From Christensenellaceae bacterium (GTDB lineage: Bacteria > Bacillota > Clostridia > Christensenellales > Borkfalkiaceae), in assembly GCA_045613665.1 (NCBI GenBank), contig JAZLBK010000032.1, positions 1 through 38,586 of the forward strand: a stretch of DNA of 38,586 nt, given 5' to 3'. Positions 1-38,586 of the stretch are shown piece after piece. A model generated the notes under the pieces. It did no database searches. It saw nothing but the letters and a program-made list of their open reading frames with translations, and was not told the origin of the DNA. How positions within the stretch are numbered: position 1 is the first letter of the stretch; every line of letters begins with the position of its first letter. Made by a program: the position numbers and the translations under genes.

Positions 1-80
1 GGGGCTATCCCCTATCGTACGAATTTAATTAACTATACTATAAATAGTATAACTTGTCAACTTATTAAGCCGTATTCTTT

Positions 81-114
81 AATAAAGTAAAAGCCCGATA
101 GAGTTTATCGGGCT
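81..114 (-). terminator. Rho-independent terminator downstream of the hydrolase remnant
   Basis: Inverted repeat agcccgata (92-100) / tatcgggct (106-114). On the minus strand it is followed by TTTACTTTATT. Confidence 0.5.
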
Positions 115-169
115 AAATTTATCATATAACGCTTATTTCAAAGGTAAAACGATAATTGCTTTATATAAC

Positions 170-775
170 TTATTTTTCATAAGGAATATCCATATAACTG
201 TCTTCGGTGTAAATAGTGTTGTTTGCAACCTTAGTGTCGGTAACGTAAGCAAAATGACCTTTTACGTTGGGGTGTGGCAGATATAATCCGCTATTAGAAG
301 AAATATCTATTCTAATACTCATTCCAGGTTTTATCGTAAAGGCAATCGGCGACGTTTCAAGTTCAATTTCAACTTTCTTGTTAGGCTTATAATCTTTTAT
401 AAAATAAGATAGCGCACCTATCGTTTCGGTAAGGTTATAACTCTTGTCGTTTTCAACGAAATATAGTCGCATAAAAAACGCCGTATCTTCGCAATCGGAC
501 GAAACGCTTAAATGAAATTTGACTTTGCCGTAAAAACTTTCTTCCTTTTCAAAAGGGTCGCTAACGAAAGAAACTACGCCGTCAACCGTATTAGGTTCAT
601 GCGCGCGATGGATACAATGATGCTTAAAGCACTCGTTAACGGTATTTGGGTCATACTTGTAACAAATTTCTTCGCCTTCTGTCGATTGCAAAAGTAGTTT
701 GCTATTTTTTGCAAGGTAAAATCTATTATACTTGCAATTATTATTTGGATAAACGTCTTCGCGCCACTCGTCCAA
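170..775 (-). pseudogene. 3' remnant of a CocE/NonD (S15 X-Pro dipeptidyl-peptidase) family hydrolase; only the C-terminal beta-sandwich domain remains
   Basis: The 201-aa ORF has the PepX_C-like pattern (YDPNTV..., FHLSVSSDCEDTAFFMRLYFV..., GMSIRIDISSNS). Its only possible start is TTG, just after an in-frame TGA at 779-781. The ~350-aa alpha/beta-hydrolase N-terminal part is absent, and only 112 nt separate the ORF from the kbl stop. Confidence 0.7.
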
Positions 776-887
776 AACTCATCGCAAGTATTATGGATTA
801 AACTTTGGGTAAATTCAGGAACGTCAACGCCGAAAGCGCGCCTTTTACTAACCGTAAATGGCGCGCTTAAATTATTTTTTAACTATA

Positions 888-2072
888 TTAAAACCCTAAT
901 TCTTTTTTGCATTCTACAAATGCTTGAACGCATTTATCAATGTCTTCCTTGCTGTGCCCAGCGGACATTTGCGTTCTTATTCTTGCCTTGTCTTTGGGAA
1001 CTACCGGATAGAAAAATCCTGTAACGTAAATACCTTTTTCAAGCATTTTTTCAGCAACTTTTTGGCTGAGAACAGCGTCGTAAAGCATAACGGGTACGAT
1101 AGCGTGGTCTTTGCCCGCTAAATCAAAACCGTTCTTTTCCATCTCACTTCTAAAATACTTGGCGTTTTCCATTACCTTGTTGCAAAGCGAATTGTCTTTT
1201 GATAACGTTTCTAACACTTTTAACGTGGTTGCGCATATTGCAGGGGCTACGGTGTTGCTAAAAAGATACGGCCTACTTCTTTGGCGAAGAAGTTCTATAA
1301 TTTCCTTTCTACCGCTTGTAAAACCACCGCTTGCGCCACCAAGCGCTTTTCCAAACGTTCCCGTTATAACGTCTACTCTGCCTTGAACTCCACAATATTC
1401 AGCCGTACCCCTACCCGTTTTACCAACGAAACCGGTTGCGTGGCTGTCGTCAACTACGACTAACGCGTTATATTTTTCAGCAAGATCGCACACCCCTTTA
1501 AGGTTAGCAATTATACCGTCCATTGAAAAAACGCCGTCGGTAACGATAACTTTGTGTTTTGCGCCGTTAGCGTCTGCCTCTTTGAGTTTTAACTCTAAAT
1601 CTTCCATATCGTTATTCTTATAACGGTATTTAGTAGTTTTAGTAAGACGTACGCCGTCAATTATGCTTGCGTGATTAAGTTCGTCTGAAATAATTGCGTC
1701 TTCTTTGGTGGTTATAGTTTCAAATAAACCACCGTTAGCATCAAAGCAACTGCTGTAAAGTATAGTATCTTCCGTGCCTAAAAAATCCGAAATGGCTTTT
1801 TCAAGTTCTTTGTGAATTGTTTGAGTTCCACATATAAAACGCACGCTTGATAAACCATATCCGTACTTTTCGTAACTTTCAATAGCCGTTTTTTTAAGTT
1901 CTTCGTTATTTGAAAGCCCTAAATAGTTATTAGCGCAGAAGTTCAAAACTCCGTTTGCCTTAGTCGTATTTATCGAACTTTGTTGCGGGGTAGTAATAAT
2001 TCTTTCTTCCTTCCAAAGCCCACTTGCCTTTATTTCGTCTAATATGTCTTGAAAATATTTTTTATCAATCAT
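888..2072 (-). CDS. kbl: Glycine C-acetyltransferase (2-amino-3-ketobutyrate CoA ligase)
   Basis: 394 aa with alpha-oxoamine synthase motifs VVVDDSHATG and the PLP-lysine context GTFGKALGGASGG. It lies immediately downstream of tdh, as in the classic tdh-kbl pair. Confidence 0.9.
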   Translation of the reverse strand: MIDKKYFQDILDEIKASGLWKEERIITTPQQSSINTTKANGVLNFCANNYLGLSNNEELKKTAIESYEKYGYGLSSVRFICGTQTIHKELEKAISDFLGTEDTILYSSCFDANGGLFETITTKEDAIISDELNHASIIDGVRLTKTTKYRYKNNDMEDLELKLKEADANGAKHKVIVTDGVFSMDGIIANLKGVCDLAEKYNALVVVDDSHATGFVGKTGRGTAEYCGVQGRVDVITGTFGKALGGASGGFTSGRKEIIELLRQRSRPYLFSNTVAPAICATTLKVLETLSKDNSLCNKVMENAKYFRSEMEKNGFDLAGKDHAIVPVMLYDAVLSQKVAEKMLEKGIYVTGFFYPVVPKDKARIRTQMSAGHSKEDIDKCVQAFVECKKELGF

Positions 2073-2084
2073 TTTAATGCCCCT

Positions 2085-3125
2085 TTATTTAGTCCAATCT
2101 AAAATAACTTTACCAGACTTACCGCTATGCATCATTTCAAAGCCCTTTTCAAAGTCTTTATAATTTATTTCTGCGGTTATGATTTTTGAAATATCAAGCC
2201 CAGATTTTAACATTGCCGTCATTTTATGCCAAGTTTCAAAAACTTCTCTACCGTAAATGCCTTGTATCGTGAGCATATTAAAAATAACCTTGTTCCAGTC
2301 AATGGTGGTCTTGTTATCTTGAACGCCAAGCATAGCAATTTTCCCGCCCATAATCATATTGTCAATCATTTCGTTAAATGCTACGGGGCTACCACTCATT
2401 TCTAAGCCTATATCAAAACCTTCAAGCATACCTATTTCGGACTGAACGTCTTTTATGCACTTATTTTTAGTGTTAACCGTCGTAATGCTTGGGCACACTT
2501 GCTTTGCAAGTTCAAGCCTAAAATCACTAATATCTGTAAGAACTACGTTCTTAGCCCCAACGTGACGGCAAATCGTAGCCGCCATTATACCGATAGGCCC
2601 TGCGCCCGTAATAAGCACGTCTTCCCCCACCATACCGAATTTTAACGCGGTGTGCGTAGCGTTACCTAACGGGTCGAAAATAGCGTAGGTTTTCTCAGGA
2701 ATATTTTTAGTGTCGCAAAGCCAAAGATTGCTTACGGGAATTTTCGCGTATTCGGCAAAAATACCGTCCCTATTTACACCTATTCCACTCGTGTTTGGGC
2801 ATAAGTGCTTTCTTCCTGCACGGCAATTTCTACATTTACCGCAAACTACGTGCCCTTCGCCACTAACGATATCGCCCACTTTGAAAGAATCGGTTGCCGA
2901 TTTTATTTCAACGATTTCGCCAACGAATTCGTGCCCGATAGTCATAGGCGGTTTTATTGTGTTTTGAGCCCACTCGTTCCAGTCGTAAATATGAACGTCA
3001 GTTCCGCAAATTGCGGTGTAATGTATTTTAACAAGCGCTTCGCCAAACTCTATTTTGGGTATTTCTTTTCTAACTAAATCAAGCCCTTTTTCTCTACTTG
3101 GCTTAATAATTGCGTCCATTAACAT
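2085..3125 (-). CDS. tdh: L-threonine 3-dehydrogenase (Zn-dependent MDR family)
   Basis: 346 aa with GHEFVGEIVEI, the structural-Zn cysteine cluster CGKCRNCRAGRKHLC and the Rossmann motif ITGAGPIG. It is adjacent to kbl. Confidence 0.9.
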   Translation of the reverse strand: MLMDAIIKPSREKGLDLVRKEIPKIEFGEALVKIHYTAICGTDVHIYDWNEWAQNTIKPPMTIGHEFVGEIVEIKSATDSFKVGDIVSGEGHVVCGKCRNCRAGRKHLCPNTSGIGVNRDGIFAEYAKIPVSNLWLCDTKNIPEKTYAIFDPLGNATHTALKFGMVGEDVLITGAGPIGIMAATICRHVGAKNVVLTDISDFRLELAKQVCPSITTVNTKNKCIKDVQSEIGMLEGFDIGLEMSGSPVAFNEMIDNMIMGGKIAMLGVQDNKTTIDWNKVIFNMLTIQGIYGREVFETWHKMTAMLKSGLDISKIITAEINYKDFEKGFEMMHSGKSGKVILDWTK

Positions 3126-3143
3126 TATTTTTACCTTCTTTTT

Positions 3144-3827
3144 TTATTTATTTTCTTCTATATGAACTTTTGGTAAACTCCAATGAAATTTAGTTGCAAG
3201 AACGCGAAGTAATACTACTATTAAAATTCCAACTACCGTTGCCAAAATGTTATCAACGTAAAGCCTTAATACGTAATATGCCGTTGCACCTATTATAGAC
3301 GCGATTGCATAAACGTGCTTGGTAAATATGTAAGGTGGGGTTTCGGTAAACATATCTCGTAAAAGCCCACCGCCAACGCCTGTAAGCACGCCCATCGTGA
3401 TAGACAAAAATACGTTAGCAGAAAGCCCGTATTGAAAGGCAAGTTCAACACCCATCACCGAAAAAGTTGCAAGCCCAACCGCATCAAAATAATTGTTTAT
3501 ATGGTCTACCCTTTCTCTAATGCTTTCAAAAGCGTTGCGCTTAACGTAAGCAACTAAAAACACTAAAAGAGAAGTTACCGTGGCAATTGCTAATATGTAT
3601 AGGTTAGAAAAAATTAAAGGCGGTAAACTGCCGGCTATTACGTCGCGAGTAATTCCACCGCCAACCGCGGTAACGCAACCAACTACAACTACGCCAAAAA
3701 CGTCAAACTTCGCTTTAACGGCTACGAGCGCGCCGGACACTGCAAACGCAATAGTTCCTAAAATTTCAAGAATTAGTAAAATTTGTTGAGTAATCATAAC
3801 CATCCTACTATTTGTATTCAAAAACAC
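3144..3827 (-). CDS. TRIC/UPF0126 family membrane protein (YadS-like)
   Basis: Polytopic membrane ORF with the duplicated UPF0126 signature VGGGITRDV and VGGGLLRDM. The start is uncertain: the ORF-track start is GTG, and ATG at 3795-3797 has AGGA 5 nt upstream. Confidence 0.75.
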   Translation of the reverse strand: MFLNTNSRMVMITQQILLILEILGTIAFAVSGALVAVKAKFDVFGVVVVGCVTAVGGGITRDVIAGSLPPLIFSNLYILAIATVTSLLVFLVAYVKRNAFESIRERVDHINNYFDAVGLATFSVMGVELAFQYGLSANVFLSITMGVLTGVGGGLLRDMFTETPPYIFTKHVYAIASIIGATAYYVLRLYVDNILATVVGILIVVLLRVLATKFHWSLPKVHIEENK

Positions 3828-4006
3828 TGTGAAAAGTTTGCAATAGTAACTGATAATATTTTATCATACGGGAAATATACAATTCAATAAAAATAGGGCT
3901 GTTTTGATATTCAATATTACTATAACGGCTTATAACTTTTTAACATTACGTAGCCTTTTTTCATACGATAATAAGGTAATATACAACGCAAGGAGAAATA
4001 TACGTA

Positions 4007-4432
4007 ATGTGCGAAAATAAAAATCATTGTCACGTAGAGAAAGATTCGTCCCCTATATTAAACGTTAAAAAACTTTCTTGCCTTAACGATTTTTTTAGAA
4101 GAGAAGTTTGGACGGGTAAATTCTCTCAACTCACAGTTATGTCAATTCCATCAGGCGGAGAAATAGGCTTAGAACTACACGACGACTTAGACCAAATTTT
4201 AGTTATAGAATACGGCATAGCGTCAGTTTATAGCGGAAAAACTAAAAACAGCGTTTCTTTTAAGGGTTGCGCTAATAACGAGTGCGCCGTAATTATCCCT
4301 GCCGGCACTTATCATAATTTAATTAACGAACAATCTTATCCATTAAAACTGTTTTCCGTATACGCCCCACCCAAACACCCGATAGGCACAATACACAAAA
4401 CCAAGTTTGAAAGCGATTTAGAAGAATATTAA
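4007..4432 (+). CDS. Cupin-domain protein
   Basis: 141 aa with a cupin barrel pattern (GGEIGLELHDDLDQILVIEYG ... AVIIPAGTYHNLIN). The RBS AAGGAGA lies upstream of the ATG. Confidence 0.7.
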   Translation: MCENKNHCHVEKDSSPILNVKKLSCLNDFFRREVWTGKFSQLTVMSIPSGGEIGLELHDDLDQILVIEYGIASVYSGKTKNSVSFKGCANNECAVIIPAGTYHNLINEQSYPLKLFSVYAPPKHPIGTIHKTKFESDLEEY

Positions 4433-4440
4433 AAATAAAA

Positions 4441-4471
4441 AAACCGCAGTAGTAAAGTACTGCGGTTTTTT
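4441..4471 (+). terminator. Rho-independent terminator of the cupin gene (hairpin usable on both strands)
   Basis: ccgcagta (4444-4451) / tactgcgg (4458-4465) followed by T6. A-run upstream. Confidence 0.75.
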
Positions 4472-4575
4472 GGCGGAAAAGGCGGGGGATTCCCCTGCTA
4501 GGGGAAATGTCGCAAAGCGACAAAAGGGTTGCCGTCCGCGGCGAGCGATTGAACCCTTGGGTAAAAATACCGCCC
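4471..4575 (-). other. tRNA-Ser-derived, non-canonical tRNA-like element (pseudo-tRNA or integration scar)
   Basis: Its minus-strand 3' end, CCCGCCTTTTCCGCCA, is identical to the last 16 nt of the adjacent tRNA-Ser. It also carries TACCCAAG (D-arm-like) and GGGTTCAATC (T-loop-like). The segment is closed by GGCGG/CCGCC around three hairpins, but no valid cloverleaf can be drawn. Confidence 0.5.
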
Positions 4576-4580
4576 TAACG

Positions 4581-4610
4581 AAAAAAGCACACCTTTTAGG
4601 TGTGCTTTTT
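4581..4610. terminator. Bidirectional hairpin terminator after tRNA-Ser
   Basis: gcacacc (4587-4593) / ggtgtgc (4599-4605), flanked by A6 and T5. Confidence 0.7.
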
Positions 4611-4701
4611 GGCGGAAAAGGCGGGATTTGAACCCGCGCTACGTTATTCACGTACTACTCCCTTAGCAGGGGAGCCCCTTCAGCCACTTGGGTACTTTTC
4701 C
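4610..4701 (-). tRNA. tRNA-Ser (anticodon GCU), class II with long variable arm, CCA encoded
   Basis: Manual cloverleaf: acceptor GGAAAAG/CTTTTCC, D stem CCC/GGG, anticodon arm CTCCC-CTGCTAA-GGGAG, variable arm stem TACGT/ACGTA, T arm GCGGG-TTCAAAT-CCCGC, discriminator G, then CCA. Length 92 nt. Confidence 0.95.
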
Positions 4702-4775
4702 TTAACTGAAATTTATATAAATTTAACTATGTGTAATTTAACCTAAACGCGTATTTATTGCTAAATTGCCTAATT

Positions 4776-4804
4776 ATAATATCACACTAATGAAATAAAG
4801 TCAA
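4776..4804 (-). promoter_or_regulatory. Putative sigma-A promoter for tRNA-Ser
   Basis: On the minus strand, TTGACT (4804-4799), a 17-nt spacer, then TATTAT (4781-4776). Confidence 0.35.
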
Positions 4805-4848
4805 AATATTTTTGCAACTTTTCAAAAATTACTTTTTTATATAAAATA

Positions 4849-4877
4849 TTGACATTTAGTTAAATTAGATATACACT
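4849..4877 (+). promoter_or_regulatory. Putative sigma-A promoter for the membrane-protein gene
   Basis: TTGACA (4849-4854), 17-nt spacer, TACACT (4872-4877). Confidence 0.4.
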
Positions 4878-4902
4878 TTATCTATTATTAGGAGGGTGTT
4901 TT

Positions 4903-5655
4903 ATGGAACTTTGGTCACAAAATCACGTTAAAACGCTGTTGCCGTCTTTTATCGTTATGATAATACTTGGTATTATACTTAGAATTTTTCTTAAAAACAA
5001 AAGTGAAAAAATTCGTATGATACCTTTTCAAATTTGCACTATAATAATTTTAGTTTTAGAAGTTATTAAGCAGGTTTTATCTTTTATTGAAGGGTACGAC
5101 CTTTATCATATCCCCTTACACTTTTGTTCGTTATTTTTGTATCTACTTCCTGCTATGGCGTTTTACAACGGAAAGCACAAAGATAAAGTTCGCGCGGTAA
5201 CCACTACCGTTTGCGGTGCGCTATTTTTACTTATGACGATATACCCAAGCGTTATATATAGCGGTGAGGCAATACAAGGAACTTTCACAAGTTTTTGGGA
5301 TTTTCACACCACGGTATTCCATACGATAGCAACGTTTACTTTCGTACTTATAGTTTGTTTAGACCTTTATAAACCAAACTTCAAAAAGGACGTTGTTTCA
5401 ATACTTATTTTCTTTGCAATATATTGTTTAATTGCAGGCGTTGTATCTCAAATTATAAAAACCAACTTTAATAATTTCTACCATTGCAACGTTCCGCCTA
5501 TTGAAGATTTAAGGCTTTCTATTGCTGAAAGTTTAGGCTACGGCGTAGCGCAAACGCTATACGTAATTATAGTTTCGATAGTGAACTTAATTTTCGTAAA
5601 TCTTGCATATAACCTATTTAGGCTTTTAAGTTTTTTGATGAAAAAATTAAAATGA
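4903..5655 (+). CDS. Integral membrane protein, YwaF/TIGR02206-like
   Basis: 250 aa with about 7 TM segments and a conserved-looking IPLHFCS motif. The RBS AGGAGGG is upstream. The family assignment is from memory only. Confidence 0.5.
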   Translation: MELWSQNHVKTLLPSFIVMIILGIILRIFLKNKSEKIRMIPFQICTIIILVLEVIKQVLSFIEGYDLYHIPLHFCSLFLYLLPAMAFYNGKHKDKVRAVTTTVCGALFLLMTIYPSVIYSGEAIQGTFTSFWDFHTTVFHTIATFTFVLIVCLDLYKPNFKKDVVSILIFFAIYCLIAGVVSQIIKTNFNNFYHCNVPPIEDLRLSIAESLGYGVAQTLYVIIVSIVNLIFVNLAYNLFRLLSFLMKKLK

Positions 5656-5680
5656 GTAAATTAAATATAACTTAAACAAA

Positions 5681-5708
5681 AAAGAACGGCATCTGCCGTT
5701 CTTTTTTT
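5681..5708. terminator. Bidirectional hairpin terminator
   Basis: gaacggc (5684-5690) / gccgttc (5695-5701) followed by T7. A-run upstream. Confidence 0.75.
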
Positions 5709-5790
5709 GGTGCGGACGATGAGATTTGAACTCACACGGGTAACCACAGGCTTCTGAGACCTGAGCGTCTGCCAGTTCCGCCACGTCCGC
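5708..5790 (-). tRNA. tRNA-Leu (anticodon CAG), CCA encoded
   Basis: Manual cloverleaf: acceptor GCGGACG/CGTCCGC, anticodon arm CAGGT-CTCAGAA-GCCTG, long variable arm, T arm GTGAG-TTCAAAT-CTCAT, discriminator A, then CCA. Length 83 nt. Confidence 0.93.
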
Positions 5791-5807
5791 TTAAATTTAC
5801 AAAGGCT

Positions 5808-6482
5808 TTAATTTTTTACCTTTGCGGTTAGTTTGTTTATAGTTTTTCCAAGTTTAATAAACTTTTCTTCGTACTCGGTTAAAACGTTGTCTTTTATATC
5901 GCTGTTATGTAAATCACGCGTTAGATAGGTTAATTCAAACCCGTTTTTTATTAAAGAATTTACAGAATACTCAAAAAAGTCGTCGTTATCCGTTTTGAAG
6001 TGTAATTCCGCCCCGTCTTTAAGGAGATACTTGTATATTTCTAAAAAAGACCAGTAGGTTAAACGGTGATTTTCATACTGCTTTTTGGGATACGGGCATG
6101 AAAAGTTCAAATACAGTTTAGATATTGATTTTTTAGGTAAAGTATACTTTAATATTTCCGCGCCGATATTAAAAAGTTTAACGTTTTTAATCCCTTTTTC
6201 AATAATTTTTTCAGCGCCCGAAATTAAAACGTTAAGTTGAATTTCCACGCCTACGTAATTTATATGCGGATTGTTTTGTGCCTTTTCTATAATAAACCTA
6301 CCCTTGCCTGAACCTATTTCAAGTTCAACGGGATTGTCGTTATTAAACAAATCACTTGGCAAAAACACTTCGTAACGCTTTTCTTCTTCAAGCCCAAGTA
6401 TTTCTGTCGTTTTTGATAAAACTATTACGCCATTTGCATCAATCGCTCTTTTATCTAAGTTCTTTTTACGCCTTGCTCTCAT
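5808..6482 (-). CDS. trmB: tRNA (guanine46-N7)-methyltransferase
   Basis: 224 aa with the SAM-binding motif ELEIGSGKGRFI and a TrmB-like FSCPYPKK..HRL segment. Confidence 0.85.
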   Translation of the reverse strand: MRARRKKNLDKRAIDANGVIVLSKTTEILGLEEEKRYEVFLPSDLFNNDNPVELEIGSGKGRFIIEKAQNNPHINYVGVEIQLNVLISGAEKIIEKGIKNVKLFNIGAEILKYTLPKKSISKLYLNFSCPYPKKQYENHRLTYWSFLEIYKYLLKDGAELHFKTDNDDFFEYSVNSLIKNGFELTYLTRDLHNSDIKDNVLTEYEEKFIKLGKTINKLTAKVKN

Positions 6483-7366
6483 AACAAATCGTCGGTATAG
6501 CCGAATTCCTTTATTAGCGAAGATTTATCTCGCCAGTTTTCTTTAACCTTAACAAAAGTAGTTAAAAACACTTTTGCAGATAAAAACTTTTCCATATCTT
6601 GCCTTGCGTATGCACTAATTTCTTTAAGCATTTGCCCTTGTTTGCCTATAATAATCGCCTTATGGTTAAGTTTTTCGCACACGATATCTAAATTTATATC
6701 GTAAGTTCCACTCTTTTTTCTCTCAAAACCGTTAACGACTATTGCAACGCCGTGAGGAATTTCTTTGTCAAGTTTAAGAAGAATTTTCTCACGCATAATT
6801 TCAGCAATCATAAATTTATTAGACTTGTTTGAAACGATATCTTCCTTAAACAGTTTTTCTTGGGTGGGAAGATATTTAAGTATGGTTGAAATAACTTCTT
6901 TAACGTTTCTATTTTTTCTTGCCGAAACGGGTATAATTTCAGCCACCCCTTCAACGCTTGCTATTTTTACAAGATTTTCGGGGATATTATCTTTTGGCAT
7001 AATATCTATCTTGCTCATAGCAACGATAACGGGTGCGTCGCTAATAATTGAAGAAAGAAGTTTTAAGTCGTCGTCACTAACCCCGTCGTGCCCGTCGAGA
7101 ACGAATAAAACAACGTCAACGTCCTTTGCCGTTTTGCGTGCGGTTTTTTGCATTTTTTTATTAAGTTCGGTGGTGGACTTATAAAACCCCGGCGTATCTT
7201 CAAAAACTATTTGATAGTCGTTTGTAGTTAAAACGCCAAGTATTCTATCGCGCGTGGTTTGAGGTTTGGGCGAAACTATTGCAACTTTTTCGCCTACTAT
7301 TACGTTTATAAGTGTAGATTTTCCAGCGTTTGCCCTACCGACAACCGCTACCGTACCGCATTTCAT
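6479..7366 (-). CDS. era: GTPase Era
   Basis: 295 aa with G1 GRANAGKST, G3 DTPG, G4 SKID and a C-terminal KH domain. It follows ybeY, as is typical. Confidence 0.92.
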   Translation of the reverse strand: MKCGTVAVVGRANAGKSTLINVIVGEKVAIVSPKPQTTRDRILGVLTTNDYQIVFEDTPGFYKSTTELNKKMQKTARKTAKDVDVVLFVLDGHDGVSDDDLKLLSSIISDAPVIVAMSKIDIMPKDNIPENLVKIASVEGVAEIIPVSARKNRNVKEVISTILKYLPTQEKLFKEDIVSNKSNKFMIAEIMREKILLKLDKEIPHGVAIVVNGFERKKSGTYDINLDIVCEKLNHKAIIIGKQGQMLKEISAYARQDMEKFLSAKVFLTTFVKVKENWRDKSSLIKEFGYTDDLL

Positions 7367-7368
7367 AA

Positions 7369-7851
7369 TTATCTTAATACCTTTACTTTTTCAAGAACTT
7401 CATTTGCAAGTTTACGCATTTCCAAATCGTCATTTTGAGTTATATGGTCGTAACCGAACAAGTGTAGTAAGCCGTGGCAAAACAAATAACAAAGTTCCCT
7501 TTCTAAACTGTGCCCGAACTCTTCCGCTTGTTCTTTCGCCCTTTTTTCGCAGATTATAATACTTCCTAAAAACACGTTGCCGTCGTCGTCAAGGTCTAAC
7601 GGAAAGTCTTTTTTATCTACGTTTTTATACCTTATGCCGTCAAGATTAGGAAAGGACAAAACGTCCGTTATTTTGTCAATCCCACGAAATTCAAGGTTGG
7701 TTTTTTTAATAAAATTTTCGTCTACAAGATTAAGTTCAACCGAAACGCTACCCGTTTGATTAAGCGTTTTAATTACTTCGTTAGCAATATCTTCGTAGTT
7801 AAAATTAACCTTTTCGCTGGTTAAAACTTTAATGTTAGCCACGTCCACCAC
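7369..7851 (-). CDS. ybeY: rRNA maturation endoribonuclease YbeY
   Basis: 160 aa with the zinc motif HGLLHLFGYDH. Confidence 0.92.
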   Translation of the reverse strand: MVDVANIKVLTSEKVNFNYEDIANEVIKTLNQTGSVSVELNLVDENFIKKTNLEFRGIDKITDVLSFPNLDGIRYKNVDKKDFPLDLDDDGNVFLGSIIICEKRAKEQAEEFGHSLERELCYLFCHGLLHLFGYDHITQNDDLEMRKLANEVLEKVKVLR

Positions 7852-9289
7852 CTATTTTGAGTTTAGGATATTTCACTCTTTCGTGATAAACGCCCGACAA
7901 GGTGTTCGTGATAGTGTTTCTTATAACGTCAAGTTCCTTAAAGGTAATGTCGCACTCGTTAAACTGGTCGAGTTCCATTCTCTCTTCAATAATTTCTTTA
8001 ACCGCCTTGTCAACGTTTTCGTGCGTGCGGTTGTTAACCGTTCTAACCTTTGCCTCACAAGCGTCGCATATCATAATAATCGCGTTTACCTTGTTTTGCG
8101 GTTTAGGTCCGTAATAACTGAAATTTTCAATGCCGAGTTTACCGTCTGTAAACTTTGACGCTTTCATATAAAAATATCTTATCGGTAAAGTGCCGTGGTG
8201 CTGTTCGGCGGCGTCGGCAAACACTTCTGGAAGTCTTCTTTTTCTAATGAGTTCAGCCCCGTCTTTTGCGTGCGAACGTATAATATCCGTTGAAAGTTCG
8301 GGGGAAAGTTCGTCATGCGGGTTTTTACCGCTTTGGTTTTCGGTGAACATTTCGGGGTTTTTAAGTTTGCCTATATCGTGATAGTATGCGCAAGCGCGAA
8401 CGAGTAAAGGGTTTTCGCCTATGGCGTTTCCGCAAGCCTCGGCAAGCATAGCAACTATAATGGTGTGGCTAAACGTTCCCGGCGCGGATAGTGATAATTC
8501 CTTTATGAGTTTAGACTTGTGGTCGGTAAGTTCGGTTAGCCTAAAATTAGTAAGCGCGCCGAACGACAGTTCGTATAGAGGTAAAATTATCGTCATAATA
8601 GAAACGGATAAAATACCGCTACCAAGCGCAAAAAGAACGGGCGCAATTAAAGTTTTTATGTTAAAAGTAAACTCAACGCAAAGCGCAAATATAATCGCTG
8701 GGATAGAAATTAAAAATCCCATTGCAAGAACTTTCGCGCGCGAGCCTTCTCCGTCAACTAAAAATACTGAAAGAGTTCCGCAAGTTAAAGCGGTAATAAG
8801 CGAAACCAAAACGTAGTTTCCGTCTTGATTAAACGACGCGCAAACTATATCAATAAGTAGCATAAACGTTGCGTAAACGATGTTCATAAAAATTGCGGTA
8901 CGCTTGTCCGTCAACACTAAAACGAGTATAGCGCAAAGTGAAACGGGGCGGAAATAAGGGTTAACTTTGCCTATCGTGTAAGATACGATTAACCCTAAAA
9001 GCACTATTGAATAAAGCATAGTTATATTTCGCGTTTTGCTTATTAACTTTTTGCTTTGGTGGAAAAAGTATAAAAACATACATATTGAAGTTACCACCAC
9101 CGCAAAAACGGTAAATAAGGTAAGCCTATAATTTGCTTTTATAAACCCTGCCATACCGCCTAAGCCATCACTTTTTACAAAAAGCGCTAAAACCATAAAG
9201 GCAAGTATAATAAAAGTGTTAATTAAAAATGCGGTTATGGTTTTTATAAATTCTTTTTTTCCCCATTTTATCGTTGAGTTATTGCTCAT
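7835..9289 (-). CDS. 7TM-HD/HDIG membrane phosphohydrolase (PgpH/YqfF-like), short form
   Basis: 484 aa with multiple TM helices followed by an HD domain containing YYHDIGKLK. Its position between phoH and ybeY is conserved in Firmicutes. Confidence 0.8.
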   Translation of the reverse strand: MSNNSTIKWGKKEFIKTITAFLINTFIILAFMVLALFVKSDGLGGMAGFIKANYRLTLFTVFAVVVTSICMFLYFFHQSKKLISKTRNITMLYSIVLLGLIVSYTIGKVNPYFRPVSLCAILVLVLTDKRTAIFMNIVYATFMLLIDIVCASFNQDGNYVLVSLITALTCGTLSVFLVDGEGSRAKVLAMGFLISIPAIIFALCVEFTFNIKTLIAPVLFALGSGILSVSIMTIILPLYELSFGALTNFRLTELTDHKSKLIKELSLSAPGTFSHTIIVAMLAEACGNAIGENPLLVRACAYYHDIGKLKNPEMFTENQSGKNPHDELSPELSTDIIRSHAKDGAELIRKRRLPEVFADAAEQHHGTLPIRYFYMKASKFTDGKLGIENFSYYGPKPQNKVNAIIMICDACEAKVRTVNNRTHENVDKAVKEIIEERMELDQFNECDITFKELDVIRNTITNTLSGVYHERVKYPKLKIGGGRG

Positions 9290-10262
9290 TTTTCGTTTCC
9301 CTTTTTATATTTTCTTCGTTTTTAGTATACGCCTTAACTATCTCGGCAACTATCGGGTTTCGAACCACGTCTTTATGCGATAAAGTTACCGTTTCAACCC
9401 CGTCTATATTTTTAAGAATTGACGTTGCGTGTATAAGCCCACTTTGTTTGCCCACCGGTAAATCTATTTGAGTAACGTCACCCGTAATTACCATTTTACT
9501 GTTTTCGCCAAGCCTTGTTAAAAACATTTTCATTTGTTCTTTGGTGGTATTTTGAGCCTCGTCAAGTATAATAAAACTATTTGAAAGCGTTCTACCGCGC
9601 ATATATGCAAGGGGTGCTATTTCTATCGCGTTTTTCTCAATGAGTTTTTGATAGGTTTCAAACCCGAACATTTCGTTAAGCGCGTCGTAAAGCGGTCTTA
9701 AATAAGGGTCGACTTTATTTTGTAAATCGCCCGGCAAAAAGCCGAGTTTTTCGCCAGCTTCAACGGCTGGTCGGGTAAGAATAATTCTTTCAATTTGTTT
9801 TTGCTTGTACGCAACCGACGCCATACACACGGCAAGATAGGTTTTGCCCGTACCCGCAGGGCCAACGCCGAATATTATGGTGTTTTTACCTATCGCGTCA
9901 ACGTATTTTTTTTGACCTACCGTTTTGGGTTTAATTTGTTTGCCCTTTGAAGTTACGGCAACAACCCCGCTAAAAGTTTTTTCAATGCCCGAAATATCTC
10001 CCGATTTTGCCATTTCGATACAATAAAGTATTCTCGCTTTGTCAAGCGGTTCGCCAACGCGCACTACTTCGCTTAAAGTTTTAACAACGCTTTCTGCAAA
10101 ACTAACTTTTTCTTTCTCGCCCGAAAGTTTAATGCACCCGTCGTCAACGAAGGCAATAACGCCGAGTTCTTTACTTATTAAATTGAGATTTTCGTCAAAA
10201 ACACCTAAAAACTCGCCAAGGGTTTTCTCGCTGATTTTTACGCTAACTTCAAAACTTTTCAA
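9279..10262 (-). CDS. phoH: PhoH-family ATPase
   Basis: 327 aa with Walker A GPAGTGKTYLA and Walker B IILDEAQN. Confidence 0.9.
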   Translation of the reverse strand: MKSFEVSVKISEKTLGEFLGVFDENLNLISKELGVIAFVDDGCIKLSGEKEKVSFAESVVKTLSEVVRVGEPLDKARILYCIEMAKSGDISGIEKTFSGVVAVTSKGKQIKPKTVGQKKYVDAIGKNTIIFGVGPAGTGKTYLAVCMASVAYKQKQIERIILTRPAVEAGEKLGFLPGDLQNKVDPYLRPLYDALNEMFGFETYQKLIEKNAIEIAPLAYMRGRTLSNSFIILDEAQNTTKEQMKMFLTRLGENSKMVITGDVTQIDLPVGKQSGLIHATSILKNIDGVETVTLSHKDVVRNPIVAEIVKAYTKNEENIKRETKNEQ

Positions 10263-10264
10263 AT

Positions 10265-11176
10265 TTACCCTCCGTATATAGTACGTCTTACCGTTAATAT
10301 TACCTTAATTCCGCCGTCTACGATTTCGTGGCGTTTTTCTTTTATTTCGCCACTTTCGTTAAATTCGGCAAGCGCGTAGGCAACTGAAACGTCAATCTCA
10401 CTTTTACCGTCGCACCTATAAAAGTATTCTGTATTTTTAAGAATTTTAACCCGCGCAAGAACGAAAGTTTTATATTCTTCGCCCTCTTTACCTAAAAGGT
10501 AAGCACCAACGAGTTTATCCCCCGCTTTAACTTGTTGCCCCTTTGTAACGAGCGCAGTTCCTCTTAAAACGGTTATATCTTCAATAACGCCGTCAAATTC
10601 CGCAACTAAATCGCTCGTGTTTTTGCCAAGTATTGACGGTTCGCTTGAAGAAAGCACGGTGTCAACCACCAAAATATTGCCTTGCTTTTTTACCGCAACG
10701 AAAGAAAGGCGTGGGTTTTGAGTTAAAATTTGCCTTTCAATTTCTTTATAGTCAAGTTTAGAAAACCAACTGTATTTAGTTGCGCCTTGCTCGTAAACTA
10801 TTTGTTTGGTTTGCTCTTCAAAACAACTACCGCTACCCGTAACTTTAACGTCTAACAGCAAGTTGTTAAACAGCGCGGATAATATAACGAATAAAATACC
10901 GCCTATAATAAAGCCTGTTTTACTAATTATAAAAGTAATAGGCGACAAAACGCCTTTATGTTTTATTATTTTTTTATTATAACACATATTTTTGCAAATA
11001 GCAAAAAATTTATAAGTATCTAAAAAGTCTATCGTAACGATACACTCTTTTTCACTTTTATAAACAAACTCGTAAACGTTTATATTTTTTCTATGCAAAA
11101 ATTCGGGTAGGTATCTAATTTTTTCGCCTTTAACGTTATATACCGCCCTTAAAAAACCCTTTTTTATCTTTGCCAC
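10265..11176 (-). CDS. yqfD: Sporulation protein YqfD
   Basis: 303 aa with one central TM segment and a YqfD-like N-terminal region. It overlaps yqfC and precedes phoH, the canonical order. Confidence 0.7.
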   Translation of the reverse strand: MAKIKKGFLRAVYNVKGEKIRYLPEFLHRKNINVYEFVYKSEKECIVTIDFLDTYKFFAICKNMCYNKKIIKHKGVLSPITFIISKTGFIIGGILFVILSALFNNLLLDVKVTGSGSCFEEQTKQIVYEQGATKYSWFSKLDYKEIERQILTQNPRLSFVAVKKQGNILVVDTVLSSSEPSILGKNTSDLVAEFDGVIEDITVLRGTALVTKGQQVKAGDKLVGAYLLGKEGEEYKTFVLARVKILKNTEYFYRCDGKSEIDVSVAYALAEFNESGEIKEKRHEIVDGGIKVILTVRRTIYGG

Positions 11177-11424
11177 TCTATTTTCTCCAACTTTCCGCTA
11201 AGCGATATGTCTTTTTCAACGTAGGAAGAAAGGGATAAGTTTTTACCCGAAAAAACTATCTTTCCGCCTTTTGTTATTAAAACTATATTGTCGGGCTTAA
11301 CGTCACAAATTTTTTCTACCCCTTCAACGTAAACGCCACCGCTACCTAATATGGTAATTCGATAGGGGCAGTCACCCATATTGCACAACCTTAAAAAACC
11401 GTTTATACTTTCAGAAAAACCCAT
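11164..11424 (-). CDS. yqfC: Sporulation protein YqfC (YabP/YqfC family)
   Basis: 86 aa with a YabP-like pattern (ITILGSGGVYVEGVEKI ... LSGKLEKIEW) and synteny with yqfD. Confidence 0.7.
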   Translation of the reverse strand: MGFSESINGFLRLCNMGDCPYRITILGSGGVYVEGVEKICDVKPDNIVLITKGGKIVFSGKNLSLSSYVEKDISLSGKLEKIEWQR

Positions 11425-11493
11425 AAACCACCCGTTTTATTCTTTGCCAAACCTAAAAAGAGCAAAGTTAGAATAATATTTATCCGCCTATGC

Positions 11494-11522
11494 TTGACTT
11501 AAAATATAAAAATTGTTATTAT
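11494..11522 (+). promoter_or_regulatory. Putative sigma-A promoter of asnA
   Basis: TTGACT (11494-11499), 17-nt spacer, TATTAT (11517-11522). It lies inside the ORF-track N-terminal extension. Confidence 0.45.
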
Positions 11523-11576
11523 TTAATATATTGTTTGAGCGTGGTTTTAATGCTACGAGAGTATTTAGGTTCGATT

Positions 11577-12584
11577 ATGAAAAATTTATATATACCAAAA
11601 AATTACAAATGCAACTGCGACCTTATTACCAACCAAAAGGCAATAAAGTTCGTTAAAGACAATTTTGAAAGAGTTTTTGCTGAAAACCTTAACCTTTCAA
11701 GAGTAACCGCGCCACTACTCGTGTTTTCTAACACGGGGCTTAATGACGATTTGTCCGGCGTTGAAAGGGCGGTTAGGTTTGACGTTAAGGAACTTGGTCG
11801 CGATGCGGAAATAGTTCACAGCCTTGCAAAATGGAAAAGAACTGCGCTTAAAAAATACGGCTTTAAGTCGGGTTACGGCTTATATACCGATATGAACGCA
11901 ATACGCCGTGACGATAAGGTTGACAACGTTCACTCAATTTACGTCGACCAGTGGGACTGGGAAAGGGTGATTGAAAGAAAGGATAGATGCGTTGAGTTCC
12001 TTAAAGAAATAGTTACCTTAATAGTAAAATCCATTTCAAAAGTAAACGAAATGGCTAAAAAAGAGTTCCCCTTTTTAAGTTTGAATATCAACGAAAACGT
12101 TAAGTTTATAACGGCGGGCGAAGCCGAAGAATTATACCCAGACTATAACGATAAAGAGCGCGAATACGCCCTAACTAAAAAATACGGCACGGTATTTTTA
12201 ATGCAAATCGGCAAACCGCTTAAAAACGGCAAACCGCACGACAACCGCGCCCCCGATTATGACGACTGGGAATTAAACGGCGACATACTTTTCTATAACG
12301 AAGTTTTAGACGCGCCCTTTGAAATTTCAAGTATGGGGATAAGGGTGGACGAAAAGTCGCTTGTATCTCAACTTAAAACGGCAAACGCGGAAGAAAGGCT
12401 TTCGTTTGATTACCATAAACAAATTTTAAGCGGTGAACTCCCCTTAACTATCGGCGGTGGCATAGGTCAGTCAAGGCTTTGTATGTTTATACTTCAAAAA
12501 GCGCATATCGGCGAAGTTCAAGTATCACTTTGGCCAGACGGATTAGAAGAAGAAGCCAAAAAACACGAAATAGTTATTTTATAA
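11577..12584 (+). CDS. asnA: Aspartate--ammonia ligase (asparagine synthetase A)
   Basis: AsnA-type sequence (SIYVDQWDWERVI, GGGIGQSRLCMF). The start is moved to the ATG at 11577 (335 aa) because the upstream 29 codons overlap the promoter and are not AsnA-like. Confidence 0.9.
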   Translation: MKNLYIPKNYKCNCDLITNQKAIKFVKDNFERVFAENLNLSRVTAPLLVFSNTGLNDDLSGVERAVRFDVKELGRDAEIVHSLAKWKRTALKKYGFKSGYGLYTDMNAIRRDDKVDNVHSIYVDQWDWERVIERKDRCVEFLKEIVTLIVKSISKVNEMAKKEFPFLSLNINENVKFITAGEAEELYPDYNDKEREYALTKKYGTVFLMQIGKPLKNGKPHDNRAPDYDDWELNGDILFYNEVLDAPFEISSMGIRVDEKSLVSQLKTANAEERLSFDYHKQILSGELPLTIGGGIGQSRLCMFILQKAHIGEVQVSLWPDGLEEEAKKHEIVIL

Positions 12585-12703
12585 AAATTTTGCCACAAAG
12601 GAAAATGAACTTATTTCTTCTTTTAACTTGTTAGCAGAAGATGACCAAAATAAACTTATAGGCTTTATTAAAGCGTTAAAAAACAAATAAAACGATAACT
12701 TAT

Positions 12704-12736
12704 AAAACTCGACTTTTCAAAAGTCGAGTTTTTTTG
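12704..12736 (+). terminator. Rho-independent terminator
   Basis: actcgactt / aagtcgagt hairpin followed by T7. Confidence 0.75.
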
Positions 12737-12896
12737 TCTACGTAAAACAGGTTGCATTGTATAATTTTTTTTGATATAATAAACTCACCGATAAATAAGA
12801 ATTTTACAATAGGATTTGCATAATAAAAGGCTATTTATAAAAAGGCTTGTTGACCAAGAAAAATGCAGTTTTAACGAGATAAAGGGGAGGAACAAA

Positions 12897-13928
12897 ATGA
12901 ATGTATCTCAAAAAAAAGATAACTGTCTCAACCTATTTAAGTTGATTGCGGCTTTGCAAGTAATGTACGGACATATAATCGTACATTTGAAAATAAACAG
13001 CAATACTTATTTTAACAGATTGTTAGGAGTTTTTGAAGGAGTTCCAATTTTCTTTACTTTAAGCGGATTTCTCATATGGTTTTCCATTGAGCGAGCAGTA
13101 AACAAGGAGGGTTATTCAAAGTATATCAAAAAAAGATTTTGGAGAATCTACCCCGAAATGTGGGTTGCTGTTGGTGTAGAAATAATTATTATGTGTATTC
13201 TCTACCGCGGATGGAATGTTAGAGATACAGCCTTGTTCACATTAACACAATCAACGTTTTTTCAATTTTGGACACCAGATTCATTAAGGGGCTATGGATG
13301 CGGAACCCCCAATGGCTCATTATGGACTATGTGTGTTACAATTCAGTTTTACATTATTGCTTGGTTTATTTACAAGTTGATGAAAAACAGAAAGTGGTTT
13401 GTATGGGTGATAACGATAATTGCAAGCATTATACTCAGCAAAATAGGTAGAGACTTTGTAGAATTGACTCACAATGAAATTCTCTTAAAACTTTACGGTC
13501 AAACAGTAATAAGGTATTTGTGGCTGTTTCTTTTGGGAATGGGTTTAGCCTGTTTCTTTGATAAAGTCATCCCATTTCTTAAAAAGTGGTGGCCTGTATT
13601 TAGTTTTGCGGGAGTTGTTGTTACAATTACTGGTTTTGACCTTTCAGTTGGATATGCTATATTAAAAACCCTATTCATTCTATTTGCTATAATTGGTTTC
13701 TCTTACAGTTTCCCTCAACTAAAACTGAAACATGATATCTCGTTTGGCGTGTTCATTTATCATATGACCGTTGTTAACGCCATGATTACGTTTGGATGGA
13801 CAGGTAGTTTAATACATTTATTGATAGCTATCACTATTTCTTGTATTCTTGCATATGTTTCAACAATAACCATAGGCAAATACTCCGCAACGAAAAAATT
13901 AGGAAATCCTTTGACTATGCCAAAATAA
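12897..13928 (+). CDS. Acyltransferase family 3 (OafA/YrhL-like) membrane O-acyltransferase
   Basis: About 10 TM segments with an N-terminal acyl_transf_3-like segment LNLFKLIAALQVMYGHI. The start is placed at the ATG at 12897, behind the RBS AAAGGGGAGG. The gene is visibly CpG-poor relative to its neighbours. Confidence 0.75.
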   Translation: MNVSQKKDNCLNLFKLIAALQVMYGHIIVHLKINSNTYFNRLLGVFEGVPIFFTLSGFLIWFSIERAVNKEGYSKYIKKRFWRIYPEMWVAVGVEIIIMCILYRGWNVRDTALFTLTQSTFFQFWTPDSLRGYGCGTPNGSLWTMCVTIQFYIIAWFIYKLMKNRKWFVWVITIIASIILSKIGRDFVELTHNEILLKLYGQTVIRYLWLFLLGMGLACFFDKVIPFLKKWWPVFSFAGVVVTITGFDLSVGYAILKTLFILFAIIGFSYSFPQLKLKHDISFGVFIYHMTVVNAMITFGWTGSLIHLLIAITISCILAYVSTITIGKYSATKKLGNPLTMPK

Positions 13929-14134
13929 AACTATGTCGTACTCCGCAAATTTAACTATATATGGGAATAAGTTGATGATTAAAAGTATATACCTGCCTTG
14001 ATATCTAAAAGACTTTTTGAAAAAACACTAATCAAACAGTCCTATAAATTTCAATTTATGAAATAGTTAATCTTTGTGGAAGAATTAAAATGTATCACAC
14101 TATACTTTGCAAGCAAAGTCTTGTGTTTTTGCAA

Positions 14135-14172
14135 AGAAAAAAAGACTAACGAAAATTTTTCGTTAGTCTTTT
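14135..14172. terminator. Bidirectional hairpin terminator (strong for the minus-strand exonuclease gene)
   Basis: agactaacg (14143-14151) / cgttagtct (14161-14169), with A8 upstream and T4 downstream. Confidence 0.7.
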
Positions 14173-14203
14173 ACGTTATCTAAAAAACCCTTAAAAGCAA
14201 GGC

Positions 14204-15256
14204 TTATCCTTGCTTTTTTTGTTGGTTTTGTTTTTCGTGTTGCGCCTTTTTTTCAAGCCTTGCTTGTTCGCGCTTTTTTCTAATTTCTTTGCGGTGCTGT
14301 TTTATAAGTTCCACGTCACTTGAAAAATCAATATCGGGTAATTCCCCAAGCATTGAAAGCATTTTTTCAAGGGTTATTGTTGAAATTCTCTTTCTTCCTT
14401 CGTTTCTAAGCGTTAACGCCCTTTTTTCTTTATCGGTAAATTCGCCTTCTTTTGAAACGAAGTGGTTGCTGTTTTCTATTTGCCCTACTCTACCGTTAAG
14501 GTCGTATATCTTTTTAATTATCTTCCTATAAAGGTCGATATCGCAGTAACGTATATCGTCGGCAAAAGCAAACGACTTATACGAAAGCCCACCCTTATAA
14601 CGCCTGCTGTGCCGACGGTGTTTTTCAATAAATAAGTTTATAAGGTAGTTTATTTCTTTTTTAGTGTACGTTCCGTTAGTGCACGGCACGGTTTCGGTTT
14701 TGCCGTTTACCCCCGGCGTTATATGGAACTTTCTTAAAAGTTCGTCAACTTTAAGCCCTAAATCGTCAGCCATACGTTTTAAGACGAGTAAAGTTACTCT
14801 TGCGTCCTCGTCGCTACGGTGAGCAAGGTATTCTATACCAAACTCGTTTGCAACGCTTTCAAGCCCACACATATTTTGTTTTTTGTATACCGTTTTGTGA
14901 AGTAATTGCACGTCGACAAAATCGTAGGTTATCTTTTCAAGTTTGTATACTTGGCAGGCGTTATTAAGAAAGTCAACGTCGTTAGAAACTGAAAAACCTA
15001 TAATTAAATCGCACTCTTGAAAAAGTTTTTTAATCTCTTCGTAGTGAAAGGGAAAGGGTTGTTGCGCCTTTATAAAACTTTTGTCGTAATGCAGTTTTAT
15101 TCTCGGCTCGTAACGCTTAGTGTACGGGCGCATAACGATATCGTTTTGTTCTATTATATTAAATTTTTCGTCGGCTATACAGTAACCGAAAGTGCACATA
15201 CTCGCGTCGCTATGGCTACCGGTAGTGCTTTCAATATCGTAAGAGAGTATTTTCAT
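14204..15256 (-). CDS. DEDDh 3'-5' exonuclease (DnaQ/epsilon-like) with an extra C-terminal domain and a Lys/Gln-rich tail
   Basis: 350 aa with Exo I YDIES, Exo II SNDVDFL and Exo III HRSDEDA. About 170 further residues follow, ending in KKREQARLEKKAQHEKQNQQKKQG. Confidence 0.8.
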   Translation of the reverse strand: MKILSYDIESTTGSHSDASMCTFGYCIADEKFNIIEQNDIVMRPYTKRYEPRIKLHYDKSFIKAQQPFPFHYEEIKKLFQECDLIIGFSVSNDVDFLNNACQVYKLEKITYDFVDVQLLHKTVYKKQNMCGLESVANEFGIEYLAHRSDEDARVTLLVLKRMADDLGLKVDELLRKFHITPGVNGKTETVPCTNGTYTKKEINYLINLFIEKHRRHSRRYKGGLSYKSFAFADDIRYCDIDLYRKIIKKIYDLNGRVGQIENSNHFVSKEGEFTDKEKRALTLRNEGRKRISTITLEKMLSMLGELPDIDFSSDVELIKQHRKEIRKKREQARLEKKAQHEKQNQQKKQG

Positions 15257-15283
15257 AAATTTTTCTTTTTCGTTTTATTTCCG

Positions 15284-15312
15284 TTAAAAAGTCCGCCGTA
15301 TTATCGGCGGAC
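15284..15312 (-). terminator. Rho-independent terminator of the lipoprotein gene
   Basis: gtccgccg / cggcggac hairpin. The minus strand is followed by T5. Confidence 0.7.
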
Positions 15313-15324
15313 GTTGAATTATTC

Positions 15325-16848
15325 TTAATCTTCTTCAGGGTAGGTCGAGTCAAGTGCCGTTTCAAAAGAAGACTTGTCCGAATCGGTCTTCTTGCCAAGC
15401 ATAGTCTTGTTGAGTTCAAGAACTTTTTCTCTATCGAGTTCGCTATACTTTTCAAGATAGGTTTCATAATCTTCGCTATCAACGTTTGTAACGTCAACCA
15501 CAAAAAGATAGTCTTGGAAAAGGCTGTTAGAGTAAGCGCAAATAAACTTATTGCCTATTACCCTTGGAGCAAACCATTCCGTAGTAGTTTTTGCGCCTAC
15601 TGAATTTATCTTTTTAAGTTCTTTTGAACCGAGTTTAATTCTGTAATAATCGCTTTCAGTTCCCGATAAATACAAGTAATCGTCTTGCTCGAAAGCAATA
15701 TTGTAACCGCTTGCATCGTCACAAATTTGAGTTCTGCCGTGGTATACGTCACTTAAATTTTCATAGTTGAATTTAACAAGACCTTTAAGGTTGTCACTAT
15801 TTTCAACGTAGTAAATTTCATTTAACGATTCGTAGTAAGAATTCATCGTGATAGCAGCATCAAGATAGGTGTTTGAAATACCAAGTTCTTTAAGCGCAGA
15901 AACGGTAACACCGTCTTCAATATTTAAGCCAAAGTAATAAGTTGATAAGTTAGCGTCGTTAGATGCAACTTTCATAACGAGAATTTTACCGGTGTTTTTA
16001 ATTAAGGTAACTTTAACGCCCGAAAGGTCACTATACTTTAAGATTTTTGCTTTGTACGCATCGTCACTTCTACCGTCTCTCGTCTTAGCGTTTTCACCAC
16101 AACCGCTAAATACTACTTCCGCGCTGGTATTACCTGCCGTGTACATATATACTTCCGTAAAGTTTTCGTCTTGCTCTAATTCTTGCGAATAAGCCGTTTT
16201 GGTGTAGAATACTTTATTAGAATTATCGTCAGCCATCAAAAGTTCGCCATACCCGTCAACCGAGAAAATCTTGTTGCCGTTTACGTTGTACGCGTTAAAG
16301 CCTTTAACTTCATTACCGTCAACCGTTTCGGTGTAGTCGTACGCTAAAATTACGCCGTTTGAACTATTGAAATATTTGTATTTGTTAACCGCTTTGGTTT
16401 CGTATAAAATTTCGGTTGACTTACCGGTTGTAAGGTCGAAAGTTCTAAACTCGGTGTAATCAGTTCTTACTTTACCGGTTTTATCCTTTCCGTCATACGG
16501 GGTTGCGTAATAAACAACGTCACCATAAATAAATACTCCACTTACAGCCGAAGAAGTGTTTACAAATTTAGGTATAACCGTTTCAACGTTGGCGGTTTCT
16601 TTGCCGATTTCAGAAGTTTTAACTCTTACAAGTGCACCCTTACAAACGTCCCCCATCTTATTTGATGCGGTCATATCGCCGATACCGTTTACAAAGTATA
16701 AATAATCGCCTTTTTCTACGGCAAAAGTGCCGTTACCCGATTTTACTTCGCCTCCAACGTTAGATAACGGCGTAACGTTCTCGCTACAACCCGAAAGAGT
16801 AAAAGATATCGTAAAAAGAGCAATCAATAATAAAAGTAATTTCTTCAT
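15325..16848 (-). CDS. Lipoprotein with beta-propeller-like repeats (DUF5050-like)
   Basis: 507 aa with signal peptide and lipobox LIALFTISFTLSGC. It has recurring Gly/Tyr-rich blade-like segments (GDYLYFVNG, GDVVYYATP, IYYVENS, DDYLYLSG). The family guess is from memory. Confidence 0.55.
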   Translation of the reverse strand: MKKLLLLLIALFTISFTLSGCSENVTPLSNVGGEVKSGNGTFAVEKGDYLYFVNGIGDMTASNKMGDVCKGALVRVKTSEIGKETANVETVIPKFVNTSSAVSGVFIYGDVVYYATPYDGKDKTGKVRTDYTEFRTFDLTTGKSTEILYETKAVNKYKYFNSSNGVILAYDYTETVDGNEVKGFNAYNVNGNKIFSVDGYGELLMADDNSNKVFYTKTAYSQELEQDENFTEVYMYTAGNTSAEVVFSGCGENAKTRDGRSDDAYKAKILKYSDLSGVKVTLIKNTGKILVMKVASNDANLSTYYFGLNIEDGVTVSALKELGISNTYLDAAITMNSYYESLNEIYYVENSDNLKGLVKFNYENLSDVYHGRTQICDDASGYNIAFEQDDYLYLSGTESDYYRIKLGSKELKKINSVGAKTTTEWFAPRVIGNKFICAYSNSLFQDYLFVVDVTNVDSEDYETYLEKYSELDREKVLELNKTMLGKKTDSDKSSFETALDSTYPEED

Positions 16849-16992
16849 ATTTTCTCCTAAAATGGAATATTAAAGCAAACTGATGCGTAAAACTAAACTG
16901 TATACGCTTATATATTATATACTAAAAATAAATAATAATCAATAACTTTTTAATTAAAAAACGGTGATAAATTGACCGTATTTGAGGTTTTT

Positions 16993-17217
16993 ATGCAAAA
17001 ATTTGGGTTGTTTGACTTAATTGAAAAACTTTTACCTCTTGAAAAGGCTGTTAAAAATTTTACCGAAAACAAAGAAAAACAAAATCCTTTACCACAAAAA
17101 ACAACTGAAAATACCCAAAAAGTTATGCCTAAACAAAATTTAGCACCCTATTTATCCTACGTTAAACGGCACGACGAAATTTCCAAGCGAATAGAAAAAA
17201 ATAATTCCCGCAAATAA
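16993..17217 (+). CDS. Small hypothetical protein (74 aa)
   Basis: ATG at 16993 behind a GAGG RBS, with a terminator immediately downstream. No recognisable motif. Confidence 0.45.
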   Translation: MQKFGLFDLIEKLLPLEKAVKNFTENKEKQNPLPQKTTENTQKVMPKQNLAPYLSYVKRHDEISKRIEKNNSRK

Positions 17218-17240
17218 ACGTTTGCGGGAATTATTTATTT
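17195..17240. terminator. Bidirectional hairpin terminator
   Basis: aattcccgcaaa (17203-17214) / tttgcgggaatt (17221-17232), flanked by an A-run and a T-rich tract. Confidence 0.7.
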
Positions 17241-18023
17241 TTGCTTTTTTACAATTATTTCTTCGATTTTTTTAAGGTGTTTTAAGCCCGCAATATAGCC
17301 TTGTTCATACGCAAAGTTAAGTTTTTCAACCTTAAACTGACTCATATCCCCAAGTTCAGGAACTATCAATAAATCGTGCTTAAAAGCGCGTAATTGACGC
17401 TTTTTTAAGTAGTAACTGTTAGCGTCAACCACCCTTAAAACGTGAGATAAAAGTCCTTTTTGCTTATAGTCTCTAAGTTCGCCTAACACGTCTACAACGA
17501 TAACAACGTCAGCATCAAAATGCTTTACGGCGATTAGTGGCAAGGGCATAAAAACACCGCCGTCAACTAAAACCATACCGTCTTTTTCAACAGGCTTAAA
17601 CACGCCCGGTATTGCCGAACTTGCGTGAACCGCTTCTGATACGTCACCCGAATTAAACGCCACCACTTCGCCCGAAATTATATCCCCTGCAATGCACTCA
17701 AAAGGTATTTTAAGTTCTTCGAACTTAGTTTTGCCTATTAGTTGTTCAAGTTTGTTTCTTAGTTTAATCGTGCGCATTAAACTCGGCTTGTTGAAAGGGA
17801 AAATAGACGCGTCCGCAATATCAGACATTTTAAGGCTTTTAACCACTTCCATCATCTCTTTGGGTTTCATACCCTTAGCGTAACAAGCACCTACTACCGA
17901 GCCCATTGAACAGCCGGCAATAAAATCGGGGGTTATCCCGCTTTCTTCCATTGCTTGTAAAAAACCTATATGTGCAATACCGCGTGCCCCACCCGCACCT
18001 AATATAAAACAAATTTTTGACAT
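17235..18023 (-). CDS. Patatin-like phospholipase (YlbK-like)
   Basis: 262 aa with the oxyanion motif GAGGARG, the nucleophile elbow GCSMGS and the catalytic Asp in VDGGVF. Confidence 0.85.
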   Translation of the reverse strand: MSKICFILGAGGARGIAHIGFLQAMEESGITPDFIAGCSMGSVVGACYAKGMKPKEMMEVVKSLKMSDIADASIFPFNKPSLMRTIKLRNKLEQLIGKTKFEELKIPFECIAGDIISGEVVAFNSGDVSEAVHASSAIPGVFKPVEKDGMVLVDGGVFMPLPLIAVKHFDADVVIVVDVLGELRDYKQKGLLSHVLRVVDANSYYLKKRQLRAFKHDLLIVPELGDMSQFKVEKLNFAYEQGYIAGLKHLKKIEEIIVKKQK

Positions 18024-18085
18024 AATTCACCTATAATTGTTCTCTTAATTTATGGTTTTTTATACGCCTTTTGTAAAATTTAGGG

Positions 18086-18116
18086 AATAAATTGCCGTCG
18101 CTTCTGCGACGGCAAT
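18086..18116 (-). terminator. Probable terminator of the PEPCK gene
   Basis: attgccgtcgc / gcgacggcaat 11-bp hairpin. The minus-strand tail TTATT is only weakly U-rich. Confidence 0.5.
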
Positions 18117-18130
18117 TGCTTAAACTCTAA

Positions 18131-19948
18131 TTATTTAGAAAGTCTTTCTTCTAATGCTTTTAATTCGTTTGCAAGTTCTTTTGGAAGTTTGTCGCCGAAT
18201 TGAGCGTAGAATTCTTTAATACCTTTAACTTCTTCAAGCCAAGTAGCCTTGTCAACGTTAAGAAGTTCTTTTACGGTATCAACGTCGATATCAAGACCTT
18301 CAATGTTGATATCTTCTGCGTTAGGTACGTAACCGATTGCTACTTCGTTAGCGCCAACTTCGTTCTTGCATCTCTTAATAATCCATTCAAGAACTCTAAG
18401 GTTATCGCCAAAGCCCGGCCAAATGAAGTTGCCTTCATCGTCAGTTCTAAACCAGTTAACGTTGAAGATTTTAGGTTGATTTGCAATCTTGGTGCCCATA
18501 TTTACCCAGTGAGCAAAGTAGTCAGCCATATTGTAGCCTACGAAAGGACGCATTGCCATCGGGTCACGTCTTACAACACCTACCGCGCCGGTTGCAGCAG
18601 CAGTAGTTTCAGATGCCATGATAGAACCTACGAATACACCGCTGTTCCAATCTCTTGATTGATATACGAGCGGAGCAGTCTTAGCACGTCTACCACCGAA
18701 TACGATTGCAGTTACAGGAACGCCTTCTGGTGCTTCAAATTCAGAAGAAATGCACGGGCAGTTAACCGCAGGAGCAGTGAAACGGCTGTTAGGATGAGCC
18801 GCTTTAACTTCCTTACCGTCTTTATCTACCGTTTCAGGAGTCCAAGGATTGCCTTTCCAGTCGATAAGGTTAGCAGGTTTTTTCTTATCAGCAGTGTCTT
18901 TTTCCATTGCTTCCCACCAAACGGTGTTAGTTTCAGGGTCTAACGCAACGTTGGTGAAAATGGTGTTTTTCATAGTTGAGTATAAAGCGTTGGGGTTAGA
19001 CTTTTTGTTAGTTCCAGGTGCAACGCCGAAGAAACCGTTTTCAGGGTTGATAGCCCAAAGTCTACCGTCTTTACCAACTCTAAGCCAAGCGATATCGTCA
19101 CCTACACACCATACTTTGTAACCTTTCTTTTGTTATACTTCTGGTGGGATAAGCATTGCAAGGTTAGTTTTACCGCAAGCAGAAGGGAACGCCGCAGTGA
19201 TATAGTTGATTTCGCCTTGTGGGTTTTGAATACCAACTATAAGCATGTGTTCAGCCATCCAGCCTTCGTTTTTGCCTTGGTAAGATGCAATTCTAAGAGC
19301 AAAACACTTTTTACCAAGTAATACGTTTCCGCCGTAACCTGAGTTAACCGACCAAATAGTATTGTCTTGTGGGAAGTGTAAAATGTATCTCTTTTCAGGG
19401 TCAAGGTCTGCCTTTGAGTGAAGACCGCGTACGAAATCGTTGCTGTCACCTAATACGTCAAGAACGGCTTTGCCAATTCTCGTCATAATCTTCATACTTA
19501 CTACTACGTAGATAGAATCGGTTACTTCGATACCTACCTTAGAGAAAGTAGAACCAACCGCGCCCATTGAGTAAGGAATAACGTACATGGTTTTGCCTTT
19601 CATAGAACCGTCGAAAATCGCGCCTACTTTTTCGTATGCCTCGCTAGGAGCCATCCAGTTGTTGATAGGACCAGCGTCTTCTTCCTTTTCGGTACAAATG
19701 AAAGTTCTGCCTTCTACACGCGCTACGTCGTTAGGGTCTGAACGGTGAAGGTAACAACCGGGAAGTTTTTCTTCGTTAAGTTTAATAAGTTCGCCAGTTG
19801 AAAGGGCTTCTTTACGAAGTTCTTCAAGTTGAGCCTCGTCGCCGGTAATCCATACGATTTTTTCGGGCTTACAAAGGTTCGCGCTTTCTTCAACGAACTT
19901 TAATACTTGCTCGTTTTTAGTAAATTCGTTACTGATTTGGTATTTCAT
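18131..19948 (-). pseudogene. pckG: GTP-dependent phosphoenolpyruvate carboxykinase interrupted by a single in-frame TAA (codon 272)
   Basis: ORFs 19133-19948 and 18131-18973 are in the same frame. My translation of the gap reads ...[77 protein letters not shown]... All PEPCK-GTP motifs are intact (P-loop, [25 protein letters not shown], NWF). Length is about 605 codons. Confidence 0.85.
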
Positions 19949-20019
19949 TACTAATGCCTCCTATTTAATGAAAATGTTTGTTTGTTATTTTTTTAACAAT
20001 TTAATAATTTATTAGTTAT

Positions 20020-20048
20020 ATTCTAACATAAAAATTTATTATTGTAAA
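20020..20048 (-). promoter_or_regulatory. Putative sigma-A promoter of pckG
   Basis: On the minus strand, TTTACA (20048-20043), 17-nt spacer, TAGAAT (20025-20020). Confidence 0.35.
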
Positions 20049-20191
20049 CACTTTTTAACGTGATTTTTACGGTTTTGCTTTCCTTTTTGCTATTTTACAA
20101 AATAACCGCTTAATTTTCAAAATGCGTTATTTTTATTGCTTTAAGAAAATATATTATATAAGGGCGATAACGCCTGTTTGCAAGGTGTTTT

Positions 20192-21049
20192 ATGAAAAAT
20201 TATTTCAAAGAGTTTTTAATTCTTAAAAAATTAAAAGGAAAAGACAACTGCACCCTAAAAATTGAAAGCGACGGTATAGTTTCAACGGTAAAGGTAGAGA
20301 TTTTTACAGGCAGTTTTACTAAAAGTAAATACCGTTTAGTTTATTGCGTATATGGTGAGGACGTTTTAGTTTACACTCCGCTTGCTTTGAAGTTCGAACT
20401 TCAAGTATCAAGTTGCGTTACGCGTGGATTTTCCGCACTTTTAATAGACGAAAACGACAGCCCTACCCTTTTTGGCAAGTATGGTCAAGCGCCCGAATTA
20501 GACTATTTACTTTCAAAAGTAAAAACGCCTGATTATCAAGGTGGGTATGACGACGAAGTTATCGCTACCGAAAATTACTACGAGGTGGAAAGTGAAAAAC
20601 AATGCGCTGCTTACCAAGATGGCAACGGGGATTGCCAAAATAAAAATAGCCCGTCAAAAGAGAAAGAGAAAGGCGGAACTATATTATATGAAAACGTCAA
20701 TGGGGATTGTTACTGCCAAAACTACTACGACAACGTGCGAGAAAAACTCGACAAACTAATAGATAGTTACGAAAAAGATTTTACGCTTTGTTCGCTTATT
20801 CCAGAAAGTAATTTTGTAAAAATTAACTACGATAATAATAGGTTTTATTCGGTTGGAACGGTTAAAGAAAGGGGGGCTGTTAAATACGTTTGCTACGCCG
20901 TAATGGGCAGTTACTTAAACGCGCCTAAACAAATAATTTCTTTTTGTGATTTTTTACCGCTTTCACCCTTTAACGCACTGGGAGAGGGATACTACGTAAT
21001 TTTTCAAAATGCACAAACGGGCGAAATAGTAAGCAAAAATAAAAATTAA
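20192..21049 (+). CDS. Hypothetical protein (285 aa) with a Cys/Asn/Gly-rich central linker
   Basis: RBS AAGGTG. The linker contains the internal motif NGDCQN / NGDCYCQN. The C-terminal region YVCYAVMGSY...FLPLSP...GEGYYVIFQNAQTGE resembles an uncharacterised clostridial family that I cannot name. Confidence 0.5.
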   Translation: MKNYFKEFLILKKLKGKDNCTLKIESDGIVSTVKVEIFTGSFTKSKYRLVYCVYGEDVLVYTPLALKFELQVSSCVTRGFSALLIDENDSPTLFGKYGQAPELDYLLSKVKTPDYQGGYDDEVIATENYYEVESEKQCAAYQDGNGDCQNKNSPSKEKEKGGTILYENVNGDCYCQNYYDNVREKLDKLIDSYEKDFTLCSLIPESNFVKINYDNNRFYSVGTVKERGAVKYVCYAVMGSYLNAPKQIISFCDFLPLSPFNALGEGYYVIFQNAQTGEIVSKNKN

Positions 21050-21081
21050 AAAAGCGTAGGAACTTGCCTACGCTTTTTGTT
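21046..21081. terminator. Bidirectional hairpin terminator
   Basis: agcgtagg (21053-21060) / cctacgct (21067-21074), flanked by A5 and T5. Confidence 0.75.
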
Positions 21082-21354
21082 TTACGCTTCGTAAACCGAA
21101 ACTTGTTTGCGGTCTTTACCAACTCTTTCATATCTAACTACGCCAGATACGGTTGCAAATAAAGTGTAATCTTTACCACAGCCAACGTTTTTGCCTGGGT
21201 AGAATTTAGTGCCTCTTTGTCTAACTAAAATAGAGCCTGCTAAAACCTTTTGACCGTCAGCGCGCTTAATGCCTAAGCGTTTAGCCTCACTGTCACGACC
21301 GTTTCTTGAACTACCAACACCTTTTTTATGAGCAAATAATTTAATTAAAAACAT
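21082..21354 (-). CDS. rpmA: 50S ribosomal protein L27 with a 7-residue N-terminal propeptide
   Basis: The protein begins [28 protein letters not shown]. The strong RBS AAAGGAGA is correctly spaced for the first ATG. Confidence 0.95.
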
Positions 21355-21356
21355 AA

Positions 21357-21668
21357 TTATTCTCCTTTACTAATCTCGGTAATCTTAACAGCCGTAAAAG
21401 GTTGTCTATGACCTTGTCTTTTCCTGATGTTCTTTTTTGCTTTGTATTTGAAGATTATAATCTTCTTAGCCTTGTCTTGTTGAAGAACTTCACCAGTTAC
21501 TTTGAACGCCTTAGCGTCCTTGCCTACTTTTACACTCTTTCCGTCAGTCACGAATAATGCGTTGAATTCTACGCTCGCACCAACTTCGGCATCAAGTTTT
21601 TCAAGTTTAACGATATCGCCTACCGCAACTTTATATTGCTTATTGCCGTTTTCAATAATTGCGTACAT
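21357..21668 (-). CDS. rplU: 50S ribosomal protein L21
   Basis: 103 aa beginning [14 protein letters not shown], typical of L21. Confidence 0.95.
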
Positions 21669-21752
21669 TTTTGTACCTCCCGTCTAATCTCGCCGTATTT
21701 AAGGCGGTGGCAAAGCCACGCTTCCGGAGCCCTTTCCGTGCGGTTCGTAGGT
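21669..21752 (-). promoter_or_regulatory. Structured 5' leader of rplU (putative L21 ribosomal-protein leader)
   Basis: An ~85-nt leader between the promoter and the RBS, with hairpins GTGGC-TTT-GCCAC and CGCC-TTAAATAC-GGCG. A Firmicute L21 leader family exists, but I could not align to it. Confidence 0.4.
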
Positions 21753-21781
21753 ATTTTACAAAATTTTGATTTTTTTGTCAA
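21753..21781 (-). promoter_or_regulatory. Sigma-A promoter of rplU-rpmA
   Basis: On the minus strand, TTGACA (21781-21776), 17-nt spacer, TAAAAT (21758-21753) preceded by TG. Confidence 0.55.
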
Positions 21782-21849
21782 CTGTTTTAACGCATAATTA
21801 ATTCGTAGTAGCACACCATAATTGTAAATCTATATATGGGGGTATTTTT

Positions 21850-22284
21850 ATGGAAAATTGCAATCTTGACTTTATAGGCGAAGTTTACAGAAACGCCAGC
21901 ATCGCACTTCAATCTATTTCAGACGTTATGCCCGAAATAGAAAACGAAGGTTTAAGAAACGAAATTCACGACCAGTATCAAGGCTATGAACACTTTATTG
22001 CCGACCTTACTTCGTACATGCGTGAAAAGGGTTATGAAATTAAGGATATCGGCGCTATGAAAAAAGCAATGATGTGGTCGGCTATTAAAATGAATACTGC
22101 GTTTGACAGTACGCATAGCCATATCGCTGAAATAATGATTAAAGGTACGGTTATGGGCATTACTGAACTTACTAAAATTATAAACGAAACCAAATGCTTA
22201 ACCGACGATAAGGCAATGGAATTTGCTAAACGACTTCTCCACCTTGAAGAAGACTACGAACAACGCCTTAAAAAGCACTTATAA
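21850..22284 (+). CDS. Hypothetical helical protein (144 aa)
   Basis: RBS GGGGG. The composition is predicted all-alpha, and there is no motif I can name. Confidence 0.5.
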   Translation: MENCNLDFIGEVYRNASIALQSISDVMPEIENEGLRNEIHDQYQGYEHFIADLTSYMREKGYEIKDIGAMKKAMMWSAIKMNTAFDSTHSHIAEIMIKGTVMGITELTKIINETKCLTDDKAMEFAKRLLHLEEDYEQRLKKHL

Positions 22285-22289
22285 AAAAA

Positions 22290-22318
22290 CTAAAAACACG
22301 GCAATCGCCGTGTTTTTT
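22290..22318. terminator. Bidirectional hairpin terminator
   Basis: cacggc (22297-22302) / gccgtg (22307-22312), with an A-run upstream and T6 downstream. Confidence 0.75.
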
Positions 22319-22411
22319 AGTTATATTTTTTACCGCCGAAATTAACCTTGCTGGTTATTGAGGTGGTAAAAAGTCGCAGTAACGCAGTATTGCGAAGTTT
22401 ATAACGACTTA
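22318..22411. repeat. Structured intergenic repeat, unit D (subfamily 2, lacks the first ~9 nt)
   Basis: TAGTTATATTTTTT-ACCGCC..TAACC-TTGCT-GGTTA..GGTGGT-..GCAGTAACGCAGTATTGCGAAGTTTATAACGACTTA. The 3' 40 nt match unit B (18-nt and 11-nt identical blocks). The 5' TAGTTATATTTTT matches fragment A'. Confidence 0.75.
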
Positions 22412-23355
22412 TCGTAGGTTTTTGCTTTTTCTTTAAGTATCTTAATACTGTCTACGTAAACGGCTTTGGGGTTTTCTTTAAGGTTAAACCTTTCAACCAC
22501 TTTTTCTATGAGATATTTAGCGTTTCTCATAGCACGGGGGGATTTAATTCTTAAAAATACCGGAACTTGCGCGTAGGCTTTTTTATGCGAAACGTCTTTA
22601 CATTTAAGCCTTGGCTCAACCTGACTATAATCAAGGTTAAGGTAAAGTTTTAACGACTGGGTGGAAAAGCCAAGTTTGAAAAGTTGGGTTCTACCCATAT
22701 TAAAACTGTCAAAATCGTTAGACACGCGTGATTTTACGCCCTTGTATAGAAGAATAATGTTTTTAAGTTCGTCATAACGTTTAAGAATTTCTTTGTCTGC
22801 CTCTAAGAATTTTTGAGCGAAATTCTTTTCAATATAAACGGGTTTTTCAGCCTTTTCTACCACTAAACCGCCACCGTTTTGACTAAGCGCGGTAAGTTCG
22901 GCGGAAATAACTGACTTAGAATTATCAAACTCTGCGTTTACAGTTTCGTCTTCACCGTTAAATAAAACTTCTTCCGATACGACGGTGGGGCGATAAGGCT
23001 CGCTGAACTCTAAATTTTCTTCCGCGATATGTTCATCGTCAACAATATCAATAATTTCTTCAACAATAGAAAATTCTTTTTCATTAGTGGCTGGGCGTTC
23101 GTTTACGAAAAGAGCCTCTTCCCCAACGTCTTCATTATCCATAAGCAACGCTTCAATGGGGGACTCGTTTTCTTCAACCGATAAGTCTTCTATCTCACCG
23201 CCTAAATTCGTAACGGGGGTTGAAAATAAAACTTCTGCGCCAAAATCTGCATTTTCAAAAGCCTCTATCGAAGAAGTTACCTCTTCCGTAGGCTTAGGAT
23301 TTTTTTTGCTAAAAAGTACGTCTTCCTGAATAAAGTCGTGATTATCGTGAGCCAT
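22399..23355 (-). CDS. Hypothetical protein with an acidic N-terminal half and a conserved-looking basic C-terminal domain
   Basis: The start is moved to the ATG at 23355 behind the RBS AAGGTG (318 aa). The N-terminal ~170 aa are rich in E/D/V. The last codons and the stop lie inside repeat unit D. Confidence 0.55.
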   Translation of the reverse strand: MAHDNHDFIQEDVLFSKKNPKPTEEVTSSIEAFENADFGAEVLFSTPVTNLGGEIEDLSVEENESPIEALLMDNEDVGEEALFVNERPATNEKEFSIVEEIIDIVDDEHIAEENLEFSEPYRPTVVSEEVLFNGEDETVNAEFDNSKSVISAELTALSQNGGGLVVEKAEKPVYIEKNFAQKFLEADKEILKRYDELKNIILLYKGVKSRVSNDFDSFNMGRTQLFKLGFSTQSLKLYLNLDYSQVEPRLKCKDVSHKKAYAQVPVFLRIKSPRAMRNAKYLIEKVVERFNLKENPKAVYVDSIKILKEKAKTYDKSL

Positions 23356-23479
23356 AATTTTACACCTTAGTTCTTCGCTTTTTGCAAGCGGTTTTTGTTT
23401 TATTACATATAAGTATAACTTATATTTCACTAAATTGCAATAGTTTAACCCAAAATTTCGCCTTATAGACTACTTTTTA

Positions 23480-23905
23480 TTAGTTTTGAGCCTTGGCAAC
23501 GGCGTTTACAACTCTCATATCCACCTTGCCTTGATAGTTTTGCTTAAAGTGTTTCATAACAGACGGAATTGACTTGTCTTCAAGCCCGCTAATAATATTT
23601 TTAATTTCATCTTCACTTAAAAGTTTAGGAAGATATTTTTTAATAACTTCGATTTGGTTACTTAAAGAAATAACGTTTTCTTCCCTGCCCGCTTTGATAA
23701 AGCCCTCACGTTCTTCGGTGAGTTCCTTTTCGGCTTTTTGAAGTAAACCGTCAACGTCAGCCTCGGTAACTTCTAAACCGCTTGCGCGCCTTTCGATAGT
23801 GAGCGCCATAATCTTGGTAATTATTACGTTAAGGGCTGAAACCTTATCTTTGTCTTTTTGTTTCATTGCTTGAATTTTTTCTAATTTGAACGCGTCAAGT
23901 GTCAT
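23480..23905 (-). CDS. yqeY: GatB/YqeY domain protein
   Basis: 141 aa with a YqeY-like sequence (AMKQKDKDKVSALNVI ... IIKKYLP). The start is set at the ATG at 23905 behind GGAG. Confidence 0.8.
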   Translation of the reverse strand: MTLDAFKLEKIQAMKQKDKDKVSALNVIITKIMALTIERRASGLEVTEADVDGLLQKAEKELTEEREGFIKAGREENVISLSNQIEVIKKYLPKLLSEDEIKNIISGLEDKSIPSVMKHFKQNYQGKVDMRVVNAVAKAQN

Positions 23906-23907
23906 AA

Positions 23908-24729
23908 TCAATTCTCCATAATTTTATCTATTGCAGTGTTGAGGGGTGCGGTGTCAATCATATGCGCGTTGCCACCGTCTATAAAGTTAGCAATTTCGGG
24001 GTTTATAGGCAGTTTTGCAAGAACTTCAAGCCCGTAATTTTGAGCCACGCTTTCAGTTTTGCCTTTGCCGAATATATAGATGGGTTTTTTGCAATCGGGG
24101 CAAACGGCGTAACTCATATTTTCAACGATACCTACGATAGGAACGTTCATCATATTAGCCATTTTAACCGACTTTTCAACTATCATAGATACAAGGTCTT
24201 GCGGGGTGGTTACTACCACTATACCGTCTACCTTAAAACTTTGAAAAACGGTAAGCGGAACGTCACCCGTGCCTGGGGGCATATCTATAAACATTATATC
24301 GTTTTCGCCCCACAAAACGTCGGTATAAAACTGTTTAACTACGCCCGAAATTACCGGTCCACGCCAAACTACCGGCATTGACGGTTCTTCAAGCAACGAG
24401 TTCATACTCATTATTTTTACGCCCGATTTTGAAGTTACGGGGTAAAGCCCTTCGTCACAGCCCTGCGCCCTATCGTTTTCAGTAAGCCCAAAGGCTTTTG
24501 GGATTGACGGACCGGTTACGTCAGCATCTAAAACGGCGGTTTTTAATCCGCGCTTGTTTGCCTCTACCGCAAGAAGAGTGGTGATAAGCGATTTGCCAAC
24601 ACCGCCCTTTCCACTCATAACGGCAATAATTTTCTTAAACTTTGTACCGTCTTTCGGTTTAACGGTAAAATCTCTATCTTTGCAATCGCCTTTATTGCAA
24701 GACGAACAGTCGTGACTGCAATTACTCAT
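23908..24729 (-). CDS. mrp: Mrp/NBP35 (ApbC) family Fe-S cluster carrier ATPase
   Basis: It has the deviant Walker A MSGKGGVGKS, a Cys-rich N-terminus and a CPDC motif. The start is set at the ATG at 24729 behind GGAGAG. Confidence 0.85.
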   Translation of the reverse strand: MSNCSHDCSSCNKGDCKDRDFTVKPKDGTKFKKIIAVMSGKGGVGKSLITTLLAVEANKRGLKTAVLDADVTGPSIPKAFGLTENDRAQGCDEGLYPVTSKSGVKIMSMNSLLEEPSMPVVWRGPVISGVVKQFYTDVLWGENDIMFIDMPPGTGDVPLTVFQSFKVDGIVVVTTPQDLVSMIVEKSVKMANMMNVPIVGIVENMSYAVCPDCKKPIYIFGKGKTESVAQNYGLEVLAKLPINPEIANFIDGGNAHMIDTAPLNTAIDKIMEN

Positions 24730-24835
24730 AACTCTCTCCAAAAAATTTAAGTGATACGTATTTATTATATACTTATTTTCAATTTATGTAAACGGTTTAT
24801 TTAATAAGAAAAAAATTATTTTTTCGCGCTTTATG

Positions 24836-24864
24836 TTGATTTGAAGGACTAAGTGTGGTAAAAT
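24836..24864 (+). promoter_or_regulatory. Putative sigma-A promoter
   Basis: TTGATT (24836-24841), 17-nt spacer ending in TGG, TAAAAT (24859-24864). Confidence 0.45.
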
Positions 24865-24901
24865 ATAGTGGTATTTATTAACTACGCTAAGGAGCGAACG
24901 T

Positions 24902-26386
24902 ATGACAAAAATCGGATTTGACAGCGAAAAGTATCTTCATATGCAATCTGAAAAGATTTCCGAACGCATCAACGAGTTCGGCGGAAAGTTATACCTTGAA
25001 TTCGGCGGTAAACTTTTTGACGATAATCACGCGGCGCGCGTTCTTCCGGGCTTTGCGCCAGACAATAAAATTAAGATGCTTTCAAAACTTAAAGACAAAG
25101 CCGAAATAGTTATCGTTATAAACTCGCTTGATATCCAAAAAAATAAAGTTCGTTCCGACCTTGGCATCACCTACGACCAAGACGTTGTTAGGCTAATAGG
25201 CATTTTTAGAAGTTACGGTCTTTTAGTAGGTAGCGTGGTTTTATCTAAGTTCGACCAGTCTAATGAGCCTGCCGTTTTATTTGCAAAACGCCTAAAAAAA
25301 ATGGGGCTTAAAGTGTATCGCCACTATATTATTAAGGGCTACCCTTCTAACGTTGAACATATTATTAGTGACGAGGGATACGGTAAAAATGAATATATTG
25401 AAACGAGCAGAAATTTAGTTGTTGTAACCGCACCCGGTCCAGGTAGCGGTAAAATGGCTACTTGTTTATCTAATATTTATCACGACCTTAAACGCGGAAT
25501 TAAATCGGGATACGCTAAATACGAAACTTTTCCTATTTGGAACTTACCGCTTAAACACCCCGTAAACGTTGCTTACGAAGCGGCAACCGCCGACCTTAAC
25601 GACGTTAATATGATAGACCCGTGGCATTTATCCGCTTACGGCGTAACGACGGTTAACTATAATCGTGACGTTGAGATTTTCCCCGTTCTTAACACTTTAT
25701 TTGAAAGGCTTATGGGAATTTCGCCATATAAATCGCCTACCGATATGGGCGTAAATATGGCTGGCTTTGCAATTTGTGACGACGCGGTTTGTCAAGAAGC
25801 GTCTAAGCAAGAGATTATAAGGCGTTATTTTAAGGCGCTTGAAAACGAAAGGAGAAACAACTTAGACCCCGACGAAAGCGAAAAGATTTTACACCTAATG
25901 CGCGGGCTTAACGTTGCGGTAGAAGAAAGAAAGGTTTACGTTGCTTGCGCTGAAAAATCCCAAAAAGAAAAAGTTCCTTGTAGCGCAATAGAACTTAGTG
26001 ACGGTAAGATTATAACGGGAAAAACGAGTGAACTTTTAGAAAGCCAAAGCGCAATGCTACTTAACGCGCTTAAATACCTTGCCGAGATTGACGACGATAT
26101 TAAAATTCTTCTTCCTGAAAGAATAGTTCCTATTACCGAACTTAAAGTAAAATACCTATCGTCACAAACGCCAAGGCTACATATAGACGAAATGCTTATA
26201 GCCTTATCTAGTTCGTCGGTTACTAATAAATACGCTCAACTTGCAATATCTAAACTACCCTTGCTTAGCGGAGCGCAAATGCACTCGTCAGTTCTTCTTC
26301 CGCATATCGACCTTAAAATGCTTAGAAAACTCGGCATAGTTTCAACAAGCACGGCGGTTTATGAAGATAAAAACTTAAAGAAATAA
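24902..26386 (+). CDS. UPF0371/DUF1846 family protein
   Basis: 494 aa. The N-terminus IGFDSEKYLHMQSEKISERI..KLYLEFGGKLFDDNHAARVLPGF is characteristic of the family, as I recall it. Confidence 0.75.
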   Translation: MTKIGFDSEKYLHMQSEKISERINEFGGKLYLEFGGKLFDDNHAARVLPGFAPDNKIKMLSKLKDKAEIVIVINSLDIQKNKVRSDLGITYDQDVVRLIGIFRSYGLLVGSVVLSKFDQSNEPAVLFAKRLKKMGLKVYRHYIIKGYPSNVEHIISDEGYGKNEYIETSRNLVVVTAPGPGSGKMATCLSNIYHDLKRGIKSGYAKYETFPIWNLPLKHPVNVAYEAATADLNDVNMIDPWHLSAYGVTTVNYNRDVEIFPVLNTLFERLMGISPYKSPTDMGVNMAGFAICDDAVCQEASKQEIIRRYFKALENERRNNLDPDESEKILHLMRGLNVAVEERKVYVACAEKSQKEKVPCSAIELSDGKIITGKTSELLESQSAMLLNALKYLAEIDDDIKILLPERIVPITELKVKYLSSQTPRLHIDEMLIALSSSSVTNKYAQLAISKLPLLSGAQMHSSVLLPHIDLKMLRKLGIVSTSTAVYEDKNLKK

Positions 26387-26387
26387 A

Positions 26388-26411
26388 AAAAGCACGCAAA
26401 AGCGTGCTTTT
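26388..26411. terminator. Bidirectional hairpin terminator
   Basis: agcacgc (26391-26397) / gcgtgct (26401-26407), with A6 upstream and T4-5 downstream. Confidence 0.75.
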
Positions 26412-26464
26412 TAGTTTAGTTATATTTTTCTTTTAACGCAGTATTGCGCCGTTTATATCAACTT
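26411..26464. repeat. Structured intergenic repeat, fragment A' (subfamily 2 with internal deletion)
   Basis: TAGTTTAGTTATATTTTTCTTTTAACGCAGTATTGCGCCGTTTATATCAACTTA. It shares TAGTTATATTTTT and TAACGCAGTATTGCG with unit D and abuts unit A head-to-tail. Confidence 0.6.
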
Positions 26465-26590
26465 ATTTAAGGCGTTAGTTACAAGCAAGACAAGGCTCGC
26501 AAGGTCTTGCGGACAGCACTAACCTTTTTGGTTGTGATGGTCGTAAGACCGTAGCAGTAACGAAGTATAATGCCCGAAATAACGACTTAA
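26465..26590. repeat. Structured intergenic repeat, unit A (subfamily 1, full length ~126 nt)
   Basis: The first ~92 nt are identical to unit B except for a 1-nt T indel in a loop. The termini TTTAAGGCGTTA / TAACGACTTAAA are inverted repeats. Confidence 0.85.
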
Positions 26591-26593
26591 AAA

Positions 26594-27979
26594 TTAGATT
26601 TCAACGACAGAAAAAGAATTTTTAACTACAAGCCTTCCTTCTTTAAGGTCTTTAATTTCGCCAGCGGATATAATTTGAGTTAAAAGGTTTCCAACTGCCG
26701 TGCCTTCGGTAGGCCCTGCTAAAACGCGTTTACCCGTGTACTCTTTGGTAAGTTTATTAAGGTATTCGTCCTTACTACCACCGCCTACTATATTTAACAC
26801 GTCAAACGACTTGTTAGTAACTTCTTCGGTTGCTTTAATAGTTTTTGTGTAGATAGTTGCTAAACTTCTATAAATAACGTCCATAATCTCGCCAACGGTA
26901 GACGGAACTTTTAAACCGTATTCAGCACAGTAGCCCTTAATAGCGTCAATCATTGATTCGGGGGCTAAGAACCTATTGTCGTTAAGGTCGATAATAGAAC
27001 CCGTGGACGTGCAGTCAATCGCTAATTTCATAAGTTCGTCATAACTATACTTGCCACCAAGTTCCTTTTTAACGCTTTGAATTGCCCACATACCCGTAAT
27101 GTTTCTTAAAAACCTTATAGTTCCACCGTAACCACCTTCGTTGGTTGCGTTGAACTTGAACGCCTTGTCGTTAGTAATAGGCGCGTCAAGTTCCGTACCA
27201 AGCAACGACCACGTTCCGCTTGAAATGTATAGCGGACAGCCTTTGATTGCAGGAACTGCCATAACGGCGCTTGCCGTATCGTGAGATGCCGGGAATACGA
27301 CTTTGGTGTTAAACCCTACTTCTTCTTGAATTTCTTTTCTAAGGTCGCCAAGGACTTCACCAGGTTTATAAATTTTGCCGAAGATTTCACGCGGGTAACC
27401 AAGTTTATCTATTATTTCAAAGGACCAGTTGCCCGTTTTTGCGTCTAACAAACCGCTTGTTGACGCGTGCGTATACTCGTTCTTTTTAACACCGCTAAGT
27501 AAAAAATGCAAGTAATCTGGGATTGAAAGCATAGTTTTTGCCTTTTGTAATTTTCCGCTTAACTTGTCTGCATAAAGTTGATAAACGGTGTTATATTGAG
27601 CCCTTTGTATACCCGTTATTTTATAACTTTCTTCAAAGGGAATAATTTTTTCAACTTCTATAAGGGCGTTTTCGGTTCTCGCGTCACGATAGGAAATAAC
27701 GTCGCCAATTAAACGATCGTTCTCATCTAAAAGCGCGTAGTCTACACCCCAAGTGTCAATAGCCACAGAATAAGGTATTATTCCTAAGTTTTTACACTCT
27801 TTAATGCCGTTTACTATGTTTTTAAAAAGCGCGTCAACATCCCAAACAAGATAGTCGCCTTTTTTTATCGCACCGTTAGAAAAACGGTAAATTTCTTTAA
27901 GGGTAAGTTTACCGTTTTCATAATTACCTAAAATATGCCTACCGCTTGACGCACCTATATCAACTGCTAAATAATACAT
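26594..27979 (-). CDS. rhaB: Rhamnulokinase-like FGGY sugar kinase
   Basis: AVDIGASSGRHILG, IDTWGVDYALLD and YRDARTE resemble RhaB. The start is set at the ATG at 27979 behind AAGGAG (461 aa). No rhaA or rhaD is nearby. Confidence 0.7.
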   Translation of the reverse strand: MYYLAVDIGASSGRHILGNYENGKLTLKEIYRFSNGAIKKGDYLVWDVDALFKNIVNGIKECKNLGIIPYSVAIDTWGVDYALLDENDRLIGDVISYRDARTENALIEVEKIIPFEESYKITGIQRAQYNTVYQLYADKLSGKLQKAKTMLSIPDYLHFLLSGVKKNEYTHASTSGLLDAKTGNWSFEIIDKLGYPREIFGKIYKPGEVLGDLRKEIQEEVGFNTKVVFPASHDTASAVMAVPAIKGCPLYISSGTWSLLGTELDAPITNDKAFKFNATNEGGYGGTIRFLRNITGMWAIQSVKKELGGKYSYDELMKLAIDCTSTGSIIDLNDNRFLAPESMIDAIKGYCAEYGLKVPSTVGEIMDVIYRSLATIYTKTIKATEEVTNKSFDVLNIVGGGSKDEYLNKLTKEYTGKRVLAGPTEGTAVGNLLTQIISAGEIKDLKEGRLVVKNSFSVVEI

Positions 27980-28013
27980 CTTTAACTCCTTTTCTATATA
28001 TAATAATAGTATA

Positions 28014-28760
28014 TCATTTTTTATCGCTACTTTCAAGCGGTTTTTTAATAAGGTTGTGGCGTTTATCGTCTACAAGCGCGTTAAAAACGTTGTCTTTGAG
28101 CAAGGGGTATTTTACGGCAAGTTCTTTAATAGTTTTTTTAACTTCTTCGCGCTGAGTAAACTTGTCCACCGGGCAGGGATTTTTTAAGATAGGTTTATCT
28201 TTTGAAAAGGATACGATTTCGTGTTCTTTAACGTAAAGTAGCGGTCTTATTACCGTTAAATCGGCTTTTGAAAGATAAGTTACCGGTTGAAAAGTTGATA
28301 GCCTGCCTTCGTATATCATTGAAAGAAAGAAAGTTTCAATTAAATCGTCGCCGTGATGACCGAGCGCAACTTTGTTACAGCCTAAGTTTTTAGCCGTAGA
28401 ATTAAGCGCGCCACGGCGCATATTCGCGCATAAGGAACAAGGGTTTTTTTCCTTTCTTTCTTCAAACACCACTTGGTAAATTTGAGTTTTTTCAACGTGA
28501 TAAGTAACGTTTATAGTTGCAAGGTAATCGGCAAGGGCTTTTTCTTCTTGCTCGTTATAGCCAATACCCGTATCAATTCTAATTGCTACGATATCAAACT
28601 TTTCAGGATAAAACCGTCGTAGCCCTGCAAGTGCGGAAAGAAGGGCAATACTATCTTTTCCACCAGATAAGCCAACCGCGATTTTATCGCCAGCCTTTAT
28701 CATATTAAAATCGCTAACTGCTCGCCTTACGGGCGACATTAGTTGTTGTAAAGTTAACAT
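28014..28760 (-). CDS. ttcA: PP-loop ATPase, tRNA 2-thiocytidine synthase TtcA-like
   Basis: It has the PP-loop GLSGGKDS and CSLCANMRRG. The start is set at the ATG at 28760 (248 aa), because the ORF-track N-terminal 63 aa overlap the divergent gene. Confidence 0.75.
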   Translation of the reverse strand: MLTLQQLMSPVRRAVSDFNMIKAGDKIAVGLSGGKDSIALLSALAGLRRFYPEKFDIVAIRIDTGIGYNEQEEKALADYLATINVTYHVEKTQIYQVVFEERKEKNPCSLCANMRRGALNSTAKNLGCNKVALGHHGDDLIETFFLSMIYEGRLSTFQPVTYLSKADLTVIRPLLYVKEHEIVSFSKDKPILKNPCPVDKFTQREEVKKTIKELAVKYPLLKDNVFNALVDDKRHNLIKKPLESSDKK

Positions 28761-28833
28761 ATTTACCTCTTGACTACCGTATACGATTATGATAAAATAA
28801 ATCAGTAATAAAATCAACACTTTTAGGAGAGTT

Positions 28834-29448
28834 ATGGGCGAAATATTACTAAATTTTTTCAAAAGCGTAACTGATAATAGCGAACTTATAACGCTACTTG
28901 TATCAATGTTTCCGCTTATAGAACTTAAAGGCGCAATCCCGATAGGCACGGGGCTTGGGCTTGAACTAATAACCTCCGCGCTACTTGCTTATTCGGGCTC
29001 GTCACTTATAGTTATTCCTATATTTTTCTTGCTTATTCCTATATTTAATCTACTTAAAAAAATTAAGTTCGTTAAAAAAATTATTCTTAAAATTGAAAGT
29101 GTGTTTGAAGATAAAGCCAAAAAGGTTTCTAAAAACGCCACCGATAAACCCGAAACGCAAGTTAAAAAGTTTTTAATGCTCGCACTTTTTATCTTCGTTG
29201 CCGTACCCTTTCCCGTAACTGGGGTGTGGACGGGGACTGCTATCGCCGTATTTTTGAATATGAAATTTAGCGATGCGTTTTTACCTATAATTTTAGGCAA
29301 CTTAGTTGCTGGAATTATTATTACTATAATTACTTTTTTCTTTCAAGCGTACGTGGATATTATTATAACGATACTTTTAATTATTGCAATTATAATGCTT
29401 ACTATCTTTATCGTTAAACTTATAAAAAGCAAACCTAAAACAAACTAA
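28834..29448 (+). CDS. Small multidrug-export-like membrane protein (COG2426 family)
   Basis: 204 aa. The N-terminus LLVSMFPLIELKGAIPIG and the later PFPVTGVWTG are typical of the family, as I recall it. Confidence 0.65.
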   Translation: MGEILLNFFKSVTDNSELITLLVSMFPLIELKGAIPIGTGLGLELITSALLAYSGSSLIVIPIFFLLIPIFNLLKKIKFVKKIILKIESVFEDKAKKVSKNATDKPETQVKKFLMLALFIFVAVPFPVTGVWTGTAIAVFLNMKFSDAFLPIILGNLVAGIIITIITFFFQAYVDIIITILLIIAIIMLTIFIVKLIKSKPKTN

Positions 29449-29453
29449 TAAAA

Positions 29454-29488
29454 TAAAAAAGGCTAACGGTTCGTTAGCCTTATTTTTT
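29454..29488. terminator. Bidirectional hairpin terminator
   Basis: aggctaacg (29460-29468) / cgttagcct (29472-29480), flanked by A6 and a T-rich run. Confidence 0.75.
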
Positions 29489-30665
29489 ATTCTTGGGTTG
29501 CTTTACCAAAAACCTCGTTATTAAATTTAATTTCAGTAACTCCGTCAGCCTTGTAAATTTTTACAATCTCATTGTCAACTCCATTGAAAGCACTTGCTCT
29601 TACAACGGCACCGTCGTTTTTAATTATTACCTTTGAAAGTTCCGTACAACCTGCAAAAGCACCACTTTTAATTTCAGTTATATTAGAGCCTAAAACTACG
29701 TATTTAAGCATTGCGCAACCGTTAAACGCATTTGCACCGAGATAAGTTACCGCGTCAGGTAATGTTACAGTAAGTTTATCTTCATCAGTTACAACGAAAT
29801 TATAACCAAGGCGTGAACATCCTGAAAAAGCCCCGTCGCCTATATGTTTTAATACTGCGGTAGCAGATAAGTTAACGTCTTGAAGAGAAGTGCAGTTTTC
29901 AAAGCCACCGTCGTAAATGTATTCAATTTTAGAAAGGTCTGCCGTCAACAACATTGAACAGCCTGAGAAAGCGCATTTGCCGATTTCAGTAGCGTTGGGA
30001 TAAGAAATTTCTTCAAGCATAGTAAAGCCGTAGAAAGCACATTCGGGAATTTCGGTTACCGTTGTGCTTACTTTTTTAAGCGACGACGGAACGATAAAAC
30101 TAAAATCAGCCTCTTCCGCTTCGCAGTAAACTTTTGCGGAAACGGTGGTGTTTTTATCACTTGTTGACGCAGAGCCGAATAAATGACCTAAAACCCTTTC
30201 TTCGCCGATAGCGTCAGCCGACGCCCCTATAAACGGTAAATTTTTAATTTCTTCAAGCGAAGTACAGCCTGAGAAAGCACCTACGCCTATCGTTTTAATT
30301 TGACTGCCGTCAAAATCAACGCTGGTTAAAATAACTTGGTCCGAAAACGCCATGCTTGAAATTTCTTCAACTGGAAGATTTTTATAGGTTGCAGGAATTT
30401 TGATTTTACGTTGCGCGTCAGTAAACGACGAGAAATCACCCTCAGCCATTTTGAGCGAATCTTCACTCGTAACGGTGTATCCGGTAATTTTATAATACTC
30501 GTATTCTTCGCCCTCGTCGTTTTCGCCCGTTTCAAGTTCGTAAACGAATTCGCCGGTAACGGTAGCCCCGTCACCATCGCCACCATCGTTATCACAAGCG
30601 ATTAAAGCGGTTGAAAGCAATAGCGCAAGTATTACGGTAGTTAAGGTTTTTAGTAGTTTAGACAT
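29487..30665 (-). CDS. Surface lipoprotein with BspA-type leucine-rich repeats
   Basis: 392 aa with lipobox LSTALIAC and repeated AF(S/N/Y)GC(S/T/A)xLxxI units. Confidence 0.8.
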   Translation of the reverse strand: MSKLLKTLTTVILALLLSTALIACDNDGGDGDGATVTGEFVYELETGENDEGEEYEYYKITGYTVTSEDSLKMAEGDFSSFTDAQRKIKIPATYKNLPVEEISSMAFSDQVILTSVDFDGSQIKTIGVGAFSGCTSLEEIKNLPFIGASADAIGEERVLGHLFGSASTSDKNTTVSAKVYCEAEEADFSFIVPSSLKKVSTTVTEIPECAFYGFTMLEEISYPNATEIGKCAFSGCSMLLTADLSKIEYIYDGGFENCTSLQDVNLSATAVLKHIGDGAFSGCSRLGYNFVVTDEDKLTVTLPDAVTYLGANAFNGCAMLKYVVLGSNITEIKSGAFAGCTELSKVIIKNDGAVVRASAFNGVDNEIVKIYKADGVTEIKFNNEVFGKATQE

Positions 30666-30776
30666 TAAAAAGACTCCTTAAATTATGTAAACCCGTCCAA
30701 AAAAGGACATTTTTTTAATTTTATCATTATAATGCCTTATTGTCAATGTTTTTATAAATTAATTTATAAAATTACC

Positions 30777-32228
30777 TTATCCCGCTTTTTTTACAACCGC
30801 CTCCCCTTTAACGTAAGAATTAAAGGTGTTTCGAGCAGTTTTTGAAGTTTTTTCAAGTGATTTACAAAAATCCTTAGCGGTAACGTTTTTATATGAGTTA
30901 GTTTTTATAAAGTTTTTCATTAACTTATAAAACTTGCTCTCGCCAAGCGTTTTTAGTATTTCGTAAAACATAATTTGCGAACGATTATACGCTATCATAA
31001 CGTATTCCGCCTCGCTTGAAAAATCTTTAAGATTTCTCTCCATTACGGGCGGTAAGGTATTGCCTGAGTATGCAAGCGCTTCTTTTATCGATAGGTAAGA
31101 CGAAATAGTTTGGTTTATATAGTTTTCTATTTTAGTTCCCGAATATTTGCTTAAAAAAAGTGCCGTAGATAGTTCTGTAAGCCCTTCGTCAAAATACCCT
31201 ATTTCGTTTTGATTTACGCCAAGTATACCGTAAAACCATTGATGAGCCGTTTCGTGTACCACTACGTAATCGCGATAGTCGTTATCTATTTCGTTAGAAA
31301 TTAAACTTAAACAGGGATATTCCATACCGCCGTATAAAAAATCGCCTTCGGCAACCACGTATTCGGCGTAGGGATATTTTAAGTATTTATCGCTAAAAAA
31401 ACTGAGTGCGCTACACGCCGTTTCAATGGTTTTTTCGGGGTTTTTATCGTCAAAATAATAGTATTTAACAGTGGTATCTCCACACGGTTTTTCTATGATT
31501 TTATATTTCTTGGATAAGATGAAAGCCACGTCTCTAACGCAGTTTCTTTGATATAAATATTCGGTGTTTCCGCCCGACCACTCGGTAGATATAGGGGATA
31601 GGGAACTTGCAACCGAATACTCCGACGGAAGGGTTAAACTTACTTTATAATCGCTACACTCGGTATAAAACGGGTCGCCCGACGGATAATACACGCTTTT
31701 ATAAAACTCGCCGTTTTCATACACGCACGCTACGGGGTAAAAATTAGTTAGATTTACCGTGTTGTCAGCATAGCCCGTTCGGTGTTTTACGTTTGGTAGC
31801 ACCACCGAAAATTCCATATAAACTTCCACCCTTTCGCCACTTTCTACCCTTTTATCAAATCCAACTACAAGTGTGTTTTGGTTTATACCCGTCGTTTGAA
31901 ATTCCATTTCTTTTCCAAAGGTTTTTACGCTTTTAACGTCAATTTGTCCGTAACTTTTTCCGTTTGGGTATGCTCTTAACTCATCGCTACTATACACGGG
32001 GGAAATTTCAGCCGTTTGCGAAAAGGCGTTAGGATAAAGTGAAAAATATACCGCGGTTAAGTTTGAAGGGGAATAAAAGGTGTACGTCATTTTGCCTTCA
32101 ACCGTCATATCTTCGTATAACGTAAGGTTGATATCGTATTGCGCCATACCGTTTTGACTTTCGTTTTTACAACCAAATAACGATAACGAAAACGCAATAG
32201 TAAGTGTTAAAACAATAAATTTTTTCAT
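30777..32228 (-). CDS. M1-family zinc metallopeptidase-like lipoprotein
   Basis: It has lipobox SLSLFGC, a GGMEYP (GxMEN-like) exopeptidase motif and the zinc site HETAHQWFYG. The start is set at the ATG at 32228. Confidence 0.8.
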   Translation of the reverse strand: MKKFIVLTLTIAFSLSLFGCKNESQNGMAQYDINLTLYEDMTVEGKMTYTFYSPSNLTAVYFSLYPNAFSQTAEISPVYSSDELRAYPNGKSYGQIDVKSVKTFGKEMEFQTTGINQNTLVVGFDKRVESGERVEVYMEFSVVLPNVKHRTGYADNTVNLTNFYPVACVYENGEFYKSVYYPSGDPFYTECSDYKVSLTLPSEYSVASSLSPISTEWSGGNTEYLYQRNCVRDVAFILSKKYKIIEKPCGDTTVKYYYFDDKNPEKTIETACSALSFFSDKYLKYPYAEYVVAEGDFLYGGMEYPCLSLISNEIDNDYRDYVVVHETAHQWFYGILGVNQNEIGYFDEGLTELSTALFLSKYSGTKIENYINQTISSYLSIKEALAYSGNTLPPVMERNLKDFSSEAEYVMIAYNRSQIMFYEILKTLGESKFYKLMKNFIKTNSYKNVTAKDFCKSLEKTSKTARNTFNSYVKGEAVVKKAG

Positions 32229-32272
32229 TAAAAAAGCCCTCAAAATATTGTACTTTAAGGGCTTTAATTTTA

Positions 32273-32956
32273 TTACTTACCTTCGCCGATAAGATATTTG
32301 TTAGGGTCTACTTTTTCACCGTTTTCCCAAACTTCAAAGTGAAGGTGAGCACCGTCTAAATGTTCGGTTTTGTTGTTTGTAGAAACAGTTCCTAAAACTT
32401 CACCTTTATAAACGGTTGCGCCTTGTTGCAAACTGTCGAGCACCTCGATAGAGTTGTAAACGGATTTTAAGCCGTTGCCGTGATTTATAGTAACGCTTGT
32501 TCCGTTCACTTTTGAAATTTCAACGCTTTCGATAACGCCGTCGTACACGCATACTACCTGCGCTCCCTCTTCTGCGCCAAAGTCAATGGCTTTGTGCCCG
32601 CTATATAAACCTAACGTTTGATTGTACACCACGCTTGCGCCAACGTAATCTTTAATTACGCTACCGCCCGATACCGGCATATCGAAAATTATTACGCTAA
32701 CGGTGGGCTGGTTTTCGTCACCCGTTTGGTCTTTGTTGTCGCCCTCGTCTTCGCTTGGCTTATTAGTTTCGTCGTTTGGGGTTTGAGTGCCCTCGTCAAC
32801 GATTTGGTCGTTTCCGCCCGTTTGGATAGAATTGTCCGTACTGCCCAAGGTAACTAACGCAACCGTAATTACCGCAAGAACCGCAATACATAATACGAAA
32901 GCCAAGTAGTAGGCGTTTCTTCTAATAAAATCTGTAACTTTTGAATTTTTTGACAT
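32273..32956 (-). CDS. M23 (LytM-type) peptidoglycan endopeptidase, membrane anchored
   Basis: 227 aa with an N-terminal TM segment, a low-complexity linker, then HKAIDF ... NGLKSVYNS ... GAHLHFEV. Confidence 0.85.
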   Translation of the reverse strand: MSKNSKVTDFIRRNAYYLAFVLCIAVLAVITVALVTLGSTDNSIQTGGNDQIVDEGTQTPNDETNKPSEDEGDNKDQTGDENQPTVSVIIFDMPVSGGSVIKDYVGASVVYNQTLGLYSGHKAIDFGAEEGAQVVCVYDGVIESVEISKVNGTSVTINHGNGLKSVYNSIEVLDSLQQGATVYKGEVLGTVSTNNKTEHLDGAHLHFEVWENGEKVDPNKYLIGEGK

Positions 32957-32977
32957 AATATACCTCCGTTTATGTAC

Positions 32978-33364
32978 TTAATATCCGTAATAAATAATAG
33001 GGCTACCAACCGTAATTTTATCGCCTTTAACCGCAACGTGAAAATTAACCTTTTTGCCGTTTATAACTTCACATTTAGGTAGTTTTTCGCTAAAAAAGTA
33101 ATAGTTTTTGACTTCGCCGTCAGTAAAATAATGAACTTCTTTTGCGCTTAGCAGGTTTATCGTTTCACTAACGCTACAATTTGAAAGGGAGTATGAAATC
33201 CCGTCTAAACTAAATAGGTTTTCAACGGTTAAGTCTATTTTTTGTATAAAAACGCCACTCGACTTACCGTTTGACGAAAAAACTGCTTGGTCTATATTTA
33301 CAAACGGCAAACACATTACTGATAGTGCAATAAATGAAATTATTGAAGTTAAACTTTTAACCAT
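32978..33364 (-). CDS. Hypothetical secreted protein (128 aa)
   Basis: It has a signal-like N-terminus and the RBS GGTGGGAA. No motif is recognised. Confidence 0.45.
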   Translation of the reverse strand: MVKSLTSIISFIALSVMCLPFVNIDQAVFSSNGKSSGVFIQKIDLTVENLFSLDGISYSLSNCSVSETINLLSAKEVHYFTDGEVKNYYFFSEKLPKCEVINGKKVNFHVAVKGDKITVGSPIIYYGY

Positions 33365-33427
33365 AAAAAAATTCCCACCGCCTTAGCAGTAGGAATTATT
33401 GACTTATATTTTTGCTTTTATACAATA

Positions 33428-34240
33428 TTAAAAATAATTTTTTACGTCGTTAAAAGTTTCAAGAACAAAATCGGGTTGTTTTTCAGCCGAAGGAATCATT
33501 TCTTCGGTGGTTTCTCCGCTTAAAACGAGCATAGTTGGGAAATTGCAGTTTTTACCGAAAGCAATATCGGTGTAAAGCCTATCGCCAACCATCATAAACG
33601 CGTCGTCACAACTTTCGTTAAACCTTGCTTTTAGATTTTTACCCATAACGTTATTAGGTTTACCGATTATAAGCGACGGGGTAAAGTTAACCGCAGTTTG
33701 TATCATTTTGATAAACGAGCCTGCGTCTGGAAGGTACACGTCTTCTGCTGGGCAGTTAACGTCGGGGTGGGTTGCTATATAGATAGCGCCAAAGTGTACG
33801 GCGCGAACGAATTTGCAAAGTTTTTCATAGTTAAGTTCGGTATCGTATGATAAAACGGCTATATCCGCCCTATCTCCGTCAACTAAATTGATACCGCCGT
33901 TTATCATTTCTTGTTTATAAGACTCGGTTCCCAAAAGATATACCGATTGACCTTTATAATAGCGGTTGAGATATTCTATCGTTGCAACTCCGGAAGAGTA
34001 AACCAAGTCCCCTTCTTCGTAAAAGCCTATTTTTTTAAGTTTTTCAACGTAGGTGTGTGCGCCTTTTGAAGAATTGTTAGTAAGATATATTAGTTTTTTG
34101 CCTTGTTCCCTTAAAAATTTAAGGGTGTTTTTCATATCGCCTATGGGCTTGTTTTCAAGATATAAAGTTCCGTCTAAATCCAAAAGAAAATATTTGGTTT
34201 TTTGTAAAGTTGATTTTAAGGTAACGTCTAATTTGCGCAT
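33428..34240 (-). CDS. HAD-IIA family sugar phosphatase (NagD/AraL-like)
   Basis: 270 aa with motif I LLDLDGTLY and motif IV GDRLYTDI. Confidence 0.8.
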   Translation of the reverse strand: MRKLDVTLKSTLQKTKYFLLDLDGTLYLENKPIGDMKNTLKFLREQGKKLIYLTNNSSKGAHTYVEKLKKIGFYEEGDLVYSSGVATIEYLNRYYKGQSVYLLGTESYKQEMINGGINLVDGDRADIAVLSYDTELNYEKLCKFVRAVHFGAIYIATHPDVNCPAEDVYLPDAGSFIKMIQTAVNFTPSLIIGKPNNVMGKNLKARFNESCDDAFMMVGDRLYTDIAFGKNCNFPTMLVLSGETTEEMIPSAEKQPDFVLETFNDVKNYF

Positions 34241-35445
34241 TTTAGTATCCCCGCGTCACGACAAAGTGTTAAAACTGACGTTTTATCCGTCAAATAGCCA
34301 CCGAGCGTTACTGCATTTTTTATTTGTTTATACGATATGGTTTTTTGTTTAGAATTATTTATTTGATTATATATTTTTATTACGTTTGGTAAAACCGCTA
34401 ATATTAGGGAAGTTTCCTTCTTGAAGTCGTTGCGAGTTTTTTCCATTAAAAGATTTATGAGTTTTCGCCTTTTTTCACTTGGTATTTTTAAGTTTTTATA
34501 AAAGTGAGCGCGCTCGTAACCAGCGCTTTGTTCGAGCGCTACAAGGTCACCTTCGTAATCGGGAACGGACAAAAGGTTAGAAAAATCGTTTGAAAAGTAC
34601 ATATGGTATATCTTTGCCGTTTTTTCAAAAGCAATTAAGGTTTTATCCCCGCCACTTAAACCGCTACCGAAAACTGAAAGGCAATTTTTTATAACGTCTA
34701 CACCGCTACCTGTAAAGGGGGAGTTAAAGTTAACCGCTAACAGTAGTAGTTCTGCGCCTAAGATTGCCGATTTGTAATTTTCATAACTTGATATTTTTGC
34801 AAGCGTGTTAATTGCTTTTTTAGTTAAAGAAAAAACTTCGCCGTCAACTTGATTTCCCGATAAAAAACAATCGATTTTATAGTCGATAAGCGCAGTTAGT
34901 TTGCTCATAACCGAAACGTAGGATTTACTAAACTCGGAACTTTCTGCTTTTAATATAATATTTTCGTCTATAAAAATATGTTTAAAGGAATTAGCAGGTA
35001 TTGTTGCAGGCAACCCATCCGTTTTAAGATAAACGCTTGATTGAGTTAAGTTTTCTATATACGGCGTTGTAGGTACGGCGTAACAAGGAACGCCGTTAAG
35101 CGAAGAATAATAGCGCATAGTAGATAGTAAATTTTTATCGCCGAAAGCAAAAACCGCGTTTATTTGATTTGAAAAAGATTTTCTAACGGCTGTATAATGA
35201 AAGTCCTTTTCTTCAATTAAAAGCAAGGTGGTTTCAATGCCTTTGCCCCTTAGCGCGTCCATAACCAGCGAGCCTATTTTAGAAAAGTCACTCTCCGTCA
35301 TAACGACTTCAACTTTTTTGTTGGAAAGTTCGTTTTTGATTTTAGAAAAAGTATCTAAAAAACTACCCACGCTAATTTGATTAGCGCAAGAATTTTTTAG
35401 GATAGACAAATTAACTTCTAAACTCAAATTGAAAATTTCTTTCAT
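34228..35445 (-). CDS. DHQS-like / glycerol-1-phosphate dehydrogenase (AraM)-like protein with degenerate motifs
   Basis: 405 aa. The segment AFGDKNLLSTMRYYSSLNGVPCYAVPTTP parallels the GxGxxxDxxK...P..xxPT(T/A) core of the iron-ADH/G1PDH fold. It overlaps the downstream HAD gene by 13 nt. Confidence 0.5.
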   Translation of the reverse strand: MKEIFNLSLEVNLSILKNSCANQISVGSFLDTFSKIKNELSNKKVEVVMTESDFSKIGSLVMDALRGKGIETTLLLIEEKDFHYTAVRKSFSNQINAVFAFGDKNLLSTMRYYSSLNGVPCYAVPTTPYIENLTQSSVYLKTDGLPATIPANSFKHIFIDENIILKAESSEFSKSYVSVMSKLTALIDYKIDCFLSGNQVDGEVFSLTKKAINTLAKISSYENYKSAILGAELLLLAVNFNSPFTGSGVDVIKNCLSVFGSGLSGGDKTLIAFEKTAKIYHMYFSNDFSNLLSVPDYEGDLVALEQSAGYERAHFYKNLKIPSEKRRKLINLLMEKTRNDFKKETSLILAVLPNVIKIYNQINNSKQKTISYKQIKNAVTLGGYLTDKTSVLTLCRDAGILKCAN

Positions 35446-35506
35446 AAGAATATTTTAATAAAAATCAACTAGAATGTCAACCATAATAAAAAATTTATAA
35501 AACCCC

Positions 35507-35534
35507 TTGAAATTATGTAAAAATATGCTATAAT
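35507..35534 (+). promoter_or_regulatory. Putative sigma-A promoter of hup
   Basis: TTGAAA (35507-35512), 16-nt spacer, TATAAT (35529-35534). Confidence 0.5.
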
Positions 35535-35577
35535 TGATATATAATGTGCTCAAAAAGCACAAATAAGGGGGATTTTT

Positions 35578-35853
35578 ATGAACAAAAGCGAATTTACAAG
35601 AGCGTATGCCGATAGGCTCGGCGTAACCATTAAGGAGGCGGAAGTTTTAGTTGCAACTTTTATTGAAACTATTACCGAATGCTTACAAAATGGCGAGTAC
35701 GTACACATCTCAGGCTTTGCAACCTTTGACCTTAAAGACAAAAATGCTAGAGAAGGCGTGAATCCTGCAACCAAAGAAAAAGTTGTTATTCCCGCATGCA
35801 AAGCGCCAAATGCGAAATTCAGCAAGTCTTATAAAGCATTATTCAATAAATAA
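35578..35853 (+). CDS. hup: DNA-binding protein HU
   Basis: 91 aa beginning MNKSEF, with the arm region GFATFDLKDKNAREGVNPATKEKVVIPA. RBS AAGGGGGA. Confidence 0.93.
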   Translation: MNKSEFTRAYADRLGVTIKEAEVLVATFIETITECLQNGEYVHISGFATFDLKDKNAREGVNPATKEKVVIPACKAPNAKFSKSYKALFNK

Positions 35854-35864
35854 ATTCGCAAATT

Positions 35865-35896
35865 AAAAAGAACGGCTTAACCGCCGTTCTTTTTTT
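35865..35896 (+). terminator. Rho-independent terminator of hup
   Basis: gaacggc (35870-35876) / gccgttc (35883-35889) followed by T7. Confidence 0.8.
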
Positions 35897-36032
35897 CAAA
35901 AGTTTTTTGGTAATATAGTTAACAAATATTTACAAAAATGAAAATTTGTGATATCATACCTGTTGTAAAGGTTGAGTTTATCTAAAAAGATAAAACATAT
36001 CTTGACTTCGGCAAATTATAAAGGAGAGAAAT

Positions 36033-37220
36033 ATGAAAATTTTAGTTGTAAATGCGGGCAGTTCGTCTCTTAAATATCAACTTTTTGATATGAGCACTAA
36101 CACCGTTTTAGCAAAAGGCAACTGCGAGCGTATCGGTATCGACGGTATTATTACCCATAAATGCCCCGGCAAGCCCGACTATAAAATTAATGCGGACTTC
36201 CCTAATCACCGCGCTGCAATCAAACTCGTTTTAGAACTTTTAACCGATAAAGACAAAGGCGTTATTTCTTCGGTTGACGAAATCGTTGCGGTAGGTCACC
36301 GCTTTGCTCACGGTGGCGAACTCAAAAAATCTTGCGTTTTAGGTGAAGATGAAATTAAGTATCTTGAAAGCATAGTGGGTATTAACCCCTTACACGGCCC
36401 ACCGGCAATTAACGGCTTTAAGGCTTGTAAAGAAGTTATGCCAAATATAAATCACGTGGGTGTTTTCGATACTTCGTATTACTCAACGGTAGAACCACAC
36501 GCTTACGTTTACCCTATCCCTTACGAACTTTTTGAAGAACTTAAAATTAGAAGATACGGTTTCCACGGCACTTCGCACAGATACGTTGCAGGTATCGCTA
36601 TGGACCTTTTGAACAACAAGGAAAGCAAAATTATTACCTGCCACTTAGGTAACGGCTCGTCAATTACCGCTACCGTAAACGGCAAGGCGGTTGATACGTC
36701 AATGGGCTTCACCCCGCAAGACGGTGTTCCCATGGGAACAAGAAGTGGCGCAATCGACCCAACTATCGTTCCTTATATCCAAAAAGTTAAAGGCATTTCT
36801 GCTGACGAGGCTGATAAACTTATAACTCAAAAGGGCGGTCTTTTAGGCGTTTCGGGCGTGTCAAGCGATTGCAGAGATATTAGAAAGGCTGCAAGCGAAG
36901 GCAACTACCGCGCTAAACTCGCGCTTGATATATTAAAACACAACATCAAAAAAATTATAGGCTCGTACGTTGCTGAAATGAACGGTGTTGACGCTATCGT
37001 GTTTACCGCAGGTATAGGTGAAAACGATAGAGCGCTCCGCGAAGAAGTTGCAGGCGAACTTTCATTTATCGGCGTTGATTTTGATAAGCAAGCAAACGAC
37101 ACTATTCCGTCAGGTACGGTTGGTGAGATTTCTAAACAAGGCTCGAAAGTAAAAGTTTACGTTATCCCAACCAACGAAGAATATATGATTGCGCTTGATA
37201 CTCTTAACTTATCTAAATAA
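36033..37220 (+). CDS. ackA: Acetate kinase
   Basis: 395 aa with ILVVNAGSSSLKY, VGHRFAHGG and GFHGTSH. Confidence 0.95.
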   Translation: MKILVVNAGSSSLKYQLFDMSTNTVLAKGNCERIGIDGIITHKCPGKPDYKINADFPNHRAAIKLVLELLTDKDKGVISSVDEIVAVGHRFAHGGELKKSCVLGEDEIKYLESIVGINPLHGPPAINGFKACKEVMPNINHVGVFDTSYYSTVEPHAYVYPIPYELFEELKIRRYGFHGTSHRYVAGIAMDLLNNKESKIITCHLGNGSSITATVNGKAVDTSMGFTPQDGVPMGTRSGAIDPTIVPYIQKVKGISADEADKLITQKGGLLGVSGVSSDCRDIRKAASEGNYRAKLALDILKHNIKKIIGSYVAEMNGVDAIVFTAGIGENDRALREEVAGELSFIGVDFDKQANDTIPSGTVGEISKQGSKVKVYVIPTNEEYMIALDTLNLSK

Positions 37221-37231
37221 TTTATAAGTAA

Positions 37232-37262
37232 ATATCCACCAGTTCGGCTGGTGGATATTTTT
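37232..37262 (+). terminator. Rho-independent terminator of ackA
   Basis: atatccaccag (37232-37242) / ctggtggatat (37248-37258) followed by T5. Confidence 0.8.
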
Positions 37263-37341
37263 ATTTGGATTTATTTTTTTATATTAAAAAAACATAGGCG
37301 CACCTATGCTTTAATTTTTATTAAGTTTATATAAAACACCC

Positions 37342-37468
37342 TTTAAGGCGTTAGTTACAAGCAAGACAAGGCTCGCAAGGTCTTGCGGACAGCACTAACC
37401 TTTTTTGGTTGTGATGGTCGTAAGACCGTAGCAGAAACGCAGTATTGCGAAGTAAATAACGACTTAAA
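37342..37468. repeat. Structured intergenic repeat, unit B (subfamily 1, full length 127 nt)
   Basis: Terminal inverted repeats TTTAAGGCGTTA / TAACGACTTAAA. Internal helices are GCAAGAC/GTCTTGC, CAC-AACC/GGTT-GTG, ATGGTC-GTAA-GACCGT and CGCA-GTAT-TGCG. The 5' 92 nt equal unit A. Confidence 0.85.
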
Positions 37469-37469
37469 G

Positions 37470-37595
37470 TTTAAGGCGTCAGTTACAAGCATAACGAGGC
37501 TCACGAAAAAAGGCAGGATTGGATAGACCTTTTTGGTCATCCAAGTCTGCCTTTTGAGTAGTAACAAAGTTATGCGCCGTAAATAACGGATTAAA
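37470..37595. repeat. Structured intergenic repeat, unit C (divergent subfamily 3)
   Basis: It has the same head (TTTAAGGCGTCAGTTACAAGCA) and tail (AGTAGTAAC...GTAAATAACGGATTAAA) as units A and B, but an unrelated interior built around a long hairpin. It overlaps the capD-like stop codon. Confidence 0.75.
37504..37556. terminator. Bidirectional terminator embedded in repeat unit C (terminates the capD-like gene)
   Basis: GGCAGGATTGGATAGACC-TTTTT-GGTCATCCAAGTCTGCC (15-17 bp), flanked by A7 on the 5' side and T4 on the 3' side. Confidence 0.7.
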
Positions 37596-38586
37596 AACGT
37601 TCGTCAATAGTATAAGTATCAACAAGTTCCTTAACCGAATATTTCATATTTTCGGTTTCTTCGTAGGCTTCTTTGTAAAGACGGTCAAGAACGTTCCAGA
37701 AATTATTTTCGTTAATTTTTATAGGCTTTGCAATGCTTATTTGACCGTTTGAAGTTTTTTGAAGACCTTCTTCGTCCATAAGCCTTTCTTCGTATAGTTT
37801 TTCGCCGGGGCGAAGACCTGTGCACACGATATCAATATCAACGTTAGGCTCGTAACCAGAAAGCCTTACAAGATTACAAGCAAGGTCGTAAATTCTTACT
37901 TGCTCACCCATATCAAGAACGAATATTTGACCGCTTTTTGCAAACGCGCCAGCCTGCAATACCAAAGCAACGGCTTCTTGAATAGTCATAAAATATCTTA
38001 CAACGTCTTTATGCGTAACGGTTACGGGACCGCCTTCTTCTATTTGTTTTTTGAATAAAGGTATTACCGAGCCGTTAGAACCTAAAACGTTACCAAACCT
38101 TACCGCCACAAACTTAGTTGATTTACTGTGACTGCCTATCGTCTGTATTATCATTTCGCAAATTCGCTTGGTTGCACCCATAATGTTTGTGGGGTTAACC
38201 GCCTTATCGGTAGAGATTTGAACGAAAGTTTCTACACCGAACTTGTCGGCACAGCGGGCTAAGTTGAGCGTTCCAAACACGTTGTTTTTAACGGCTTCGT
38301 TAGGGCTTGTTTCCATAAGCGGAACGTGTTTATGCGCTGCGGCGTGGAATACGATTTGCGGTTTATATTTAGTAAAAACGTTTTCCATTTTGCCCTTTTC
38401 ACGTATGTTTGCAATAAGGGCAAGTATATCGCGATGTGGGTATTTACGTTTAAGTTCTTGTTCTATTTCGTAAGCGTTGTTTTCGTAAATATCTAAAATG
38501 ATAAGTTGAGTGGGCTCAAAGGTTATTATTTGACGGCAAAGTTCACTACCTATCGAACCGCCACCGCCCGTTACCAAAACGACTTT
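37591..38586 (-). CDS. Polysaccharide biosynthesis protein, CapD/PglF-like NDP-sugar 4,6-dehydratase/epimerase (N-terminus beyond the window edge)
   Basis: It has the SDR Rossmann motif VTGGGGSIGSEL and CapD-like sequence throughout. The ORF stays open to the right edge of the window. Confidence 0.85.
   Translation of the reverse strand, partial: KVVLVTGGGGSIGSELCRQIITFEPTQLIILDIYENNAYEIEQELKRKYPHRDILALIANIREKGKMENVFTKYKPQIVFHAAAHKHVPLMETSPNEAVKNNVFGTLNLARCADKFGVETFVQISTDKAVNPTNIMGATKRICEMIIQTIGSHSKSTKFVAVRFGNVLGSNGSVIPLFKKQIEEGGPVTVTHKDVVRYFMTIQEAVALVLQAGAFAKSGQIFVLDMGEQVRIYDLACNLVRLSGYEPNVDIDIVCTGLRPGEKLYEERLMDEEGLQKTSNGQISIAKPIKINENNFWNVLDRLYKEAYEETENMKYSVKELVDTYTIDERF

Follow-up and report, generated by a model that had tools for sequence, protein, structure and literature searches.

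Units B and C as adjacent members of a lineage-specific family of modular palindromic interspersed repeats of about 126 bp in uncultured gut Clostridia

Downstream of ackA, in a 38,586-nt stretch of DNA from a Christensenellaceae bacterium (hereafter the window, meaning the whole stretch that was analysed), two heavily base-paired units of about 126 nt lie next to each other in an intergenic region. The question raised by this locus is what kind of element they are. A sequence-only reading of the window had assigned them to no known element and had left two models, a non-autonomous MITE-like mobile element and a structured RNA family with compensatory change. The coordinates and sequences given there for these units, B and C, their head-to-tail order and their spacing by a single base (G37469) were all reproduced. 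The features of the region are listed below.

37230..37260 (+): intrinsic terminator of ackA, outside the repeat
37289..37312 (-): intrinsic terminator for the minus-strand transcript running from the CapD-like gene through C to B
37323..37337 (+): tail-like scrap AAGTTTATATAAAAC, read from the sequence
37342..37468 (+): unit B, full, type I core, nhmmer E 4e-40
37342-47/37463-68 and 37349-53/37457-61 (+): stems P1 and P2 of unit B
37355-58/37452-55 and 37361-67/37442-48 (+): stems P3 and P4 of unit B
about 37401-37406 (+): apical T6 loop of unit B
37470..37595 (+): unit C, full, with its own core, covariance model 112 bits
37591..37593 (-): TAA stop of the CapD-like gene, within the last 5 nt of unit C
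37591-38577 (-): ORF of the CapD-like gene, Pfam Polysacc_synt_2

The tail of unit C, ATTAAA (37590-37595), includes the stop codon of the CapD-like gene, and its core is a 17-bp inner hairpin around ACC-TTTTT-GGT. Searches with nhmmer and a covariance model, on which the list of copies in the window is based, identified three full units (A, B and C) and two fragments (D and A') and no further match to the family in the window. The 22-nt head TTTAAGGCGTYAGTTACAAGCA occurs three times there, against 0.01 occurrences expected by chance. The earlier count of at least five copies is correct for the number of pieces, but only three of them are full units. The copies outside the B/C region and the sites compared with them are as follows.

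21050..21081: empty site, a terminator alone between a 285-aa gene and rpmA
22292..22319: bidirectional terminator hairpin at the D locus, read from the sequence
22332..22411 (+): unit D, 5'-truncated, type III core (TTTTTTACCGCCGAAATTAACC...), nhmmer E 1e-12
26387..26412: bidirectional terminator between DUF1846 (+) and the unit array / FGGY kinase (-)
26435..26465 (+): A', tail scrap of a former unit (AACGCAGTATTGCGCCGTTTATATCAACTTA), adjoining unit A
26466..26592 (+): unit A, full-length, chimeric, covariance model 116 bits

Unit A lies 2 nt from the stop codon of the FGGY kinase (26594-26596). Its head and type I core match those of B, while its P3 and P4 stems are mismatched because on the gene-proximal side it carries GTATAATGCCCGAAATAACG, a tail of the L003u1 type; this tail is common to the orthologous unit in the related genome L039. 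The match of A' is weak (E 0.02-0.3), and unit D reaches 34 bits with the covariance model. A 343-aa minus-strand gene ends within the tail of D, which holds its two final codons and its stop (TCG TTA TAA, with the stop at 22399-22401); the end of this gene was placed by alignment of orthologue C-termini and comparison of gene ends. The scrap in front of B, described before as tail-like, does resemble the GTTTATAAC tail variant of D, L001u2, L022_10962 and L029, and judged by these letters it is a putative remnant of a unit tail of that variant.

The family extends beyond the window, as a search for further copies, proposed with the sequence-only reading, has demonstrated. Related Clostridia MAG or metagenome contigs, about ten in number, contain no fewer than 17 additional full copies besides many partial ones; about 160 kb of these contigs hold 16 full and about a dozen partial copies, and L040 adds one full copy. 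The hosts are uncultured gut Clostridia labelled at NCBI as 'Clostridia bacterium' or 'Christensenellaceae bacterium'. Exact-pattern scans with the 20-21-nt head of the window returned 2 loci in genome collections and 3 loci in metagenome collections, and the family is under-sampled in them because its relatives use head variants (TTTAAGACG, TTTAAGCCG, ...AAAC, ...TTGC). Tandem arrays are present, together with a three-fold 127-nt repeat of half-units, and a module composed of a terminator-like hairpin, of the kind seen at 37289-37312, and TTTAATTT is linked to half-units and precedes unit arrays in L022 and L038. In viral contigs the exact head had no match, and eight matches to a degenerate head, all within phage genes and followed by no unit, were rejected as chance ones; BLAST searches of plasmid and phage sequences returned nothing meaningful. 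At the gathering threshold of Rfam only two tRNAs matched in the window, and a permissive scan of 37230-37620 gave chance-level matches only. Contigs that carry the ackA of the window end about 25 nt past this gene, in its terminator hairpin, and in the relatives of this gene found on long contigs ackA occupies a different locus, beside BMC genes.

All units are 124-129 nt long and are built from three modules. The head (TTTAAGNCGTTAG(TT/AA)RCAAG....RAGGC) and the tail (AGWAACRMAG....G..GT(AA/TT)ATAACGNNTTAAA) are conserved, the unit ends reading TTTAAG / CTTAAA, and the core between them is one of several discrete hairpins capped by an ACC-TTTTT-GGT-like loop. At least six distinct core types exist, each conserved between genomes. 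The view that the interiors are almost unrelated and yet paired is therefore to be divided: the pairing is real, whereas the interiors are not free-form and belong to a few discrete core types. The units contain no conserved ORF; the only ORFs of the B/C region are short ones that run across unit junctions, and a protein database search with the 70-aa ORF across the B/C junction yielded no candidates.

Because head and tail pair with each other and purine-purine mismatches are conserved, the entire unit is one long hairpin. In every unit this hairpin is single and imperfect, of about 55 bp, and exceeds shuffled controls, with fold z-scores of -3.0 to -7.8 as RNA and -3.6 to -6.3 as ssDNA (-5.6 and -5.9, respectively, in unit B; -7.7 in unit C). 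Across 18 units, 89.7% of the cells are paired compared with 79.8% in shuffles, none of 500 shuffles reaches the score, and slid controls pair at 16-43%. Changes on both sides were recorded in 14 of 26 stem pairs, which bears out the proposed compensatory change. The stems P1-P3, which comprise the terminal inverted repeats, are paired in 91.8% of cells. Two details of the earlier folding had to be replaced. The pairing of GTTAC with GTAAC gives way to that of TTAC with GTAA of GTAAATAAC, a P3 pair that changes in a coupled manner to AAAC/GTTT in 7 of the 18 units. The local hairpins proposed in B (GCAAGAC/GTCTTGC and CGCA-GTAT-TGCG) are not conserved and were rejected, since it is across the long hairpin that their partner segments covary, pairing with each other as P4; the variants of P4 are GCAAGAC/GTATTGC, GCATAAC/GTTATGC, GCTAAAG/CTTTAGC and GTTAGGC/GCATAAC. 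Folding revealed no conserved local hairpin within the head or the tail, both of which pair only in the long helix between the arms.

Strong covariation of this kind counts in favour of a cis-acting structured RNA in 3' UTRs, in which the hairpin itself would be selected and the copies would arise via duplication and gene conversion. Such an RNA could be a control point for RNase III or an exonuclease, or a roadblock to the terminating ribosome. A conserved asymmetric internal loop, in which ARG faces AGWAACRMA, and the G14·A120 mismatch, invariant across units, speak for it as well, as does the strand asymmetry of the covariance model, which scores 112-129 bits on one strand and 13-20 bits on the other (unit B, 129 bits on + and only 20 bits on -). 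Both features, the loop and the G·A mismatch, suggest that one folded strand is specifically recognised, and this strand could be RNA. Against this, the sense that is usually transcribed, minus, folds less stably than the plus sense in 12 of 13 units and carries pyrimidine-pyrimidine mismatches, those of the plus sense being G·A and A·A. Moreover, G·U intermediates are very rarely encountered where pairs vary, and the G·T and A·C oppositions are balanced (25 vs 33), which looks like a constraint on a DNA palindrome and not on a single RNA strand; an attempt to pick the folded strand from G·T (G·U) versus A·C oppositions was abandoned on account of this balance.

The genomic setting of the units is unusually regular. 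They usually start 0-4 nt past a TAA stop, as at six independent loci, and upstream of a terminator, and at about 10 of 11 loci they have the same orientation with respect to the upstream gene; both regularities support an RNA function, and neither would be expected of a purely selfish, randomly inserting element. At all three window loci the unit is situated, as had been noted, between the stop codon of a minus-strand gene and a terminator. The statement that every locus is convergent applies to these three but not outside the window, where L003 lies between co-directional genes and L012 inside an operon. The opposite sense of the L012 unit within its operon speaks against a dedicated 3' UTR RNA, and so does the lack of functional relation among the adjoining genes (ackA, FGGY kinase, rpmA and similar). 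These neighbours are housekeeping genes with synteny conserved across five genomes.

Location at gene 3' ends might also mean that the units are nothing more than unusually long terminators or duplicated terminator regions resembling SPRITE, a precedent for such an arrangement (PMC3049150). The association of half-units with the terminator-like hairpin and TTTAATTT would agree with that, as would the T6 that follows the inner hairpin of C on the minus strand, a hairpin formerly read as a bidirectional terminator. That reading was not borne out, as a terminator scan called none in C on either strand and none inside any other unit of the window, while separate canonical terminators stand beyond the units at every window locus. 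Most cores lack a T tract after the stem, C alone among the window units having one after its inner stem, and the L012 unit separates two genes of one operon. The terminator explanation is therefore highly improbable.

Gain and loss of units can be followed at three orthologous sites, each filled in some genomes and empty in others, which supplies the empty-site comparison proposed earlier. At the ADH-BMC junction a unit is present in L012, whereas the site is empty in L011 and in L008; L012 and L011 share 96% identity in their ackA proteins. The rpmA locus carries an insert of about 360 nt with units in L022, is empty in the window and in L040 (where the gap is 38 nt in the gene table), and holds a collapsed head-tail remnant in L038. 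At the 3' end of the P0124-family gene, the window, L029, L022, L038 and L039 have a filled site and L040 an empty one. Where filled and empty sites were aligned (L012 vs L011/L008; L022 vs window), the ends run into stretches of T/A and strings resembling TTAA; a duplication of TA, TAA or TTAA fits imperfectly in each case, and from the three filled/empty pairs, whose genomes are too diverged for a choice among these, no clean target-site duplication could be derived.

Exchange of modules at fixed positions is equally evident. The D locus has a truncated type III core in the window and a full type II unit in strain L029, with the same immediate flanks (about 20 nt on each side) and a gene product 91% identical. 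Units A and L039_6483 share the gene-proximal tail and differ in heads and cores. Hence loci gain and lose units, and units swap modules, form arrays and decay to half-units. The filled and empty sites, core replacement, chimeras, and truncated and collapsed remnants favour, of the two models put forward at first, the mobile or interspersed-repeat one.

The same comparisons bear on the RNA explanation in both directions. The 3' end of the FGGY gene carries a unit in all five genomes compared despite core swapping, and the window and L022 agree at 96% of positions in the type I core, compared with about 82% in the flanking coding DNA. Such persistence and conservation argue for a selected RNA, and they fit purifying selection and homogenisation equally well. 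In contrast, two chimeric units with broken P3/P4 stems both occupy this conserved FGGY locus, and truncated units and empty orthologous sites likewise speak against a hairpin kept for its function; nor did any Rfam family match. REPs located less than about 15 nt from a stop codon are said to stall ribosomes, a finding reportedly made by Liang, Rudd and Deutscher in 2015, and such stalling would suit the position of the units. In E. coli, moreover, REPs are reported to stabilise transcripts from the 3' UTR and to be leaky terminators (bioRxiv 10.64898/2026.03.23.713779), a further point in favour. On balance, a structured RNA as the full explanation is possible, albeit rather unlikely.

Replacement of a core at a fixed site with unchanged immediate flanks would also be compatible with folded ssDNA recombination sites, similar to integron attC or to the attP hairpin of CTX phage, at which a site-specific recombinase would move or exchange modules of a gene plus its 3' end. 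The units share with attC paired ends around GTT...AAC boxes (CGTTAG / ATAACG), a variable paired centre, conserved mismatches as strand-marking irregularities, a comparable length (about 126 nt) and a location where the neighbouring ORF ends, at its stop codon or overlapping it. L038 contains an extra gene, Flg_new, with its own unit right behind its stop, inside the FGGY-DUF1846 array, and L040 has an inverted segment with both breakpoints in unit-bearing intergenic regions. However, both the inversion and the extra gene are explicable by ordinary recombination between palindromic repeats. The canonical RYYYAAC/GTTRRRY cores, whose absence had been pointed out before, are indeed missing, the nearest strings being GTTAGTT or GTTAGAA and AAATAAC or TTATAAC, and the box order is reversed, with GTT first and AAC last in ORF direction. 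The neighbours are syntenic housekeeping genes rather than a cassette array, tandem units have no ORF between them, and no integrase or recombinase is nearby. Recombination sites of this type are thus an improbable account of the family. Inspection of the alignments by eye for attC cores, a dif-like XerD arm and a GTAG/CGTC tag found none of them.

No enzyme that could move the units was encountered close to them. The claim that the window lacks a transposase, RAYT or integrase is sustained within the genes covered, namely 28 window ORFs tested against Pfam, with no transposase or integrase among them, and the L006 gene table of most remaining window genes (about 29.5-37.2 kb), in which none is listed. 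The gene tables of the related contigs likewise contain no transposase, RAYT or integrase, and the genes called in pieces of about 20 kb of each host genome gave no Y1_Tnp match.

By sequence the units remain unassignable, as first claimed, in the Rfam, plasmid and phage searches; by architecture they are not, since REPIN and BOX elements are close parallels. REPINs are REP doublets that form hairpins and are mobilised by RAYT transposases, with conserved ends, a less conserved yet paired spacer, compensatory changes, tandem clusters and singlet remnants (Bertels and Rainey, 2011, PMC3116915). The units agree with them in size (about 70-130 nt), in having two inverted end regions of high conservation around a paired middle that is less conserved and commonly shows compensatory changes, and in a hairpin predicted in both ssDNA and mRNA, and also in extragenic location, tandem clusters, defunct half-elements and persistence at orthologous positions. 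They differ in that their ends are not short palindromes (a REP is an imperfect palindrome of 20-40 nt), their middle consists of discrete conserved core types and not of a drifting spacer, no RAYT was seen in the window ORFs or the related-contig gene tables, and no GTAG or CGTC tag is conserved, GTAG being confined to the type I core and unit C and lacking in the other core types. The host differs too, being a Clostridia lineage; the phyla named for GTAG repeats in a REP survey include Proteobacteria, Cyanobacteria, Chloroflexi and the PVC group, and Firmicutes are not mentioned (PMC3733652).

BOX elements of streptococci have the structure boxA-boxBn-boxC (Croucher et al., 2011, PMC3049150) and, similarly to RUP and SPRITE, are enriched between convergent genes (PMC3049150). 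BOX and the present units have in common a Firmicutes host, terminal modules that pair around a variable central one, a transcript with extensive base pairing, a preference for sites between convergent genes, orientation following the coding strand and frequent co-location with other small repeats. The two were compared by description only and no sequence relationship between them is known; the centre of the units is an alternative hairpin instead of a variable number of tandem boxB modules, and the abutment to stop codons is much tighter. ERIC/IRU elements, imperfect palindromes of 127 bp in enterobacteria, are nearly equal in length to the units, and both they and Correia/NEMIS elements form, in the same manner, a single long and imperfect palindrome that is transcribed together with adjacent genes. 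A TA duplication borders the copies of ERIC and Correia. For the units no such duplication could be defined; furthermore, the hosts are unrelated, Rfam indicated no sequence similarity, and ERIC and Correia copies are alike over their full length, whereas the units swap cores between types. Both families are reported to affect mRNA stability, ERIC by way of RNase E and Correia by way of RNase III (PMC2229807, PMC3049150). With classical MITEs the units have in common terminal inverted repeats, a length below 300 bp, no coding capacity and presence/absence polymorphism.

B and C are, in consequence, adjacent members of a lineage-specific family of modular palindromic interspersed repeats of about 126 bp. 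This is a new family of the REPIN/BOX/ERIC kind, probably non-autonomous and co-transcribed as a 3' UTR hairpin, and the explanation that fits best overall, with a probability of roughly 0.6, is that of non-autonomous palindromic interspersed DNA repeats behaving in the REPIN/BOX/ERIC manner. As non-autonomous DNA elements, the units would be spread or exchanged by an enzyme encoded elsewhere, which may recognise the folded single strand or the inverted ends, and recombination between copies may assist in this. They would settle where insertion is tolerated, in a T-rich stretch right past a TAA stop or a terminator and upstream of the terminator of the gene. Settling between stop and terminator would result in co-transcription as a long 3' UTR hairpin, which would likely affect processing or stability of the mRNA 3' end and perhaps termination by the last ribosome.

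Persistence at the FGGY locus together with core swapping, the G·A mismatch, the asymmetric loop and the orientation shared by about 10 of 11 loci keep a further option in view, in which the units would be more than tolerated junk and would form a new class of strand-specific folded elements homing to the first nucleotides behind a stop codon or a terminator T-tract. It might take one of two forms: ssDNA substrates of a hypothetical hairpin-recognising enzyme that would move 3' UTR/terminator modules and occasionally genes, or a conserved 3' UTR RNA device that would couple translation termination to mRNA fate. Such a class is considered doubtful.

Much work has been devoted to the small palindromic interspersed repeats of Proteobacteria (REP/REPIN, ERIC, Correia) and of streptococci, where BOX, RUP and SPRITE are known (PMC3049150); no description of such a family was found for uncultured gut Clostridia, which are dominant in many animal microbiomes. 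The units place a hairpin of about 55 bp directly behind the stop codons of housekeeping genes, provide genes with new C-termini and stop codons, the D locus being an example, and mark the sites of one inversion and one gene insertion. The family may contribute to breaks in metagenome assemblies, the ackA contigs ending about 100 nt before the units, and the covariance model built here is usable for masking or annotating these repeats in MAGs. It also offers a system outside Proteobacteria in which the persistence of repeats at orthologous positions, and the enzyme that maintains them, may be studied.

Re-reading of the sequence placed units B and C in tandem with a gap of one base, as the sequence-only reading had described; its observation is confirmed, and its interpretation, a MITE-like element or a structured RNA, is partly supported. 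Three copies of the 22-nt head TTTAAGGCGTYAGTTACAAGCA are present in the window, with starts at 26466, 37342 and 37470, all on the plus strand, against a chance expectation of 0.01. A profile HMM and a covariance model (CM) run with filters off recognised three full units and two partial copies, and found no further match in the 38.6 kb:

26466-26592, plus strand, full unit A
37342-37468, plus strand, full unit B
37470-37595, plus strand, full unit C
about 22332-22411, 5'-truncated unit D (CM 34 bits, E 4e-6)
26435-26465, A', a weak tail scrap

The full units were predicted to fold as a single long imperfect hairpin as RNA (z -3.0 to -7.8 vs dinucleotide shuffles), and their folds as ssDNA reached z -3.6 to -6.3 on the same comparison. 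The G+C content of the window is 37.8%, and its gene content by Pfam is housekeeping (28 ORFs tested). In line with the earlier statement, neither a transposase nor an integrase was found among these 28 ORFs by Pfam scans or in the gene table of contig L006, which includes most of the other genes of the window.

The exact-head scan revealed units in two GTDB MAGs, one a 'Clostridia bacterium' from yak rectum and the other 'Christensenellaceae bacterium' JAZSMT01, and in three contigs, all of one metagenome. Further loci were reached via homologues of window proteins. These contigs, from related Clostridia, comprise syntenic relatives of the window (L022-L025 from ENA, L038 from JAZPCV01, L039 again from JAZSMT01, L040 from JAZPFB01), the close strains L026-L029 and a further relative, L012 (JAZRSR01). 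Within 160 kb of related loci the covariance model detected 16 full units and about a dozen partial ones, and L040 adds one full copy. Other genomes use head variants, for which the exact-head patterns are too narrow, and the counts are a lower bound. Therefore, the repeat family is certainly more widespread than the scans show. No match to the units was obtained in Rfam at any threshold, which upholds, at the level of sequence, the claim that they belong to no known family. Plasmids and phages showed no similarity to the units, and viral contigs contained no true copies. The contigs with the window's exact ackA or HU protein are all short (L006, L007; L014-L021, metagenomes). The two with a complete ackA, L006 and L007, end ~25 nt past its stop, inside the terminator hairpin of ackA and ~100 nt short of the units; the window organism's assemblies seem to break in the repeat- and palindrome-rich region after ackA.

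The hairpin is real and constrained. Its anatomy and pair counts were determined from an alignment of 18 distinct full units, the pair counts also from a 13-unit version. Each unit in the 18-unit alignment consists of three modules, and the pairing of head with tail forms four stems:

Head: TTTAAGNCGTTAG(TT/AA)RCAAG, 6-7 variable nt, RAGGC
Core: hairpin with an apex like (A/G)ACC-TTTTT-GGT(T/C)
Tail: AGWAACRMAG, 6-7 variable nt, G..GT(AA/TT)ATAACGNNTTAAA
Stem P1: TTTAAG/CTTAAA
Stem P2: CGTTA/TAACG
Stem P3: TTAC/GTAA
Stem P4: 7 bp

Paired cells amounted to 89.7%, compared with 79.8% in shuffles, and none of 500 shuffles reached the observed value. Changes on both sides affected 14 of 26 pairs (7.5 in shuffles), the covariation score was 0.283 (0.120 in shuffles), and in the control with partners slid by 1-3 columns 16-43% of cells were paired. 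P3 is replaced by AAAC/GTTT in seven units, and P4 takes the forms GCAAGAC/GTATTGC, GCATAAC/GTTATGC, GCTAAAG/CTTTAGC, GTTAGGC/GCATAAC and GTATATC/GATAGAC. This covariation refutes the GTTAC/GTAAC pairing proposed earlier, along with the local hairpins of B (GCAAGAC/GTCTTGC and CGCA-GTAT-TGCG). The cores are not free-form and fall into discrete types (u1 and u2 denote units within a contig):

Type I: A, B, L003u2 and two L022 units
Type II, GGCGTTTGCG...GGAAGGGAGCGACC: L012, L029, two L022 units and L040
Type III, TTTTTTACCGCCGA.ATTAACC: D and one L022 half-unit, with a related form in L002u1
Other cores: C, L002u2 and L003u1

Between the stems, the G14·A120 mismatch is invariant and an asymmetric loop (ARG opposite AGWAACRMA) is conserved; G26·A108 is unpaired in 14 of the 18 units. 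The invariant mismatch would suit units acting as a functional RNA, the rival explanation to a mobile repeat. The unit is, moreover, not a symmetric palindrome: the same DNA scored 112-129 bits with the CM in the plus sense and 13-20 bits in the minus. When each 5' arm was aligned to its own 3' arm and Watson-Crick, G·T and A·C oppositions were set aside, nearly all of those left on the plus strand were purine-purine (97 A·G, 24 A·A, 20 G·G, vs 3 pyrimidine-pyrimidine). The G·T and A·C oppositions are balanced (25 vs 33) and G·U intermediates are rare among covarying pairs, and both features speak against a functional RNA. The plus-sense fold was more stable than the minus in 12 of 13 units.

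At all three window loci the unit lies between convergent genes, with the minus-strand gene's stop codon on its tail side and a terminator beyond its head. The claim that every locus is convergent holds for these three, but not for L003, where the flanking genes are co-directional, nor for L012. In its placement L012 is the one clear exception, as its unit is oriented the other way and sits within a BMC operon, between two of the genes. With orthologous sites counted once, about 10 of the 11 loci with known context share the same orientation relative to the upstream gene (two-sided binomial p about 0.01, by our own count), and the normally transcribed strand is thus the minus sense. In gene sense, the ends of the FGGY kinase gene (unit A locus), the P0124-family gene (D locus) and the L003 gene read TAA, then 2-4 T, then TTTAAG or TTAATC. 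Those of L002 (TAA-A-TTTAAGG) and of the Flg_new gene in L038 (TAA-TTAC-TTTAAT) are slightly different and equally close, and in L039 (FGGY) and unit C the TAA of the gene is the unit's own. Orthologues at the D locus end in ...TY(N/D)K(D/Q)* with the unit just behind; in the window, L029 and L026 a loss of ~13 nt took away the native stop, and the ORF runs two codons into the unit to end in ...DKSL*. At two loci, L022 rpmA and L039 at 18036, the unit directly follows the T tract of a terminator, not a stop codon. We infer a preference for T-rich sequence directly behind a stop codon or terminator. The units adjoin unrelated genes, at places where insertions are least harmful. The tight abutment on stop codons and the orientation bias would favour a functional RNA, whereas the weaker fold of the transcribed strand speaks against one. 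It is quite improbable that the unit is a strand-specific element homing to the bases immediately behind a stop codon, whether it would serve as a substrate for ssDNA recombination or as a 3' UTR device coupled to translation termination.

The copies turn over by gain, loss and recombination, and some have degraded. The ADH-BMC junction measures 12 nt in L011 and L008 vs ~160 nt with one unit in L012; L012 and L011 share 96% identity in their ackA proteins. The rpmA locus is an empty site of 32 nt with only a terminator in the window, about 390 nt with units in L022, a collapsed head-tail remnant (TTAAAGCCGTTTATACGGC) in L038 and only a 38-nt gap in L040. A unit follows the P0124-family gene in five lineages and is missing in L040. 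Window unit A and L039_6483 have a common gene-proximal tail (GTATAATGCCCGAAATAACG) with different heads and cores, which leaves their P3/P4 stems mismatched. The D locus carries a truncated type III core in the window vs a full type II unit in L029, within the same immediate flanks, and the gene products are 91% identical. Syntenic DNA of the window and L022 is ~82% identical, and the type I core shows only three differences between them over its central 74 nt (our count). Tandem pairs 1 nt apart occur in the window (B/C) and L003. In longer arrays, a full unit beside the gene is preceded by half-units ending in a common alternative module: a terminator-like G+C hairpin of variable sequence plus TTTAATTTGTTT(T)ATTACAAC..TAT, immediately ahead of the following TTTAAG head. 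L038 (10999-11380) has head, half core and this leader module as three tandem repeats of 127 nt; the module is also found at:

37289-37341, window
about 6725-6770, L022
about 11370-11420, L022

The L012 insert likewise starts ...CATATTACAAAAAAC. Therefore, the mobile segment may actually have its 5' end 15-25 nt ahead of TTTAAG. In each of the five genomes a unit, with differing cores, sits at the stop codon of the FGGY kinase gene, even in L040 despite an inverted neighbouring segment. Such long persistence at one gene would fit a functional RNA; the chimeras with broken stems and the empty sites argue against it, and that explanation is considered unlikely.

Several further features were noticed. 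Compared with the window, L022, L038 and L039, L040 has the DUF1846-ParA-YqeY-P0124-family segment inverted (6576-12487, vs window 21850-28036); both ends of the inversion map to the two intergenic regions where the other genomes bear units, consistent with recombination between palindromic repeats. Only L038 has an extra gene between the FGGY unit and DUF1846 (5756-6940; 265 aa, Flg_new domain, own promoter region), with a diverged unit right behind its stop codon (6815-6932, CM 45 bits). A second, unrelated repeat family, absent from the window, lies between terminator and unit arrays (L022 6790-6950 and 11440-11590; L039 6895-6921); its short hairpins with TAAC or TTAC loops and GTTATG spacers (e.g. 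GTTATGGTTGCCTAACGGCAAGTTATGAGTTGGCTTACGCCAACGCTGTGG) look like a REP/BIME cluster. A single in-frame stop at 19133-19135 (minus strand; ...PPEV*QKKGY...) divides the GTP-dependent PEPCK gene of the window (18131-19948) into two ORFs; syntenic L022 has Tyr in its place (...PPEIYQKKGY...), and the stop reflects either a nonsense mutation, which would make the gene a pseudogene, or an error in sequencing. A ~105-nt G+C-rich stretch at 4470-4575, probably on the minus strand, has complementary ends (GGGCGG...CCCCCGCC), lies between two intrinsic-terminator-like hairpins beside tRNA-Ser(GCT) and looks like a small RNA gene, for which Rfam gave nothing above noise. Upstream of rplU (L21), the long leader at 21669-21849 looks structured and had no Rfam match at the gathering threshold; an L21 leader family is known in Firmicutes.

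The units are an undescribed family of small palindromic interspersed repeats, a known class, in which they are placed because they behave and are built like REPINs and BOX elements. REPINs have conserved inverted ends around a less conserved pairing spacer with common compensatory changes, form tandem clusters and leave singlets as remnants, and the units match this behaviour and architecture (PMC3116915). The BOX-type repeats of streptococci are modular like the units; they, too, occur preferentially between convergent genes and are oriented with the coding strand (PMC3049150). However, a strict REPIN was rejected, since the ends are not REP palindromes, the GTAG or CGTC tag is missing and no RAYT was seen. 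An attC site was rejected for its missing cores, box order reversed relative to the ORF, and lack of an integrase and a cassette array, and a terminator because the units have separate terminators beyond them and no terminator call fell inside a unit. The repeats are probably non-autonomous and would be mobilised by an enzyme acting in trans.

Their placement also suggests consequences at the RNA level. Liang, Rudd and Deutscher reportedly described in 2015 ribosome stalling with a REP no more than about 15 nt from the stop codon. REPs have been reported to stabilise the mRNA upstream of them and to be leaky terminators (bioRxiv 10.64898/2026.03.23.713779). Whatever maintains the units, a ~55-bp hairpin within a few nucleotides of the stop codon should affect the mRNA.
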